From a virus (taxonomy: Duplodnaviria; Caudoviricetes), in IMG/VR virus record IMGVR_UViG_3300032144_000013, positions 1 through 53,944 of that record: a stretch of 53,944 nt of DNA; one strand, given 5' to 3'. This document shows positions 1 to 53,944 of this stretch, piece by piece (the first letter of the stretch is position 1; each line of letters begins with the position of its first letter). The notes under the pieces were generated by a model. That model ran no database searches. It saw only the letters and a program-made list of their open reading frames with translations, and was not told the origin of the DNA. A program made the position numbers and the translations under genes.

Positions 1-1035
1 GTCGTGAGGCATTACGTCTAAGTCGGACACCTCCCCCCGTATGTCTTGTGTGCGATTGCACTTACGACTATTGCACCCATAGTGTGCCAATTGCAGGTTG
101 CATTCATCATTCGTCCCACCTCTGCTGAGTGGGATGATGTGGTCAATGGATGCGCACTGCGGATCAGGCGCACAGAGCTGTGCATCTACTGGCTCATCGC
201 ATAGTTGGCACACCCACCCATCACGATCACCGATGGTGCTCAACAGTGGGCGCACCTGATCTAGCATGCGCTTCCTGCATGCACGCATGTTGCCAACCTG
301 CTGGTCACGCTTCAGGCACTGGGTTGAGCAGTAGTTGCCCATACTCTGTATGTGCTGCTGCATCACACGCCTGCGAAACCGCTCCTTGCAGCGGAGGCAC
401 TCTCCTTCCACCATCACCCAGTTCGCCTGCATCCGCGCCTTGTGGATGGCAGTACACTCGTCGCTGCAACACAGAGACCGCTTCGACTTGTTGGTACGGA
501 ACTCCGTCTCGCAGACTTTGCAGCTCCGTTCTACGGTGGACATCTTCAGCCTTTCGTGGTGTGCCTTCTGCCTGCACTCGCCACTGCAAAACTTACGCTT
601 GTGTCCTCCATACGCCATTCCGCAGTAGCCGCATCTCTGAGAGGCGTTGGCCAGTCGCTTCCATGCGTAGGCGCATGATCCGCAGATGGGACGCCTTGCG
701 TTCCTGTGCTTTGGAGAACCGCAGCACTCGCAATACTGCGCCTTCACCTGTCGTAGCGCCTCGTGTTCGTCCCATTCATCCCCCGACAGGAACCGGTTCG
801 CGGGAGAGTCGAACCACGACTTCAGTCCACACTCGCGCCTCAATCTCTGAATTCCGATTCGCTTTCGTTGTTGGTCAACCTCGTACTGAATAACCGTTCG
901 GTAGCCCTCTTTTCGGGTCGCCTTTCTTTCCCACTTCCACGACGTTTGCGCGCATCGGTAATACACGACTCCATCAGCATCGAACCCATACGGCAGCGTC
1001 GGGTGCTGCGCCACAATCACAACGTCCGTACTCAT
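1..1035 (-). CDS. HNH endonuclease with several Zn-finger repeats, open at the window edge (missing from ORF track)
   Basis: Manual translation from ATG 1035 (MSTDVVIV...) is stop-free to base 1; contains CxxC and FCSxxC repeats and C-terminal RDGWVCQLC...IDHIIPLSRGGTNDECNLQLAHYGCNSRK. Confidence 0.88.
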   Translation of the reverse strand, partial: MSTDVVIVAQHPTLPYGFDADGVVYYRCAQTSWKWERKATRKEGYRTVIQYEVDQQRKRIGIQRLRRECGLKSWFDSPANRFLSGDEWDEHEALRQVKAQYCECCGSPKHRNARRPICGSCAYAWKRLANASQRCGYCGMAYGGHKRKFCSGECRQKAHHERLKMSTVERSCKVCETEFRTNKSKRSLCCSDECTAIHKARMQANWVMVEGECLRCKERFRRRVMQQHIQSMGNYCSTQCLKRDQQVGNMRACRKRMLDQVRPLLSTIGDRDGWVCQLCDEPVDAQLCAPDPQCASIDHIIPLSRGGTNDECNLQLAHYGCNSRKCNRTQDIRGEVSDLDVMPHD

Positions 1036-1045
1036 CTCGCTCCCT

Positions 1046-1369
1046 TCATCGGTTCTGTTTCGCTGAATTGCACGTTGCACACGCGCACTGGTGGTTGTCC
1101 TCGTCGTTGAACCACCGCTGATACTCCTCGCTGCCTACTGGCCCTTTGGTGCTCGGTGCCACCTTGTGGTCGATGTGAATGTCTGTGCTGTTCGCTGGCA
1201 GCAATCCCTTGCAGATACCGCAGTACGGTCCGTCTCGTTGGATCAGTGCGTAGATGCGTACCTTGCGAGTCTTCTGCCACTGCCATGTGTAGCCGCGTTG
1301 GTTGCTGCTGGCCCTGCGTTCTGGCCGCTTGGTCCTGCGTGGCCGTAGGGTCTTAGGTGCGGTTGGCAT
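1046..1369 (-). CDS. Terminase-associated HNH endonuclease (HK97 gp74-like)
   Basis: SSNQRGYTWQWQKTR...CGIC...IDHK...NHQCACATCNSAK; typical position upstream of terS. Confidence 0.88.
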   Translation of the reverse strand: MPTAPKTLRPRRTKRPERRASSNQRGYTWQWQKTRKVRIYALIQRDGPYCGICKGLLPANSTDIHIDHKVAPSTKGPVGSEEYQRWFNDEDNHQCACATCNSAKQNR

Positions 1370-1658
1370 TGCACATCGCGTTCAGTTCTGCCGTGAACCG
1401 TGGGGGAACCAGGAAGCTGCCATCTGGCTGCACTCCCGAGTCGAACCCGCAACGGTGGCACACCACGTCCGGAGTGAGGCCATCGCATTCCCAGCACTTC
1501 CGCTCCCACTTCTCTCCCCATTTGTTGCTGATGGGCGAATACCCAACGCTGGTAATCCGTGCCCAGAATCCGCGCATGGTGATCTTGGGCTTCGCCTTCA
1601 ACCCACACGCCGCAGCCACACCTGTGATTGCCGCCTTGATTGCGTTGCGTCGGTTCAT
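1353..1658 (-). CDS. Small protein with twin-arginine-like N-terminus and capsid-like C-terminal motif
   Basis: MNRRNAIKAAITGVAAACG start; DGSFLVPPRFTAEL near the end; ATGA-coupled to the upstream ORF. Confidence 0.65.
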   Translation of the reverse strand: MNRRNAIKAAITGVAAACGLKAKPKITMRGFWARITSVGYSPISNKWGEKWERKCWECDGLTPDVVCHRCGFDSGVQPDGSFLVPPRFTAELNAMCNANRT

Positions 1659-1903
1659 GACAGTCGCTCCAGAACTCGGAGTTCGTTGATCGACAGCATT
1701 CCGCGATTAATCGCCTCGTTGTGCATCCTGATCGCCGCCGTCATACGTCGTATGGCTTCATTCGCACGCTGCATTCCTTCGATAATCTGCGACTCGTCCA
1801 CTCTCACGGCATCCACGAGAGAGCCGGTCTTGTCCATCCCACACGCCGCAGCGATTCCAGCCGCAGCCGCCTTCAGCATCGAGCGTCGGTTCATGCTGTC
1901 CAT
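1655..1903 (-). CDS. Small protein with twin-arginine-like N-terminus and portal-like C-terminal motif
   Basis: MNRRSMLKAAAAGIAAACG; ends AINRGMLSINELRVLERLS; TGATG coupling at 1903. Confidence 0.65.
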   Translation of the reverse strand: MDSMNRRSMLKAAAAGIAAACGMDKTGSLVDAVRVDESQIIEGMQRANEAIRRMTAAIRMHNEAINRGMLSINELRVLERLS

Positions 1904-2598
1904 CACACGCACTCCACTCTCTTGTCTCCCTTGAATCGCGACCGATACCTCTTGTCAACCGGCCGGAAGATTGCGTCCTCTACTCCCCATCCGCGCATGA
2001 TGCGTCCCGTGATCGTGTGCCACTTCTGTCCTGTGATCTCGCACCACTCGGCTAGAGTTTTCGTCTCGCCGCGACACGTCAGAAGTCGGTTGCCCCGCTT
2101 ATTCCTGAGCTGCTGCTTGACTGTTGCCCAGCGACAGTTGTGCGGCTCGTAGTCTCCGTTTACGTCGATTCTGTCGAGAGAATGCTGATCCGATGGGCGC
2201 GGACCCATGTCCTGAAGAAATGCCTCAAACGATTGGTCCCATCTGTCGCACACCCGTATTCCTCGTCCGCCATAGTTCGCGTGCCTTGTGTCGCGGCACC
2301 GGAAACGCATCGACACCCATGTCCTGAACTCTGGCGTCAATCGCCCTACTCGCGCGCATCCATGAGTTGACGATCGTTTCGCCACCTTCTCGCGCATAAC
2401 GCATCCACAACTGATTGTGTTGCCGGACTTGAGACACGGACCGTGGACCCGCTTTTCTTGACCGCACTCACACCGACACAACCACAGCGTGTTGTGGTGC
2501 CTGTCGCTTCCGAGATATTCGACAACCTCCAACCTCCCGAATCTTTGTCCCACGAGAGACCTGAACGACCGACGCTTTCCGAGCTTGCGAAGCTCCAT
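1903..2598 (-). CDS. HNH-type homing endonuclease-like protein (YGGRGI family)
   Basis: GQRFGRL...WLCRCECG...SCGC...YGGRGIRVCDRW...SLDRIDVNGDYEPHNCRWAT; start set at MELRK. Confidence 0.85.
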   Translation of the reverse strand: MELRKLGKRRSFRSLVGQRFGRLEVVEYLGSDRHHNTLWLCRCECGQEKRVHGPCLKSGNTISCGCVMREKVAKRSSTHGCARVGRLTPEFRTWVSMRFRCRDTRHANYGGRGIRVCDRWDQSFEAFLQDMGPRPSDQHSLDRIDVNGDYEPHNCRWATVKQQLRNKRGNRLLTCRGETKTLAEWCEITGQKWHTITGRIMRGWGVEDAIFRPVDKRYRSRFKGDKRVECV

Positions 2599-2609
2599 TT
2601 GACAACTCC

Positions 2610-3023
2610 TCAGCATGAAACCAGTGACAGGTGCACGCAGTACGGCACCTGCCGACTCGTGCTCGTGGTAATCTCGCCCTTCAGAACGTACGTTCCCAGC
2701 GGCGCATCGTCCGCAAACGTGTACGCAATCGTGATTCCTTCGCCGCTCTCGACGATGCGGTCGTTGCACTCGGTGTTCGCGGCCACTGCTGCTGGAGTGC
2801 CGAGTTCCAGGTCATCGCCACCGGAGATTGTCCCCACGGTTGCGCCGGTCGGCTTGCTGATGCAGGACACGGTTGCCGAGCTGCACGATTCACCAGCAAC
2901 GAGTTGACGGCGCGGCTTCACGCCGACAGCCGTATCGACGGCGCTGTTGTCGCCCGCATCCCATACGAGCGTGCCCTTTTTCCCTTGCCGAACGTCTCTG
3001 TAGGTGATTCCGCCGTCCATCAA
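2610..3023 (-). CDS. Putative virion adaptor/structural protein
   Basis: Beta-rich 137 aa, translationally coupled at the end of a structural-like gene run. Confidence 0.45.
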   Translation of the reverse strand: MMDGGITYRDVRQGKKGTLVWDAGDNSAVDTAVGVKPRRQLVAGESCSSATVSCISKPTGATVGTISGGDDLELGTPAAVAANTECNDRIVESGEGITIAYTFADDAPLGTYVLKGEITTSTSRQVPYCVHLSLVSC

Positions 3024-3268
3024 TTGCTCTCTGCGCTAAACAGGTCAGGGTCAACCGGAGCCGTGAACCAGTCCATTTCGTGAGGTGCAGTAAAGTGCAG
3101 ATCGGGGACGACGGCGGCGGCTGCTCCCGCCACGATCCCCGCATAACTCCACAATCCGTGCTGTCTGTCCGCCTGGTCAATCGTGCTGTCGGGCGCAGGC
3201 CACTGCCCACGCCACGGACACTGCGGGTTGATCGCACTTGATCGGCGGTTCCTTGTGTCGATCGCCAT
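3020..3268 (-). CDS. Hypothetical phage protein
   Basis: MAIDTRNRRSSAI...PAPDSTIDQADRQH; overlapping start/stop with both neighbours. Confidence 0.6.
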   Translation of the reverse strand: MAIDTRNRRSSAINPQCPWRGQWPAPDSTIDQADRQHGLWSYAGIVAGAAAAVVPDLHFTAPHEMDWFTAPVDPDLFSAESN

Positions 3269-4683
3269 CAGGCACCCGTTGTGACCTCGCCGCGATCATA
3301 GGTGGTGCCGTTATCACTCACAGCCGCCTCCTGGTCCTTAGTGATTGCGTCGTCCGCGTACAGGGCGTATTCGCTGCTGGTCTGCGTGCTGCGGTTTCTC
3401 CATGCCTTGTAGAGATAGCCCAGCTTCGCCACGAGGCTTGCCGTGGCCGCTGGCGAACCCTGTCCCGGCTCTGCAAACGTGTCAGTGTTGAGCACGTCCA
3501 GCACTTCGGCGTTAATTTCCGCCTTTGCCGCCGTCGTGTGCGACGCGACGACAACGCCATCAGTCCCAGTGTCAGCAAGAATGGCATCGACGTCGGTCTT
3601 GAGTTGTTCGCCGAACGTGCCGGATGTTGTGTGCCCGCTCGTGGCCTCGTCCCACACGGCGTCGGCGTTCGCGGCGGCCGTGGGAATGCTCAGTGCTCCA
3701 ATTGCTGTAATCACGGCGTCATCCGCCGCTGTCAGCCCAGCACCAGCCGTGCCGATGTTGTCGCGGTTCGCTTCCAGAGAGTCGGTCGTTTCGTCGTATG
3801 TGCCACTGCCGCCGCCAGTCGCCCGCAGTTCCGTGCGCGCCGTACTGTTGCCGGTCTGCTTGCCGGCAATTAGCCCAAGCCACTGTGCGAGACTGGTGAT
3901 GCCCGTAAAGATCGCACTAATCGCCGGGATAGTCGTGGCGCTTGCCGTGTTTAGCGCCGATGCGTCGATCCGCGTGGCGTCATCGACCACGTAGGACAGG
4001 ATTTCGGCGTCAACATCAGCCGCAAATGTCGCCGCGTCAATCGCACCGTTCGCAATACTCGCCGCCGTAATCACGTTCGCAGCCAGCCCATTCACGGTGG
4101 TCACGTTCGTGGCCGTCGTCACCGTAGACACCGCGCCGCCGCTGGTGGTGATCGCTCCGGACGACACAATGGCTGTCGCCGCAATGTCGTTGAACGCTGT
4201 CTTGCCGGCTGAATCCGTCGGGAGACCGCCAGCCGCGCCTGCCGCAGCATCTGGAACAGCCGTCCCCGCCAGTCCGCGAGTCGTGCTGTACGCGCTATCA
4301 ATCAGCTTGTCATTGAGACCAGACGCCCGGAAACCGATCGTCGGGCCAACCCACGGCAAGATGCCCGTTGCAAATCCCGCAAACCACCCGACTCCCTCCG
4401 TGTCGTTGTTGATCGACGCGCCGCCACTTGCCGGGATTTCGATCGTGTAGAAGCCGTTCCCCTGATTCACCCAGTCGTAGTTCCCTCCCGTGTCCGTGGG
4501 AGTGACGGCCGTCTGAGTGAACGCTCCAGACGTCGTGATGAAGTTCCAGACGAGATCGAGACCGGCCTGGTTGTACGTGACCGACTCCTCGCGACTCTTG
4601 AAATCTCCGTCGTCGATCAGTTGTGCCTTGTTGATGGGCACTTCCGACAACGCGGTATCAACATCGACCCAGATGTCTGGCAT
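3268..4683 (-). CDS. Putative virion fibre/structural protein, Ala/Thr/Gly-rich
   Basis: 471 aa low-complexity A/T/G/D composition with ADAVWDEATSGHTTSGTFGE and DVDAILADTGT motifs of the kind seen in phage fibre-like proteins. Confidence 0.6.
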   Translation of the reverse strand: MPDIWVDVDTALSEVPINKAQLIDDGDFKSREESVTYNQAGLDLVWNFITTSGAFTQTAVTPTDTGGNYDWVNQGNGFYTIEIPASGGASINNDTEGVGWFAGFATGILPWVGPTIGFRASGLNDKLIDSAYSTTRGLAGTAVPDAAAGAAGGLPTDSAGKTAFNDIAATAIVSSGAITTSGGAVSTVTTATNVTTVNGLAANVITAASIANGAIDAATFAADVDAEILSYVVDDATRIDASALNTASATTIPAISAIFTGITSLAQWLGLIAGKQTGNSTARTELRATGGGSGTYDETTDSLEANRDNIGTAGAGLTAADDAVITAIGALSIPTAAANADAVWDEATSGHTTSGTFGEQLKTDVDAILADTGTDGVVVASHTTAAKAEINAEVLDVLNTDTFAEPGQGSPAATASLVAKLGYLYKAWRNRSTQTSSEYALYADDAITKDQEAAVSDNGTTYDRGEVTTGA

Positions 4684-4693
4684 TTTCTCGCTC

Positions 4694-5242
4694 TCACTGC
4701 TGCTGTCGGTAGTAGTACCACGGGTTGCCTGCAGCAGCAGCCGTGTAATCCACCTCGATGTAGATTTGCGTTAACTGCACCTCTTCGCCGGACGCCAGTC
4801 CGCCGGAGTTGACCCCGAACTCGGACAGCGGATTCGTCGCATCAACGCCGTTGACCTGGTCCACCGTCCATGCTGAGGCGGTATTGGGGTTGGTCGCCCA
4901 CGTCTGGAAGTAATCAGCCCATGACGTCGTCATGGCCTGACTGGTTCCGGTGGTGTTCGTACTGCCCACCCGGATCATCGGGGCCAAGGTGCATGCCCCG
5001 GCTGCCGTCCGCTGCGCGCGGAACCTCACCGTGACGCTGTTGATCGTGCTCCCGCCTGGAATTGAAAAAGCCGCGTGCGTGAACCGCTGAGTTCCGTTGC
5101 TGTTCTGCTTGAACACGAAGTCCGTGGCGTCGTTGGGAGAGCCGACGGGATCGTCGACGCACTCCCAGCGATTGCCCGCCGACGCCGTGAAGTCGTTGGC
5201 GACGGCGCTGTTGCCGGTCGGTACTCGTGTGTCAGTCGCCAT
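4694..5242 (-). CDS. Putative structural beta-sandwich protein
   Basis: 182 aa T/S/N-rich beta-type sequence (SIPGGSTINSVTVRFRA...NPNTASAWTVDQVN). Confidence 0.55.
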   Translation of the reverse strand: MATDTRVPTGNSAVANDFTASAGNRWECVDDPVGSPNDATDFVFKQNSNGTQRFTHAAFSIPGGSTINSVTVRFRAQRTAAGACTLAPMIRVGSTNTTGTSQAMTTSWADYFQTWATNPNTASAWTVDQVNGVDATNPLSEFGVNSGGLASGEEVQLTQIYIEVDYTAAAAGNPWYYYRQQQ

Positions 5243-5566
5243 TTAGCGGAGTTTGTTGAACAGTTGCAGAACGGCCGCGTTCACGTTGTCCACGGATGCG
5301 TTGGTCGTCAGCTTCCCGAGCGCGCTGTTGATCTCCGCAAACGCCGATTTGCAGTCCGCACCGGTGTTCTCGAATCCGAAGTGCGCTGATGCACCCGCGA
5401 AGTGCGCGTTCTGCGAACCATCACCGTCGATCATCAGGTTCATGGCGTCGCGTTCGTCGATCAGCTCCTCAAGACCACGCTCCAGATTGTCGAGCGCCCT
5501 GCGCAACTTGAACCCGTGCGGCGTGCCCGCGTCGAATGCGTAGTGATTGTCGGCCATGTCATTCAA
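5243..5566 (-). CDS. Hypothetical helical protein
   Basis: Abuts both neighbours in the same operon. Confidence 0.6.
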   Translation of the reverse strand: MNDMADNHYAFDAGTPHGFKLRRALDNLERGLEELIDERDAMNLMIDGDGSQNAHFAGASAHFGFENTGADCKSAFAEINSALGKLTTNASVDNVNAAVLQLFNKLR

Positions 5567-7118
5567 TCTCCTGAACTGAACCGGTTAGCCAGTACCCGCA
5601 ACGCTTGGCCCGTACAGTCCACGCTCCAACCTCAATCTCGCCGCTCAGATCACACGGCGTGTAGACGAACAGCAGCGTCTGTGCGACACCGGGAATCTCA
5701 GTCTCCGTAGCGTACACCCGGTTCGCCGTCGCGTCGTTCAGCGGGCACGCGAGAACGCGAGTCGTGCCTTCCCGCCAGTAGCGGTTGATCGTCGGGTGAT
5801 CTGCGATGCGTTTCAGTTGCCGCAGCAACGCCAGTTCGTAGTCTTCCACCGTGGCGTTCGCGACGTCGGTCCGGCCGATGGACAGCAGGTACTCCGCAAC
5901 GTTCGGCTTGGGGGCCACGAGTATCTGAGTCGGCAGCGTGTTCGCGTTGTCCCACCAGACCAATCGCACTTCCTTGCCCGGTGACTGCATCCGCCACGCC
6001 ATCGCGGTGAAGAATCCCGCACACGACTCAGGATCGACGATGGCGTGCTGTTGGGACTGATGTCCGGCGATGACAGCAGGCGGAACGATATCGACGCTCA
6101 ACTCGCGCCACGCTGATGTCTGCCAGTCTGCCTGATAGCTCGCCAGTGCCTGCTCGTGTTGTGGGCTGGTGAGCAAAGAATCCGAGTACCACCCGAGGTA
6201 CAGAGCGATGCTGGCCGTCGTGTTCTGGTGATTCTCGTCGAAGCTGCCGTAGCCGACTGTTCGAAGTTTCCCACGCCAGCCGTCCGTCAGTTCCGCATCG
6301 AATGCCGCATACAGGGCGTGGTACAGGGCATTCTCTGCCGCGTGAAACTCGGATTCACAGTCCTCCGGTTTCCTGTTCCGACGCTCATCCACCCAATCGG
6401 CCAGTTGCAGCGACTTGCTCTCCAGGTTGGCACGCGGCAACCATGCCAGCGTCACGACCGTCACCCGCGTACCATCCGGCAACTTGACCTTCTCGGACTT
6501 CTCAGAGCACAGTTCCTTGAACTTGACCCGCTCGCCTTCGTTGTTCTCGCGAAGGATGATCTCGGTGGGACTCGGCACAATCTCCTGCAGCCGACGCATC
6601 CACGCTCCTGTCGCCCACAACCGGCCGCATTCCTGCCACTTGCACACTGGCCCCACGGGGTTCGGCTCGGGCGTCTGATCCAGAGTGCCATCAATCTTCC
6701 GCCGCACGCACAACACCGACTCCCGCCAGTTCTCTTCCGTCAGCACCATGCGCGGGATCGTGGCATCGATCTCGCCGGTGATGTTGTTCATCCGCAGCAC
6801 GATCGGCCCGTTGTTCATCCGCGACAACAGCGGAGCATTGCCGTTCAGGATGCCGATCTGCTTCGGAACCCCGTCAACGATCGCCCCGCCTTCCCGCAGT
6901 GCCGCGTTAATCATGCGGATGGACGGCTCGACCGGATAACCGGCGTCAATCTGGGCCTGCTGCCACTGGTAGCCGTGGCCGTCGATGTGCCAGATGGAGA
7001 ACAGCGGGCCAGCAGACGACTGGACTTCATCTCCAGCCGGCCAGCCGCCTCCGCCCAGAAAAGGACCGTCGGCGCTTGCCGTGGAGACCAGCAGCAGGGT
7101 GGCGAGGATGATTTTCAT
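5559..7118 (-). CDS. Secreted protein of unknown function (519 aa)
   Basis: True start MKIILATLLLVSTASA-DG is a Sec signal peptide with an ASA cleavage site; ATGA overlap with the upstream ORF. Confidence 0.7.
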   Translation of the reverse strand: MKIILATLLLVSTASADGPFLGGGGWPAGDEVQSSAGPLFSIWHIDGHGYQWQQAQIDAGYPVEPSIRMINAALREGGAIVDGVPKQIGILNGNAPLLSRMNNGPIVLRMNNITGEIDATIPRMVLTEENWRESVLCVRRKIDGTLDQTPEPNPVGPVCKWQECGRLWATGAWMRRLQEIVPSPTEIILRENNEGERVKFKELCSEKSEKVKLPDGTRVTVVTLAWLPRANLESKSLQLADWVDERRNRKPEDCESEFHAAENALYHALYAAFDAELTDGWRGKLRTVGYGSFDENHQNTTASIALYLGWYSDSLLTSPQHEQALASYQADWQTSAWRELSVDIVPPAVIAGHQSQQHAIVDPESCAGFFTAMAWRMQSPGKEVRLVWWDNANTLPTQILVAPKPNVAEYLLSIGRTDVANATVEDYELALLRQLKRIADHPTINRYWREGTTRVLACPLNDATANRVYATETEIPGVAQTLLFVYTPCDLSGEIEVGAWTVRAKRCGYWLTGSVQEIE

Positions 7119-7357
7119 GGTCGTCCGAAGTAGACCTTGAATGCGCCGACGTGCAGAGTCCAACCGCATGTCTTGTAGGTGGCGTCGGGCCATATCTCGG
7201 CTCTCCGCTCCGGCCAGCCATGCCAGCACAAATGAGCGTGGTTTCCACCAGAAGACCAGCCCACGCGAACAGGCCACCACCGATACATCACGGGACGGTC
7301 CGGTCTCCTCCAGCTCTTGAAGAAGCCACGGAAGTCCCACAAAGGTTTTCTGCTCAC
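7115..7357 (-). CDS. Trp/Arg-rich hypothetical protein
   Basis: Stop overlaps the start at 7118. Confidence 0.45.
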   Translation of the reverse strand: MSRKPLWDFRGFFKSWRRPDRPVMYRWWPVRVGWSSGGNHAHLCWHGWPERRAEIWPDATYKTCGWTLHVGAFKVYFGRP

Positions 7358-7376
7358 CCGATCGCCTCCCTCGTGC

Positions 7377-7776
7377 TCACGACTCCGAAACCAACTCCCG
7401 CCGACATCCGACTGGAGTCTTTACTGCCTCGTCAGCGGACCACCCCAAAGTCAGACGCTTTTGAACCGTCGAAGGCATCAGTCCGAACTTCGCACTCCAG
7501 TCGGTCATGCACTTTGTTTCACCATCGATTGTCAGCAGCCTGTTCGATCGCCTGTTTCTCTGCTGTTGTGAAATTGTGGCCCATCGCACGTTTCCTGGTT
7601 CGTACCCGAGACTGTTATCGATGCGATCTATTGAATGAGCCTTCGACGGGCGCGGACCAATGTGTTCCAAGAATGCCTCGAATGACGATCTCCATTCGCT
7701 GCAAACCTGAATTCCACGAGCACCGTAGGACCAATTCTCGTTAGCTGGTTGAACTTCGTTGGACCGTCGCTTTCAT
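7377..7776 (-). pseudogene. Degenerate YGGRGI-family HNH endonuclease
   Basis: KRRSN...SYGARGIQVCSEW...SIDRIDNSLGYEPGNVRWAT is in frame, but there is an in-frame TGA at 7775-7773 and the ATG at 7776 is 1 nt out of frame; N-terminal half missing. Confidence 0.65.
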
Positions 7777-7870
7777 CCAATGTCACACTGATGTACCGTG
7801 TCATCCGTCGATCCTTTCATGCGAAGGGTTGACCACGGCTCCGGCTGATGACACAGCGCGGAGCCAATTT

Positions 7871-8071
7871 TCATTTCTCACTGACGAGTTCTCTCACACA
7901 CTGAACGACCGCATCACGCAGCGCTGACTCCCACGCATACTCCGACACGCATGGGAAGTGGTCCCGGTATTTCAGCAGGACGTGATGGCGAGTCTCCTCG
8001 TACGACTTCTGGCCCGACTGCCAGAAATCTTGAATCAGCCATTGCGTCCTTTGTTTGATGACCGGGTCCAT
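7871..8071 (-). CDS. Hypothetical protein
   Basis: 66 aa ORF in the operon direction. Confidence 0.5.
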   Translation of the reverse strand: MDPVIKQRTQWLIQDFWQSGQKSYEETRHHVLLKYRDHFPCVSEYAWESALRDAVVQCVRELVSEK

Positions 8072-8074
8072 GTG

Positions 8075-8233
8075 TCACTTCTGCCGCATCTTCGCCTCTT
8101 GAATCGCAATCCGAATCAACGCTTCGTTTCCTCGACGTTCCGCATCAATCACAGCAGCAGCCAGAGCCAATCCGAGAACCACAGACACTGCAAACACCAC
8201 AAACGGGAAGTTGCGGTCGCTGATTAGTTTCAT
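8075..8233 (-). CDS. Small single-pass membrane protein
   Basis: MKLISDRNFPFVVFAVSVVLGLALAAAVI. Confidence 0.55.
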   Translation of the reverse strand: MKLISDRNFPFVVFAVSVVLGLALAAAVIDAERRGNEALIRIAIQEAKMRQK

Positions 8234-8280
8234 TCGCTCACCCACACCCGGTACATCTGGCAGACGCCGTTGACCATTCG

Positions 8281-9012
8281 TCATCGCCGGCAGTTCGGGC
8301 AATAGGACGACTGAGACTGAATCCGAACCACCGGTGTCTGAATCGCCAGTTCCCGATACCCGCCGGCCGGTCCCGTCGGATTGCCGTTCGCGTCAACGTA
8401 GTGCCGGCTTCCGAACCGGGCATTGCAGGTGCAGGGACCGCGCTTGGTCCCCTTGCGGATCTCTTCCACGCACAGGCAGGCTTCCGTGTCCGTTCCCTTG
8501 CAGCAGCAGACGTGAACTCCGTCCTGCCCCTGTGAAGCGACCTCGCGGGCGTCCGGCTGTGTCTCGAGCCATTCCCGCAACAGGTAGTCCAGTCTCTTCC
8601 CGTTCAGAGTCTGGAGGCCGCGCAATCGCATCCAGCCGTTCGATGAATTCCCGGACTGCCAGTAGAACCACGGGCCGTCGACCATCCAGTCCTCAAGAGG
8701 CCACTTGACCACCCGGAACGGCAGCGACGCTTCCCCGACCTTCTCAATCTCGGACAGCAGCGCGTCGCAGACCGAGCACGATTCGGGCGCGTACATGCGC
8801 ACGATTGGCCGGGAATCCTGCGCGTCAGAAGGTGGCACCGGGGCCGCGACTGGAGCGCCAACAGCCCCGGTGCCGGGGGAAATCGCATCCTGCGACGTAC
8901 TGCCGGAATCCGCCGGCAGAGATAGCGAGTCACCTCCTTCCAGAGACGGACGTGGAGACTCGAAACCCGTCAACAGCAGCAACGCGATGATTCCGGCGAT
9001 CGTGGTCTTCAT
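8281..9012 (-). CDS. Exported thioredoxin/glutaredoxin-like protein with Cys-rich C-terminus
   Basis: Signal peptide MKTTIAGIIALLLLTG; IVRMYAPESCSVC (CxxC); ends YCPNCRR. Confidence 0.6.
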   Translation of the reverse strand: MKTTIAGIIALLLLTGFESPRPSLEGGDSLSLPADSGSTSQDAISPGTGAVGAPVAAPVPPSDAQDSRPIVRMYAPESCSVCDALLSEIEKVGEASLPFRVVKWPLEDWMVDGPWFYWQSGNSSNGWMRLRGLQTLNGKRLDYLLREWLETQPDAREVASQGQDGVHVCCCKGTDTEACLCVEEIRKGTKRGPCTCNARFGSRHYVDANGNPTGPAGGYRELAIQTPVVRIQSQSSYCPNCRR

Positions 9013-9021
9013 GGGGAGTCC

Positions 9022-9771
9022 TCAAGCAGCAGTCGGAACGAGTACCGCATACGCCTCGCTGGGATCCGCCTTGCTGCCGGTGATGAATCCCCGGCCAGCC
9101 GTCCCCCAGGTCGTGTTCCACGAATTGTCGATCCAGTATCCGAGCTGGTTGTTCACCACGTCCGGCTCGACGGCGCACACCAGGTGCCCCCACCAGTCGA
9201 AGGCGACCGAGCAGGGAATGTCCCGGACCAGCAGGGTCATCACCGAGTAGAAGTCGTCGGGGATGTCCGCGAAGTCAGTGACGTTGAACGCCTTCCGGGC
9301 CTCGCGCGACTGCTCGTTGTCGTACCGCTTGTCAATCGCATGCTCGGGCCAGAGAGATTCCGGAGCGACGCCCCACTTCTTGATCCCGGCCAGGCACTCC
9401 CCGCCCCAGCCGCCGACGTTCTTGTAGTTCTTGATGAGGCAGGCCACGCTCGCCGGCGACAGCGATACGTGCTCCTCGCCCATCTGCAACCGGGTCAGTT
9501 CGAGCATCCGAATCGCTCCGAACGCCCAGCAGTAATTGGTCCCGTTCTGGTTCTTGATCCCGACGCCGTTCGCCTTGCTCCGCGCGATCAGTCCGATCCG
9601 GTTCGCCTTCCGGAAAGCGATCTGCTCTTTGAGTTCCGTCGCCGTCAGCGGGGTTCCCGTCCACGCGGCCGCGTACGGCAGCTTCCCGAACTCGACCGGG
9701 CGCGGCTCCAGTCCCTTTGAGAAACCGTCCGGCGCGGGAGGCGGATTGTTCGGGTCGATTACAAAGCTCAC
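9022..9771 (-). CDS. Papain-like (C1) cysteine peptidase
   Basis: Oxyanion Gln and catalytic Cys in NQNGTNYCWAFG, His in WWGHLVCAV, Asn in IDNSWNTTWG; GTG start at 9771 overlaps the upstream stop. Confidence 0.88.
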   Translation of the reverse strand: MSFVIDPNNPPPAPDGFSKGLEPRPVEFGKLPYAAAWTGTPLTATELKEQIAFRKANRIGLIARSKANGVGIKNQNGTNYCWAFGAIRMLELTRLQMGEEHVSLSPASVACLIKNYKNVGGWGGECLAGIKKWGVAPESLWPEHAIDKRYDNEQSREARKAFNVTDFADIPDDFYSVMTLLVRDIPCSVAFDWWGHLVCAVEPDVVNNQLGYWIDNSWNTTWGTAGRGFITGSKADPSEAYAVLVPTAA

Positions 9772-10214
9772 TTGAACCTCCCCATCAGGGCGATCGTCGC
9801 TTCGACGCCATCCGGCAGCGGCCCGGTGAATCCCTTTGTTCCGTGAGCGATGTGAATCCACGGCAGCGAATCGAACTTCAGCTTGAACGCTGCCGCTTCC
9901 GTCGCCGTCATCCCCGCCGTCGGCGTGTCCTTGTCGAACACCCGCAGGTGAGCATTGTTCGCCTTCGCCCAATCACGCACGTCCTGCGAGGTCAGCGCCG
10001 CGAAGTGACCGCGCGACAGTTCCCCACGCATCCGGGTCTCGGTCTCTTCGATGATGACCACCGTCAGTCCTTCAGACGGAAACGGCGCACCATCGACGAC
10101 AACCGGGTCCGGCTTGGGATCCGGCTTCGGGTCGGGAGTCGGCGGTTTCCCCCCGGCCAGTGCCAGGAACAGCACCAGCGCCACAACGATCAGCGACTTG
10201 GCGTCAATTTGCAT
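9768..10214 (-). CDS. Membrane-anchored protein with Pro-rich linker
   Basis: N-terminal TM followed by KPPTPDPKPDPKPDP and a globular domain. Confidence 0.7.
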   Translation of the reverse strand: MQIDAKSLIVVALVLFLALAGGKPPTPDPKPDPKPDPVVVDGAPFPSEGLTVVIIEETETRMRGELSRGHFAALTSQDVRDWAKANNAHLRVFDKDTPTAGMTATEAAAFKLKFDSLPWIHIAHGTKGFTGPLPDGVEATIALMGRFK

Positions 10215-10581
10215 CGACCTTCGCCTTCTCCCGCCGCGCTTCCGCACACGCCGCTGACATGCCCTTGTTCATGTCGGCGCTCAACTGCCCCAGCGCCGGG
10301 GACTCCACGCCGGCGATCGCCATTGCCGTTTCCAGTTCGGCCTTAGCCGACGCCGCTCGCTCCGCAGCCCGCTCCACCGCCGTCTTCGGTTGGTACTGGT
10401 ACAGGCCGTAGCCCACGAACCCGGCCGACACCGCCGCCAGGCCAGCCGCCTGCGGATTGTTCACCAACGAGTCGATGATCTTCCGGATGATGTCGTTCAG
10501 AGGTTCCGGCAGCTTCAGCATCGCCAGAACGGCCGTCACCACGGCTCCGATGATCTGCACCCAAATCCCCGTAATCTTCAT
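10204..10581 (-). CDS. Two-TM membrane protein (lysis-cassette candidate)
   Basis: IWVQIIGAVVTAVLAML and AAGLAAVSAGFVGYGLY. Confidence 0.65.
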   Translation of the reverse strand: MKITGIWVQIIGAVVTAVLAMLKLPEPLNDIIRKIIDSLVNNPQAAGLAAVSAGFVGYGLYQYQPKTAVERAAERAASAKAELETAMAIAGVESPALGQLSADMNKGMSAACAEARREKAKVDAN

Positions 10582-10772
10582 GGCTTGTCCTTCCACGCCT
10601 TCACGGCGTCCACCACTGACTGCCCGCCGAGGTACACCATCACCAGCTCGATAATCGGCTGGATCTGTTCGAGAGTCTGTCCGGTCTGGCGCAGGTATTC
10701 GCTCATCGCCACCCCGGAGATCAACGCCGCCAGTTTCTTGCTGATCCGAACGCCGCCTACGTTCATGGTCAC
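10578..10772 (-). CDS. Putative holin
   Basis: 64 aa; ISKKLAALISG...VMVYLGGQSVVDAVK resembles SRK...YI.G....D small holins. Confidence 0.55.
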   Translation of the reverse strand: MTMNVGGVRISKKLAALISGVAMSEYLRQTGQTLEQIQPIIELVMVYLGGQSVVDAVKAWKDKP

Positions 10773-10776
10773 TCCC

Positions 10777-10986
10777 TCACATCGGGCAGGCGTTGTTCAC
10801 GGCGTGATCGCGCGCTGCCTTCGCCGCCGTCACCACGCCTCCCTGCGTGGTGAGCTGGTTCTGAAGGTCCGTGAATTCCGCTTCTTCGTTAATCACGTTG
10901 GCGTTGTGCCACGCGATGTTTTGCTGCGTAAAACAGGACTGCGGAGGACTCCCGCACGTCCCGTCTGGTCCCGGTCCTGCTGGCAT
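10777..10986 (-). CDS. Hypothetical protein
   Basis: TAATG-coupled ORF. Confidence 0.5.
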   Translation of the reverse strand: MPAGPGPDGTCGSPPQSCFTQQNIAWHNANVINEEAEFTDLQNQLTTQGGVVTAAKAARDHAVNNACPM

Positions 10987-11336
10987 TACGGTTCTCCCCT
11001 CTGGTTCAGCATGAGAATGTCTCGCACCCGCTGGTCTTGCAGTTCGTCAGCAGACGGTGGCAACTGCACGAGTACGTACTGCGCCTGAGTCACATCGTTC
11101 GTCGGCTGCACGGCCGCACTTCTGACGGACTCGATCGCCGTCTCCATCCGGTCCTGCCAGCGGTTCTGCGCCATGACGTACTGCGCGAACTCGTCGCGCG
11201 ACACACGGCTTTCGATCTTGCTCTCCAGGTCGCTCACCGATTCCCGGTTGATGGCGATGAGACCGAGCGCGACGGTAATCATCGCGAGCGTGAAGCCTTT
11301 CCAGGTCACGACGTGATCTCCAATCTGGACCTTCAC
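10986..11336 (-). CDS. Membrane protein with coiled coil
   Basis: TM FTLAMITVALGLIAI followed by a helical region. Confidence 0.6.
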   Translation of the reverse strand: MKVQIGDHVVTWKGFTLAMITVALGLIAINRESVSDLESKIESRVSRDEFAQYVMAQNRWQDRMETAIESVRSAAVQPTNDVTQAQYVLVQLPPSADELQDQRVRDILMLNQRGEP

Positions 11337-11541
11337 CCGACTACCCGGCGCGGCCGCACAACCCGCACAGTCGCTAGGGTGGCCCCAAACTCACGTCGCA
11401 CGCCTGCGCGTGCCGATGTTCCGTTAGCCATCGCAGCCCGCCTTTCGGGTTGTGGTGGTAGGGGCGTCGATCAGTTCGCGCTGGTCGGCGTCCCGCTCTT
11501 AGTCTTGCCCGTCGCGCCTTTCGGCACTCAGTGTTTCTGAC

Positions 11542-11859
11542 TCAGACCTCAAGCCGTTCGATGATCTCCCTCAGCATCATGGAAATTGCACCGACGCGGT
11601 CCGACACGCCGTCCAGGTGCGTCGCCAACTCACACGGCTGAGAGCACTTCGCGTCCCGCTCCTTCACTGCTCCCGCTCCGGGATGATTCGAAAGGACCGG
11701 TGACAGCCGTTCGTACAGTTCCTTCACAGTCGAATCGAGCTGGTCCACCTCGCAGGCGATCCGGCTTGCCGTCGCCGGAATCGATCCCGTCCGTCGCGGC
11801 TGCTCGTCTCGAATGTTGCTGGATGTCCTCGCTTCGTACTGTTGCGCTGCCGTCAGCAT
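11542..11859 (-). CDS. Hypothetical coiled-coil protein
   Basis: 105 aa with a good RBS (AGGGGG). Confidence 0.6.
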   Translation of the reverse strand: MLTAAQQYEARTSSNIRDEQPRRTGSIPATASRIACEVDQLDSTVKELYERLSPVLSNHPGAGAVKERDAKCSQPCELATHLDGVSDRVGAISMMLREIIERLEV

Positions 11860-11889
11860 GCTTGCCCCCTGTTTGTTGGTTGACTTTGG

Positions 11890-12135
11890 TTAGTTACCCG
11901 CGCCTCTGCCCTCGATCCGCGAAATCCGCTCGCTCAGAAGATTGAACCGCGTGTCGATCGCCTTCAGTTCGGCCTTTGTCTCCAGCGCCGACTGCATCTG
12001 CACGTTCAGAACCGTCACCTGATCCCGCAGACCGCGCATCTCGACGACCACCCATCCCGCCAGAACAACGACGATCGGCTGCACCACGTTGAACACGCGG
12101 AACGTCCAGCCGGGGATGTTGACGTTGTCGGCCAT
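11890..12135 (-). CDS. Small TM plus coiled-coil protein, first gene of the late lysis-like operon
   Basis: VVQPIVVVLAGWVVV then heptads ending RISRIEGRG. Confidence 0.65.
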   Translation of the reverse strand: MADNVNIPGWTFRVFNVVQPIVVVLAGWVVVEMRGLRDQVTVLNVQMQSALETKAELKAIDTRFNLLSERISRIEGRGAGN

Positions 12136-12139
12136 GTCC

Positions 12140-12183
12140 AAACAAAAACGGCTGGAACCGCTCGCGTTGAGCAGTACCAGCCG
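12140..12183 (-). terminator. Intrinsic-terminator-like hairpin just before the late operon start
   Basis: CGGCTGGTACTGCTC-aacgc-GAGCGGTTCCAGCCG followed by TTTTTGTTT. Confidence 0.55.
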
Positions 12184-12412
12184 GGGGCTGTCGATCAGTC
12201 CGGTCGGGGACCGGGTTATGTTTTCGGCTTCGGCTTACGTCCGCGAACGATTACTGCAACGCAGCCGCTCGCGAGATGCTTGACCTCGACTTTGGATTCA
12301 GGGGGGAAGGTGGCGCTGTAGAGCACCTGATCCTTCGATTCTGATGCTGCGACCATGCTTTGCCGCTCGCTCCATGCTAAGTGTTCGGGGCGCTGGGTTC
12401 AAGGTGTGTTAG

Positions 12413-15400
12413 TCAGTCGAACGCCAGCAGTTCCATTCCGCACACCGGGCAATGCGATATCTCGGCGGGGTCGATGCCGTCGCTTCCGAGTTCACGACAC
12501 CGAGGCTCCAGTGACAACTCGAATTCCTTGAGGCACCCCATGCACGAGAAGTACACCGTGGCGCCCGGTTCGCACGCCTTGGTTTCTCCTGTGAATCGCT
12601 GCTTTGACATTTCAGTTCTCCTGTTTCGTTCCCCCTCGTCCCCAGGTCCTCCCCGTCAGTCCGACGAGCGCGCTGCGTCCACGGCGGTTCGCAACGCAGT
12701 CTCAAGAGGCTTCAGCCACCCGTGCCCGTCTAACTGACATTGCCTCAGGTGGTCAGCGACACACACCGCGTCCGCCCGCAGCTTCTCGACCTGCTGCTGC
12801 AACTCGGACAGTTGAGTACGCAGCGCGGCGTTGTCGGACTCTGACTCCTTGAGAACGTCATCCGAATATGGTCGATATCCCTTGTTCCTGTATCCACGCA
12901 GCCGCTCCAGCAGCCGCCGCGCCTCGCGCAGTTCGTCGGCTTGCCGGTCGATGAATCTGGCTGCCGTGTAGCAGTCGTCGGCACCGAACCGATTCCCCTT
13001 GCCGCGAAGTTGCCCCGACAGGCATCGCATCGAGCTTGCGACTTGCTCGCTGGTCTTTGCGTCTCTCGCCTGCTGTTGCTCGCTCATTCGGCCTCCTGAA
13101 GTGGGCTACATCCCGGTTACCGCGTTTTCGTGATTCCCAGCAGGGCCAGACTTTCCGCGCCGTCCCCGTGCAGTTGACGTATGGTGTCCACGCATTCATC
13201 GAACGACCTGGTGAACTGAAAGTACGGTTTCCCGCCCTTCTCCAGTTGGTCGATCCGCGCCCGAATGTCCTTGCGAAGTTCCTCCGCCATCTGCAGCACC
13301 CAGTCGTCTCCGATCTCCCGCTCCGTGGCGTCTACCATGATGAAATCGTCCACGTTGGACGACCACACGGCATAGAGCCCGTTCGGTTGCCTCACAATCT
13401 GCCGTCCCATTTATCGCGCCCTTCGATTCCGCTAAGACTTGGTTACACGACGTTTTGCTGCTCAGGAGTCCGGCAACTGCCGCTGCACAAACTGATTGAC
13501 TCCCGCATCTCCCGGTTCTCTGACGCCAACTGATCCATTTGACCGATCATCAGCAGATTGACGGTCTCGGACGGCGATCGTTCTTCGATGAGGCGTTTCA
13601 ATGCGCCAACGTACGTACGCAGCAACAATGGCCCGTTCGCCATCCAGGAGTCTCCGCATCCCAAACAGCAGCCATCGCAGTGAGCGTAGAAGCTGCAATC
13701 CTTGCCGCAGAAAAGGCAGCGATTCGGTTTCTCGTCGCTCATCTCACTACTCCGGTTACATCGGCCTAAGCACAACGCAGCGCGCGTCATGTCAACACGA
13801 TCTTTCCTGAATCGACCAGCTCGTGTGCCGTCCGGATCAAGTGCATGACCGGCCACAACTCCCCGGTCGGAGACATGTTGAAGATGGCGTCTCCGGTGTA
13901 CGGGTATTGAATATGTGGAATCGGCAACGCACCGAACCTCTCGTGTGCCAGATTCAGAACTCGTGCCGTGAACTCCAGGGCGTCTTTGTCCATCTGCACT
14001 ACTCCCGTTTAGTTTCGCGGTTTCGTTTTGTTACGCGCCGACGATCTCTGACGCGCCGGACAGCCAGCGTTCCATCTCGGAGACCGTCCCGTTCGCTCGC
14101 ATCTGAACGCCGCCGATGCCCCATTCGTATTCGTATAGCCACTCGCCAAGAGCGGTGATGCGACGAACAATCCCGTCCTTCTGGAATGTCCGGCCGACAA
14201 GTGCCCTGGCCTCATCCATCGTCGCGATCTGCACTTGAAACCTCCCTATTGCTGATGTCGCCTGCTGCTCGGACGTTATTGTGCGTCCGATGCGTTCTCG
14301 GGATGCGAGTACCGCGCCATCACCCGCTCGTAGTCCCTCCAAAAGCTGTGATGCGGACTGAGGCTCACCCACGCGCGAGCGCGTCGCAGCAGCATCACCA
14401 ACTCGTTGATCTCTGTCTTTTTGTTCGGAGGCTTAGGCGTTGTGTTACCCTTCCTCGGAATGACATTTCGGACATCGACACTGATTGTCGATCCAGTCGA
14501 GCGCCGGCGAGACCTCGCCGCAGTCTTTGCAGCGGCTGTCCACGCCGATCTGCTGATTTCGGCTCGCGACCTCCATTTCGGTAGCCGCACCCTCCAGTCT
14601 CGCAACAGCCGCCTCGACCTTCCCCTCGCCCCACAGTCGAACCACTTCCTTGACTGCGATGCAGTGCTTGAGGATCAGAAGCCGCAACTCGAATAGCCTC
14701 GTCGCATCGTCCATTTTCGCACTACTCCTGATGTCGTCGTGTGCCCCAGCGTTACCGTGATTTCGCGATCGCCGCTGCCCCGCAGGTGCAACGTCCCGTC
14801 GGCGCTCGTTTCCCGTGGTAGTGATTCGCAGGGCAGGCAGGCGCGTGGTGGAGCGCGTCCGTGTCCCTGGCGTACTCCGCCCGAATGAAGTCGAGCGCCT
14901 CCGCGTCCGTTTTCGCCTCGCCCCGATAGGCGTGGACTCGATCGCCGACTTTGATCGTCATCAGCCAGAACGTCCATTTGTGGCCGTCGTGCCGATAGTC
15001 ATTGTGCACGGCGACAGCAAATCCCTTCTCCCGCAGGTCGTCGGCGCTGCCACGGATCGCCATCGACGCCCGCTCTATGAATGCCGCGCGACGATCATTC
15101 TCCTCGCGTTCGTTTGCCATGTTTCCTCGAATCAGGTCTCGTGTGAAACAGTCCATCGCCTCTGCCTACCCAGCGTTTACCAAAGGAAATGTCCGCCAAT
15201 CGCGCGTTGAAAGCAGCCGCGCCCCTGCTATCGCATTGGGTACACCGGGCATTGTTGCCGCCCGTGGCTACCGCCGCAGGCCGAACACGAATACCGCGAC
15301 ACTCGACATCACCCCCTTTCGGTCGCGCTAGAAAGTTCCATTCGTCGATCAATCTCTTCGTCCAGAGATTCCTGTCCGAGCCACCCGCTCCACGTCGGCT

Positions 15401-18400
15401 CAATTCCCTCTCGGACCAGGACCCCTACGTAGCGATCGCGGAGCCAGCGATACCGTGCGGCGTCCCTCTGGTTGGCAGCCTTGCGACGGCCCTCATCGGC
15501 CAACGAATCAGCCGCCGCGCGGACGCATCGATCTTCGACGTCGCTCATCGCTCCCCCTATGGTTGTACCGGACCTCGAATGAACGATTGGAAATATCAGC
15601 GGTCACTCTGCGCTTTCGGTGCCCACCAGTGACCGGTGGTAGGCTCGCATCTCTGCCGGAGTCGCATCCTTTTCGTTTGCCCAGGCGAGCATCTGCCTGG
15701 CCATTTCGTCGGTCCAGTCGATCGCCGCCGCGTAGTGTGCCCACCGCAGCATGTGCAGGTTCCGTTGCACGACGCGATAGCCCCGCTCGAATCGCTTCCA
15801 CACGCGCCCGCGTATCTCGACGTCCTTGGTCATCAGGCCAGCCTCTTCGGAGAACTTCTGCGCGAGTCGGATATCGGGAACGCCGGTCTGCCCACGGCAC
15901 CACTCGTGGAAGTAGCAACCGATCCTCCAATTCAGTTCATCCATCTCACGACGGGTCAGCTCGACGATCTGGTCCACGGAAACCTCACTATTCAAGACAC
16001 TTTTATGGGTCGGGCCGCTGACTGCGGTTTACCGTGCGTCTGCTTCCCGAAGCGTTTCAAACACAGCGTCCCGCAGATCGGGGATCGCCTCCTCTGCCAA
16101 AACGTCCGCTTCGATATCGTCGATCGCATCTCCGTCCGGCTCGAATCCGAGAATCGCCTCTTTCACCTTCCGGCGAACGATCTGGTAATCAACGACGTCG
16201 ATGAACCCGATGTTGTCCCGCCACAAATCGAACGGCGGGATTTCGTCCACACGCCACTGGTGAAATTCATCTGCGGGAACCTTGAACACCCGCACTCCCG
16301 CAGGTCCGACGCAGTAATTGCACGATGCGTAGACACCGAACAGCCACGCCGATCCCTCGTGGTCGATGATCTTCCATCGCCAATCGACACTAATGCAGCC
16401 GCATTCGCACATCTGCCGCTACCTCCTGAAAACCGGGTTTCTAAACGGAAATCGTTCACTTCCAGTTGTCGGCCGCCTCAAGTGCCTCCTGAATCTGCGC
16501 GTCTTCGAGCATGTTCTTTCCGAGCCTCAGCCGCTCGTTGACCCACGCCCTAATCGCAGCAGGTGCCGCCGCGTCCCGCCCCAGGAGAACGAACGTCTGC
16601 TCGTCGTCCCGTGCCCGGTTGAGGCAGCTATTCGGGTCCGAAATCTCGTCACGCTTCAACATGACTAATAACTCCCCTCTCGATTTACCCGCGTTTCGAT
16701 CGCCGACTCAGCGACGCGAAACCTATTTGAAGTTCCCGAACAGTTCGAACAGACGCCTCTTGATGAAGTCTTCGACGTTGTCCGCCAGAAGTTCGATCGT
16801 GTCGATCCGATTCCCCTTGATGGTCTCCAGAATCTTGTCCTCGTCGTCTTCGTCACGAATGACCCGATCGGGAGGCCATTCGTCAGTCGGGAAGGCTGTC
16901 ACTCGGCTGCTTGAGAAACTGATGAGACGAACTCCTGGAGGACGCCGCCTCCCGTCCCGCTCGCCTTCCTCCTGCGTTTCTTCAACGATCCAAAGGCCGC
17001 CGCTCCAGCGCACAACATTTCCGCTGCCGAACCTCAAGTGCATCTTCGCGGACACGTCTCATCTCCTGTTTCAGAACGACTGCCATTTAGAACCGTGCTA
17101 AGCGCGGCTTACACGACGTTTTCGGCGGCTGCGTACTTCGCCATGTCCCTTTCGAGTTCTGCCTGAAACTCCGCATTCTTCCGCCGCCGATACTCAACCA
17201 ACTCGGGATCGTCGCCGCGCGTCGTGACCTTGCCGCCTTCGACGATGCAGTCCCCCTCCTCGAATTCCCCGTGGAACATCCATGAGTTGTTGTTGCGAAT
17301 GATGATCGGGTGCCGATTGCATCGCATGTTGCTGCGGGCAATCTCCATCTTCGGATCGCCCTCCAGGTCGTCGTAGCGCAGCAGCGTCCCCCCCAAGTAG
17401 TGCATGCCGCTCTGATCGACCGTCTTTGGGAGCACTTCCAGAGTCCCGCCAGCGCCGTCGGGGACTGGCTCCGCGACGATCCGCGTCTTGAATCGAAACC
17501 CGTAGGGCTTGGCGTTGTAGCGCTCTAGGATGGTGTCTGCCATCGCCTCGGCCGCCGCTACGTCCCAACTGTCGATCGGCTTGCACCTACTCTCAGAAAC
17601 GAACGATCCGGGGCTGAAGAATTCGACGTAATGCTTTCTCTCTGGCATTTTCACTACTCCGGTTATTGTTGATGGTGATTCGGTGCTACCAGTCGATCTC
17701 GATTCCAAGCCTCGTCGCGATGCTCTGCGTGCAGTTCATCGCGTGATAGGCAAAGTCGCGATCCTCGTCTGTGTCGGACGATTCGTGAGCGTGCCGCGCG
17801 TTCTCGTAGAACCGTTTGAGCACGGCCTTGATCGCTGATTCAGAAATCACTCGGTCTTCCGCCATCATTACCCTCCGTTGATCCCCAGGTTGTCCACAGC
17901 GTCCAGCAGGTTCTGATGCGGCCCCATGATCGGACGGAACCGCCATACGTGCTCGCCGTTCTTTCCCCACGTTCCGCCGTACGCCGCGAGGTCCATCACC
18001 TTCCGCCAGCGGGCTGCGTCGGCCTGCTCGGCTTTCAACCGCTTCATCAACTCTCCCCACAGATCCTCGTCGCCGTCGTATTCGTGGAACGCCTCAAGAG
18101 CGCGCCGAAGATCTGCGATGGTCTCTTCGCGCAGAACGGCGTCGATCTTCAGCTTCTGCAGTTCGGTCAGTTCCTCAGTCGCCGCCGTGCTCACGTCCGC
18201 CTCCGATCTATTCGCCCTTAAGGAATCGTTCCATCTGCGGTGCGTAGTGTTCCCCGCGCCGCAACAGGTATCTGGCCCGCATCACCTTCAACTCGTCTGG
18301 TGAAACGACTCTCCCGTCAACATCGAACTTCTTGGGAACCTCGTCGTCACGGCAGAACCCCCACGGGCGCACCTCGACGGCGTGCTGCAACGCAACCTCC

Positions 18401-18841
18401 GGATGCATTCCGTCAGTCGGGTACGGAATCACAGGGCTGTAGGCGACTGACAGATCGACCGCCTCCAGAATGTGCGGAGTGATACCCTCCGACTCCAATT
18501 GATCGTCGACGAGTTTCTTCAGCGTTTCGAGAATGCTCATTGAAACCTCACTATTGGGGTTCGCTCAGTCCGCAGTGCGCCAGAAGCAGACGGCGGAGCC
18601 ACCTACATGACAGATCATCGATGTTTAGATCTTCAGCCGCAGCAATGATCCAATTTGTCAATCGTTCGTTGATCCCGTGCTCCTCGGCGACTGACTCAAA
18701 GTCGTACCAGGGAGAATCGTCGATCGACGATATTGGGCACTGGCACTCCATGTCGCCATGAGCGCCGCGACGGATTTCATCTTTGTCGGACAGCCACCAC
18801 CCGTCCTTCGGCAGCCGCTCGAAAAACTCCCTGAGTCTCAT
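12413..18841 (-). other. Run of small early/middle hypothetical phage genes (e.g. 12413-12610, 12656-13087, 13117-13410, 13787-13999, 15603-15995, 16029-16412, 16456-16662, 16723-17055, 17109-17648, 17868-18194, 18208-18540, 18551-18841)
   Basis: Tightly packed minus-strand ORFs, many preceded by GGAG RBSs; no function recognised. Confidence 0.7.
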
Positions 18842-18907
18842 GTGAACCTCACTAATGCCGTTACTTTGATGCGTGCCTGAAATCTGCGGAAATGCGTCGC
18901 GCGATGC

Positions 18908-19426
18908 TCACCTGGTACACGACGGCTTTCTTTGCGCGACACAGATCGTGTCGTTGTGCGCTCCGCCGTGACGGACCAGGAGGATTTCCCCGGTCGGCCA
19001 TTCCTTCCCGAATCCGCTCGACTGCCAGCCGAACGACAACGCCACTCCACCCGGCCTCAGCAGCTCTGACAGCGGCAACCGCACCCGGCGGTACAGCGCC
19101 GCACTCTGTGTGTCCGACTGACCAGGTACGAGACCAACGCCCCGGTAGCAGTCCGCAATCTGCCTCGGTGAGTACGGCGGGTCGAACAGCACCGCATCAA
19201 CCTTGCCGCGCCACTCTTCCAGGAGCGATTCGCACCAGGTGACCGCATCCTGTCCGCCGTCCGCCAAGTCATTCCGCAGAGTTCCGATGGCGCTCTTGCC
19301 GCAGAACGGATCGACGATGACCTCGCAGCCGTTCAGCCACCGCTCCAGGAAGCCCCGGACCGGCGGCAGGTCGAACGTCCAACGGGACGGCATCGACCAT
19401 GCTGTGCTGAACTGCGTCGTCGCCAT
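18908..19426 (-). CDS. Adenine-specific DNA methyltransferase-like protein
   Basis: IVDPFCG and VLFDPPYS motifs; HGGAHNDTI C-terminus. Confidence 0.8.
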   Translation of the reverse strand: MATTQFSTAWSMPSRWTFDLPPVRGFLERWLNGCEVIVDPFCGKSAIGTLRNDLADGGQDAVTWCESLLEEWRGKVDAVLFDPPYSPRQIADCYRGVGLVPGQSDTQSAALYRRVRLPLSELLRPGGVALSFGWQSSGFGKEWPTGEILLVRHGGAHNDTICVAQRKPSCTR

Positions 19427-19514
19427 CTGCACCACTCCCATTATTTCGCGCGATAAATTTCAGCCCGTTCCGCAATCGATTCCGACGCAAGGTGCGGCCC
19501 GCCAGTCACGGCGT

Positions 19515-19970
19515 TTAACCAACTTCGGTCGGCACCTGCGGTTCAATCACCTTGAGCCACAGCCCGCCCATTTCCTCGACGAACTGAAAGCGGTTCCATC
19601 CGAATTGCCCCTCCGTCGCGAAATACTTGCCACCCGAATCTCTAAGGATGAAGACCGGGACCGGTGCCGAATCTTGGTCTCCGTTCCACCACCACCAGTA
19701 CGACTGATCGTCGATGCGGCTCGGTGGAACCCACTGGTCTCCGGCATGAGGAAGGCGGTCCGTCTGGTTGTCGATCAGGCGGGCAAGATCCATCATCTGG
19801 CACGGCCAGCCGTTCTTTTCGATCCACCGATACACGTCTCGGGCGGCATCGATCGATCTCGGATTCATAAAGTCGAGCGGGTTCAGTTCCATCTCTCCTC
19901 CGGCGTTGACACTCATCACCATCTCCATTGCTTTGCCGTTATCTCCCATTGGTTGTCCGCATCCAGCCAC
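19515..19970 (-). CDS. Hypothetical protein
   Basis: ORF in the operon direction. Confidence 0.5.
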   Translation of the reverse strand: MAGCGQPMGDNGKAMEMVMSVNAGGEMELNPLDFMNPRSIDAARDVYRWIEKNGWPCQMMDLARLIDNQTDRLPHAGDQWVPPSRIDDQSYWWWWNGDQDSAPVPVFILRDSGGKYFATEGQFGWNRFQFVEEMGGLWLKVIEPQVPTEVG

Positions 19971-20029
19971 GCCGCAATACTTTACGGCCGAAATCGACGA
20001 CTGGCGTTTAGTCTCGCTGTACTTGTTCG

Positions 20030-20446
20030 CTACTTCGCCAGAATCAAAACCTCACACCGCGCAGGCTCTCCATACCGCTTCACCAACTGCTCCTCAACAA
20101 TCTGCGCGTCGTCGTGCCACACCACGCCTGTCAATCCGTCCTCGACGGCGCGGGCGAGCTTTAAGACATCAGGACGCTTCGCAGGATGCTCCGGCGCTGA
20201 GTCCTTCAGTCCGCCTTTCGACTTGAAATGTCCCAGAGGACGCGGCGTGTAGAACACCAAGCTCAGGTACAACGGACACCGCAACAGGTCTCCGGTGAAC
20301 ACGGATTTCGCTGCATCCTGAACCGCCGCTCGCCACGACTTCCCCTTCGCGCCGCTGCTGTCCACCAGGATCCCGTTGCCGACGTGCCGCTTGCTGCCGG
20401 CCGTCGCCGCCTGGCCGAGCACCGTGAATGTGATTGCGTCGCTCAT
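20030..20446 (-). CDS. rusA: RusA-family Holliday junction resolvase
   Basis: GSKRH...KRPDVLKLARAVEDGLTGVVWHDDAQIV. Confidence 0.88.
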   Translation of the reverse strand: MSDAITFTVLGQAATAGSKRHVGNGILVDSSGAKGKSWRAAVQDAAKSVFTGDLLRCPLYLSLVFYTPRPLGHFKSKGGLKDSAPEHPAKRPDVLKLARAVEDGLTGVVWHDDAQIVEEQLVKRYGEPARCEVLILAK

Positions 20447-20960
20447 TCGTACTCCCCCGCGTCCAAATTCAGCATGTGCCGCACGACGTTCCAGTCCACC
20501 TCGCGCTCCGGTATCGGGTCCACGTCGCCCTTCTCTTCGCGTATCAGCCGCTTCATTCGCTCGATCTCTTCCGGGGATGGGTCTTGCGGAACTGGCCCCT
20601 TTGGCTTCGGTGCCTTCTGTTTCGGATTTCGTCCGATGCGTCGCTGTTCGCGGATGTCCATTCAGGTCGCCTTTTCCTTCGACCGCCAGAACTTATCGTT
20701 GGCCTTCCACGTTTCGTGCATCGCACGCGCCTCTTCAGAGACACGCCTTCCTGATTCAACGTCCGTTGTGATTAACACGGCGTTAGAACACGCGGGAACA
20801 ATCAGCAGCCGGTCTCCACCAATCACGTCTCCCCAACACCTGACTTCTACGGTGTGTTCGTCGTGCCTCGTGACCTCGATGTTCCAGCCATCTCCAACGA
20901 GACGCGCACACCGAATCGGCTCGGAATTCTCGGTTAGAATGTCAAACGAAACGAATTCGC

Positions 20961-21632
20961 TCATCGGTACTCCAACGGTTCGCAGCTTCCACACCTCGGC
21001 GCTGTTGTAATTGCCAGCTCCGGATCCCAGCCCTTTCTCAGGCGAGCCCGAATCGTCGCCCGATTGACTCCGGTCTCCTCGGACCACTCCGTGAGACACT
21101 TCGTTGCCCCGAATGCTGTGATCCGAACGGTGTTCCTTCTGTTGACGCTCTGCTCTCCGATTGTCGCCCAGCGGCAATTGTTCGGCTCGTAGTTGCCGTT
21201 CACGTCGATGCGGTCAATTGAGTGCTGTAGAGACGGGCGTGGCCCCATGTCCTCGACAAAGTTCTCGAATGATTCGTCCCACCTTTGGCACACGGTTATT
21301 CCCCGTCCACCGTAGTAGCGGTACGCCTTGCTCTTTGGATCTCGGCACCGCTGGCGCATCGACCGCCACGGCCAATACGACGTCGATGATTCGCGCCTGT
21401 CCTCTTCCGCCTTTGTTCGCTTTCGGTTCCGATCTGCAAGTACCTCTCGCGCCAAGCAGCCGCAACTTTGGGTTTTTCCGTTTCGCAAGTGCGTCGCTAT
21501 GGACATTGCGACTTGACCGCAGTCGCAATCGCACTTCCAAACCACGGACCGTCGTTCTCGATTCTCAGTCGGACCGACGACCACGAGCCTGCCGAACCTC
21601 TGGCCGGTGATGTCCTTTGCGTTCTGGTGCAT
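20961..21632 (-). CDS. HNH-type homing endonuclease-like protein (YGGRGI family)
   Basis: GQRFGRL...WKCDCDCG...YYGGRGITVCQRW...SIDRIDVNGNYEPNNCRWAT. Confidence 0.85.
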   Translation of the reverse strand: MHQNAKDITGQRFGRLVVVGPTENRERRSVVWKCDCDCGQVAMSIATHLRNGKTQSCGCLAREVLADRNRKRTKAEEDRRESSTSYWPWRSMRQRCRDPKSKAYRYYGGRGITVCQRWDESFENFVEDMGPRPSLQHSIDRIDVNGNYEPNNCRWATIGEQSVNRRNTVRITAFGATKCLTEWSEETGVNRATIRARLRKGWDPELAITTAPRCGSCEPLEYR

Positions 21633-21634
21633 GT

Positions 21635-21928
21635 CTACGCCTCCGGTCCTTCGTAGTGCTCAGCATCTGCGATCTCCTCCCAGAACCCCACGGTCGGATA
21701 TCGCAGCGAGTCGTCTTCGTTGTAAGCCTTGAACTCCATCTTCGTGACCATGACGGAGCCGACCTTGTCCTCGGGGAACACATACGCGGCATACTTCATC
21801 GCCGCGTCTCGTGTCCTGAAGTACCGCTTGTGTCGCACAGCACCGTCGATGTCGTCGTCTCCGAATTCCGTCTTGGGAATCTCGCTGCACCACTCCACCT
21901 CCCACGCCACGTCTCCGACTGTTGCCAT
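21635..21928 (-). CDS. Hypothetical protein directly downstream of the promoter at 21975-22003
   Basis: GGAG RBS then MATVGDVAWEV. Confidence 0.6.
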   Translation of the reverse strand: MATVGDVAWEVEWCSEIPKTEFGDDDIDGAVRHKRYFRTRDAAMKYAAYVFPEDKVGSVMVTKMEFKAYNEDDSLRYPTVGFWEEIADAEHYEGPEA

Positions 21929-21974
21929 TGCTATCGCTCCGATTTGGGGATACTCTGTCGCACGCCGCTGGTAT

Positions 21975-22003
21975 AGTATACCAAATCGAAAGAGGATTTG
22001 CAA
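21975..22003 (-). promoter_or_regulatory. Sigma70-type promoter
   Basis: TTGCAA-17 nt-TATACT in an AT-rich gap. Confidence 0.7.
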
Positions 22004-22006
22004 CCG

Positions 22007-22210
22007 ATGAAAAAGTCAACCAAATCGAAACGCGGTGGATTCCGTCCAGGTTCGGGCCGCAAGCCGCTCAGTGATTCCGAAGGCTCCGTCACGTTCTGCG
22101 GCAAGGTTCCAGAGTCTCTGGCGAACTCCATTGACGGCGCTCGCGGCGACAAGTCTCGCGGCGACGTTCTCAGGGAAGCTCTCGCTCTGTGGCTTCGCAA
22201 ACACTTCTAG
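22007..22210 (+). CDS. Ribbon-helix-helix DNA-binding protein
   Basis: RGGFRPGSGRKP...VTFCGKVPESLANSID...SRGDVLREAL. Confidence 0.7.
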   Translation: MKKSTKSKRGGFRPGSGRKPLSDSEGSVTFCGKVPESLANSIDGARGDKSRGDVLREALALWLRKHF

Positions 22211-22506
22211 TCACCTCCAGTCGGCAGGCTCGACGCTGCCGCAGCGCGGACAGCACTCCGGAACATTCTCGCCCTCGCCTAAGTCGATCGGTGCGCCGCA
22301 GTCCGGACACCGCCACGCCTTCCGCTCATCCACTTCTCCGCTGCCTTCCAGGCCCGCGCCAACTCTCAGGCACTGGTTCCACCGGTAACTGCTCGAATGC
22401 CCGGTGTCCTGCTCGTGGCCGGTTCGATCGACTAGCGCCCACTCCGGCTTCGGCGCTGCTCTCGTCTGCCGCACGTCGCGGTACGTGGTTCGGGTGATGC
22501 GGCGGG

Positions 22507-22806
22507 TCATGGCGACACCTCTGTCAGCTTTCCGTAGATCGCAGCCAGTCCAATCCACCCGTTAATCCCACCGCGATTGTTTCCAATCAGGTATCGCCCA
22601 TTCTTCACCGACTTCACCAAGTGCAGGTAATGGCTTCCCTTCACTGAACAGAGAACAACGTCTCCGCTCTGGATCACCTTTGAAGGTTCCACTGTGCATA
22701 GTTGTCCGCTCTCAACACGACCAGTCATTGACGAACCTTGTGGACGAAACTGCACCGTGTACCCACGAGACAACTGGCTGATGTAATTGGACGCCCATCG
22801 ACTCAT
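22507..22806 (-). CDS. Stand-alone S24/S26 peptidase-like domain
   Basis: RPQGSSM (Ser), GDVVLC, YLHLV. Confidence 0.65.
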   Translation of the reverse strand: MSRWASNYISQLSRGYTVQFRPQGSSMTGRVESGQLCTVEPSKVIQSGDVVLCSVKGSHYLHLVKSVKNGRYLIGNNRGGINGWIGLAAIYGKLTEVSP

Positions 22807-23459
22807 TCCGCCTCCCCCTTCCACGTGAACTGTCCCGTCTCCGGGTGGTAGTACGCCGCGCGCCTCGTCGATAGTCGTTACTCGCATGGCTCACCCCCGT
22901 GTGCATGGTTCCTAGACTGCAACACGAATCGATTGATTCGGTCCTCCAGGTTCGCTGTGATCCGCTCGCTTCTCGCGGCAACATTCGACACTTCGCACAG
23001 CAACTCAACGGCTTGGATGTACTTTTCGTGACCACACGGATGGCACATCAACGTTCCAAGAGTACGTGCCGAGAAAATCAGCGGACCGTTCCCACACTCG
23101 ATGCAGTTCATGCTTGTCACCTCGCCATCCCGTTGAACACACCCGTTGCAAATCGACGCAGATCGCTCAACCCCGAAACTGAGCCGTCGAAATCTGAATC
23201 GTCACCGAATGGCAAACGTCCCTCGCGTGCGTGTTCAGTCGCATCGCGTCCTCCCACACCAGGCCGAGCACCGTCGCCCACTTTTCGCACTCACGCGGCA
23301 CGCAAATTTCATCAGCCAGCGTCGCCATCAACGCCGTTCGAATCGACTCCCGCGCCTTCGCCGCAATCGGGTTCCGCGTCCGCTCCAGCAATGTCACGAA
23401 CATCTCCCAGTCGTGACGCTCCAGGGTCAGGTTGCAGGTGCGTTCTGCTGTTGCTGGCA

Positions 23460-24407
23460 TTACGTCGCTCCGTTGTTGCGGCTGCGAATTCGGAACCGGG
23501 CGATATGCTCGATGCACGAGCTTGACCTGCGTCCCTGTTCCCGCCAGTTTGTTTGCAAGCCCAGCTTCCCCTTGAAAGCCGCCGCCGCCAGCCCATCAAG
23601 CTCGTCGTCACCAAGCGCCCGCACTGCGTCGCACTCAGCCCAGATGTCGTCGCTCCGCGCCACCGGCCGCGTCCGCTTCGGCCAGCCTTCGTCTGCCGGC
23701 TGACCGGGAACCATCGCGTCCAGCTTCATGCCGAGAGCACCAGGGCCATCGAACTCTTCCCGATGCGACCGCCAGTAATCCAGTGCCGCCTCGACCTGTT
23801 CGATTGGAACCCCGCTGTCCCGACAGCGCTCGACTTTGACCCGAGCCGTTGCTAGTCCCATCTTCGAAGCCGCCGCCGCCGCCATAGTCCATGCGTTCGA
23901 CTCCGCGTGCTCGCCGCGTGCGGTGGTGGTGGTGGTGGTGGGGCTTGGCGTGGCTTGACATGACGTGGTGGGGATAGTGCCGTCACTAGTCACGGTGTAA
24001 GTCGCCTCACTAGTCGTCTCTCCAGTGGCGACATAAGTCGGGTCACTAGTCGGGGTGTAAGTCGGGTCACTAGTCTCGGATGCGAATTTCAATCCCGACC
24101 TTTTGAGTTTGCTTCGAACCCAGTTCGGACAATGCTGGTGCCAGTCGTGGACAACTAGGCGATGCGTTTCGTGGGAATCGAGCCACCCGGATACAACCAA
24201 TGCACTAACGAACTCTGATGCGTCTCCCTCCCAGTCGCACCACTTCGCGATCACCCCGTCCGAAAACTTCCCTACATTGCCGCTGATGGCAAACTCAGAG
24301 ACCCCGTCCCATAGAAGCTCCAGATAGCCGATGGCCGTCGGACGCGAGCAATTAAGTCGCGTGCGCAGTTCATCCAGCTTCGGATGTCTCTTTGCCCCCA
24401 TCTTCAT
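23460..24407 (-). CDS. Phage replication initiator-like protein
   Basis: N-terminal HPKL...GYLELLW...GWLD...HDWHQH domain followed by iteron-encoded Thr-rich repeats. Confidence 0.75.
   Translation of the reverse strand: MKMGAKRHPKLDELRTRLNCSRPTAIGYLELLWDGVSEFAISGNVGKFSDGVIAKWCDWEGDASEFVSALVVSGWLDSHETHRLVVHDWHQHCPNWVRSKLKRSGLKFASETSDPTYTPTSDPTYVATGETTSEATYTVTSDGTIPTTSCQATPSPTTTTTTARGEHAESNAWTMAAAAASKMGLATARVKVERCRDSGVPIEQVEAALDYWRSHREEFDGPGALGMKLDAMVPGQPADEGWPKRTRPVARSDDIWAECDAVRALGDDELDGLAAAAFKGKLGLQTNWREQGRRSSSCIEHIARFRIRSRNNGAT
23975..24075. repeat. Four iteron-like direct repeats (core TCACTAGTC), putative replication origin
   Basis: Core at 23983, 24007, 24043 and 24067; extended unit TAAGTCGGGTCACTAGTC. 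Confidence 0.75.
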
Positions 24408-25282
24408 CAGACGCTGAATCCCTGTTCGCTGCTCATGCCCAGGTTCCGCTGGCACATCTCCAGCGCCGGCCGGTCCCACGATGCCGGGTCGCGCAACTTG
24501 TCGTCGGGGATGTCCGTCCACTGACGCAGCATCCCGCGAAACTGCTCTTTGCTTCCCTCGGGGTTCTGCACCGTCCAGAACTTCCACATGGCTTGGATCT
24601 CATCCAGAGTCACCGGCGCTCGCTGTGGCTTACGCTGCGGCTCCGGGTCGGGCATTGCGCCGTCGGCGTCCTCGTCTCCAGTCGTGATGCCGAGCACGGA
24701 CAGCAGGGCGTACCTCCGGCCGTAGCTATTGCGGACGCCCTCGCACTGGATGTTGTTGATGTTTGCCGACTGATACTGCGGCAGAGTCACGCTGGCCGAC
24801 CGGCTGTGCCCATCAACGTGATGCAGGTTGCAGCGGAATGCGCCGGACCCGTCGGTGTCGAACGTGAACGAGAAACCGTTGGCTTTCAGGTGCGGCTTGA
24901 CCACCGCGACAATGTGATTCAGATCCGCGAAGTCGTAGCCCCACACGCCGCCGGTCTTCGATTTGATTTCCGCCGTGCGGTTCTTCGAAACGGGCGGGCA
25001 CGCCGCCTGAAAGTCCTGAAACGCGCGGTTGAACGCCATCTCTGCGTTCTTCTCCATCACCCGCAGTTGCAGGTTGACCAGCTTCTCCATCGTGTCGGCG
25101 TCAACGCCGCGCTCGACGGCCAGGCTGATGACGGAGCCGATGTCAGAACTCTGCGTACTCCGGCTGGGAAGGCTCGGTTGAACCTTCGCCGGCAGTTGCG
25201 TCTCCGCAACCAATTCCGATTCGCATGCACTGGTCGATGTACCAGAGCGGGAGTCCACCTGGTCGAATAAAGCGGCTGTCAT
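24407..25282 (-). CDS. erf: ERF-family single-strand annealing protein
   Basis: AFNRAFQDFQAACPPVSKN...YDFADL...LHHVDGH...SYGRRYALLSVLGITTGDEDADG; start uncertain because it overlaps the exonuclease. Confidence 0.82.
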   Translation of the reverse strand: MTAALFDQVDSRSGTSTSACESELVAETQLPAKVQPSLPSRSTQSSDIGSVISLAVERGVDADTMEKLVNLQLRVMEKNAEMAFNRAFQDFQAACPPVSKNRTAEIKSKTGGVWGYDFADLNHIVAVVKPHLKANGFSFTFDTDGSGAFRCNLHHVDGHSRSASVTLPQYQSANINNIQCEGVRNSYGRRYALLSVLGITTGDEDADGAMPDPEPQRKPQRAPVTLDEIQAMWKFWTVQNPEGSKEQFRGMLRQWTDIPDDKLRDPASWDRPALEMCQRNLGMSSEQGFSV

Positions 25283-26150
25283 AGACGTACCCTCGATAGT
25301 CTTCGCGTTGTTGAGCGGCAGCGAACCGCCCGATGATGTCGTTGTTCTCATGCCTCCCGATGGCGAGCGTCTGCTTGCTGACCGGGACAATGTTCACGTC
25401 GTACGGCGGGCCGTCCTCAACAACGACCCAGACCCCTTCTGCAGTCACGCCCTCAAGTGCCTCGATGGCTTCGATGTTGCCAGCCATCTGCCTGTGATAT
25501 CCAAATCTGTGAACGGACTTCTCGAACTCCTCTCTCGCCCCCTTTCCTGGCAGGCACTTTTTCACGTCGAGCACTCGCGGGCGCGGTGACTTTGAGAACC
25601 GGTCAATCCGGCACTTCCGCAACACGCCATGACGCGACTCCCAGATGCAGGACAGTTCCGTCCAGCACTCGCCGCGAAACAGCCGCATGCAGTCGTGATT
25701 CTTCAGCGCCTCCGCACATGCTTCCGCCTGCTCCGCTTCGGATTCGTCGATGTAGTCGCGCGGCTCATTGCAGTCCTCCGACTTGTGCGTCCCGCAGAAC
25801 CAGTTCGCACCGTCGTAGAATCTTCCGGACGCAGCACAACGCTTGCCTTTGTTCGGGCCGCTCGACAGCAACCGCGAGCACTTCGTCGCGACCAGGAACT
25901 CCGCCGCGTACCGCTCCGGCTCAAGCAGCCGGCAGTGAATCGCCCGACCCAGCTTCATGTCGTCGGTGTCTTTGCGGACGAACTCGCCGTCGAGCGCCGC
26001 CCGCATGTGCTTCATGCTGATGAGCCCGGCGCTGACAACTCCGGAGTTGATGGCACGCACTGCGGCGTACTGCTCAAAGCTCCAGTCGCTGTAGGTGCCA
26101 GGGACAATCTCAGCGTCCGGCACTTCAGGCATGAGTGTTGTTCCGTCCAT
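25143..26150 (-). CDS. PD-(D/E)XK exonuclease (RecE/DUF3799-like)
   Basis: GRAIHCRLLEP...ELS...KCRIDR...DVKK...GYHRQMA. Confidence 0.82.
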   Translation of the reverse strand: MDGTTLMPEVPDAEIVPGTYSDWSFEQYAAVRAINSGVVSAGLISMKHMRAALDGEFVRKDTDDMKLGRAIHCRLLEPERYAAEFLVATKCSRLLSSGPNKGKRCAASGRFYDGANWFCGTHKSEDCNEPRDYIDESEAEQAEACAEALKNHDCMRLFRGECWTELSCIWESRHGVLRKCRIDRFSKSPRPRVLDVKKCLPGKGAREEFEKSVHRFGYHRQMAGNIEAIEALEGVTAEGVWVVVEDGPPYDVNIVPVSKQTLAIGRHENNDIIGRFAAAQQREDYRGYVYDSRFIRPGGLPLWYIDQCMRIGIGCGDATAGEGSTEPSQPEYAEF

Positions 26151-26252
26151 CGGTTCTCCAGGTATCCACACGTCCGCTCGTACTCTTCCTGCATCGCAAT
26201 GAACCGCCCGCAGTCGCCGCACACGTGGGCCTTGCGGGCGCGAACGACCGAG

Positions 26253-26528
26253 CTACGCATCCCATTCCTCCAACGGCACCAGCACGTAGGTTTTGCCGCC
26301 CGAGTTCACCTTCAGACCGTCCAGGTCCGTCAGGCGTATGTTGCGGCTCTTGGTGTCTCCGCGTTCAATCAGCCCCTTTGACTCCAGTGCGTTCAGATGG
26401 CAGACAACTCCATTCGGACAACTGACATCGATCAGCGGCATCAACTCGCGGACGGTCGGGCCGACCACCGCCAGGTTCTCGGTGATTGCCGCGAGTACTT
26501 CACTTTGCCGCTGCGTGAGCTGGCTCAC
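26253..26528 (-). CDS. LexA-like N-terminal DNA-binding domain only
   Basis: LTQRQSEVL...GPTVREL...SCPNGVVCHLNALESKGLIER...SRNIRL; no peptidase domain. Confidence 0.8.
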   Translation of the reverse strand: MSQLTQRQSEVLAAITENLAVVGPTVRELMPLIDVSCPNGVVCHLNALESKGLIERGDTKSRNIRLTDLDGLKVNSGGKTYVLVPLEEWDA

Positions 26529-26836
26529 TGGATTTCTCCGTGTAGTTGCCGTCCCCGTCGATGCGCCCGAGCACGGCGTCCAAGTGCTCGCGAATCGCCG
26601 ACACGTCCCCGTCGTGCGTCTGACGGTCGAGCGCACACAGCAGGTCGGCGCACGACTTCAGCTTGCCGACGTCCGACTTCGTGAACCGAATCCGCACTCC
26701 CGCACCCTGCACAAGAATGTTCATGCCGCACCCTTTCAATTGAGCTTGATTCCACGAAACATCGCCAGACACCCCACAGCGACGACGGCAAACGCCAGGC
26801 TCGCGAAGAGCAGGTTTTCGATCACGTGCGCGAGCA

Positions 26837-27250
26837 TTAGTTGCTTTCCCGTTCTTCGACGTGGCACGTCTGAATCGCCACCAGTCGACCCGTGTGAACG
26901 TGCCTGCCACACAGCTTCTCTGTCGTCGGCTCACCCTGGTTGACGGCATTGCGTTCGCACGATTCGCACAGCAGCCGCCCCGCTGGCGGGTCGTCGGTCA
27001 TCACGTTCGTATCGCGGTCCGGGAAACCAGAGTTGCCGCACCACAGGTCCGCCGACCGATGCTGCTTGTTGCCGTTGCCGTCGTGGTGCTGGTGAATCGA
27101 GCGCACGCGGTGAATCAGGTATCTCTTGACCATGAACGGCAGGCCGAACTCGATGTCGCCGACGCTTTCGATGGGACGGCCGTTCAGATACTTCGCCGGA
27201 CGGATGCGAAGTCGAATCTCTCCGCGCTTTCGTCGCTGTTTCGTGGTCAT
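26837..27250 (-). CDS. Hypothetical Zn-binding protein
   Basis: IHRVR...WCGN...LCESC. Confidence 0.5.
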   Translation of the reverse strand: MTTKQRRKRGEIRLRIRPAKYLNGRPIESVGDIEFGLPFMVKRYLIHRVRSIHQHHDGNGNKQHRSADLWCGNSGFPDRDTNVMTDDPPAGRLLCESCERNAVNQGEPTTEKLCGRHVHTGRLVAIQTCHVEERESN

Positions 27251-27380
27251 GCTTTTGAGCCTCTAAGCACACTCGGAACACTCCGCCGCAGGACGATCCG
27301 ACGGCGACATCTCAGACGCACCAGGCACCAGCATGCGTAGCCGATGAACGCGAGCATGACGGCCGACGCGATGATGTGGG

Positions 27381-28127
27381 TCATGGCGTCACCTCGCGCC
27401 ACTGCTCCTCCGTCCCGCGCGTGAACTTCTGCTCGATCCTTCGTGGCTTCGGCAGGTCCACGAAGCCGCACCATGTCTTTGTCCAAGTTGTGCCGTCAGA
27501 AGCGACGATGGTCTCTCGGTGCATGTCCGTCGCGACCCACGGCTCCTCCAGCGGGCCGATGTATCGCACGAGGTCTTCTGTGCACGGCCCGCTGGTTGGG
27601 TACCAACCGTCTTCTTTCCACGTTCGACCAGAGCCGTGGACGGTCCCGTTCCACCAGTCGCGAGTTCCAGCGAGACGCGAGTTGACAGTCGCCCGCCTCC
27701 CATCCCGCGTCTCGTACACGCCCGGCCCGTGCTCGCTGATGGAGAACGGCTTGGGAATCGGGCTGGCGATGTAGAAAGGCTCCTCACGCGGGTACTTGGC
27801 GTCGAATTCAACGGCGGTCAAACCAACGTGCTCCGGTGCATCAAAGCAAAGCCACCCGCCTCGATTTCCGATGATCTTGTCCTCCCTGCGGTACTTATGG
27901 GTCTCTCTGTCGGCCAACTGAAAGCCTTCCGGTGGAGTCGGCGGGTCGGGAGGCTTTGGACCCTTGATGTCCGCGTAGTACGGCGAATAGCCGTCCTCAC
28001 ACTCCCACACACCTCCTGCGCCATCCGAGTAGAACCCGAACGCCCACCCGCCTTCGATGTGAACGACTCGGCACGGAAGGCCGTTCGTGTCCACGTACTC
28101 ACCGAGGCTCGGAATTATGTTGCTCAT
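27381..28127 (-). CDS. Hypothetical protein
   Basis: 248 aa, ATGA-coupled to csrA; PGVYETRDGRRA motif. Confidence 0.6.
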   Translation of the reverse strand: MSNIIPSLGEYVDTNGLPCRVVHIEGGWAFGFYSDGAGGVWECEDGYSPYYADIKGPKPPDPPTPPEGFQLADRETHKYRREDKIIGNRGGWLCFDAPEHVGLTAVEFDAKYPREEPFYIASPIPKPFSISEHGPGVYETRDGRRATVNSRLAGTRDWWNGTVHGSGRTWKEDGWYPTSGPCTEDLVRYIGPLEEPWVATDMHRETIVASDGTTWTKTWCGFVDLPKPRRIEQKFTRGTEEQWREVTP

Positions 28128-28321
28128 GCTCGCGCCTCCCCTCCCAAATCGAATTCGTCCGGCTCGTCGTCACGCGGAATCAACTCGCTCCGCACGATGT
28201 TCACGCTGCGGTCGGCTTCCACGCCGACACGCACGTATCCGTCCTTCGATTTCAGAATCGTGAACCGCGCCGGTCCATCGACTTCGATTGACGTTCCCAC
28301 TGTGCGTCCAAGACAAAGCAT
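28124..28321 (-). CDS. csrA: CsrA/RsmA-family RNA-binding regulator
   Basis: MLCLGRTVGTSIEVDGPARFTILKSKDGYVRVGVEADRSVNIVRSEL matches the CsrA pattern (ML.L.R..GE.I...VR.G..AP..V.I.R.E), with the Arg44-equivalent retained; GGAGG RBS. Confidence 0.85.
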   Translation of the reverse strand: MLCLGRTVGTSIEVDGPARFTILKSKDGYVRVGVEADRSVNIVRSELIPRDDEPDEFDLGGEARA

Positions 28322-28337
28322 CGTTTCCTCCCTGGTT

Positions 28338-28392
28338 AAAAAACCCGGCGCTACGGACATCCGTTTCTGTGCGTCCATGTTGCCGCGCCGGG
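28338..28392 (-). terminator. Terminator/attenuator hairpin in the csrA leader containing two ANGGA motifs
   Basis: CCCGGCGC...AUGGA...ACGGA...GCGCCGGG followed by UUUUUU. Confidence 0.65.
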
Positions 28393-28403
28393 CTGCTCCT
28401 ACG

Positions 28404-28607
28404 TCAGCCGACAATCGTTGCTTCCTGAATGCACACCCTCAGTTCACCGCGAGACGCCCCGTAGTTGCGGGACACGTGGTACACCTTGCCATCAACTCGC
28501 GCAGTGACGCTGCCCTGCATCCTCAGCATCAATCGCTCCTCCACGTCCATTAGCTGCGCCCGGAGTGCGACGTGCTTGCCGACCAGATCCAAAAATTCCG
28601 TGTCCAT
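28404..28607 (-). CDS. Hypothetical protein
   Basis: GGGGAG RBS, MDTEFLDLVGKH. Confidence 0.55.
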   Translation of the reverse strand: MDTEFLDLVGKHVALRAQLMDVEERLMLRMQGSVTARVDGKVYHVSRNYGASRGELRVCIQEATIVG

Positions 28608-29112
28608 TCGTATCTCCCCTGTGACAGTCCGCCCGACGCCCTTTTCTTTGAACGCATCCCACCCTGCGGCGCGCCGGTCGAATTCGCTCGACTCCTCGTG
28701 CCCATATGCGTCCGTGTTGCCGCGCATGTTGCGAACTCCGATGTTCAGAAACGCGATGGATGCCGATTCGAGCGGTGTCACTTCTTGTTGCTTCCCGGAC
28801 AACGGTAGCCTCCGCTCTGGTAGCGCTGCCGAACCTTCGCGTCTGTGATTCCTGAGTTCATCATCGTTGCCCACGACGCAACTCGGATTCGTCGGCGCTT
28901 GTCGGATTTCTTGGCGTCCAAGTGCATCATCCCGTCCCCCTCGTTGTTGAAACCGGCCGCCGTCTCCCCACCTTGACGCGCTACTGACAACCCGTGCACG
29001 AGTCGCAGTTGTCGCCTTCGTGGAACGTCAGCCGGGGTTGTTGTTCCAAAGTGCCCGGTTAGCCAGTGCCGAGTACCGGGCGTCCTCGGTCTACGTCTCT
29101 CAACGCTGGCAG

Positions 29113-29184
29113 TGCCCACGGCAGGATTCGAACCTGCAATCTCCGGCGTTCCTTCCGGTGGCTATGCCATTTGCCTACGTGGGT
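29113..29184 (-). ncRNA. tRNA-like RNA with an aberrant anticodon arm (pseudo-tRNA)
   Basis: ACCCACG/CGTGGGC acceptor, GGC/GCC D-stem with TGG, perfect T-arm GCAGG-TTCGAAT-CCTGC; anticodon arm CCGG-AAGGAACG-CCGG has no U33 and no assignable anticodon. Confidence 0.75.
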
Positions 29185-29216
29185 TCCAAAAGCCTCCCTG
29201 CACGGCTCCGCCGCTC

Positions 29217-29537
29217 CTACGCTCGTTCCGTCACGCCTGTCGCTTCGTCTTTCGCGCGACGCTCCAGCAGTCCCGCGTACCACAGCTTGCCGACGACAAA
29301 GAGCGCTCGTGTCGCCAACTCCTGTTCGAGACACGCCACCCTGCACTCGTCCAGCGAGCCGCCAGACATATCCAGCGCGTTGACCTCGCGATTGGCGGTC
29401 TCCAATCTCTTGAACTCGACAGTCTGTATGGCGTACTCCCTCCAGTCGTTAATCTCCTCGACGGTGATCCGGCAGGCAAAACCGCCGATCAACTCGCGTG
29501 CGATCCGACCTTTCAAGGCATCGTCCCAATCGCTCAT
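29217..29537 (-). CDS. Hypothetical protein
   Basis: AAGGAG RBS, MSDWDDALKG. Confidence 0.6.
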   Translation of the reverse strand: MSDWDDALKGRIARELIGGFACRITVEEINDWREYAIQTVEFKRLETANREVNALDMSGGSLDECRVACLEQELATRALFVVGKLWYAGLLERRAKDEATGVTERA

Positions 29538-29823
29538 CACTCGCTCCTTGTGCTTGTCCCCTAACGCAATCTCAAATCCGCGACGGGCGAGCAGTCCGGC
29601 CAATCAGACCGCTCTAGCCCGACGCGGACGTAGGCGCGCGCACCGCGACCGAATCCGTGACCACGGGTGAATCCATGCAGCGCAATGCAAGTCCGTGCGT
29701 GCATCGTTTCGTCCGTGGAAGTCAGCAGCAGCCGACGCGGGAGAAGTCCCGAGAAGGCGCAGTCCGTCACGCAATGAAGTCCGTCGCAGCGCCGCAAAAC
29801 CGTGCGGTGCTCAGTCAGTCCGT
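29538..29823 (-). ncRNA. Putative CsrB/RsmZ-like RNA or leader with an ANGGA array
   Basis: Seven ANGGA motifs at 29654, 29672, 29692, 29712, 29763, 29780 and 29819 plus further GGA, in an intergenic gap. Confidence 0.65.
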
Positions 29824-30591
29824 CTACAGCAGTCCTAGATCTCGGTTCGTGCAAGCGTGCTCGCCGAACAACTCGATTGCCTTCTTGTCGTATGCTCGCG
29901 CCGCTTCAACCTCCGTCGCGAACCGGCCCACGTGCACCTGCTTCCGGTCAACAGTGATCGTCACCTTGAACGGTCGTGGACCGCGCTTTTCGCGGTACAC
30001 GCCCTTGAACGGGGATGACGCACCCCCTTCACGAATAACCTTCGCCGCGTTCCTGCCGTTTTCTCCCGACGTGACAACCCGAAGATTCTGTCTGCGGTTG
30101 TTCAGCCTGTTCCTGTCGCGGTGGTCGGTTTCCATGCCAGTTGGAGTTTTTGCGATTAGTCGGTGCATCGCGCCAGCGGATGCAGACCATGCGTACCCAG
30201 TCGGCGACAAGTACCACGAATGCTCCGCAACCAGGGGAGCGTCCTCGGCGTCGCACAGCGCGCATTCAGACGTGTTTCCGAGAGGAACCTTCGCAATGCC
30301 GTTCACGATGACTACCGCCGTCGTGTTCTTGCGAATCAGGTTGCATCTCCGGCAGTCGAGAGGATTGCCGTTTAGGTGTCTCACGTGCTCGCCCTTGCTG
30401 GTTTCGAGAATGAAACCGGGGAGCCGCGCGTACCCGCCCTTCCTGTCCGACGCCGATGTCTGAACGAATCTTTTTCCGTTCGCCGACGTTGCCACCCGCC
30501 AACGCATGCTCGACACTGACGGCAGATCGACAGCATCGACGATGATTTTCTCACCGCCAATTGCGGTGACTTCGGCAACCGCCTGTTGCAT
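29824..30591 (-). CDS. HNH-AP2 domain endonuclease
   Basis: Two HNH-like units (HLNGNPLDCRRCNL; DHRDRNRLNNRRQNLR) and C-terminal AP2 (FKGV...VGRFATEVEAARAYDKKA..LFGEHACTN). Confidence 0.85.
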   Translation of the reverse strand: MQQAVAEVTAIGGEKIIVDAVDLPSVSSMRWRVATSANGKRFVQTSASDRKGGYARLPGFILETSKGEHVRHLNGNPLDCRRCNLIRKNTTAVVIVNGIAKVPLGNTSECALCDAEDAPLVAEHSWYLSPTGYAWSASAGAMHRLIAKTPTGMETDHRDRNRLNNRRQNLRVVTSGENGRNAAKVIREGGASSPFKGVYREKRGPRPFKVTITVDRKQVHVGRFATEVEAARAYDKKAIELFGEHACTNRDLGLL

Positions 30592-30734
30592 GGAACGTCT
30601 CCGTCGCACATCCGACGGGTCGCTCAAGAATGAGCAAAGCGTCGGCGATCTCCTGAGTTCGTCATCGGGTCTCACGCCGATTCGGAACTCACCAAAAGTC
30701 AAAGCCGCGTATCAGGCCAGCCCCGACACGCGGC

Positions 30735-30763
30735 ATCTTTGCAAAGTTCTTTGCACCTTGCAA
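30735..30763 (-). promoter_or_regulatory. Putative early promoter overlapping a TGCAA-N6-TTGCA operator (30740-30755)
   Basis: TTGCAA-17 nt-AAAGAT; palindromic operator. Confidence 0.55.
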
Positions 30764-30772
30764 GAGAAAACT

Positions 30773-30994
30773 TCAAACATTTTGCGAAGTCGTCAAGTCT
30801 CGCCGAAATCCCTGCCCCGGTGCCTTGAATCTTTCGACGGCGCGGCGATCAAGGAACAGTTGGTTCCCGACGCGCTCGGCGCGGAGAAGTTGCGACTTGA
30901 TGTAGCGCGTAACTTGACTGTGACTCACGGCCAGAATCTCGGCCGCTTGCGCCACTGTGATCGCGTTCGATTTCAGCAGGCTTGCCATCTCCAT
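30773..30994 (-). CDS. Small helix-turn-helix (excisionase/HTH_17-like) regulator
   Basis: ITVAQAAEILAVSHSQVTRYIKSQLLRAERVGNQLFLDRRAVERF. Confidence 0.82.
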   Translation of the reverse strand: MEMASLLKSNAITVAQAAEILAVSHSQVTRYIKSQLLRAERVGNQLFLDRRAVERFKAPGQGFRRDLTTSQNV

Positions 30995-31001
30995 GCCCTC
31001 C

Positions 31002-31029
31002 AATGTAACGTCTGCAATACGGTTTGCAA
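31002..31029 (-). promoter_or_regulatory. Putative promoter overlapping a second TGCAA-N6-TTGCA operator (31013-31028)
   Basis: TTGCAA-16 nt-TACATT directly before the GGAGG RBS. Confidence 0.6.
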
Positions 31030-31303
31030 TGTAAAAACCGCCCTCGTGCGGGTGAGACTCACAGTTGTCCCGGAGATCGCCGAAAGCGACAGGACAGCCG
31101 CGAAACCGCACGGGGCGTTTTCAGTCTTCGTTCAGTCGTTCATCCAGGTTCCGCAGCACGTCGGCCAGCAAGCTCGCGACGTCCTGCGCGGTGGTGGTGT
31201 CTGCAACGGCCAATGCATTCGCCTCCGACTCCAATAGCTCCCACACTGACGCGGAGTCCTCTGTCATGCTGATGACCTTCCGGTGCGGCCCGGCTGGTCC
31301 GAC

Positions 31304-31374
31304 TTCCCTCGGTTGGAATCGAACCAACGACTCGGCGATGTAAGCGCCGCGCGTTGCCATTACGCCACGAGGGA
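31304..31374 (-). tRNA. tRNA-Val(UAC), CCA not encoded
   Basis: TCCCTCG TG GCGT AATGGCA ACGC G CGGCG CTTACAT CGCCG AGTC GTTGG TTCGATT CCAAC CGAGGGA A forms a full cloverleaf. Confidence 0.88.
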
Positions 31375-31391
31375 GCACGCGCCACCAACGT

Positions 31392-31419
31392 AGCTTATCC
31401 AGATTCGGAAATCTTGCAA
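31392..31419 (-). promoter_or_regulatory. Putative promoter for tRNA-Val
   Basis: TTGCAA-16 nt-TAAGCT, 17 nt upstream of the tRNA. Confidence 0.5.
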
Positions 31420-31647
31420 GTCCTTACCGTGTAAGAGTTTACGGCGTTGAGTGAGGCGCGCTAACCCTGAGTGGAGGCGCAAAGGTGGATGACTGTTGCT
31501 GCTGCGTAGGCGGTAACGGGTGCTGCGTCGGTATTTTTCCGATGCGCCGTATCGGGTGGATTTCTTCGGCACTGGAGGCTCGCAAATGCGATTTAACAAA
31601 TGTCTCAATCTCACCTCGCTGCACGCCGGGCCACATCGGGCGTTCGC

Positions 31648-32592
31648 ATGCAAGATGCCTTCGACGGCACAGCCGCGCGCCGTCTCAATGCGCGGACCTG
31701 TTTCGACACGCTCTACAAGCTGTGGGCACCAGACCTGGCCCCACGCACGGAGCGCCGCTACAGGCATGAGCTGAACCGATGGGAAAAGCTCACCAACGAT
31801 CCGCCGTTGTCCGAGATTTCGACAACGCTCTATCAGCAGTTCCGGGCATCCTCTTCCCAGCTCGGACACGCTGCCGGCACAACCGAATCGACCCTGAGAT
31901 TCATCCGGCAACTGATGCGCTGTGCCCTCGCGCACGGGGCCATCAACGTCATCCCCGATCGGGGCCGCGCCCGGCGCATTGACGCTCCACAGCCGCACCC
32001 GCCGTCGATCGACGAACTCGACCGAATGTTCCGGGTCTGCGAGGTGGCGCGCTGGCCGCGACTCCACGTTCCCACGAAAATATTCTGGCGAAGCTGGATG
32101 GCCGTGGCACTATGGACGGCACTGCGCCGCGAGGACATTTTCTGGCGGTTGGCACTGGAGCACATCGACTTCAAGGAAAGCCGCATCCTGTTCCGGGCGC
32201 ACAAGAGCAGCGTCCCGCATACGTTCCCCTTGAACGAGATCGTCACCCGCCACATTCGGGCAATGGTCCCCACATTCTCCCACAACACCCGCCGCGTGCT
32301 GTTCAACCCGTCGCGAAGTCCGCACCTGATTCAGCGCGAGCTTGACCGGATGGCAGACGCTGCTGAAGTGCGCAGGATCACCCCGCAGAACTTCCGGCAG
32401 GCGGGAATCAATATGTGGACGATTGCCGATCCCAGGGCCGGAGAAGTCATCCACGGCGTCGGAATCCCCCGCGTCCTGAGCCACTACCTCGACCGGCTCC
32501 AGATTTTGAAGAACGCCGCCGACAACGTGATTGTCCCCGCGTCAATGACGGAGTTTGGCTCTGGTCGCCGGCAGGGGACGCTGTTCGATTGA
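31648..32592 (+). CDS. int: Tyrosine recombinase/integrase
   Basis: TALRREDI (R), HKS (K), PQNFRQ (HxxR variant), IHG, SHY (Tyr); N-terminal core-binding-like helices; start could be 31600. Confidence 0.85.
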   Translation: MQDAFDGTAARRLNARTCFDTLYKLWAPDLAPRTERRYRHELNRWEKLTNDPPLSEISTTLYQQFRASSSQLGHAAGTTESTLRFIRQLMRCALAHGAINVIPDRGRARRIDAPQPHPPSIDELDRMFRVCEVARWPRLHVPTKIFWRSWMAVALWTALRREDIFWRLALEHIDFKESRILFRAHKSSVPHTFPLNEIVTRHIRAMVPTFSHNTRRVLFNPSRSPHLIQRELDRMADAAEVRRITPQNFRQAGINMWTIADPRAGEVIHGVGIPRVLSHYLDRLQILKNAADNVIVPASMTEFGSGRRQGTLFD

Positions 32593-32715
32593 CGACGTAC
32601 CACGCCGTTGCGCTGGCTGTGCGGCACGGGCTGATCTAGCGTCCAGATTGACAACGCCGGCCGCGCGATGCGACGATGATGCCGTCAACGGGCCGCTCTC
32701 TCGGGGGAAGAATCT

Positions 32716-33849
32716 ATGAAGCGTTCTGGCTTCACGATGATTGAAATGCTCGTTGTGCTCTCGATCATCCTGCTGCTGTTCGGCCTGACAATGACCGTCA
32801 TTACGGCGTCGATGGACAACGCCAGGGCCGACGCGACGCGAACGACGGTCAGCTACATCGACAAGGCGATCGAGGACCGCATCGAAGCGCTGGGTCGGAA
32901 CAATGTCCGATCACACGCCCGCGCGTTCATGGTGGCGTATAACGTAATCAACGCGGACAAGATCGACGAACCGCTGGCTCGCGTCATTGTCACCAAAGAC
33001 CGATTCCAGCAGGCGCTGCCGACCCGATTGGAGGATATGTTCGGTCTCGACGGCACTCCGGGGACTCAGGACGACAGCCCGCTCTGGAGAGTCTGGAAGA
33101 AGACGATGAACGCGAATGGCATCGTCACCACTGACGCCGACATCCGGCCGACCGGGCACATCCGGGAGAACGAGAACGCCGAACTGCTCTATCTGTTTCT
33201 GACTGAAGGCGCGACCTACGGAGAGATACGGTTCCGCAGCGACGACATTATCACGCGGCACCTACGGGATTCGCCGATCGACACTGACGGCAACGGGTCG
33301 TTCGACAGACCCGGCAACGGAATCCCCGAGATCATCGACGAGTGGGGCAACCGGATCCGGTTCTACGGCTGGACTCACAAGCTCACGCGGCCAGGTGGCG
33401 GAACTACGGACATCAATCAGCCGCTGTTCACGGCAACGGCTGGACACATGCTGAACACGATCAACCCTCCGGCGTCCCCAGTGCCGTTCACGATGACCGG
33501 CCACATGGACAGTCCGCTGAATCAGGATCCAGACGACCCGTACGGGCGGCTCTCTGCCGCACAGAACTCAACCGGCTTCGCGTCTGCCCCGTACCAGATT
33601 CGCCTGCCGTCAGGTGCAGTCGTGACGTGCAAGGCGTTCAACGAGGACAACTATCACCCTCTCGACACGTACAGCATTCCGCTTGTTGTGTCGGCTGGAC
33701 CGGACGGAGTTCTCGGTCTGGTAGAGCCGACCGGCTTTGATCCGATGACCGGAAACTATGACGCGGACCTGCGCACGGCCGAACCGCTTGGGTATCGTGC
33801 TGCGTGGCGCACGGACGCTGTCTACGACAACATCACGGCGCACAACTAG
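32716..33849 (+). CDS. Prepilin-type N-terminal cleavage/methylation domain protein (type IV pilin/pseudopilin-like)
   Basis: MKRSG/FTMIEMLVVLSIILLLFGL class III signal; EIIDEWGNRIRFY and PLVVSAGPDG motifs; TTGACA at 32648 upstream. Confidence 0.88.
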   Translation: MKRSGFTMIEMLVVLSIILLLFGLTMTVITASMDNARADATRTTVSYIDKAIEDRIEALGRNNVRSHARAFMVAYNVINADKIDEPLARVIVTKDRFQQALPTRLEDMFGLDGTPGTQDDSPLWRVWKKTMNANGIVTTDADIRPTGHIRENENAELLYLFLTEGATYGEIRFRSDDIITRHLRDSPIDTDGNGSFDRPGNGIPEIIDEWGNRIRFYGWTHKLTRPGGGTTDINQPLFTATAGHMLNTINPPASPVPFTMTGHMDSPLNQDPDDPYGRLSAAQNSTGFASAPYQIRLPSGAVVTCKAFNEDNYHPLDTYSIPLVVSAGPDGVLGLVEPTGFDPMTGNYDADLRTAEPLGYRAAWRTDAVYDNITAHN

Positions 33850-34583
33850 CCGGACATCCCGCGCAGTCTGGTCGGAATCTCCTTGCTTCCCGAAATCACG
33901 TCAGTCTCCAAAGTTCCATCGGGACCAACGACGTACATCATCGGCGTGGCGAACTTCCCGTACCTGAGCGAGATTTCCCACTGCTTCTGCATGACGATCG
34001 GGAACGTCAGTCCGAGCTTTTCCGCCTTCGCGACAGTCGCCGCTGCGTCTCTCCGGCTAATCATCAGCACCTTGACGCCGCGCTCATGCGCCGCCTGCAC
34101 CTCGGGCACCACGGCATCGCACGGACCGCAGTTCGGGTCTGAGAACACCAGAACCAACCGCTCCCCGGCATAGTCAGCCAGTGCAACTTCCGCACTTCCG
34201 TTTGCCAGCGGGAGCTTGAACCCCGGCGCGACGGTTCCGGACTTGAGTCCGTTGCGCTCGATTTTGCTTCGCGCGAGCGATGGATCTGGCTGCTTTCCTT
34301 CCGGGACTTCTTCCCGCTTTTTTTTAGCGGCAGCGACGGCTGATTCCGCCTTCATACGCTTCAGAGACACGAGCGGCAGCGTGACGACCTCCACCCGCTC
34401 GCCGTTGAAGAACGTACCGAAATCGTCGTGACAGTCCGGGCAATGCCACTTGCCAATGATGAATCCGCCACTGTCCGAGGTCTTGGACGCAACCATCTTC
34501 GGTTTCATGTACTGCATGTTCGGGTGCTGGCACACCTCCACAACGCCATCGACGGTTTCCATCTCTTCGGTTTGCATGTCCAT
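33846..34583 (-). CDS. Redoxin (TlpA/MauD-like thioredoxin fold)
   Basis: GLKSGTVAPGFKLP...LVLVFSDPNCGPC...ATPMMYVVGPDG. Confidence 0.85.
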   Translation of the reverse strand: MDMQTEEMETVDGVVEVCQHPNMQYMKPKMVASKTSDSGGFIIGKWHCPDCHDDFGTFFNGERVEVVTLPLVSLKRMKAESAVAAAKKKREEVPEGKQPDPSLARSKIERNGLKSGTVAPGFKLPLANGSAEVALADYAGERLVLVFSDPNCGPCDAVVPEVQAAHERGVKVLMISRRDAAATVAKAEKLGLTFPIVMQKQWEISLRYGKFATPMMYVVGPDGTLETDVISGSKEIPTRLRGMSG

Positions 34584-34586
34584 TCC

Positions 34587-36326
34587 TTACGCCGGCACGT
34601 TGTCACAGGTTTCTGAACCGGCCGCGCACTCACAGAAGCGAGCAGCGCACGGCGCGGTGTCGAAGGCTTTCGAGTTGTCCGATCCCGACAGAGCAAAGCA
34701 CTCTGCCTCCGATCCGACGTACGTACATTCGCAATCGTCGTCGCTGGAGCAGTCTTCGGAGCCGCCGCCGACAGTCGAGACGCAGCACGAGTTGCAGCCG
34801 GGGATTTCGGCGCAAGTAGTCCCCGGCCCCCAACTGAATTCGTCAGCGCCAACGCAATCAGATGCTGGCACCTCGTTACACGTTCCGTTCGACCGGCAGC
34901 AGGCGACGTTGCACTCGTCACAGGACGCTGCGGGCGTGCCGCTAACCGCCAGGCAGGCCGCGTAGCCGATGGCAGCGCATGTCCCGTCAGGCATGCAGCA
35001 GACGTCGGCGAAGCAGTCACCGGGAGAACAATCGACCCCGGCATTCCACTCCCCACCGATGTCTTCGCAAATCGTCTGGTCGATGTAGTCGTAGCAGGCG
35101 TTCTGGTAGCAGCAGTAGCCAAGCGGATTCGCCGGCGCTGCCGTGCTCGTGCAATCCACGTCGACGCACGCACCGGAAGACGTCGGCGAGATCGGAGCGC
35201 CGGGAGCTTTCAGGGTGAGAGTGTCGGGGCCGTCGCAGAAGTCTTCAGCATGCGCCATCGCCGTGAGGGTGATATCCGAGCCGTCGTACGGAAACGAGAC
35301 GCTTCCAGAGTACGCAGCCACCGGTGAATGCGTCCCGCAAGTAAGAGACGTCCCCCCGATGCCATCAGACGTGATCCTTGTTCCACCCTGATAGATGTTG
35401 AGAATGAGATTGCACTCGTCGCCTCCGAAAAAGCCTCCTCCTCCGCCACCAGTCGCGGACATCTCCGCGTGAAAGACTCGGTCGCACGTTGTGTCGTCGG
35501 AGCTGAACCACGAGTTGCAGCGGTTTCCAGTCAGAGGATCGTCGTCGAGATCGGGATTCGTTTTGATCTCATCGTTCTTCCAACGACACGTACCGCTGCT
35601 CCGCAGAACGAACGTCGCATTGAACAGTTCGCAGGCATAGTCGCCGCACGCGAACGGTCCGGTCCCTTGAACCCATCCGTCACTCTCCACCAGGAACGTG
35701 ATGTCCGACGCAAAGCAGTTCGTACACTCGAACCCGCCCAAGTCCCCGCTCGGCGCAACCGGCTTCAGGCACGCATAGCAGGACAAACGGGAGCGGTTGA
35801 TTCCCTCGAACAGTCCGTACGGCTTCGCCAGGATGAACTTGTTGTCGCAGTTGCACTGGAACCCATCCATTCCGTATTCAAGGCAGACGTCATCGCCGCT
35901 GTTGTCAGTCTCGACTACCAGACGCATGATGGTTCGGCCGTCAACGTCGGCTTCGATGTAGAACACGAAGACATCGTCGTTGTCGGGGATCGTAAACGGC
36001 GTACTGATCCAGTCGTCGGACCCCGCGTAGAAGAAGTCCAGTTCCTCTTCCGACGCCCCGGAGATCGGGTTTGTCATCGTAAAATGCGGGTGCCCCTCAC
36101 AGCACTCCGTCGCGCTCGGCAACGTCACGCCCGCGATGCAGTGGCCGCAGTCGCACTCGACGCCATCGGGGAAGCCGTTGTCGGGGGCGCTGGTGCTGGT
36201 GCCGCCATACCGACGGCTGATCTGCTCCGGCACGCGAAGATAGGCACGCGGCGTACCCTCCACGCGGCGCGTTGCTGCTGCGATGCGCTTCGCGTCGTTC
36301 GTGCGGAAGATGCCGTAGTCGGCCAT
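34587..36326 (-). CDS. Cysteine-rich tail-end protein (candidate receptor-binding protein)
   Basis: About 50 Cys in 579 aa with CC..DG.C repeats; last structural gene of the tail operon. Confidence 0.65.
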   Translation of the reverse strand: MADYGIFRTNDAKRIAAATRRVEGTPRAYLRVPEQISRRYGGTSTSAPDNGFPDGVECDCGHCIAGVTLPSATECCEGHPHFTMTNPISGASEEELDFFYAGSDDWISTPFTIPDNDDVFVFYIEADVDGRTIMRLVVETDNSGDDVCLEYGMDGFQCNCDNKFILAKPYGLFEGINRSRLSCYACLKPVAPSGDLGGFECTNCFASDITFLVESDGWVQGTGPFACGDYACELFNATFVLRSSGTCRWKNDEIKTNPDLDDDPLTGNRCNSWFSSDDTTCDRVFHAEMSATGGGGGGFFGGDECNLILNIYQGGTRITSDGIGGTSLTCGTHSPVAAYSGSVSFPYDGSDITLTAMAHAEDFCDGPDTLTLKAPGAPISPTSSGACVDVDCTSTAAPANPLGYCCYQNACYDYIDQTICEDIGGEWNAGVDCSPGDCFADVCCMPDGTCAAIGYAACLAVSGTPAASCDECNVACCRSNGTCNEVPASDCVGADEFSWGPGTTCAEIPGCNSCCVSTVGGGSEDCSSDDDCECTYVGSEAECFALSGSDNSKAFDTAPCAARFCECAAGSETCDNVPA

Positions 36327-36985
36327 CAGTAGCTGTACCGGTACTTAACGATGACGCTGCGCAGGGTTACGGACGGCACCCCGGTCCCGCTTGCCTTCTG
36401 GAGCTGTACGAACGGTTGCAGGTACGTCGGGTCGGCAGCCGCTTCCATCGAGAACGTCGTGCCGCTCGATCGCCGCTGTCCGTCCACGTAGAACCGGATG
36501 TCGTCCAGCCCATTCGCGAAGTCCACCCGCAACCGCCTAACAGTGCTTGACAGCGAAGAGAGCGTGGCAATGTCGTTGTTGTCCGCCGTGCCGTCGTCGG
36601 TCTCCACAACCAGCAGGGACGTTGACGCAGAGCCTTCCATGCGGAACCAGGCGTTCGTCGCCACAGAGTCCGCCGTGTCGTTCTGTGCACTCGCCAGCCC
36701 CATCGTGAGCGTCGTTACGGCGTCGATGCCGCTGACGCTTGCCGCCCACTCGATGGACGCGATGTCGTTCAGGGTGAACGGCAGGACGTTGTTCTGGTAG
36801 AGCGTTGCGATTTGAGCTTCGTTGGTGCTCGTCAAACTGCCGACCATGCCAACGCCACTGACGCAGAGCCACGTCGGCGTCGTTCCGGTGATCTTCGACG
36901 TCCAGCCGTTGAAGCCTGGCGTGGTCGTCAGCGCCTGCGCGCGCCGGAAGTCGTCGATGAACGTGTAGGTTCCGCTTGTAGCCAT
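36326..36985 (-). CDS. Putative tail protein, lectin/beta-sandwich-like
   Basis: FIDDF start; beta-rich; RFYVDG. Confidence 0.55.
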   Translation of the reverse strand: MATSGTYTFIDDFRRAQALTTTPGFNGWTSKITGTTPTWLCVSGVGMVGSLTSTNEAQIATLYQNNVLPFTLNDIASIEWAASVSGIDAVTTLTMGLASAQNDTADSVATNAWFRMEGSASTSLLVVETDDGTADNNDIATLSSLSSTVRRLRVDFANGLDDIRFYVDGQRRSSGTTFSMEAAADPTYLQPFVQLQKASGTGVPSVTLRSVIVKYRYSY

Positions 36986-36987
36986 TG

Positions 36988-37938
36988 TCAGTCCACCGGG
37001 AGATTCAGGTCGTTGAAATCGACCTCTTCGTAGATGTCGAAGTTCAGGTAGTTCACGAAGTCTGGAAGGTCCACTGCTTGGAGAACATTTCCGATTGTTG
37101 CCGTTGAAGTGGCTGAGTTCCCAAGCGCACCTTCAAGAGGCACCGGAGACGGAATCGGCGTGGCCCCGTTCGCATTGTCCGGGTCGCCGTGGTAGGTGCC
37201 GTCTTTGTCAACAAAGATTGGTTTCCTCTTGCTGTCGGCTGGGTCGATGAACCAGTAGTCGGCATCCAGAACACGCATGGGTCGCCACTGGTCGCTGAAT
37301 CCGTTGCACGCCTCGAACTCGTACGTCACCATCCAGAACTTCGTCGGGTTCCCGTCGGCGTCCTGCTCCCACTCCTCAGTCGCCTCGATGTTTGTGCACA
37401 GCACTTCTCCGGCGACATATATTCCGAAGTCCGCTGAGTTCACCTTGCCGGCGTACTGACGAATCGTCGCCGTGCTGAATGACTGCTCCCATCGCACGAA
37501 GCGCACCACGGGGTGCGGCATGCTGACAACGAGAGGCGGATTGAACGGCGTCTTGGCGCTCGTGACGATCGGGTCGCCATTGACGTCCTGCATCAACGCC
37601 ATTTCGACCCAGCGGATTGACGCCGAACGCTTCACTGGACGCAGAGTCGGCGGCTGCTGCTTGTCCTCCTGGTTTCCCTTCTCCCGCGAATAGCGAACCG
37701 ATACTCGCCAGTGCAGACGTGAGTCCAGTTGCTGCTGCGGACGCCGACTGCTCACGCGAGCCAGCGGATCGCCATCGAACGGCGCACCAAACGATGGCAG
37801 GTTCGCCGCAGTCAGGACGACAGCACCCGTGTCAGTTGGGTCCGTCGTGAAGACCTGCCATTCCTCCTCGTACGCGAAACCCTCGTATGTCTCGTCGCCC
37901 GACGATTGGTTCTGGAGTGTTGCGGCTTCGGCGCTCAT
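36988..37938 (-). CDS. Putative distal tail/baseplate hub protein
   Basis: Immediately follows the tape measure gene. Confidence 0.55.
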   Translation of the reverse strand: MSAEAATLQNQSSGDETYEGFAYEEEWQVFTTDPTDTGAVVLTAANLPSFGAPFDGDPLARVSSRRPQQQLDSRLHWRVSVRYSREKGNQEDKQQPPTLRPVKRSASIRWVEMALMQDVNGDPIVTSAKTPFNPPLVVSMPHPVVRFVRWEQSFSTATIRQYAGKVNSADFGIYVAGEVLCTNIEATEEWEQDADGNPTKFWMVTYEFEACNGFSDQWRPMRVLDADYWFIDPADSKRKPIFVDKDGTYHGDPDNANGATPIPSPVPLEGALGNSATSTATIGNVLQAVDLPDFVNYLNFDIYEEVDFNDLNLPVD

Positions 37939-39251
37939 AGCCCCACCACCTCCGCAATGAACCTGTTACGCTCAGTCAGTTCGTTCTGACGCTTCGTCCA
38001 GCGGGCAATCTCCGCAGTGTTCTTTGCCGTCTGCTGGTCCGCCGCGTCCCGCAGGTTCATCGGCCCAGCAATTGCCTGGTTGATGGCAGACACATCGCCG
38101 GAAGAACCCATTCCGAAGGCTGAGGGGAGTTTCGAGAACGAAGACACGTCCATGTCGCCAGACGCGGCGTCAATTCGCTCCTGTAGATCGGCGATTTCCT
38201 GTTCGTTCCTGAGTCGCTCGTCATCCATCCCAGCGCGATCGCTGCCCGACAGAAACTGCTCGAATTCAACATCTGCATCCCGCGATCGCTTACGCGCCGC
38301 CTCCGCCTCCTCGACGGCTTTGATCTGCGCCTCAATGGCGCGGATGACTTTGATGCGTTCCGCGTCCTCACGCCCTAGCGCCTGCGACAACCGGTCCGTT
38401 TCCTTGATCTCCTCGCGCAACGCCTCCAACCGCATGTCCTGCTCGGCCGTGCGGTTGCTGTTGAACTGGAGATTCTGAAGCTCAGTGTCGAGCTGGTTGC
38501 GCAGCGCCAGCAGACTGCCGCCTTGATCGAATGCGTCGCCACCCTGCGCGACAAGTTCCGACTGCTGTTCCTTCAGCGCATCCAGATCGGTTGATTTCTG
38601 GATGCCCCGAATCTCGCTCGACGATGAACCGCTATTGGCGATGGCGTCGCGCGTCTGCTGGATTGAATCGCGGTATTCGTCAACCGCCTTCTTCGCCAGT
38701 TCGATCTTCTTCCGCTCCGATTCTTCCCACCACTTGACGGCGAGTTGCGCCACAGCCAGGGCGCCAATGGCTCCCAGAGCAACCTTGATGTTCCCGAGCT
38801 GCATCGCCAGAAAAGACAGGTTGTTCGCTGCGCCACGGATGCCGCCGGCCACGCCGCCTGTCTGGAATCCGGCAACAAAGTCGTCAAGCGCGAACACGCC
38901 CTGCTGCGCTGCCGTCTGGACTCGCCCGAGCCCGTTCGCTGACTGCTGCGCCGCCTTGCCCACCATCAGGAACTGTTCGGCCTCATTGTCGAGCACCTGA
39001 GACAGTCGGCTCGCGTTCTGTTGCAGCATCACCTGAGTGGCGATGTGGTTCTCGAACAGCGCATCGGCTTCAGTGACTGGCGCAAGCGACGCCCGGAACG
39101 CCTGCCGCAGAGACTGCATCGACGCGCCCGACTTCTCCGCAGCATCCGAGACGAGATTCAGGTTGCGAATCGCGTCTTGAGTCATGGCGTTAAGACTGGG
39201 GTCAGTCTCCCCAGTCAGAAGCAACGCCATTTTGCCGACGGATTCAGCCAC
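37935..39251 (-). CDS. Tape measure protein (short, 438 aa)
   Basis: Follows the chaperones; helical A/Q-rich with a hydrophobic middle segment (FALDDF...GIRGAANNL). Confidence 0.75.
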   Translation of the reverse strand: MAESVGKMALLLTGETDPSLNAMTQDAIRNLNLVSDAAEKSGASMQSLRQAFRASLAPVTEADALFENHIATQVMLQQNASRLSQVLDNEAEQFLMVGKAAQQSANGLGRVQTAAQQGVFALDDFVAGFQTGGVAGGIRGAANNLSFLAMQLGNIKVALGAIGALAVAQLAVKWWEESERKKIELAKKAVDEYRDSIQQTRDAIANSGSSSSEIRGIQKSTDLDALKEQQSELVAQGGDAFDQGGSLLALRNQLDTELQNLQFNSNRTAEQDMRLEALREEIKETDRLSQALGREDAERIKVIRAIEAQIKAVEEAEAARKRSRDADVEFEQFLSGSDRAGMDDERLRNEQEIADLQERIDAASGDMDVSSFSKLPSAFGMGSSGDVSAINQAIAGPMNLRDAADQQTAKNTAEIARWTKRQNELTERNRFIAEVVGL

Positions 39252-39573
39252 CGTTGATAATCTTCAGCTTTGCGGGGTCAAACAGAATCGCCTTCATCTC
39301 CGCGACGGACTGCCGCTTACGCATCGCGGGACGCTTGGGGATGAACTTGTCGATCGAACGATGGCTGAACTTCACGTGCGGCGCGGAGTGTGCTGCCTGA
39401 GCGATGGTCGCTGCCTGAACCCAGTCGTCGCCCCACGGATGCAGCCGCTTGTAGGCGATGTGGTGGACGAACTCGGCATAGGACATCCGCTGCTTCAACT
39501 CTGCGACCGTCGCACCCATTCGTGTGGACAGGAAGAACCAGAACGATTCTTCGCTGTCCTCTGTCAGTTTTTT
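39244..39573 (-). CDS. Tail assembly chaperone GT (frameshift extension)
   Basis: The -1 frame from the slippery site reads KLTEDSEESFWFFLSTRMGATVAELKQRMSYAEF. Confidence 0.8.
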   Translation of the reverse strand, partial: KKLTEDSEESFWFFLSTRMGATVAELKQRMSYAEFVHHIAYKRLHPWGDDWVQAATIAQAAHSAPHVKFSHRSIDKFIPKRPAMRKRQSVAEMKAILFDPAKLKIINGG

Positions 39574-39908
39574 TCGGCGTCCTTGACTCCCTTCTCACCG
39601 ACGTAGTTGATGCTCGCGATGCGAGACCACACACGTTCGATTGCCGATGCCGGCCACGTGGCCTGGATGCGCTCGACATCGCCGTTGCTGTCGAACACAC
39701 GCTCCCCAGATTCATCAACTGCGCTGACGGCAACGGCTGCGGCCCGATTGAATCGCGTGTCGTCGCCATGCTTTCGCAGAATGGCGAACAAGTCCTCGCG
39801 GGTCGCACCGCTCCACTGACGGATGCGGAGAGAATCGCCGAATTCCGGCAACTCCACGTCCTCAGTCGCGAGCGGTGGCGGTTGAAAGTCTTTGCCAAGC
39901 AGAGCCAT
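39564..39908 (-). CDS. Tail assembly chaperone G
   Basis: Between the major tail and tape measure genes; ends AEKN at A-AAA-AAC. Confidence 0.85.
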   Translation of the reverse strand: MALLGKDFQPPPLATEDVELPEFGDSLRIRQWSGATREDLFAILRKHGDDTRFNRAAAVAVSAVDESGERVFDSNGDVERIQATWPASAIERVWSRIASINYVGEKGVKDAEKN

Positions 39909-39916
39909 GTTGAGCC

Positions 39917-40327
39917 TTACGGTTGTGCTGCTGTGATCGTGACGCCGCCAGTGAGCTTCAGGCTGGCACTGTAGGATGCCGCGTCGTCATCGACGGTCCC
40001 GCCGCTGAATGAGAAGTCCACAAGAAAACCGCTCGCCACCCACGTCGATGCCGTGGTCTCTCCGGTGTCCAGAGGGAACGTGACCGTCACGGTTTCGGCC
40101 GATCCGGTCATCGGAGTAATCAGCAACTTGTCGTGGTCAAAGTGCCCCTGGATCTCCAGAGTTCCGGCGTTGTAAAGGTCGCTTGGACGGAACGTCATTC
40201 CGCCAGTGGTGCCACTGTGCGACGTCGCAACCGCAGTGCGATTGATTCCCGTCCACGACAGATTCGTGAGTTCGGCAAAGAACCCAGTGGAGAACGTGAT
40301 CGTTACGCCGTGTAGTTGGTCGGCCAT
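39917..40327 (-). CDS. Major tail (tube) protein
   Basis: Position; TVTVTFP...ASGFL...SASLKLTG. Confidence 0.8.
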   Translation of the reverse strand: MADQLHGVTITFSTGFFAELTNLSWTGINRTAVATSHSGTTGGMTFRPSDLYNAGTLEIQGHFDHDKLLITPMTGSAETVTVTFPLDTGETTASTWVASGFLVDFSFSGGTVDDDAASYSASLKLTGGVTITAAQP

Positions 40328-40335
40328 GACTGTCC

Positions 40336-40758
40336 TCAGCTAAAAGTCCCAACCGTTTCCCGATAGGACACGGCGTATTCCTGAGTCACAAAATGCGGTG
40401 CTTCGTTCTGTGCGAATTCCAGCGGTTCCAAACTGTCCCGCTCGTCCTCAAGTCGAATCTGCTTCACGTAGGTTGAACCGATCGTGCCTCGCGGCTTGCC
40501 GTCGAACTTCAATCGGAACTGGTCTGCAAGGTTCGCCGCCGCTGCATACGTCTCCGCAAAGTGCACCATCCGCACTGTCGTAGTAATCTCTCCCGTACTG
40601 CCTCCCGAATGGCTCGATCGCTTGTTCGCAGGTCGGTAATAAATCGTGTACGGCAGGTCGGCTGACTTCGCGAGTTGCGGAAAAAACCGCGTTCCAATGA
40701 GCGTCGTGATCGTCGCCTGTGCTTCCACATACGTTGCCAAGTCGGTCATCAGGCTCAT
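40336..40758 (-). CDS. Tail completion/terminator protein (DUF3168-like)
   Basis: LIGTRFFPQLA...LPYTIY...AETYAAA. Confidence 0.75.
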   Translation of the reverse strand: MSLMTDLATYVEAQATITTLIGTRFFPQLAKSADLPYTIYYRPANKRSSHSGGSTGEITTTVRMVHFAETYAAAANLADQFRLKFDGKPRGTIGSTYVKQIRLEDERDSLEPLEFAQNEAPHFVTQEYAVSYRETVGTFS

Positions 40759-41459
40759 GGGATGCCCAGCTTTCCGAACTCGCGGGTGATCCCGTGCTCG
40801 ATCGACGCTCCAAACGCCATCCGTGATGCGTGGGCAGCGTTCTCTTCGGCAGCACGCATGAACTTGTACGCACGACTCCTGCGCGTCCCCTTTTCAATCA
40901 AATGCAGGTATCGCGTCGGAATGCGGCGCTGTGTGCGACCTTGCTTCGGGTTGAGACGTGCTTTGCGGGCGATCGGACCGATGTTCTTCAGTGCCCGATG
41001 CTTAACGCTGTGAACGCCCCGTCGAATCTTCTTCCCGCGACGCCGTACCGAGATGGACTGTACGCTCCCGGTCTGGTCAATCTTCACGATCTCCGCGTAC
41101 CCACGACGCGCGCCGATCTTCGCATAGGCCACACCGGGGTCTGACTTCGACGTTCCAACCTTGATGCCGATTGACCGCACAGACGCGCCGATGCTCTCTT
41201 GTCGCGGAGACTTTGCCGCGTCCGCTCGCATGTACTGCTTGAGCATCTTGGCGACGGGCCGCGCCGACGCGGCGACAGCATTTCGCAACAGCTTCCGCTG
41301 GATGGTGACGGTCAATCGCGCAAGGTCTCTCTTGATGGCATCGCTGCCGAGCAACCGCACTGCCAGAACGCCGCGCGCACTGCCGGCGAGAGAACGGCCG
41401 CCAATCGAGCGACCGCCTCTCTGAAACAAGTTCCCGCGCGCATCGAGACGTGCTGCCAT
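40755..41459 (-). CDS. HK97 gp10-like tail-component protein
   Basis: Basic; YLHLIEKGT...YKFMRAA. Confidence 0.75.
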   Translation of the reverse strand: MAARLDARGNLFQRGGRSIGGRSLAGSARGVLAVRLLGSDAIKRDLARLTVTIQRKLLRNAVAASARPVAKMLKQYMRADAAKSPRQESIGASVRSIGIKVGTSKSDPGVAYAKIGARRGYAEIVKIDQTGSVQSISVRRRGKKIRRGVHSVKHRALKNIGPIARKARLNPKQGRTQRRIPTRYLHLIEKGTRRSRAYKFMRAAEENAAHASRMAFGASIEHGITREFGKLGIP

Positions 41460-41570
41460 CAGCCTTCCTTCTTTGGCTTTGGAGTCTTCTCACGCTCCAC
41501 GCCGCAGCTCGTACACCGGATGTAATCCGGCAACTGACGCTGGTCGCAATTCGGACACTTCACCGCCATC

Positions 41571-42218
41571 TCACGCCTCCACTGGTTGCTGTGCACGACC
41601 GGGAACCAATGCCCCGAGGTCAATCCGTCGGAAGTGCCCACACCGCACGTTGCCATGCGCCACGATGCGACACCCCGCGTCCTTCGCGCGACGGCAGAAG
41701 TCCACGTCGTCGCTGGTTGACTCGAAATGCCCGTCTTCGTTGAGCCAGCTCGGCCACTGGAACCACGCACCCGGATTGCCGACTCGCCCGAACACGTCAC
41801 GTTGAATCAGCATGCAGCCCGTCGCCACACGGTCCGCCTCAATCACCCCGTCGAACCACTGGCGCACCCAGTCGCCGTCCACTCGCACGGCAATCGATGG
41901 AACGATCCGCCGCCCTTGTTCAGCGAGGAACACGTAGCAGCCACCAGCAATGTCTGCGTCGGCTTCAACCAGGCGCGTAATCGTGTCCGGTGGAATGCAC
42001 ACGTCGTCATCAATGAACAGCAGGTGCGTGCAGTCGCTCGCCAGGAACGTCGCCACGACACGATTGCGTCCGATTGCCACGCCGTACCGCTCGATGCACC
42101 GCGTGTAGCGACACTCGATGCCTTGCGCCTCAGCCTGCTGCATCGCGGACGTAACGGCGTCCTTGACCTCGTCCTGCAAGGCCGTGTCGCGTGTCAGGAT
42201 GGCACACAGGACATTCAC
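41571..42218 (-). CDS. Glycosyltransferase (GT-A fold, GT2-like)
   Basis: GRNRVV...HLLFIDDD...ATGCMLIQRDVF...SDDVDFC...CGH. Confidence 0.85.
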   Translation of the reverse strand: MNVLCAILTRDTALQDEVKDAVTSAMQQAEAQGIECRYTRCIERYGVAIGRNRVVATFLASDCTHLLFIDDDVCIPPDTITRLVEADADIAGGCYVFLAEQGRRIVPSIAVRVDGDWVRQWFDGVIEADRVATGCMLIQRDVFGRVGNPGAWFQWPSWLNEDGHFESTSDDVDFCRRAKDAGCRIVAHGNVRCGHFRRIDLGALVPGRAQQPVEA

Positions 42219-42586
42219 GCCGTCTGCTCCATCGCCCGGACCTTCACGCCCGTTGGGAATCCACCGTCGTCAACAATTGGCATTGCCGGTCCATCGCAAC
42301 TGACTTCCCGGTTCCCGAAACTGTGCAGCGTCATCTTCATGTCACTCGTGATCGCCAGCGGTTTCGTGCCCCAGTTGAATTCGACCACCCAGCCGACCGA
42401 CCCTTGCACCTGCTCCGACTGAACGACCTCTCGGGTGCTCATCGCCCGGCAGAACGCGAAGCTCGTCTTGAAGAACTCCACGTAACTGGGGATCTGCTCG
42501 TTGGCTGCGTCCTGCGTGTAAACCGGCTTCTTTACAGTCACCTTGTGCCGCCGCTTGCCGATGTCGTCGCACTTGCACGAGGTCAC
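42215..42586 (-). CDS. Head closure protein (SPP1 gp16-like)
   Basis: IGKRRHKVTV...STREVVQSEQ; position after the connector. Confidence 0.75.
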   Translation of the reverse strand: MTSCKCDDIGKRRHKVTVKKPVYTQDAANEQIPSYVEFFKTSFAFCRAMSTREVVQSEQVQGSVGWVVEFNWGTKPLAITSDMKMTLHSFGNREVSCDGPAMPIVDDGGFPTGVKVRAMEQTA

Positions 42587-43164
42587 TTCGGCACCCGGAA
42601 CGAATAGTTGTCCAACAGCGGCTTAACACCGAACGGGATCTCGCTCATGTCGCAACCGCCCGCCGTGCGGTGCTGATACCAGTGCGCCACCAGCATCAAC
42701 AGCGCCGTCTTGATCGCCTTCGGAACCGCACTCGCCGCCCCGTAACCAGCCGTGAATGTCACAGTCACGTCGTTGCGGAACCCGCGTACCGCCGGCCAGG
42801 ACTGGTTGTAGGCCGGATAGATCAGACCCGGTTTCGCAACCACGTCCGCAATCCACTGAGTCGTCTCCGTCAGCGTCTGAGTGACGCCGCTGTTGTCCAC
42901 ATACGAAATCGCAGTCACGTCGAGCACGGGATTCGGATGCAGCGGGATCTGCGTGCAGTGGAAGTCGTGCATCCGCATCTTCCACGTCGCCGTCACGAAC
43001 TGAGACCAGCAGTAGTCCTGCCCCCACAGCGTCGCCGCGTGAATCAGTCCGTCCACGACTGCGGTCTCTTCCGGAGAATCGATCCGGCAGTGCGCAGCCA
43101 CTTCCGTCCACGAAATCGGCGTTTCGTTGGGTGCGACGGTCTGTTCGTAAGTGGCACGCGACAA
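42583..43164 (-). CDS. Head-tail connector (gp6-like)
   Basis: AHCRID...VTFTAGYG...VPKAIKTALLMLVAHWYQHR. Confidence 0.88.
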   Translation of the reverse strand: MSRATYEQTVAPNETPISWTEVAAHCRIDSPEETAVVDGLIHAATLWGQDYCWSQFVTATWKMRMHDFHCTQIPLHPNPVLDVTAISYVDNSGVTQTLTETTQWIADVVAKPGLIYPAYNQSWPAVRGFRNDVTVTFTAGYGAASAVPKAIKTALLMLVAHWYQHRTAGGCDMSEIPFGVKPLLDNYSFRVPK

Positions 43165-43167
43165 TGG

Positions 43168-44358
43168 CTAAATCTCCTGCTTCTTGCGGGTGCAGTGACC
43201 CGCCCGCGCGTGCTTGTTCCACCACTCCGTGATGTGGCGATGGACCGGCTTCATTTCTTCGTCGTATTCCGACACGACCAACTCCAGGTGTCCAATGCGC
43301 ACATCAGGCGCGACATAGACGGAATGACCGGCAGCCTTCCACTTGTCCCAGAACGTGATGTCGTCGTCCCGTCGGCCCTCGCCCCACTCCCCGTTCGCGT
43401 CAGGGACGGCGTGCAGCCACGGTTTCGGCATGTCCGCGAGACATTTCACCCGCAGCAGCGTCAGGCCGAAGTGCGCGGTATCAACACGCACCGGATCCCA
43501 CGTCACTTCCGCCTCGCGCTTGCCGGCGATCCCCATGAGCGGGGTTTCCGCGCCGCGACGCATTTGCAGAGCTGCTATTGCGTCGATATCTTGGCGCTGC
43601 GCGAGGATTCTCAGAAGCCGCTCGACATGACACGGGAGAATCATCGAGTCGTAGTCGAGCGTCAGCAGCCAATCGATCCCCTCTGCCAGTGCCCGCTGGA
43701 AACCAGCCTGAATGTTCTGGCCCCAGAAGCATCCGGTATGCGTCTCGATCGGGATGCCGTGTGCGTGCAGGGCTTCGGTGATTGACAGCCATGCGTCGTT
43801 CCATCCGACGCGAGGCAGACCCATCGTCGCGCGCACCTTGACGTCCACAGACGTCGCTGCAGGACGCTCCCCCTTGTCGGCCTCCAGGTTCAGGCTGATG
43901 GCGTCGAACGACGCGAGGTCCGTGTTCTGACTGGACCAGTGCCGGACGTCGTGGAAGCCGAATGTCTCCAAGTAGCCACGCAGGCGATTCTCGTCCCACG
44001 CCGACTTGTGGAAATCGTCGGCGTCAGTCTGGCCCCCCATCAGGTAGTACGCCCACTTCGGATCGGACTCTGTCAGGAATGCCACCTTCCGCACGTCAGG
44101 AACGCTGATCCGCAGCCTCCCACCGGGACGAAGCACACGCCGCCACTCTTCCAGCGCCTTCAGCACCTCCGCAAACGACAGGTGCTCCAGCATGTGGACG
44201 CAGCGGATTTCCTCGACGCTGTTGTCCGCATAAGCGAGCGGGTACGCTTCCGTTCCGAGCTTGCGATCGATCGCCGTGAAACCGGGAATGACCGTATCGC
44301 CCGCACCGATGTTGAGGCGGATCAGTCCGTCGGCAGGAGGTGAAAGCGTGTCATGCAT
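43168..44358 (-). CDS. SAM-dependent methyltransferase fused to a GT-A glycosyltransferase
   Basis: RLNIGAG...HMLEH...RVLRPGG N-terminus; LTLDYD...HFGLTLLR...DDDITFW...IGH C-terminus. Confidence 0.82.
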   Translation of the reverse strand: MHDTLSPPADGLIRLNIGAGDTVIPGFTAIDRKLGTEAYPLAYADNSVEEIRCVHMLEHLSFAEVLKALEEWRRVLRPGGRLRISVPDVRKVAFLTESDPKWAYYLMGGQTDADDFHKSAWDENRLRGYLETFGFHDVRHWSSQNTDLASFDAISLNLEADKGERPAATSVDVKVRATMGLPRVGWNDAWLSITEALHAHGIPIETHTGCFWGQNIQAGFQRALAEGIDWLLTLDYDSMILPCHVERLLRILAQRQDIDAIAALQMRRGAETPLMGIAGKREAEVTWDPVRVDTAHFGLTLLRVKCLADMPKPWLHAVPDANGEWGEGRRDDDITFWDKWKAAGHSVYVAPDVRIGHLELVVSEYDEEMKPVHRHITEWWNKHARAGHCTRKKQEI

Positions 44359-44464
44359 GAGAGTTGATCCGCATAGTGAGCCGCGCACGGATGTAAGCGG
44401 GACGACAATTGATCCCACGGGTGCGGCTCAATGCTCCGTGGTCGCCTGCCGCCCGCATTCCGCA

Positions 44465-44902
44465 TCAGAGCACTACGACCGTGTCGTTCGTCGAACCCCG
44501 CAGAGCTGCGGTTCCCGGCAACGACTCTTCCTGACGTGACAGGATGGCAATCGCCGCCGCCGTCACGTGGTCGTTCGTGGTGGTCTCGGAGGTGATCGCG
44601 AGCTTGAGGTACCGCTTGCGAGCCTTCGTGTTGACGTGGAAGTTGGCTGCATGCGCCACCACCAGCGGCTCCGCCGTCAGCGTGCAGGAACTCGACCACG
44701 TCGCGAACGAACTGGTCGTGTCGCCTTCACTGACGACGATCGTCGGGCCAATGCCGTTCGTGTTGACCTCGATTCCCAGCGGAATCGTGATCGTCGCGAA
44801 GTCGCTGCCGAGCGTGTCGAGCGTGGCCGATCGCGTGGCACCGGCTGACTGCGTCGCAGCGGCCAGCATGACGGTCAGTTTTTGGCTGAAAGCGGGAATC
44901 AT
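44465..44902 (-). CDS. Putative capsid decoration protein
   Basis: Beta-rich 145 aa shortly after the capsid gene (LDTLG...RKRYLKL). Confidence 0.6.
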   Translation of the reverse strand: MIPAFSQKLTVMLAAATQSAGATRSATLDTLGSDFATITIPLGIEVNTNGIGPTIVVSEGDTTSSFATWSSSCTLTAEPLVVAHAANFHVNTKARKRYLKLAITSETTTNDHVTAAAIAILSRQEESLPGTAALRGSTNDTVVVL

Positions 44903-45132
44903 TACTCAATCTCCTCGATAGTTTCGGAGCGGCGCTGACGACGCTTCGGGGCTTCTGTGGACTCAGCACGCGGCTCGCTGATGCCGGCCGCGACAAGTGG
45001 CCTCGCAGTGACGAACTCCGCGACTCCACGCTGCACGAGTGCATCGTGGACCCCGTAGCCCATCGTTTCGTCTGTCGATCCGATGGGCTTTCGGTACGGA
45101 TTCGCTCGCAGGAATCGAATCGTGGTTTGCAT
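44902..45132 (-). CDS. Small head-associated hypothetical protein
   Basis: TAATG-coupled to the capsid gene; DALVQRGVAE. Confidence 0.6.
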   Translation of the reverse strand: MQTTIRFLRANPYRKPIGSTDETMGYGVHDALVQRGVAEFVTARPLVAAGISEPRAESTEAPKRRQRRSETIEEIE

Positions 45133-46634
45133 TACGTGCCTGTTGCCAAGCCGACAATCGGGCCGACCGCAGACGCAGTACCGCAGCCATGCACGTTGAC
45201 GTCGAATCGTTCGGTGCCGCGCACCGCAATCTGGTTGCGCTCGAACACCGACTGACCGCCAATGGTGGCGTGCTCGCTGAAACTGATGCTGGTCTGCTGG
45301 CGGTCGCCGAACAGGGCGCCAAGGGCGAAGTTGCCCAGCACCGCCGTCACACCAGTCGTCGCCGTTGCGTTCGGGAATACCTGGCTGAACTCGACCGGGT
45401 AGCCCAGGAACAGCGGTCGCGGCCGTCGGTCTCCGTTGGACACCTCCATCGCGGTCACGCCGCCGGACGCCAGTTCCAGCTTCTGCATGACTTCGGCGAA
45501 ATAGGTCTTGTGACAGACCCACACCGCGCCGTTGTCAGCGTAGACCGGCAACTTGCCGACAACCGCGTGGAAGTCCGCGAGCACCTGCGCGGACCAGGTG
45601 TTCGACGTGCCCTGAATCTTCAGGCCCGCCGAATCCGTGCCCGCGCCGTCGATGCTGGTCAACAGGTTGCGAACACCCTGAATGCCGCCATAGGTGCTGG
45701 TCCCGTCACCGTTGAAACCGCACTGGTCTTCCTTCTCGGAAAACGCATAGGCGATCTCTCCGGCCAGCGCGTCACCGATGTTGATAACGGCATCGGCGCT
45801 AAGCTGGTTCGTCATGCGGGCCAGCACCATCAGGTCCTTCGCCGACAACTGCACGTCGTCCCAAGTCATGTTCGACTCGGTTCCAGCGTCGCTTTCGTTG
45901 ACGAAATACGCCGTCAGACCAGCGGACCTGCGCGGCTCGTGCTTGATGTCGCTCGTCATCGCCACGCTGCCGAACAGCCGGCGCACAAGGCCGTACTGCT
46001 CGCGCAGGTCGATGAGGTCGCGGCTGAACTCGTCGGGAACGAGGTAGTGCCCGCCGGTCGTCACGTCGGTCTCACCGTGCGCGACGTTCACCGGGTTCAT
46101 GTAGTTCTCAACGAACTGCTTGCTGTAGGCGAAGTTGTAGCGCCCCGGCAGGTCTTGCGAGACACGCGCCAGAACCCACTGCCCGAAGCGATAGGCCCGG
46201 TGCTCAGCGTCCAGACCATCGCGCGGCTTGCCGTTCGTGTCGCGGAAGTTCTGAAGGGCACCGGACCGCCGCACGTTGCGGGGGATCTTGAACCGGATCG
46301 TCGGTTCGCCGTCCTGGTTCTCGGTCTCGATTGGCAGGCCATTGCGAGCTGAGGGAGCCGGGGTTCCGGCGGTCGGCTGCGTGCGTCGGGCCTGCACCTT
46401 CGGGGTCATCGCCTCCGCGCGGTCGGCGCGGGCGTTCTTCATGGCGATGTCTTCCTCCAACTGCTCCTTCTGCTTCTGGAGCTCCTCGAACAGCGCCTTG
46501 AGATTGGCGTACTGCGTGCGCTGTTCATCGCTGAACGCGCCGTCGTTTTCGAGATTCGCCTGACGCTCGATCTCCGCCTGGTCGGCGTCGATCTTCTTCA
46601 TGCGTGCGATGAGTTCAGCGAGCTGCTTGTCCAT
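45132..46634 (-). CDS. Major capsid protein, HK97 fold with delta domain
   Basis: Coiled-coil N-terminus, GGHYLVPDEF, FNGDGT, LFLGYPV, GNF, FERNQIAVRGTERFD. Confidence 0.95.
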   Translation of the reverse strand: MDKQLAELIARMKKIDADQAEIERQANLENDGAFSDEQRTQYANLKALFEELQKQKEQLEEDIAMKNARADRAEAMTPKVQARRTQPTAGTPAPSARNGLPIETENQDGEPTIRFKIPRNVRRSGALQNFRDTNGKPRDGLDAEHRAYRFGQWVLARVSQDLPGRYNFAYSKQFVENYMNPVNVAHGETDVTTGGHYLVPDEFSRDLIDLREQYGLVRRLFGSVAMTSDIKHEPRRSAGLTAYFVNESDAGTESNMTWDDVQLSAKDLMVLARMTNQLSADAVINIGDALAGEIAYAFSEKEDQCGFNGDGTSTYGGIQGVRNLLTSIDGAGTDSAGLKIQGTSNTWSAQVLADFHAVVGKLPVYADNGAVWVCHKTYFAEVMQKLELASGGVTAMEVSNGDRRPRPLFLGYPVEFSQVFPNATATTGVTAVLGNFALGALFGDRQQTSISFSEHATIGGQSVFERNQIAVRGTERFDVNVHGCGTASAVGPIVGLATGT

Positions 46635-46850
46635 TTCCGTCTCCGGGAATGCCGGTGACGGACGGGTCCAGAAACGCCAAACGCCGGCGAGTCACCGGCA
46701 GGTTCACTAGGAATCTGCCGATAACTGGCCGGCGCTCGTGGCACCTGGACTCAGCTATCTCTGCCCCGCGATGCGTGAACTCAAAGGTTCATCGACTACC
46801 GCAGGCGGCCGTGAATGATTTGTCAGAACGCATCTAAGAACAGGTCTGTA

Positions 46851-47000
46851 TCACTTTGCAATACCCGTTGTCGAGATTTTTTGAACTGTGGTTGGAGAGA
46901 CCCCGTACCGCCGCGCCGTGTCGCGCACGGAGGAATGCACCAGTGCCCGGAGGATCCGCTCGCGGTCTCGCTCGTCAATCGCGCGGCCCGGTGTCGCCAT
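46851..47000 (-). CDS. Small helix-turn-helix protein
   Basis: MATPGRAIDERDRERI...SVRDTARRYGVSPTTVQK. Confidence 0.6.
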   Translation of the reverse strand: MATPGRAIDERDRERILRALVHSSVRDTARRYGVSPTTVQKISTTGIAK

Positions 47001-47394
47001 CTTCGATCTCCAGTTCTGCCGCCACGGCAACCGCGACTTCCAGTTCCGGTGCGACTTCCTCACAAACGACTTCGGCGACAGGCACCGCACCGTCGAATCC
47101 CGGAACGATCTTGTCGGCTGTCAGCGCCAGCGCCTGAGTGCCCAGCCAGTCGTTGACGTGCCCAACCGCGTTCCGCTCGCGTTCGGAGAATGAATCGCCA
47201 CGACTGAACCGAAGCCGCAGCGCCACGTCGTCGGCCGCTGTATCTCCCATTGCCGCGCGAACGTATTCCACAACGCCAGCGTGCCACTCTTCGGCCACTG
47301 AGAAGTCGCCGAATGATGCCTGACCGCCTCCGCAGGCCGCGTCACCATCGCGTGCCAGCGCCAGCAACCCGTCGCGCACTTCCTGAACAGTCAT
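46975..47394 (-). CDS. Hypothetical acidic protein
   Basis: ATGA-coupled to the epimerase. Confidence 0.55.
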   Translation of the reverse strand: MTVQEVRDGLLALARDGDAACGGGQASFGDFSVAEEWHAGVVEYVRAAMGDTAADDVALRLRFSRGDSFSERERNAVGHVNDWLGTQALALTADKIVPGFDGAVPVAEVVCEEVAPELEVAVAVAAELEIEDGDTGPRD

Positions 47395-48446
47395 GCCACC
47401 TCCCTTTGCTGTTGTGCTTCGACGATCTCCGCGACCGTCTGTTCCAATGAATACTCCTGCCGCCAGTTCGGATAAGCCGCCTCAAACTTCCGCGTGTCCG
47501 TGATCCACCATTTGTGGTCGCCCATGCGCGGCTCTGCGACGTGCTCCAGAGTCATCTTCCGACCCGACAGCCGCTCCGCCATCGCAATCGCCTCCAGCAC
47601 GCTACAGGACCGCTCAGGACCGCCGCCGATGTTGTAGACCGCTCCCGGCGTCGGGTTGTTCACGTACTCCACGAACGCCCGCACGAGGTCGCTGGCGTGG
47701 ATGTTGTCGCGCACCTGCTTCCCGCCGTAGCCGATGACCTTGTACTGCGTCCCGTTCACGACGCACTTGCACAGGTACGACAGGAACCCGTGTTGCTCGA
47801 CGCCCGCGTGTCCCGGTCCCGTCAGGCACCCGCCCCGGAAACAGACGGTGTTCATGCCGAAGTAGCGGCCGTACTCCTGCACGTAGACGTCTGCGGCGAG
47901 TTTTGAGCAGCCGAATAGGGAATGGGTGCACTGGTCGATAGGTGTCAACTCGTCGAAGCCATGTGGAAACGATGGCACGTCAAATCGCGTCTCGTGGACA
48001 TGCATCGCTAACTGGTTCGGCCAGTCGCCGTAGACCTTGTTCGTGGAGCAGTGGACGAACGCTGCATGAGGGCACCATGCGCGCGTCATTTCCAGCATGT
48101 TCAGCGTGCCAGTCGCGTTTACGTGGAAGTCTGCGGTTGGGGCCGTGGCCGCCCAGTCATGCGAAGGTTGCGCCGCCGTGTGAATCACAGCCTCTATTTG
48201 GTCTCCATATCCCGCGAACATGTGCGAGTAACGGTCCGGTTCCCTTATGTCCGCTTGCACATGCCAATATCCGGGGCACAATCCGTGAAGGACTGCGGAG
48301 GTGTTGTCCGTGCACCCGCCCTCCCCGAAGAATTGGCGGCGACAGTTGTTGTCAATCCCGACAACGCGATACCCCAGCGCCGCGAACTGCCGCACCGCTT
48401 CCGATCCCACAAGCCCGGCGCTGCCGGTGACGATGACGGTTTTCAT
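47391..48446 (-). CDS. NAD-dependent sugar epimerase/dehydratase (CDP-paratose 2-epimerase-like)
   Basis: VTGSAGLVG, HTAAQPSHD, STNKVYGD, FGCSK, GKQVRDNIH, YNIGGG. Confidence 0.9.
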   Translation of the reverse strand: MKTVIVTGSAGLVGSEAVRQFAALGYRVVGIDNNCRRQFFGEGGCTDNTSAVLHGLCPGYWHVQADIREPDRYSHMFAGYGDQIEAVIHTAAQPSHDWAATAPTADFHVNATGTLNMLEMTRAWCPHAAFVHCSTNKVYGDWPNQLAMHVHETRFDVPSFPHGFDELTPIDQCTHSLFGCSKLAADVYVQEYGRYFGMNTVCFRGGCLTGPGHAGVEQHGFLSYLCKCVVNGTQYKVIGYGGKQVRDNIHASDLVRAFVEYVNNPTPGAVYNIGGGPERSCSVLEAIAMAERLSGRKMTLEHVAEPRMGDHKWWITDTRKFEAAYPNWRQEYSLEQTVAEIVEAQQQREVA

Positions 48447-48661
48447 GCTCGCTGTGCTCCGCAACCACGACAACGACCGTTCTCTGGTTCGCCACTGCTG
48501 CCGCAGAACAAGCAATCTCCGGACGGCTGCACCGGTGCGTTTCTGTCGTTCAGAATCACCACGCGACACCCGGTGCCGCTGTACGTGGCTTCCCATTCCC
48601 TCCGCAGTCTGTCGCGTGCTTCTCGCGACATTGGCGGCAGCGTCGGAACCGGCATCCCCAT
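48443..48661 (-). CDS. Microprotein with a portal-like segment and a Zn ribbon
   Basis: MSREARDRLRREWEATYSG...VVILND then CLFCG...CRGCGA; ATGA-coupled to the epimerase. Confidence 0.65.
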   Translation of the reverse strand: MGMPVPTLPPMSREARDRLRREWEATYSGTGCRVVILNDRNAPVQPSGDCLFCGSSGEPENGRCRGCGAQRA

Positions 48662-48700
48662 CGCTGTTCCCTCAAACCGTGCCTTCTTTAACTTCGGCTG

Positions 48701-48916
48701 TCATGTCGCCTCGCCTGGAAGTCCGATTTCCAACGAGTTGTCGTCGAACCGTTGGCTCCACTCGCCGCACCACTCATGCGGTTCCGTGCGCGCCCAACGA
48801 TCGTGATCCAGATCCGGGTTCGGTGGATGAGGGGCGTTTCTCTTGCAATAACCCCATTGGCATGTGTCAGATCCATGCCTCTCCCACCACCTACAAACCT
48901 TGCACGTTCCGTTCAC
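48701..48916 (-). CDS. Small Cys-rich phage protein
   Basis: CKVCRWW...GYCKRNAP...WCGEW; start approximate. Confidence 0.6.
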   Translation of the reverse strand: MNGTCKVCRWWERHGSDTCQWGYCKRNAPHPPNPDLDHDRWARTEPHEWCGEWSQRFDDNSLEIGLPGEAT

Positions 48917-48926
48917 CACAAAAACC

Positions 48927-49667
48927 TCACTCCGCAGGCGTGAACATCTCCCGACGCGAACGGATACGCTCCGCACGCGCTGCCTCACTTCGGCACAACC
49001 GCTGCTCCGCTTCCTTCCACAACGCAGTCACCGGCTGAGTCATCGACGCCTTCGCCGATGTTCGGCCGGTCACAACCTCGTCCACGAACTTCGCCGACAG
49101 CGCTTCCTTCGCCGTGAAAATCGTCCCATCAACCTTGCCCTTCATCCATGCCTTGATTGCGTCCATCGACTTGCCGGTTTTCGACTTGTAGGTCTTCGCA
49201 ATCGCCTCATCGATCTTGCCAAGCCAGTCCCGCGCCTCTTCCATGATGTCCACGTTCCCCACCGCAATGAGACTGGCGCGGTGGATGAACAGGTTCGCGT
49301 TCTCGTACATCTGCACCGGTGCCCCGGCCATTGCGATAATCGACGCTGCAGATCCTGCCATGCCCTCGATGATGGTCGTAATCGCCCCATCGTGAGCCAA
49401 CAGGGCGTTGTGGATCGTGATTCCGTCGTACGCCAGCCCGCCAGGCGAGTTGATCCGCACGTTGACGGCTCGCCCCTTGTTCTCGCGCAGGAACTGGCCC
49501 ACGCTCCGCGCGTCCATCGCCTCGTACGGGTTTCCGACTTCGCCGTACAGAACGATCTCGGCAGGATCATCGCCCTTCGCATTCCGCACGCCGACGCGGA
49601 ACGATGACGAACTGGCCGACTCCTGAGCCTTCGCGGACAGGAGAACCTCAATGAGCTGTGGCATCAC
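48927..49667 (-). CDS. ClpP-type head maturation protease
   Basis: INSPGG...IHNAL...GMAGSAASIIAMAG...FIH. Confidence 0.92.
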   Translation of the reverse strand: MMPQLIEVLLSAKAQESASSSSFRVGVRNAKGDDPAEIVLYGEVGNPYEAMDARSVGQFLRENKGRAVNVRINSPGGLAYDGITIHNALLAHDGAITTIIEGMAGSAASIIAMAGAPVQMYENANLFIHRASLIAVGNVDIMEEARDWLGKIDEAIAKTYKSKTGKSMDAIKAWMKGKVDGTIFTAKEALSAKFVDEVVTGRTSAKASMTQPVTALWKEAEQRLCRSEAARAERIRSRREMFTPAE

Positions 49668-51694
49668 GTTCCTTTCTGCTGTTGACGTTCCTCGAACAGC
49701 CGCACGCCGCGCTCAACCATGTCGTTCGCCAGATTCGTCGAACGCTCGGTCCACTGGCTCTTGCGGTAGATGTGCACGAACTCGCGCAACTTGTCGTGGT
49801 AGTTGTCCGCCGCATGACCGTCCAATGACTTCAGATCACGCACGGAATCGCCTGAATACCGCTGCGAGGCCCATTCCAGGTCCAGAATGATGCCACACGC
49901 CTCGGATTCAGGCTGATATTCGCCCAGATTGGTGACGAAATAGCGGTTAAACCGGGCGTAGAACTCGGCTCGCGACTGCACCCATTCGGCAGGCTTCTCG
50001 GTCGCCTTGTCGAGCCACTTCCATTCCCAGTCAGAGAGTTTGTCGATCTCGCGCTTCAGCGCCTTCGCAAACACGCGCCGCGTGACTTCTCGCTCGGCTG
50101 CAACTGCAGCGTCCGCTTTCGCCTGTTCCGCCTCGAAAATCGCCCTTTCAGCCGCCAAACGCTCGATTTCCGCTGTATCACGGGCGTTTTCAGCATCTGC
50201 GCGGTGTCGCTGAAGTATCTCCTCCAGCGCATGCCCGTAAGTCGCAACGTCCTTCTCGCGCTGCTGTCGATCGAACTCCGCCCGCGCCGTCTCGCGCGCC
50301 TCTGCCGTCGCGTCGCGCAACAGCACCTTGTCCATGAACTCCCGCTGCTGATTGCGGATTTCCACCAGTGCAGCGGCTGTTTTCTCGTCTGGAGCACTGT
50401 TTTGCTGCGGAGTCGGCGGTGGAGCGGTCAACTTGTCGATCTGCGCCTGCGCCATCTCGCCGATCTTGTCCAGCGGCATGAGGTTGTTCGCCGGCACGAA
50501 GTATTGGTCGCCGCCCGGGATCGGGTTCATGTCCTCCATAGCGCGGATGTCGTTCGGCGATGCGGCGCCCATGTTGAACAGCACCTGATAGAACACGCCG
50601 CGCGCCGCAGAATCGCCCCGCAACAGCCCCATGACGTTGAATTTGAACCGATATCGCTTCCGCTCCTCTTCCGTCAGGAGCTGGCGGTACATCGCCTTCT
50701 CCCATCGGACGATCCACGGCAGCATCGTGTGCACGACGAACGAAATCGCCTCAGACTCGATGTTCGCCCACGTCGCCCGGCTCAGGTCGCCGATCATGTG
50801 CGGCGGGACTTTGTAGAGCCGCGCGATCTCGTTGACGCTGAACTGCCGCGCCTCCAGCAACTGCGCCGCCTCCGGCGCGAACGTCAGGTCCACCGGTTCC
50901 ATGCCGTCTTCGAGGATCAGCGTCTTGTAGTGGTTGTGTGCGCCGCCGTAGACCCGCTGCCACTGGTCCCGCAGCCGTTCCGCTGCCTCTTTTCCGACAG
51001 TCTTCGGGTGCTTCAGCGCCAGATTCGACACCGCTCCATTGCGGAAGAACGCTCCTGCATGCCGATCGGTCGCAATCGCGATTCCCAACGACTCAGCGCC
51101 CGCTACGGGGATCGGAACGCCAGTGATCCCGTTGCGCGACAGCACTCCCGTCACGTTGAGCATGTCGCTGGCCGGGATCGCCGACTCAGTCCCGTCGTCG
51201 TTCTTCGCGTAGTAGACGATCTCGCCCGGCTGTCCGACCTGGATATGCCGCCATTGCGACGGATTCACCGGGTTCCGCTCGATGTTGCACACCGGAATCC
51301 GGCTCGTGTGAATCGGCCACAGTGCAACGATCGACCCCGAGGTGTCGCGCTGAATCTCCGCGTAACCGTTCCCCCAGTTCACCTGCCGGTCCGACTGCGT
51401 ATCGAGCCACGAAACGATGTCCTGCTCAGGATTCGGGATGTCGTGCACAACCGGATAGAGCGGGTGATCGGTCGCTTTCCGCGTTGTCCTGTCGTCCACC
51501 TGCTCCAGCAGCATTAACGGCAGGCTCGCCAGTCCTTCTGTGATGACCCGAGTCGCCGCCATCGCTGCCGAGTAGGTCAGCGCCGTCTCCTGCGACACGC
51601 GCACGCCCGCCGACGTCGGAGCCGTGCCCAGCATCGGCCACCAGCTCGACTCAGACTTCATGTCCCAATTCGCCGTCGGCGCAAAGAACTTCAC
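49664..51694 (-). CDS. HK97-family portal protein with a long C-terminal extension
   Basis: WGNGYAEI, FFRNGA, QLLEARQFSVNEIARLYKVPPHMIG, SPNDIRAMEDMNPIPGGD. Confidence 0.95.
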   Translation of the reverse strand: MKFFAPTANWDMKSESSWWPMLGTAPTSAGVRVSQETALTYSAAMAATRVITEGLASLPLMLLEQVDDRTTRKATDHPLYPVVHDIPNPEQDIVSWLDTQSDRQVNWGNGYAEIQRDTSGSIVALWPIHTSRIPVCNIERNPVNPSQWRHIQVGQPGEIVYYAKNDDGTESAIPASDMLNVTGVLSRNGITGVPIPVAGAESLGIAIATDRHAGAFFRNGAVSNLALKHPKTVGKEAAERLRDQWQRVYGGAHNHYKTLILEDGMEPVDLTFAPEAAQLLEARQFSVNEIARLYKVPPHMIGDLSRATWANIESEAISFVVHTMLPWIVRWEKAMYRQLLTEEERKRYRFKFNVMGLLRGDSAARGVFYQVLFNMGAASPNDIRAMEDMNPIPGGDQYFVPANNLMPLDKIGEMAQAQIDKLTAPPPTPQQNSAPDEKTAAALVEIRNQQREFMDKVLLRDATAEARETARAEFDRQQREKDVATYGHALEEILQRHRADAENARDTAEIERLAAERAIFEAEQAKADAAVAAEREVTRRVFAKALKREIDKLSDWEWKWLDKATEKPAEWVQSRAEFYARFNRYFVTNLGEYQPESEACGIILDLEWASQRYSGDSVRDLKSLDGHAADNYHDKLREFVHIYRKSQWTERSTNLANDMVERGVRLFEERQQQKGT

Positions 51695-51870
51695 GATTGC
51701 GGCCCCTTCGGTTTACGAAACAGACTCACCAGCGGGATCAGAGCCGCAAACGCACCAAGCGACAGCAATCCCGCCGGCGGATAAATCCACGCACACCCCG
51801 CCGACACGGACACCGCACCGGCCGCATACAGGCAATCCTCGGCGTCGAACATCTCACTGAGCCGCTTCAT
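51691..51870 (-). CDS. Small membrane protein between terminase and portal (59 aa, not in ORF track)
   Basis: MKRLSEMFDAEDCLYAAGAVSVSAGCAWIYPPAGLLSLG; coupled on both sides. Confidence 0.7.
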   Translation of the reverse strand: MKRLSEMFDAEDCLYAAGAVSVSAGCAWIYPPAGLLSLGAFAALIPLVSLFRKPKGPQS

Positions 51871-53483
51871 CAGCCAATCTCCAGAAAACCGCGATTCTCT
51901 CGGTCGTAGACGGATGCGGATGGCTCCGAAACATCCGACGCGCTCACCGCCATAATCAACGCCACCACACCGTCAATCTTCTCCAGAGACCTCTCCCGCG
52001 CCGGCCGCGTCCGCATGAACGCATCCGTCACACCAACCGCGTTCTGCACGTTCCAGTTGAGCACCGGGTGCCCGTTGTGCTTGATGTCCTGATTTCCCAC
52101 CATCGCCTGCAGCTTCTTGGTCGGTGACGCCATCGCGAACGCCTGCTGCGAATGCTTCAGCATCGTCAGCCCATAGTTCGACAGACGCTCGTACAGCCCC
52201 GACGCCTGCGCCCGGTCGAACGCGATGGTTCGGATGTCGTACATCGCCGCCAGGGATTCGAGCTTTTCTCCAATCGCCCGCTGCGAAATGAAGTCCCCGT
52301 CCGTCGGCTCGATGAACCCGCCGTCGAGCCACGTCTGGTAGGCAATGCCGTCCTGCGCCTGCCGCTTCGCCACGTTCTCAATCGGGCACCAGAACCACGC
52401 CAACGTCCGCTTGGACTCAGGGAAGAACAGCACGAACGCTGAAAAGTCCTTCTCCGTCGCCAAGTCCAGCCCGCCGAAGCATTCTTGCCCCAACAGGTCA
52501 TCCGGGTCGTACGCCTCATGGCAGGCATCCCAGAGCGGCATCGGAATCAGCCGGTTCGCGTGCGCCGTCTGCATGCACAGGTGCAGCCGCTTGAATCCGA
52601 TCTCCTCAGTCGGGTTGACCTTCGCCTTCTCGCACTCCCGCGCCAGATAGTTCTCGTCAACGGAGATCCCGTAGTTCGGGTTCGCCGCCTTCCACGTCTC
52701 CGGGTCAGTCCAGTCGGCGTCCTTCGGAGCCTCGTAAATCACAGGCAGGAATCCGGCATCGCATGCGCCGCCGTCCCGCACCTGATGCGCGTACTTGTAC
52801 TTCGTGTTGCAGACGCTTTCCCGGATGTAATCGGCCGTCGTGATGTAGACGATCAGCGGCTGCAGACCCTTCACCGCTGTACCAGTCGTCAGCGCTTCCA
52901 CGAGGTTCGCGTTCCGGTGCGCGTGCAGCTCGTCGATGATGGCAAAACACGGCCGCGAACCATGCTGAGCGCCGGCATCAGACGACGTGCTGCGGTAGAA
53001 CCCGCCCATGTCGTCCACTCGCTCGATGACCTTCGACGACGGAACAATCCGCGTCAGTTCGGCCATCTCCTCGTTCGCCTTAATCATCCGGCAGGCGTCC
53101 TTGAAGATGAGCGCCGCCTGCTCCCGAGTCGAAGCCGCAGAGAAGTATTGCCCGCCCGGTGTCGGCCGCATGAACATCTCCAGCAACAGCAGCCCCGCAG
53201 CACAACTGGTCTTGCCGTTTTTTCGCGGCAAATAGATGAACGCCTCCCGGTATCGCCGCCGCCCGGCCGCCGTCTCCCAGCCGTAGAGGTTCCCGACGAT
53301 CGCCTGCTGCCACGGCTGCAACTCGAACGGTTGCCCAGCGCGCTCGCCGTCCGGGAACGTCAGCATGTCGCGGAAGAACCCGACGGCATCCTCTGCCCGC
53401 GCAGCGTCGAACTCCCACCCGTCGGCGTCGCGCCACGGGTCATAGCCGGGAATCAGAGTTCGGCAGGCTTCTTCGACGGTCAT
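51870..53483 (-). CDS. terL: Terminase large subunit
   Basis: LQPWQ, PRKNGKT (Walker A), AIIDELH (Walker B), GGLDLA, KIDGVVA; ATGA start at 53483. Confidence 0.96.
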   Translation of the reverse strand: MTVEEACRTLIPGYDPWRDADGWEFDAARAEDAVGFFRDMLTFPDGERAGQPFELQPWQQAIVGNLYGWETAAGRRRYREAFIYLPRKNGKTSCAAGLLLLEMFMRPTPGGQYFSAASTREQAALIFKDACRMIKANEEMAELTRIVPSSKVIERVDDMGGFYRSTSSDAGAQHGSRPCFAIIDELHAHRNANLVEALTTGTAVKGLQPLIVYITTADYIRESVCNTKYKYAHQVRDGGACDAGFLPVIYEAPKDADWTDPETWKAANPNYGISVDENYLARECEKAKVNPTEEIGFKRLHLCMQTAHANRLIPMPLWDACHEAYDPDDLLGQECFGGLDLATEKDFSAFVLFFPESKRTLAWFWCPIENVAKRQAQDGIAYQTWLDGGFIEPTDGDFISQRAIGEKLESLAAMYDIRTIAFDRAQASGLYERLSNYGLTMLKHSQQAFAMASPTKKLQAMVGNQDIKHNGHPVLNWNVQNAVGVTDAFMRTRPARERSLEKIDGVVALIMAVSASDVSEPSASVYDRENRGFLEIG

Positions 53484-53908
53484 GCTCGCTTGATGTACCC
53501 CTTCCGGTTCTTCGGCAGGCCTGGCTCTGTCCGCACCGAGGTCTTGCTTGCCGGCGTCAGGCCGAACTCCCGAGCCACCTTCATGAAGTCGTCGAACGCT
53601 TCCTTGCACTGCTTCCACAGCGGGTCGTCGATGTCCCGCAACCGGCACTCTGTGACCAGCGTCTGGTACCGCTGCCATCGCTCACACAGCGCCGCAAGAC
53701 TCTCCTGCCATGCCGGCGACAGGATCCCCTGATTCCGTAGCCGGTCCACCTGCCGGTCCCACAACGCGGAGCCGTACTCGCCGAGATTGGCAGGCTTGAC
53801 CGGATCGCCAGGCACGATTGCAACCTCGCCCTTCCGCTCGGACGTGTGATGCGAACCCTGCAGCCGCAAGACCTCCAGCGGTCTCGGTGGTCGCCCTTTA
53901 CCGGCCAT
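53480..53908 (-). CDS. terS: Terminase small subunit (P27 family)
   Basis: GRPPRP...REFGLTPASK. Confidence 0.9.
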   Translation of the reverse strand: MAGKGRPPRPLEVLRLQGSHHTSERKGEVAIVPGDPVKPANLGEYGSALWDRQVDRLRNQGILSPAWQESLAALCERWQRYQTLVTECRLRDIDDPLWKQCKEAFDDFMKVAREFGLTPASKTSVRTEPGLPKNRKGYIKRA

Positions 53909-53944
53909 GTGAACCCTCCAGAATCGGGAGAATTCGCGCGAGCT

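Follow-up and report, generated by a model that had tools for sequence, protein, structure and literature searches.

Why would a phage carry, side by side, two small genes that open with the same leader and then diverge into tails recalling two proteins of its own head? An earlier note on this DNA had described such a pair, here called ORF A and ORF B, and had proposed that together with a third ORF (ORF C) they are mimics of capsid and portal motifs that act as decoys against host defence. We examined the claim across the window, that is, the whole stretch of 53,944 nucleotides analysed, and among relatives of the two proteins.

Genes, genome setting and family

The window is the complete 53.9-kb genome of a temperate phage, as indicated by its integrase, excisionase-like and repressor-like genes, and its host probably belongs to the Planctomycetota. 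Among sequencing runs listed as containing this DNA none was of RNA, and one was a DNA run that may be the source sample. The pair belongs to the late operon, in which the HNH-TerS-TerL-portal-protease genes follow immediately downstream (Table 1), with HNH genes, of which the genome has five, on both sides. The large HNH gene leaves the window at its start, toward the small terminase gene. No useful phage matches were obtained for the surrounding 471-aa and 524-aa proteins, and small ORFs with a membrane helix occur at 10-12 kb, away from the pair. A spanin or lysis-cassette lipoprotein was considered for the ORFs and dropped, their neighbours being HNH genes with no holin, endolysin or spanin partner; none of the 86 window ORFs scanned against PHROGs (37 + 49) matched a lysis family.

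The strings quoted in the earlier note and both ORFs with their duplicated leader are all in place. Both ORFs are genuine genes coupled in translation, and each encodes a small protein in three parts, a leader, a linker and a C-terminal module. This is argued by their coding-like third-position GC content, by their overlapping stop and start codons, and by the invariance of four cysteines and of tail residues across relatives that are 32-59% identical. GC by codon position is 0.59/0.46/0.67 in ORF B and 0.52/0.54/0.74 in ORF A. The ATG of ORF B overlaps the stop codon of the upstream HNH gene, its own stop overlaps the ORF A start as ATGA, and a GGAG stands about 10 nt 5' of the ORF A ATG. Neither ORF had a tblastn match among 50,697 phage records, and fold searches with both predicted models returned nothing at E<=0.001. 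A protein atlas search gave low-score leads only, to lipoprotein, zinc-ribbon and Lpp-like alanine-zipper clusters.

Seventeen proteins found among the billions searched make up a rare family, absent from Pfam, PHROGs, NCBIfam and PADLOC. All 17 reading frames are intact and 16 carry the leader, which is nearly invariant; the linkers and C-terminal modules, of at least three and at least four types respectively, are recombined across the family. Viral, genome and metagenome contigs yielded no DNA surrounding the relatives, and none of the five records holding L001, L005, L006, L011 and L012 contained a family member.

Table 1. Position, strand and supporting evidence of the features discussed
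Feature	Position	Strand	Evidence or remark
Large HNH endonuclease gene	1..1080	minus	Pfam HNH E 1.5e-8; phrog_1271 E 9.8e-23
Small HNH endonuclease gene, downstream of ORF A and overlapping its end	1046..1369	minus	phrog_589/144, E about 3e-10
ORF A (P0002), 101 aa	1353..1658	minus	ORF call, coding-like composition
ORF A tail (residues 73-98), weakly like the mature MCP start (N-arm)	1365..1442	minus	hhalign, shuffles
ORF A Cys4 zinc-ribbon core (C55, C58, C67, C70)	1449..1496	minus	conservation, weak Pfam, model
ORF A leader, paralogous to the ORF B leader	1602..1658	minus	leader HMM, DNA similarity, codon identity
ORF B (P0001), 82 aa	1655..1903	minus	alternative start MNRR... at 1894
ORF B C-terminal helix-turn-helix, portal-like module (G-x-x-S-x-N-x-x-R-x-x-E)	1658..1762	minus	hhalign, tail HMM, shuffles, model
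ORF B leader, twin-arginine-type signal peptide in form, ending in lipobox-like AAAC-G	1838..1894	minus	Pfam TAT_signal, TIGR01409, model
HNH endonuclease gene, upstream of ORF B	1903..2769	minus	phrog_374, E 9.6e-64
Major capsid protein (MCP), 500 aa	45132..46634	minus	Pfam domain from residue 195
ORF C, 72 aa, without leader; portal-like segment at residues 11-37 (48551-48631), then C-terminal CxxC...CxxC	48443..48661	minus	
Portal protein, 676 aa	49664..51694	minus	Pfam domain, residues 42-388

The shared leader

The duplication of the leader in ORF A and ORF B is beyond chance. Among 5641 ORFs a leader HMM matched only these two (E 4e-14 and 1e-12, next best 1.2), and it found no additional copy in the window or in 57 TerL-related loci. 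Similarity between the two genes at the DNA level begins at the ATG, with none upstream, and the same codon is used at 10 of the 12 identical leader residues that have degenerate codons (P 0.0035).

In form this leader corresponds to a signal peptide of the Tat type whose cysteine is lipobox-like, and export is predicted. It shares with Tat signals and Tat-type lipoprotein precursors (PF10518, TIGR01409) the order N-R-R-x-hydrophobic-hydrophobic-K, a weakly hydrophobic Ala/Gly-rich core and small residues before the Cys, which in both window copies ends a lipobox-like A-A-A-C. N-R-R-[NSD]-[AM]-[IL]-[KRL] occurs in 16/16 leader-bearing members. Kyte-Doolittle maxima of 1.34 and 1.07 in the two ORFs lie under the level of a membrane-spanning helix, as expected of a signal peptide core, and the predicted model of ORF B has a helix at residues 3-17. 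Against Pfam TAT_signal (gathering score 22.7 bits), ORF B scored 23.4-23.5 bits, or 22.6 if started at MNRR, while ORF A (12.1 bits) and the best relative, P0018 (22.2 bits), stayed below; 10 of the 17 family proteins matched at E<=10. Both ORFs reached 13.5 bits with NCBIfam TIGR01409, short of its cut-off of 16.7.

The leader also departs from the known signals. Most relatives, like ORF A, are sub-threshold, and its length of about 18 residues is very short, typical Tat signals being longer. Its lipobox has Ala at position -3, which is non-canonical since the consensus there is Leu/Val/Ile, and A-A-A-C-G is present in nine of the 16 leader-bearing members (ORF A, ORF B and seven relatives), the Cys being absent in the other seven. 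Unlike in Tat lipoproteins, the leader is far more conserved than the cargo. Signal peptides are usually poorly conserved, yet here the leader is the best-conserved part of the family, which hints at a sequence-specific role. TatC and Lgt were each found in 3/3 genomes of Planctomycetota in which the closest bacterial relatives of TerL occur. A DNA pattern search for a similar N-terminus gave 0 matches in three Planctomycetota genomes, with a pattern too strict to be informative.

The C-terminal modules

The earlier note had likened, by eye, the tail of ORF B to a portal motif and that of ORF A to a capsid motif; we place these at portal residues 372-389 (positions 50528-50581) and MCP residues 192-207 (positions 46014-46061). 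Judged within this genome alone, the resemblance is marginal. Although the pre-chosen 16- and 18-mers have capsid and portal as their best matches, their scores were reached by 12/200 and 24/200 shuffles, and whole-protein Smith-Waterman comparison with 84 window proteins was not significant, with 50/200 and 183/200 shuffles reaching the best score. At the profile level the two halves of the claim part ways: the portal half is significant and specific, and the capsid half weak.

An HMM of the ORF B-type tail run against the 5641 ORFs returned portals as all of its top matches (best E 1e-6) and none of the many helix-turn-helix proteins in that set. By hhalign, the ORF B-type alignment (A6) matched the portal alignment with P 7.7e-5, at residues 367-393 of the window portal, and the cross-control was negative (0.25); the match spans 27-34 columns, flanking residues included. 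The portal score of ORF B was reached by 0/1000 shuffles, and those of ORF B, P0010, P0011, P0014 and P0015 by at most 1/1000 each. Scoring with HMMs against shuffled controls, and recurrence among homologues that share the leader, had been proposed as checks, and both came out in favour of the portal-type tails, whose portal likeness recurs in at least five relatives and in ORF C. For ORF C, the portal HMM score of 10.7 bits was reached by 0/1000 shuffles, which bears out the suggestion that it too carries a structural motif; it is located in the insertion-rich gap separating the protease and capsid genes. Altogether three different portal segments recur in seven small proteins.

In the ORF B-type tails the alignment covers the final ~30 positions of the portal domain, whose invariant G, S, N, R and E are retained; the model of ORF B has helices at residues 34-63 and 69-78. 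The tails of ORF B, P0010, P0014 and P0015 have little in common beyond the portal's own invariant positions. Moreover, the ORF B tail agrees at 10/15 positions with the portal of L011, a related phage, versus 5/15 for the portal of its own genome, and the tail HMM scores 0.7 bits on the window portal versus 12.5-25.8 on other portals. In Pfam, Phage_portal was the top match of P0010 (E 0.011, 15.4 bits, profile positions 289-320 only), followed by a winged-helix family (E 0.026), and also of ORF C (E 0.052, 13.2 bits, profile positions 170-200). The full portal domain PF04860 requires 39.1 bits, which neither attained, and ORF B had no Pfam portal match. Complex prediction for portal residues 1-420 with ORF B residues 20-79 gave a score of 0.00 that, run without controls, speaks neither for nor against binding.

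From these sequence comparisons the portal likeness is real and specific at the family level. The portal-type tails are short stretches with homology to those parts of HK97-type portal proteins that vary least; besides the segment matched by ORF B, two further conserved portal segments are the ones to which ORF C and other members align. Only 20-35 residues are shared with the HK97-type portal or MCP and no member attains a family threshold, so that none of them is itself a portal or capsid protein.

The cargo of ORF A differs. Its four cysteines are invariant in 7/7 members of the zinc-ribbon type, and the predicted zinc-ribbon core has moderate confidence (pLDDT 74-83). Pfam zinc-ribbon families matched the family proteins weakly, always below cut-off, and the fold search with the ORF A model found zinc-ribbon proteins only at E>2. 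This zinc ribbon and the strand-helix that comes after it, which weakly recalls the capsid N-arm, make up a tail type of their own. The tails align with the first positions of the capsid domain, and D79, G80, L83, P85, R87 and F88 are invariant in the family. By hhalign the ORF A-type alignment (A3) matched the MCP alignment with P 6.3e-4, at MCP 188-213, and 1/1000 shuffles reached the capsid score of ORF A. The best HMM E-value for this likeness was 0.037, a local MCP HMM gave the family 5 bits or less, and Pfam PF05065 (24.2 bits needed) matched none of the 17 family proteins at E<=10. Among 1.84 billion representatives, the ORF A profile found no capsid protein at E 0.001, and its sole match outside the family was a WG-repeat protein, whose repeat unit has the same D-G-S-F-x-I-P-P-R-F core. 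An unbiased scan of 65 small window ORFs placed ORF A at 1/300, about what chance predicts for one top match in 65. The capsid likeness of ORF A is weak and not capsid-specific, the motif being also like a generic WG-repeat hairpin.

Proposed role and competing explanations

The reading we prefer, at low confidence (a probability of about 0.38), is that ORF A and ORF B encode modular proteins for conflict, either exported or anchored by a lipid, with a cargo assembled from segments of virion genes that had been captured. Through Tat or Sec, the leader would bring these proteins to the cytoplasmic membrane or across it, with a lipid anchor where the Cys is present, and the envelope would be their site of action. 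The conserved DNA of the leader may also serve as a homology handle for the exchange of cargo cassettes in an HNH-rich recombination hot spot, and the virion-like pieces, captured from head genes, may be retained as small folding or binding units. The likeliest role would be in accessory conflict of phage with phage or phage with host, of the superinfection-exclusion type, a cytoplasmic decoy being less likely. Portal and capsid proteins never enter the periplasm, so that export offers portal-like and capsid-like modules no obvious use, and the portal-like piece of ORF C, which stands without a leader, indicates that virion-like pieces can occur independently of export. Also against export, Cys4 zinc ribbons are uncommon beyond the cytoplasm. 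The flanking HNH genes, the temperate phage and the precedent of the small superinfection-exclusion lipoprotein Ltp give the site the flavour of a conflict locus.

We regard a bolder form as rather unlikely: a combinatorial family of virion-epitope miniproteins, in which phages of this lineage would copy the best-conserved portal and capsid segments as pieces of 20-35 residues, and these, mounted on a common leader and swapped as cassettes, would compete with the real proteins for a partner. This partner could be the assembling head of a rival phage, which would be excluded in a dominant-negative way while the portal of the phage itself has diverged at the motif that was copied, or a host sensor that reads short motifs of capsid or portal; once bound, the partner would be held at the membrane, or removed there, by means of the leader.

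Alternatively, the proteins may be intracellular, possibly membrane-tethered mimics of head-assembly elements, their tails taking the sites of the portal C-terminal helix-turn-helix or of the capsid N-arm, and either docking, as internal proteins, ejection proteins or assembly regulators, into the procapsid of the same phage, or poisoning rival heads in a dominant-negative manner. We consider this possible though doubtful. It accounts for the position of the genes in the late operon, with overlapping stops and starts, just ahead of the packaging and portal genes, for tails that retain exactly the portal-invariant residues, and for the portal-like piece of leaderless ORF C; the closer match of the ORF B tail to the portal of L011 than to its own fits an action on other phages, and the capsid N-arm is described as a flexible element beside the maturation cleavage site (PMC10275583). 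Yet the leader resembles an export signal, the capsid likeness is weak, and three different portal segments in one family would be odd for mimicry of a single interface. Less probable still is that breaks and their repair, at a hot spot rich in HNH genes, joined remnants of head genes in frame to a small gene bearing the leader, so that the ORFs might be expressed while their virion-like pieces have no function of their own. The HNH genes on both sides and elsewhere in the genome, the insertion-rich site of ORF C, and the fact that the captured pieces are conserved stretches where diverged phage genomes still recombine would all agree with such debris, whereas frames intact throughout the family and tail residues invariant between otherwise divergent relatives speak against it, and the four tails that share mainly the portal-invariant positions suggest continued constraint.

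The idea from which this work started, that immune sensors of the host are blocked by conserved epitopes of capsid and portal which the proteins display, seems improbable. The premise that Avs2 senses portal was wrong, since Avs2 is described as a sensor of the large terminase (PMC13601566, PMC11564622); PMC13581612 names Avs4 and Avs11 as the portal sensors and has Avs proteins reading folds via extended interfaces, which a piece of 20-35 residues could not mimic. The same source describes Lit and CapRel as detecting capsid protein by short motifs, so that a short capsid segment can be a biologically read feature; the copied pieces are the most conserved of their proteins, those that sensors would be expected to read, and the variety of cargo recalls an arms-race locus. 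However, what the host sensors Lit and CapRel detect is the genuine capsid protein, a trigger motif copied faithfully would be expected to set such a sensor off and not to block it, and a Tat-type leader would carry the proteins away from the cytoplasm, in which sensors of capsid and portal operate. The literature searched, albeit superficially, held no published portal or capsid decoy and no phage-encoded peptide copy acting on Lit or CapRel, and PADLOC, which models defence and not anti-defence, matched 0/16 proteins. Equally improbable, to us, is a generic resemblance with nothing virion-specific in it, a helix-turn-helix-like pattern in ORF B and a common beta-hairpin motif in ORF A. For ORF A this agrees with the WG-repeat match, the lack of capsid proteins at E 0.001 and the chance-level rank among small ORFs, and the second place of a winged-helix family for P0010 points the same way. 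For ORF B it is largely refuted by the tail HMM, which prefers portals to helix-turn-helix proteins, and by hhalign with its negative cross-controls; the length of the match and the recurrence of three portal segments likewise tell against it.

The reading of exported conflict proteins finds its nearest counterparts among small superinfection-exclusion proteins of phages. T5 Llp and Cor are phage-encoded lipoproteins of this kind. Another is Ltp, from Streptococcus phage TP-J34, a lipoprotein of the host surface with a described part in superinfection exclusion (PMC3952083). It has in common with our ORFs a small size, export as a lipoprotein (predicted for the ORFs), a temperate phage and a helical cargo. 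Unlike these systems, ORF A and ORF B have cargo made of portal-like and capsid-like pieces, lie in the late packaging region and not beside immunity genes, and have no sequence match to known superinfection-exclusion families in Pfam, PHROGs or NCBIfam. Polymorphic toxins and bacteriocin or peptide precursors are gene families that combine a conserved leader with variable cargo. By analogy only, the present family recalls them, with an N-terminal trafficking part that hardly varies, C-terminal modules that recombine and paralogues in tandem, although no toxin, immunity or processing genes were recognised near the ORFs and the cargo appears virion-derived.

If the tails do mimic portal and capsid elements, they would represent a new route by which phages interfere with rival assembly or host sensing, using short pieces of core virion proteins grafted onto a shared, exchangeable leader. 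Even as ordinary small exported proteins, they would form a family new to the databases named above and with an unusual conservation of its leader. The family suggests that conserved head-gene segments can be captured and retained in small accessory genes, and it may lend itself to testing export of the Tat or lipoprotein type in Planctomycetota phages.

Gene pair and genomic neighbourhood

Nearly all genes of the window, a complete virus record of 53,944 bases, lie on the minus strand, and the identities of head, tail and early genes were assigned via PHROGs and Pfam. Because these include, besides the integrase, excisionase-like, repressor-like, Erf, exonuclease, replication initiator, RusA and methyltransferase genes, the phage is judged from its gene content to be temperate, and it probably has a long non-contractile tail. 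Its large terminase shares <40% identity with any match among 50,697 phage records. The viral contig L011 is close to it by this protein (84%), and the nearest relatives in bacterial genomes are found in Planctomycetota assemblies (loci L001, at 44%, L005 and L006).

Two neighbouring small genes, ORF A and ORF B, are enclosed by three HNH endonuclease genes; on a circular reading of the record, the small terminase gene follows ~1.4 kb downstream of them. Throughout this row neighbouring genes overlap at their ends: the stop of the upstream HNH gene overlaps the ATG of ORF B, that of ORF B overlaps the start of ORF A (ATGA), and the end of ORF A overlaps the start of the next HNH gene. GC by codon position is coding-like in both (0.52/0.54/0.74 in ORF A, 0.59/0.46/0.67 in ORF B). 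Five HNH genes, two of them from the same PHROG, were counted in this one 54 kb genome.

Features of the phage genome and their coordinates in the window
Feature	Coordinates	Strand	Remarks
HNH endonuclease	1-1080	minus	downstream of pair
HNH endonuclease	1046-1369	minus	downstream of pair
ORF A	1353-1658	minus	101 aa
ORF B	1655-1903, or from 1894	minus	82 aa
HNH endonuclease	1903-2769	minus	upstream of pair; phrog_374
Two proteins with Sec-type N-terminal hydrophobic stretches	8281-9012, 5559-7340	minus
Papain-family (Peptidase_C1) protein	9022-9972	minus
HNH endonuclease	20961-21632	minus	phrog_374
CsrA-like regulator	28124-28414	minus	within early region
HNH endonuclease	29824-30702	minus
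Integrase	31600-32592	plus	PHROGs/Pfam
Prepilin-motif protein	32716-33849	plus	377 aa
Thioredoxin-fold AhpC/TSA-like protein	33846-34583	minus	distal end of tail module
Connector and tail genes	extending down to ~34 kb		PHROGs/Pfam
Glycosyltransferase-like, methyltransferase-like, NAD-dependent sugar epimerase	41571-42218, 43168-44418, 47391-48446	minus
Major capsid protein	45132-46634	minus	PHROGs/Pfam; 500 aa, Pfam domain begins at residue 195
ORF C	48443-48661	minus	72 aa, without leader
Head maturation protease	48927-49667		PHROGs/Pfam
Portal	49664-51694	minus	PHROGs/Pfam; 676 aa, Pfam domain stops at residue 388; C-terminal extension of ~290 residues without family match
Small ORF	51691-51870	minus	59 aa, two hydrophobic segments; between large terminase and portal genes
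Large terminase	51870-53678		PHROGs/Pfam
Small terminase	53480-53908		PHROGs/Pfam

Elsewhere in the genome, the glycosyltransferase-like, methyltransferase-like and epimerase genes are scattered among head and connector genes and may mean that the virion or the host surface is modified with glycans. A role in lysogenic conversion is probable for the gene adjoining the integrase on the minority strand, whose product carries a prepilin-type N-terminal methylation motif. A fused scaffold (delta-like) domain probably makes up the N-terminal ~190 residues of the capsid protein. No lysis genes were recognised across the whole genome.

A shared leader and its mosaic family

Both proteins open with M-N-R-R, followed by an Ala/Gly-rich run closing with A-A-A-C-G. 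Among 5641 ORFs, from the window and from 57 loci with a related large terminase, a leader HMM matches just ORF A and ORF B (E 4e-14 and 1e-12 for the two; next best 1.2). DNA similarity starts at the ATG, with none upstream. Of the identical residues, 12 can be encoded by more than one codon, and at 10 of these the two genes agree in codon choice (P 0.0035, given the codon usage of this phage); the two leader sequences therefore point to recent common ancestry or gene conversion, bearing out the duplicated cassette described in the earlier note.

A search with ORF B alone returned itself as sole match, and one with ORF A three relatives. Profile searches of 1.84 billion representatives and then 5.8 billion proteins brought the total to 17 family members; the relatives all originate from short metagenomic contigs. 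The leader is nearly invariant in 16/17 members, ending with A-A-A-C-G in nine and with A-A-V, then Trp and basic residues, in the other seven. Downstream the proteins are mosaic, at least three linker types recurring with different tails; seven members, including ORF A, close with a Cys4 zinc ribbon and, after it, the invariant motif D-G-x-x-L-x-P-x-R-F. Structure models of moderate confidence (pLDDT 65 for ORF A, 75 for ORF B) share the leader helix, beyond which ORF A is modelled with a C-terminal helix behind a zinc-ribbon-like core, and ORF B with two helices, a long one and then a short one, joined by a turn. A fold search with both models returned no significant match.

Portal-like and capsid-like tails

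Local alignments of whole ORF A and ORF B against the 84 window proteins were not significant. The capsid and portal peptides chosen beforehand match capsid and portal best, with 12/200 and 24/200 shuffles attaining their scores, so that the tails, judged inside this genome alone, would barely pass as virion-like.

At profile level the ORF B-type tails are portal-like. Essentially all top matches of an HMM built from the ORF B and P0010 tails (P0010 being a leader-family relative) among the 5641 ORFs are portals, hit at the homologous place (best E 1e-6, 5e-6 and 6e-4), and the invariant G, S, N, R and E of portals are preserved at equal spacing. Against an HMM of 37 portals, none of 1000 shuffles per protein attained the scores of ORF B (6.0 bits), P0010 (9.4), P0011 (10.9) or P0015 (13.1); counts were 1/1000 for P0014, 9/1000 for P0017 and 18/1000 for P0018. 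The portal resemblance that the earlier note had judged by eye in ORF B thus holds and recurs in the family. P0013, P0016 and P0007 gave no signal with this HMM, and the seven zinc-ribbon members were negative (182/1000 shuffles or worse). With hhalign, the ORF B group aligned with 15 portals over 27 columns, at residues 367-393 of the window portal (P 7.7e-5), versus 0.25 in the cross-control with capsid proteins. Family tails draw on two portal segments, one at the end of the Pfam domain, the other a conserved stretch at ~278-297 of the window portal. Phage_portal is the top Pfam match of P0010 (E 0.011, 24,736 models), far below the family threshold, and the ORF B tail matches the L011 portal at 10/15 positions vs 5/15 for its own portal.

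ORF C, which the earlier note counted as one of three structural-epitope mimics, carries a third conserved portal segment at residues 11-37 (10.7 bits, 0/1000 shuffles), followed by CxxC...CxxC; its top Pfam match is also Phage_portal (E 0.052, 24,736 models), again far below the family threshold. As the frames read, the epimerase gene probably starts at an ATG that overlaps the ORF C stop.

The capsid likeness proposed for ORF A is weak. For 5/7 zinc-ribbon members, at most 3/1000 shuffles attain the capsid score, at identical capsid positions, but scores do not exceed 5 bits and the tail HMM matches capsid proteins, where their mature domain begins, with just E 0.037. With hhalign the ORF A-type tail gave P 6.3e-4 (28% probability) against capsid and 0.81 in the portal control. 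Its sole non-family match among 1.84 billion representatives is a protein with WG repeats that share the core motif of the tail. As an unbiased control, the 65 window ORFs no longer than 200 aa were all scanned with both HMMs: ORF C ranked first and ORF B second for portal, and ORF A first for capsid. About 0.4 ORFs per HMM are expected at that level by chance, and the ORF A signal therefore rests on family recurrence and not on this genome.

Possible roles of the proteins

The leader reads best as a signal for export or lipidation. Pfam TAT_signal scores 23.4-23.5 bits on ORF B (gathering score 22.7) and just 12.1 on ORF A, TIGR01409 gives 13.5 bits for each (cut-off 16.7), and the hydrophobicity of the stretch stays below that of a membrane helix; TatC and Lgt were each found in 3/3 Planctomycetota genomes with a related terminase. 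This reading speaks against cytoplasmic decoys presenting virion epitopes to host sensors, which the earlier note proposed and which seem improbable. Of the premises of that model, CapRel does read a short capsid motif, as does Lit (PMC13581612), but Avs2 senses the large terminase and not the portal (PMC13601566 and PMC11564622). The portal is sensed by Avs4 and Avs11, and Avs proteins recognise folds across extended interfaces (PMC13581612). Searches of the literature outside subscription journals gave no listing of a portal or capsid decoy. Functionless debris seems unlikely too, though slightly less so than decoys, while intracellular mimics of assembly elements are a somewhat better, still doubtful, candidate.

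Export alone does not explain the extreme conservation of the leader or the virion-derived cargo. We tentatively favour (probability about 0.38) a reading in which cargo modules would have been captured from head genes within an HNH-rich recombination hot spot, and the leader would export the products, which may serve the phage as modular conflict proteins.

Follow-up and report, generated by a model that had tools for sequence, protein, structure and literature searches.

Shortly before the csrA gene of a phage, a hairpin is followed by six U residues, and one of two copies of a 19-nt sequence forms part of that hairpin. Does CsrA, by binding at this place, decide how much transcription passes into csrA and the recombination and replication genes beyond it, as an earlier note on this DNA had proposed, or are the terminator and the repeat pair better explained in other ways? 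The window, by which we mean the whole stretch of DNA analysed, is the full virus record IMGVR_UViG_3300032144_000013 (53,944 bases, 100% complete according to CheckV), which comes from a soil metagenome.

A csrA gene in the early operon

The phage is of a temperate, siphovirus-like type, and its minus strand carries nearly all of its genes. Terminase, portal, protease, major head protein and tail genes, assigned with PHROG and Pfam, occupy 53.7–33.8 kb, and an integrase gene on the plus strand (31600–32592; PHROG/Pfam) adjoins tRNA-Val. After the integrase, the minus strand reads in order through an excisionase (xis)-like gene, an HNH-AP2 endonuclease gene, orf128, a tRNA-like gene, two small ORFs and csrA; 3' of csrA follow orf248 and the genes for a LexA-type DNA-binding protein, an exonuclease VIII-like protein, Erf and a replication initiator. 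The locus made up of the terminator and csrA lies within the early operon of the phage. The tRNA-like gene (29112..29184, minus strand) has an anticodon arm with a 4-bp stem and an 8-nt loop (AAGGAACG) and an A:C mismatch at position 1:72, and an Rfam scan of the window at both thresholds returned two tRNAs and nothing more.

The csrA gene (28124..28321, minus strand; ATG at 28321) encodes 65 amino acids plus a stop codon. Its product matches Pfam PF02599 with 40.7 bits against a cut-off of 27 (residues 1–49 of the 53-position profile) as well as PHROG 9500, ‘CsrA-like regulator’, and it aligns without gaps with E. coli CsrA (1y00) over residues 1–50; the Pfam match and this alignment bear out the identity that the gene had been given before. 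In E. coli CsrA, mutational studies have identified L2, L4, R6, V40, V42, R44 and I47 as RNA-binding residues. L2, L4, R6, V40, R44 and also E46 are identical in the phage protein, with V42 changed to I, I47 to L and R7 to T, and this retention of the RNA-binding residues makes binding of the phage protein to GGA sites plausible. A search with the protein against the annotated phage collection gave no match at 1e-3, and its closest relative (P0002), 69% identical, is encoded on a contig of 3.4 kb. A csrA gene is present in about 1% of sequenced phages (30/2517), according to a survey that calls for loss-of-function experiments (PMC7366521), and a literature search retrieved no study on the control or the targets of a phage csrA gene. 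The present locus offers a compact, testable case, in which a terminator and an upstream motif array accompany a 19-nt site that is duplicated at two gene starts, all next to the regulator.

A permissive scan of both strands yielded three convincing canonical terminator-like sites on the coding strand. One is the csrA leader; a second, at 30734–30704, lies between the xis-like gene and the HNH-AP2 gene and ends in a T-rich tail (30694..30734, minus strand, with the tail); the third lies downstream at 12182–12143 (12139..12182, minus strand) and consists of a 35-nt hairpin (−24.8 kcal/mol) followed by TTTTTGTTTG. The site in the csrA leader is the sole GGA-bearing one of the three, the other two having no GGA inside. 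Terminators that interrupt the early operon are a lambdoid layout, and that three such sites interrupt one co-directional operon speaks for a processive antitermination system of the phage (N-, Q- or put-like) that would set read-through at all three, with CsrA having no role in transcription. We hold this to be decidedly unlikely: no antiterminator family was found among the 69 ORFs scanned with PHROGs (16 + 53), and the two tRNAs were all that Rfam returned. Such a system would in any case be compatible with translational control by CsrA and would compete with it only over what gates read-through. The same scan lends no support to the analogy with lambda N and nut that had been drawn for this locus. 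Both phages have terminators that interrupt an early operon before recombination and replication genes, whereas the 69 ORFs include no N-like family, and CsrA is not known to modify or bind RNA polymerase.

The hairpin, the U-tract and the 19-mer pair

The hairpin (28344..28392, minus strand) spans 49 nt and has a predicted stability of −23.8 to −24.4 kcal/mol. It consists of an 8-bp GC basal stem (CCCGGCGC/GCGCCGGG), an inner stem (GGACG/UGUCC) and an apical loop (CACAGAAACGGA), and a U6 tract (28338..28343, minus strand) follows directly 3' of it. The second 19-mer copy contributes the 5' side: its first four nucleotides are the last four of the basal 5' arm, and it then continues as the 5' strand of the inner stem. 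The interior holds two ANGGA sites 14 nt apart, AUGGA (GGA at 28376–28374) and ACGGA (GGA at 28362–28360). From the U6 tract to the csrA ATG there are 16 nt (AACCAGGGAGGAAACG). In all these respects the element agrees with its earlier description as a terminator-like hairpin with copy 2 in its 5' part, U6, two ANGGA sites and about 17 nt before csrA. On its other side, the stop codon of orf107 ends 11 nt 5' of the hairpin stem, and the gap between orf107 and csrA measures 82 nt.

Folded together with the U-tract, the hairpin reaches −21.8 kcal/mol (z = −2.5), a value equalled by 2 of 200 shuffles; the stability of the wider 121-nt leader is unremarkable (z = −0.54). In a generic terminator scan, which picked up merely a fragment of the csrA-leader hairpin, the region was not enriched (8 found versus 7.6 expected). 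With its GC stem directly before a U-tract and a stability above that expected from composition, the element is best read as an intrinsic (Rho-independent) terminator, whose working in the host is assumed. A sigma-70 promoter scan of the minus strand near the locus found none; as to the host, there is a weak lead to Planctomycetota. A promoter would not fit before csrA; transcription of csrA and of the recombination and replication genes would therefore depend entirely on read-through, and a terminator at this point would consequently act as an attenuator.

The two 19-mers, copy 1 (GCGCGGCAACACGGACGCA; 28707..28725, minus strand) and copy 2 (GCGCGGCAACATGGACGCA; 28370..28388, minus strand), stand 337 nt apart and are identical at 18 of 19 positions, the sole difference being the N of ANGGA; direct reading of the minus strand reproduced the pair exactly as it had been reported. 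When 19-mer pairs with at most one mismatch and at most 500 nt apart were counted over the whole window and in 100 dinucleotide shuffles, the real sequence gave two pairs against a mean of 0.02 per shuffled genome. The other pair is iteron-like and lies inside the replication gene. No further copy with up to three mismatches exists on either strand of the window and, as the two copies are the only matches on either strand, the 19-mer has no antisense partner. The suggestion that related phages be searched for the 19-mer led to no exact match in viral contigs. Elsewhere in the phage, iteron-like repeats are present at 23983–24080.

The copies are placed with respect to orf107 (28404..28727, minus strand; ATG at 28727–28725), an ORF that belongs to no family. 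Copy 1 begins at the G of its ATG and reads through codons 1–7 (M-RGNTDA), and copy 2 begins 15 nt past its stop codon; with copy 1 on the start and copy 2 past the stop, the pair brackets exactly one gene. Each copy, read in the frame of the ORF 3' of it, encodes RGN(T/M)DA. The N-terminal part of orf107 shows a coding-type GC periodicity (0.65/0.53/0.72). Relatives of orf107, orf248 and orf128 were not found in viral contigs, and the sole match of orf107 in a wider protein search was a 100%-identical protein. The 19-mer is predicted to hold a small hairpin of its own, GCG[GCAACAYGGA]CGC, which at copy 1 becomes CAUG.GCG[GCAACACGGA]CGC.UAUG, where the stem includes the AUG and a loop of 10 nt holds the GGA, with a predicted stability of −7.8 kcal/mol. 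A third, partial copy (TGGACGCACAG; 28300..28310, minus strand) falls in csrA codons 4–8. This 11-mer is an exact match to 28377–28367 inside the hairpin, that is, to the 3' part of copy 2, and it puts GGA at +13 to +15 of csrA, as the Gly5 codon.

Such a pair might be no more than a scar of recombination or duplication next to a plain terminator, with the GGA motifs incidental. Direct repeats that bracket one gene are what an inserted or deletable cassette, or a short-homology joint in a mosaic phage, would leave behind; both copies read the same codons; orf107 is without relatives; and the canonical CsrA patterns do not exceed chance (see below). Nineteen identical nucleotides, moreover, are more than a CsrA site needs, which counts against a reading through CsrA. 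This is the main rival to the explanation that we favour, and under it, should CsrA not bind, the locus would be an ordinary intercistronic terminator with a recombination scar. We nevertheless consider it unlikely, as it leaves unexplained the third, exact 11-mer in csrA codons 4–8, the confinement of the sole mismatch to the free N of ANGGA and the GGAYU array upstream.

Candidate CsrA sites and what they may control

GGA occurs in the csrA leader at −55 and −41, both within the hairpin, at −10/−7 in the Shine–Dalgarno sequence and at +13 in codon 5, which leaves gaps of 14, 31–34 and 20–23 nt. The Shine–Dalgarno sequence itself (AGGGAGGA; 28326..28333, minus strand) forms, together with the preceding CC, CCAGGGAGGA, a motif of the CANGGANG type. 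CsrA dimers are described as bridging sites 10–63 nt apart, and the CsrA SELEX consensus, RUACARGGAUGU, as having ACA and GGA invariant, with GGA mostly in a hairpin loop (PMC7652899). With a GGA over the Shine–Dalgarno sequence and at least one other site 10–63 nt away, the spacing of the candidate sites fits CsrA dimers, and ACA-N-GGA is present in both 19-mers. The predicted probability of being unpaired is 0.01 for the GGA at −55, which is paired, and 0.65 for that at −41, which lies mostly in the loop.

Among 100-nt windows of the genome, the csrA leader ranks first for ANGGANG. For ACANGGA and CANGGANG, which are published CsrA consensus patterns set beforehand, the region is likewise the top genome window; the clustering of neither is significant, three in 400 nt being reached by 17% and 41% of 300 shuffles, respectively, and two of the three consensus-pattern instances at the locus stem from the 19-mer repeat itself. 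Bare GGA is not enriched anywhere in the window. Of 11 distinct csrA loci that have Gly5, 8 encode it with GGA, against a background share of GGA among Gly codons of 0.06–0.23 in those loci where it is measurable. This bias speaks indirectly for CsrA-type sites, although selection for weakly structured RNA around the start could also account for it.

In E. coli, translational autorepression by CsrA works through four sites in the csrA leader, one of which covers the Shine–Dalgarno sequence (Yakhnin et al. 2011, cited in PMC7652899). The phage leader resembles this arrangement in having several GGA sites in the regulator's own leader, one at the Shine–Dalgarno sequence, with a spacing suited to dimers; it differs in being phage-borne and intercistronic, with an intrinsic terminator and without a promoter, and its sites are candidates. 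Legionella CsrA is reported to bind the mRNA of its paralogue csrR at the Shine–Dalgarno sequence and the first codons (PMC4471563). Here, too, a csrA-family gene has GGA at the Shine–Dalgarno sequence and in the early coding region, a likeness that suggests possible cross-control of a secondary CsrA by a resident one; however, the csrR leader is described without a terminator, and its coding-region site lies in codons 1–2, whereas that of the phage lies at codon 5.

From the sequences as observed and the folds, gene family and repeat statistics as computed, we infer that CsrA may bind here, that binding may affect translation and that termination may be affected in turn. The explanation that we favour, tentatively and as somewhat less than probable, is that an intrinsic terminator serves as an attenuator in an early operon of co-directional genes and that the CsrA-type sites there provide translational feedback on csrA and orf107. 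CsrA, either the phage's own or the host's, would bind the GGA sites of the leader and repress csrA translation. Copy 1, which would show ACAYGGACGCA in a small hairpin loop on the orf107 start, would bring orf107 under the same control. With fewer ribosomes on orf107, the terminator would be free to form, and csrA transcription would be lowered indirectly; such an indirect route, in which CsrA lowers orf107 translation at copy 1 so that termination rises, is possible. The GGAYU array would serve as a multi-site CsrA-binding stretch of the same transcript. Of the known modes of CsrA action, translational autorepression, or an indirect effect through translation of the upstream ORF, would fit best. 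If CsrA does bind these sites, the locus would illustrate how the amount of a global RNA regulator of host type is set by a phage.

The earlier note went further and had CsrA itself governing attenuation or antitermination. The anatomy of that proposal stands, as hairpin, sites and csrA are all in place; control of termination by CsrA fares less well. When bound CsrA was mimicked by constraining both hairpin GGA sites to be unpaired, the hairpin fell from −24.4 to −17.4 kcal/mol and kept the 8-bp basal stem at the U-tract. The candidate CsrA sites do not overlap the segment that decides the fold, and an intact basal stem after site blocking makes direct antitermination by CsrA disfavoured in this model. 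The terminator stem formed with a probability of 0.9–1.0 in three sequence contexts and of 0.04 in one. In that fourth context, from orf107 to the U-tract, a competing fold is better by 2.7 kcal/mol through pairings about 280 nt apart in a translated ORF; given these modelled pairings, we would not regard it as an antiterminator. No robust, stable antiterminator fold that excludes the terminator was found in the contexts folded.

Direct control of the intrinsic terminator by CsrA, either as an antiterminator or as a clamp that stabilizes the hairpin and so gives negative feedback, nevertheless has points in its favour. Two ANGGA sites lie 14 nt apart, within the 10–63-nt bridging range, in the one terminator of the phage that bears GGA, and in three Bacillales csrA loci a terminator-like hairpin about 43 nt before csrA displays AGGAGG in its apical loop. 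CsrA is also reported to alter elongation at pgaA by hairpin remodelling, through Rho (PMC4347634, PMC7652899). As in the pgaA leader (PMC4052769; PMC7652899), where the CsrA sites affect elongation, the candidate sites of the phage lie in a leader hairpin; unlike it, where termination is described as Rho-dependent via exposed rut sites, the signal in the phage is a hairpin with a U-tract. In the literature search, no case of CsrA acting on an intrinsic terminator was found, and the Rho-dependent one at pgaA was the sole effect of CsrA on elongation. At the leaders controlled by TRAP (trp), PyrR and BglG/SacY (RAT), an RNA-binding protein decides read-through into the downstream genes (PMC4347634). 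The phage has its candidate protein sites at a leader terminator in the same manner; in those systems, however, terminator and antiterminator folds are described as excluding each other and as overlapping the binding site, and no such folds were found for the phage leader. Clamp-like stabilization of the hairpin is possible, control of termination itself by CsrA is unproven, and direct control as a whole appears to us improbable. If CsrA binds these sites, intrinsic termination might yet join its known mechanisms.

An upstream motif array and other csrA loci

A second concentration of GGA motifs (29575..29835, minus strand) lies 1.3 kb upstream of the csrA leader, at the gap of 287 nt that separates the HNH-AP2 stop (29824) from the orf128 ATG (29537). 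It contains ten GGAYU and one GGACG; seven of these read A(C/U)GGA(C/U), and the seven fall inside 166 nt. Ten GGAYU in a 300-nt window compare with four in the second-best window genome-wide, and 0 of 200 shuffles reached this count (maximum 6), for a motif that was defined after the array had been seen. All ten lie on the transcribed strand and none on the opposite one. Scored over 24 GGA+2 patterns, the array reaches 8.1, against a maximum of 5.3 in 40 shuffles. A motif-agnostic 6-mer test gave a more moderate result: ACGGAC, five times, is the top cluster of the genome, and this was reached in 2 of 100 shuffles for a 150-nt window and in 12 of 100 for a 200-nt window. The motifs are irregularly spaced (14, 39, 17, 16, 35, 20, 20, 18, 59 and 18 nt), and their GGA is predicted to be unpaired with a probability of about 0.5.

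The array gap is without coding periodicity, and its ORFs gave no family matches; in the longest of them the motif falls in all three frames and is therefore not a peptide repeat. Rfam returned no match for the array at E ≤ 10, and neither a promoter nor a terminator of its own flanks it in the scan. Two other csrA phage records examined whole have no comparable array. From its sequence, the array looks like a multi-site CsrA-binding stretch on the same transcript. It resembles the sponges CsrB, CsrC, RsmY and RsmZ in that one strand carries 10–11 GGA motifs within about 260 nt, which is about as dense as in CsrC or RsmY. It differs from them in having no Rfam match and no promoter or terminator of its own, in lying inside an operon transcript and in the predicted pairing of its motifs, which leaves only about 50% of them unpaired.

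If the array were such a sponge, the phage might possess a self-contained Csr circuit of csrA, a sponge-like array with about 11 GGA and an attenuator set by CsrA. CsrA would stop orf107 translation at copy 1 and/or clamp the hairpin sites at copy 2, and would thereby set the transcription that reaches csrA and the recombination and replication genes. We think this scheme quite doubtful. Were it true, CsrA would be tied to an intrinsic terminator for the first time, and the array would be the first CsrA decoy RNA carried by a phage, the literature search having found no phage-encoded CsrA decoy.

The 19-mers and the array could instead be DNA sites for a phage DNA-binding protein, as operators or as partition- or iteron-like repeats. 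The repeats are direct and share one orientation, distances of 20, 20 and 18 bp separate four of the array sites, a LexA-type DNA-binding protein and an AP2-domain protein are encoded nearby, and there are the iteron-like repeats at 23983–24080. Against this, the conserved core amounts to just about 7–9 nt and is of the CsrA GGA type, the overall spacing is irregular, and copy 2 sits in an RNA hairpin with a U-tract; we regard such DNA sites as highly improbable.

Profile-based scans recovered csrA loci from viral (17), metagenomic (4) and genomic (5) sequences; the genome-contig scan yielded distant bacterial csrA loci only. A hairpin with a U-run no more than 60 nt from csrA is present in 4 of 25 upstream regions (the window, the provirus L002 and two Bacillales loci), and the layout is uncommon. 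In L002, whose CsrA is 41–47% identical to that of the phage and which has no other gene in common with it within 3 kb, the order after an upstream stop codon is a GC hairpin of 81 nt (−47 kcal/mol), U6AA, a Shine–Dalgarno sequence that includes GGA, and csrA. The loop GGA of the phage hairpin is GAA in L002. Local alignment of the two leaders gives P ~0.03, with one control leader scoring higher, and the likeness appears to be one of architecture only, homology of the leaders being not demonstrable by sequence. A degenerate pattern built from the features shared with L002 recovered L002 again and four other loci, which all share one identical non-csrA coding sequence and were set aside as chance. 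Clusters of ANGGA near csrA reach P ≤ 0.01 in just 2 of 21 loci: that of L007 spans the csrA start, and that of L021 sits in an excisionase-like ORF.

tRNA-like and tRNA genes upstream of csrA

The tRNA-like gene that lies between orf128 and csrA in the early operon (window 29112-29184, minus strand) matches the Rfam tRNA model at 46 bits and encodes its CCA end, with an A:C mismatch at position 1:72. Compared with a normal tRNA, the anticodon arm lacks one nucleotide; it comprises a 4-bp stem (CCGG/CCGG) and an 8-nt loop, AAGGAACG, to which ARAGORN assigns the four-base anticodon 'ggaa'. Given the AGGA motif within this loop, the gene could encode a tRNA that is defective or of the frameshift type, or could provide a further CsrA site.

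Same-strand tRNA genes also lie 90-1100 nt upstream of the phage csrA in three of the 23 loci scanned, and the window shares this arrangement. They encode tRNA-Asp in loci L003 (1882-1960) and L010 (2335-2411), and tRNA-Met in L021 (2134-2205). The arrangement may indicate that csrA is often located near the attachment end in temperate phages.

GGA motifs and leaders of other csrA genes

In L021, seven ANGGA motifs occur within 200 nt (1856-2055), a count reached in none of 100 shuffles; this cluster, however, is located 450-650 nt upstream of csrA, within an excisionase-like ORF. Within csrA itself, GGA encodes Gly5 in eight loci (the window, L006, L007, L010, L011, L019, L020 and L021) of the 11 distinct ones that have glycine at this position, although it is a minor glycine codon in the loci whose GGA share was measurable.

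Three Bacillales loci, L026, L027 and L028 (Paenibacillaceae, Paenibacillus and Domibacillus, respectively), carry csrA leaders at 2200-2500. A promoter-like site, TAAA-N15-G(C/T)CGATAT, is present between two csrA paralogues, upstream of flagellin. Two long terminator-like hairpins come after it, both of which have a U-run and carry AGGAGG in their apical loop; the second hairpin ends ~43 nt upstream of csrA. The motif (A/U)GGACGAG occurs in the csrA leader and again upstream of the flagellin gene. Comparison of the leader with Rfam gave no match, and only one of 99 predicted pairs displays a compensatory change among the three sequences compared.

Replication, repressor-like and HNH genes of the phage

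Iteron-like repeats on both strands at 23983-24080, inside the replication-initiator gene (23460-24587), are probably the phage origin. They include two copies of TAAGTCGGGTCACTAGTC, spaced 24 nt, and four copies of TCACTAGTC in 130 nt.

LexA-type DNA-binding and S24 peptidase domains are split over two minus-strand ORFs (26253-26636 and 22507-22887, respectively), 3.4 kb apart, rather than combined in one repressor. The phage also harbors four HNH endonuclease genes, all on the minus strand (1046-1369, 1903-2769, 20961-21632 and, upstream of csrA at 29824-30702, HNH-AP2, a fusion with an AP2 domain); two of the four have PHROG 374 in common.

Follow-up and report, generated by a model that had tools for sequence, protein, structure and literature searches.

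MicroProteins (miPs), small proteins that derive from an interaction domain and regulate the protein from which they came, are known from both plants and animals. To our knowledge the concept has not been described for phage portals, and the literature search behind this statement was aimed at other questions. Here, we analyze micro72, a protein of 72 residues from a soil phage, which resembles the microProteins in being small and in originating from that portion of a larger oligomer-forming protein, the portal, that lies at its subunit contacts. Small phage ORFs usually defy explanation; micro72 is an orphan whose origin can be traced, and it thus leads to a concrete hypothesis of binding.

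The portal topology on which our mapping of stem and clip depends is that given in the available parts of PMC10541612 and PMC12847820. As far as the accessible portions of the published accounts go, all four portal subdomains contribute to the contacts between subunits (PMC12847820), the clip serves first as the docking site of the large terminase and then as that of the adaptor (PMC10359639, PMC10541612), and the clip strands of adjacent subunits pair, with the C-terminus of the adaptor adding a strand to the clip strands of two subunits (PMC10541612); in RcGTA, the clip helix contacts the adaptor (PMC7296036). The stem–clip region is also reported, in the extracts available, as contacted by EcAvs4 and SpbK. 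The origin of micro72 is thus a surface at which terminase and adaptor dock and with which two immune systems reportedly make contact.

Among the Avs sensors, Avs1-3 are described in the available extracts as sensing the large terminase, and Avs4 and Avs11 as sensing the portal (bioRxiv 10.64898/2026.08.25.746987; PMC13581612); they recognise folds through extended interfaces (PMC13581612). Two phage proteins that counter Avs have been named, ORF55, a DNA ligase, and ORF83, a probable AMP-binding Smf-like protein (bioRxiv 10.1101/2025.06.06.658234). These are accessory phage genes, as is micro72, and the countering of a STAND sensor would be a further shared property only if micro72 acts as a decoy. 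In the accessible part of their description both are enzymes and not fragments of the sensed protein, which sets micro72 apart from them. [quoted passage not shown]

Genomic Setting of micro72

The window, by which we mean the entire stretch of 53,944 bases that was analyzed, is an IMG/VR virus record rated by CheckV as 100% complete, and nearly all the genes of this phage are on the minus strand. In order of descending coordinates, its head module contains the small terminase (53480-53908), the large terminase, TerL (51870-53678), a 59-aa ORF (51691-51870), the HK97-family portal P0002 (49664-51694, minus strand; PF04860, E 4.6e-87; TIGR01537, E 3.4e-65), which has the PDB relatives 9lbn and 8cez, and a ClpP-type prohead protease (48927-49667, minus strand; PF00574, E 9e-22). 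There follow a Cys/Trp-rich small ORF (48701-48919, minus strand), of about 72 aa when read from a GTG just past the protease stop, and micro72 itself (48443-48661, minus strand; protein P0001, 72 aa plus stop), whose translation agrees with that given in the preliminary description. Beyond these are an NAD-dependent sugar epimerase/dehydratase (47391-48446, minus strand; PF01370, E 2e-38; phrog_540, E 8.8e-39), a 139-aa ORF (46975-47394), a small HTH protein (46851-47090, minus strand), the major capsid protein with its N-terminal coiled-coil part (45132-46634), a Ser/Thr-rich ORF of 145 aa that belongs to phrog_5707 (44465-44902), a methyltransferase–glycosyltransferase fusion (43168-44418, minus strand), the adaptor (42583-43164), a head completion protein (42215-42586) and a family-2 glycosyltransferase (41571-42218, minus strand). 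The protease and the epimerase are the upstream and downstream borders of a variable slot, within which micro72 is located. Given this position in the late head operon, micro72 should be made along with the portal, the protease and the capsid protein.

A Single Homologue and a Conserved Zinc Ribbon

A phmmer search of 1.84 billion representative proteins revealed one homologue of micro72, P0003, a protein of 79 aa (E 1.3e-11; 35/68 identities, 51%) that has the same C-terminus and keeps the four cysteines. The preliminary description had allowed that micro72 might be a decayed fragment with no intact homologue; P0003 is such a homologue. At E up to 0.001 the same search gave seven proteins, the query, P0003 and five long proteins, and the latter were set aside as composition matches (the three that were examined are repeat proteins). 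P0003 has the same source as P0023, a portal 63% identical to that of our phage, and each of the two is found on an NCBI contig of 12,211 bases. Judged from this shared source and length, both are apparently encoded on one contig, and a micro72-type gene would therefore occur in at least two related phages.

The family remains extremely small. Word-index searches found only P0001 and P0003 as members; there was no match in viral contigs with the single protein as query, in genome contigs or in two metagenome scans; and among the GenBank phages there was no match for P0003. When viral contigs were searched with the two-member alignment, two loci were recovered, and both are portal genes.

The C-terminal part of micro72 (residues 49-68; 48458-48517, minus strand) has the sequence motif of a C4 zinc ribbon, CxxC-x10-CxxC. 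The paired CxxC motifs that had been noticed earlier are formed by C50, C53, C64 and C67, which are invariant in P0001 and P0003, and over residues 48-71 the two proteins are identical at 20 of 24 positions. No curated Pfam zinc-ribbon family was matched by micro72 (E up to 0.1) or by P0003 (E up to 10), in searches where the HMMER filters drop most weak matches. With small zinc-ribbon proteins micro72 shares a C-terminal pair of CxxCG knuckles that are separated by 10 residues. Its look-alikes by features and structure in the ESM Atlas fall in Zn_Ribbon_1 and CPxCG-type clusters, which we take as leads only, and none of the Atlas neighbors listed carries a portal family.

Portal Ancestry of the N-Terminal Half

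The likeness to the portal had been noticed by eye at about 50910-51010, and alignment agrees with this, locating it in the portal segment 50882-51028 (minus strand; residues 223-271), as found by both BLASTP and hhalign. Each single comparison gives a modest signal. In BLASTP, residues 11-44 of micro72 match residues 233-268 of the phage's own portal with 13/36 identities (E 7e-5, a value that comes from a single comparison and is marginal alone), and in a tblastn search of the whole window with the portal as query and the portal gene masked, micro72 ranks first with an E of only 0.09. The various profile collections all point in the same direction: PF04860 is the sole Pfam match both of micro72 (E 0.052; profile positions 170-200 of 321) and of P0003 (E 0.064; 166-201), the sole NCBIfam match of micro72 is TIGR01537 (portal_HK97), and three of its four weak PHROG matches are portal families. 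When the record was searched in six frames with PF04860, only the portal gene and the micro72 spot were found. Among GenBank phages, P0001 matches 34 records at E 0.5-0.6, and all 20 of the matches listed fall inside annotated portal genes of Mycobacterium or Arthrobacter phages. P0003, for its part, aligns without gaps to the portal P0023 over 46 residues (E 3e-5).

The preliminary description had made its case depend on a significant profile match to portals, and the comparison of the two-member family with the portals gives one. An alignment of P0001 and P0003 was compared by hhalign with a profile in which 64 of the 120 listed portal relatives were aligned; the probability was 95.5% (P 1.3e-8; score 57.2 over 49 columns), with residues 2-48 of micro72 (48518-48658, minus strand) set against portal residues 223-271. 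The highest score among 60 column shuffles was 22.2, and the reversed query scored 12.5. An HMM of the two members finds this same segment in 118 of the clade's 121 portals, and 76 of these matches have at least 15 bits. Its median score is 18.5-18.8 bits where a portal shares 52% identity or more with that of the phage, and 7.7 bits where the identity is 38-51%. Of the six portal positions that are most conserved in the segment, both members have retained five, L241, R242, W245, G251 and L261, and both have lost the sixth, N254, which is nearly invariant in portals; apart from these, the residues identical to the portal form a different set in P0001 than in P0003. Such a combination of shared conserved positions and differing portal-identical sets is the pattern of common descent and not of convergence. 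At the level of sequence, these comparisons establish that the first 48 residues of micro72 descend from a portal gene of this phage clade, and the simplest reading would be a partial duplication of that gene inside the clade.

This ancestry does not make micro72 a portal. Its scores are far below the thresholds for full membership (13.2 bits against a cut-off of 39.1 for PF04860; 10.2 against 112.05 for TIGR01537). When set against the HK97-family portals, residues 2-48 correspond to where the wing ends, to stem helix 1 and to the beginning of the clip, and span 49 of some 320 core positions; since micro72 has no wing, no second stem helix, no tunnel loop and no crown, it cannot form a channel. 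The two halves of the protein have moreover diverged at very different rates. In the portal-like half P0001 and P0003 are identical at 15 of 40 positions, and the same segment of their portals has kept 32 of 49; the corresponding value for the zinc ribbon is the 20 of 24 given above. The faster divergence of the portal-like half is compatible either with an arms race or with a relic under relaxed constraint.

In the portal as modelled by AlphaFold2 (AF2; mean pLDDT 88.2), this region contains a strand (222-228), a helix (235-249), a less confident coil (250-265) and a strand (266-271), followed by a short helix (274-277), a helix (279-294), a loop and a long helix (312-339). When this predicted secondary structure is read against the published topology, the copied piece would run from the last strand of the wing through stem helix 1 to the first strand of the clip. 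Taken together, the hhalign result, the portal model and that topology indicate that micro72 is derived from a portal region that takes part in subunit contacts. The model of micro72 itself, built from a two-row alignment, is of low confidence (mean pLDDT 51.8); in it, helix 13-26 and strand 33-37 coincide with their portal counterparts, and the first hairpin of the zinc ribbon (strand 49-53) starts at the place of the second clip strand. A complex prediction for micro72 with portal residues 30-400 gave a best score of 0.28, against a mark of 0.32, which speaks neither for binding nor against it.

A Genuine but Rare Gene in a Variable Slot

A Shine-Dalgarno-like GAGGG (48669-48673, minus strand) lies 7 nt before the ATG of micro72, a gap of 39 nt separates the gene from what lies upstream, and its stop overlaps the start of the epimerase as ATGA (48443-48446, minus strand). 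The translational coupling that was proposed earlier is consequently credible toward the epimerase, where the stop/start overlap argues for it, but not on the upstream side, where the gap and the ribosome-binding motif argue against it. A promoter scan, confined to sigma-70-like sites, detected none, and the sole terminator-like site lies elsewhere (47196-47222). A longer epimerase, starting at 48596 and reading through micro72, was considered and rejected, since the Rossmann motif starts only with the ATG at 48446, and the N-terminus encoded from there, MKTVIVTGSAG, matches PF01370 from profile position 1.

The coding statistics are mixed. The synonymous-codon (CAI-like) index of micro72 is 0.617, compared with 0.658 +/- 0.056 for 84 gene-like ORFs and 0.521 +/- 0.042 off-frame. 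Its GC3 of 0.63 is undercut by only 5 of the 84 genes and is still in the range of small genes. Whole-codon log-odds reveal no preferred frame, and the base composition is flat across the codon positions (0.62/0.63/0.63); both features follow from an odd amino-acid make-up. The strongest argument that micro72 is a real gene is the intact homologue at 51% identity, and the gene-like use of synonymous codons, the Shine-Dalgarno motif and the ATGA overlap add to it. A decaying portal pseudogene was also rejected as an explanation, since the neighboring frames hold no further pieces of portal and an intact homologue is known. These results show that micro72 is a real, though very rare, accessory gene and not a decayed fragment.

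The accessory character is evident from the slot between the prohead protease and the sugar epimerase. In the closest relative among viral contigs (L007; portal 63% identical), the protease stop at 5308 and the epimerase start at 5324 are 15 nt apart, and the slot is without the three small ORFs that are specific to the window. In a more distant relative (L010; portal 51% identical) the same slot contains an unrelated ORF of 205 aa (5626-6243, plus strand). Neither micro72 nor the Cys/Trp-rich ORF nor the 139-aa ORF has a relative in any of 85 related loci. The absence from these loci and the contents of the slot in the two relatives identify micro72 as an accessory gene at a variable position, and such a patchy presence argues against an essential role in assembly.

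The other slot-specific ORF, the Cys/Trp-rich one, has a CxxC and a WCGEW motif and a coding signal as weak as that of micro72. It has no match in Pfam, PHROGs, NCBIfam or PADLOC, and beyond these only a match at E = 1 in one Roseobacter phage. In one contig of the wastewater run X3 (depth 20.1), 48441 is joined to 49098, which skips the slot and the tail of the protease; with flanks of only 33 letters and a threshold of 80% likeness, we see in this junction a weak hint of a relative without the insert.

Possible Functions of micro72

Overall, we view micro72 as a small protein exapted from the interaction region of a larger one. As to what it does, we tentatively favor, with a probability of about 0.4, a zinc-stabilized competitive mimic of the portal's stem–clip element, the portal itself being the likeliest partner. 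The protein would be a miniature of this element, held in shape by the zinc ribbon, and it would compete by binding something that is normally packed against the element. Since the clip docks other proteins, its strands pair between neighbors and the subunits are in contact throughout, a soluble, zinc-stabilized copy of stem helix 1 with a clip-like hairpin could compete for each of these partners. The likeliest partner would be a portal subunit, at the inter-subunit contacts of stem and clip; a terminase, the head–tail adaptor or a host portal sensor would be alternative ones. The portal is favored because the residues kept in both members are its most conserved packing positions, and because in micro72 these residues lack their usual partner in the same chain, the second stem helix. 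The complexes of micro72 with portal subunits would be either non-productive or regulatory, much as in the logic of plant microProteins, and assembly of the portal ring might thereby be tuned, or poisoned, in the phage itself or in a co-infecting relative. Should micro72 indeed bind the portal, it would provide an instance, in a phage, of a protein that is regulated by a fragment of itself.

Several observations count against a working mimic: the poor conservation of the portal-like half in comparison with both the portals and the ribbon, the loss of N254 in both members, the low-end GC3 and the fact that only two members are known. Furthermore, a subunit poison that a phage makes from its own head operon would have to be controlled in some way. 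The difference between the two halves has led us to consider that the portal part is left from the birth of the gene, and that micro72 is a small zinc-ribbon protein whose function has nothing to do with the portal and might lie, for instance, in binding nucleic acid or in regulating the neighboring sugar-modification genes. The overlap of its stop with the epimerase start and the small zinc-finger and zinc-ribbon proteins among its Atlas look-alikes, as far as such leads go, agree with this possibility. Yet after a long divergence both members still match the portal profile and retain all but one of the six best-conserved portal positions in the segment, and the epimerase of L007 and L010 does without micro72; a mere relic at the N-terminus is thus possible but on the whole rather unlikely. 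A recombination leftover that is open by chance would also account for the flat composition, the missing frame preference and the low GC3 (the lack of coverage of 48449-48642 by contigs of runs X1-X3 says nothing either way). It was disfavored already by the full-length homologue with the same end and the four cysteines, by the gene-like synonymous codons and by the absence of other portal pieces nearby, and we attach very little credence to it.

The remaining two possibilities retain the mimicry and change the partner. An anti-defense decoy would occupy a portal sensor of the Avs4, Avs11 or SpbK type and so block or divert its activation. The region mimicked is the very one that EcAvs4 and SpbK are reported to contact, micro72 is sporadic and sits in a variable slot, its operon position suggests that it is co-expressed with the portal, and the faster evolution of the portal-like half relative to the portal would fit an arms race. 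On the other hand, with interfaces as extended as those described in the available part of PMC13581612, a piece of 48 residues could be a weak binder, or could even activate the sensor on its own; the anti-Avs proteins that bioRxiv 10.1101/2025.06.06.658234 names, in its accessible portion, are enzymes and not target fragments; and no host genome, hence no sensor, is known for this phage. PADLOC gave no match for micro72. We consider the decoy doubtful; were it true, it would be the first counter-defense made from a fragment of the sensed structural protein, and a new class of such measures. Alternatively, micro72 might bind the large terminase or the adaptor, and in this way time packaging or tail joining, or hinder a rival phage. 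The clip is their docking site, and the C-terminus of the adaptor adds a strand to the clip strands of two subunits, but only the first clip strand has been copied, the adaptor-contacting clip helix described for RcGTA (in the part of PMC7296036 available) is absent, and relatives L007 and L010 dispense with micro72 altogether; such a competitor for clip-binding proteins strikes us as improbable. The portal-directed mimic is our working proposal.

Other Features of the Phage Genome

Residues 437-676 of the portal (49664-50386, minus strand) form an all-helical C-terminal extension of about 240 residues, with long helices, that AF2 predicts with high confidence. Among the relatives the length of the portal ranges from 398 to 1127 aa, and this extension varies widely in length. 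In all three related phages compared, a small HTH protein is encoded just upstream of the capsid gene (46851-47090, minus strand, in the window; 6418-6570 in L007; 7499-7645 in L010), and from its position it may be a regulator of the late genes. Between the epimerase and the capsid gene, L010 has a sigma-70 region-4-like ORF of 77 aa together with an HTH ORF.

Further ORFs of the phage (28124-28414, 26253-26636, 22507-22887, 33846-34583, 9022-9972 and 32716-33849) encode functions that include a CsrA homologue, an AhpC/TSA redoxin, a papain-family protease, a LexA-type DNA-binding piece and an S24 peptidase piece as separate ORFs, and, on the plus strand, a protein with a prepilin N-methylation motif. 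According to its source label, one of the portal relatives derives from a Planctomycetaceae MAG, and in combination with this set of genes it gives a weak hint of a planctomycete host.

Finally, the head–neck module holds three sugar-modifying genes, the SDR epimerase/dehydratase, the methyltransferase–glycosyltransferase fusion and the family-2 glycosyltransferase, and both L007 and L010 conserve the epimerase/dehydratase and the methyltransferase–glycosyltransferase. The presence of the three genes in this module suggests that the virion is glycosylated, and the 145-aa ORF that follows the capsid gene could be a target of the modification.
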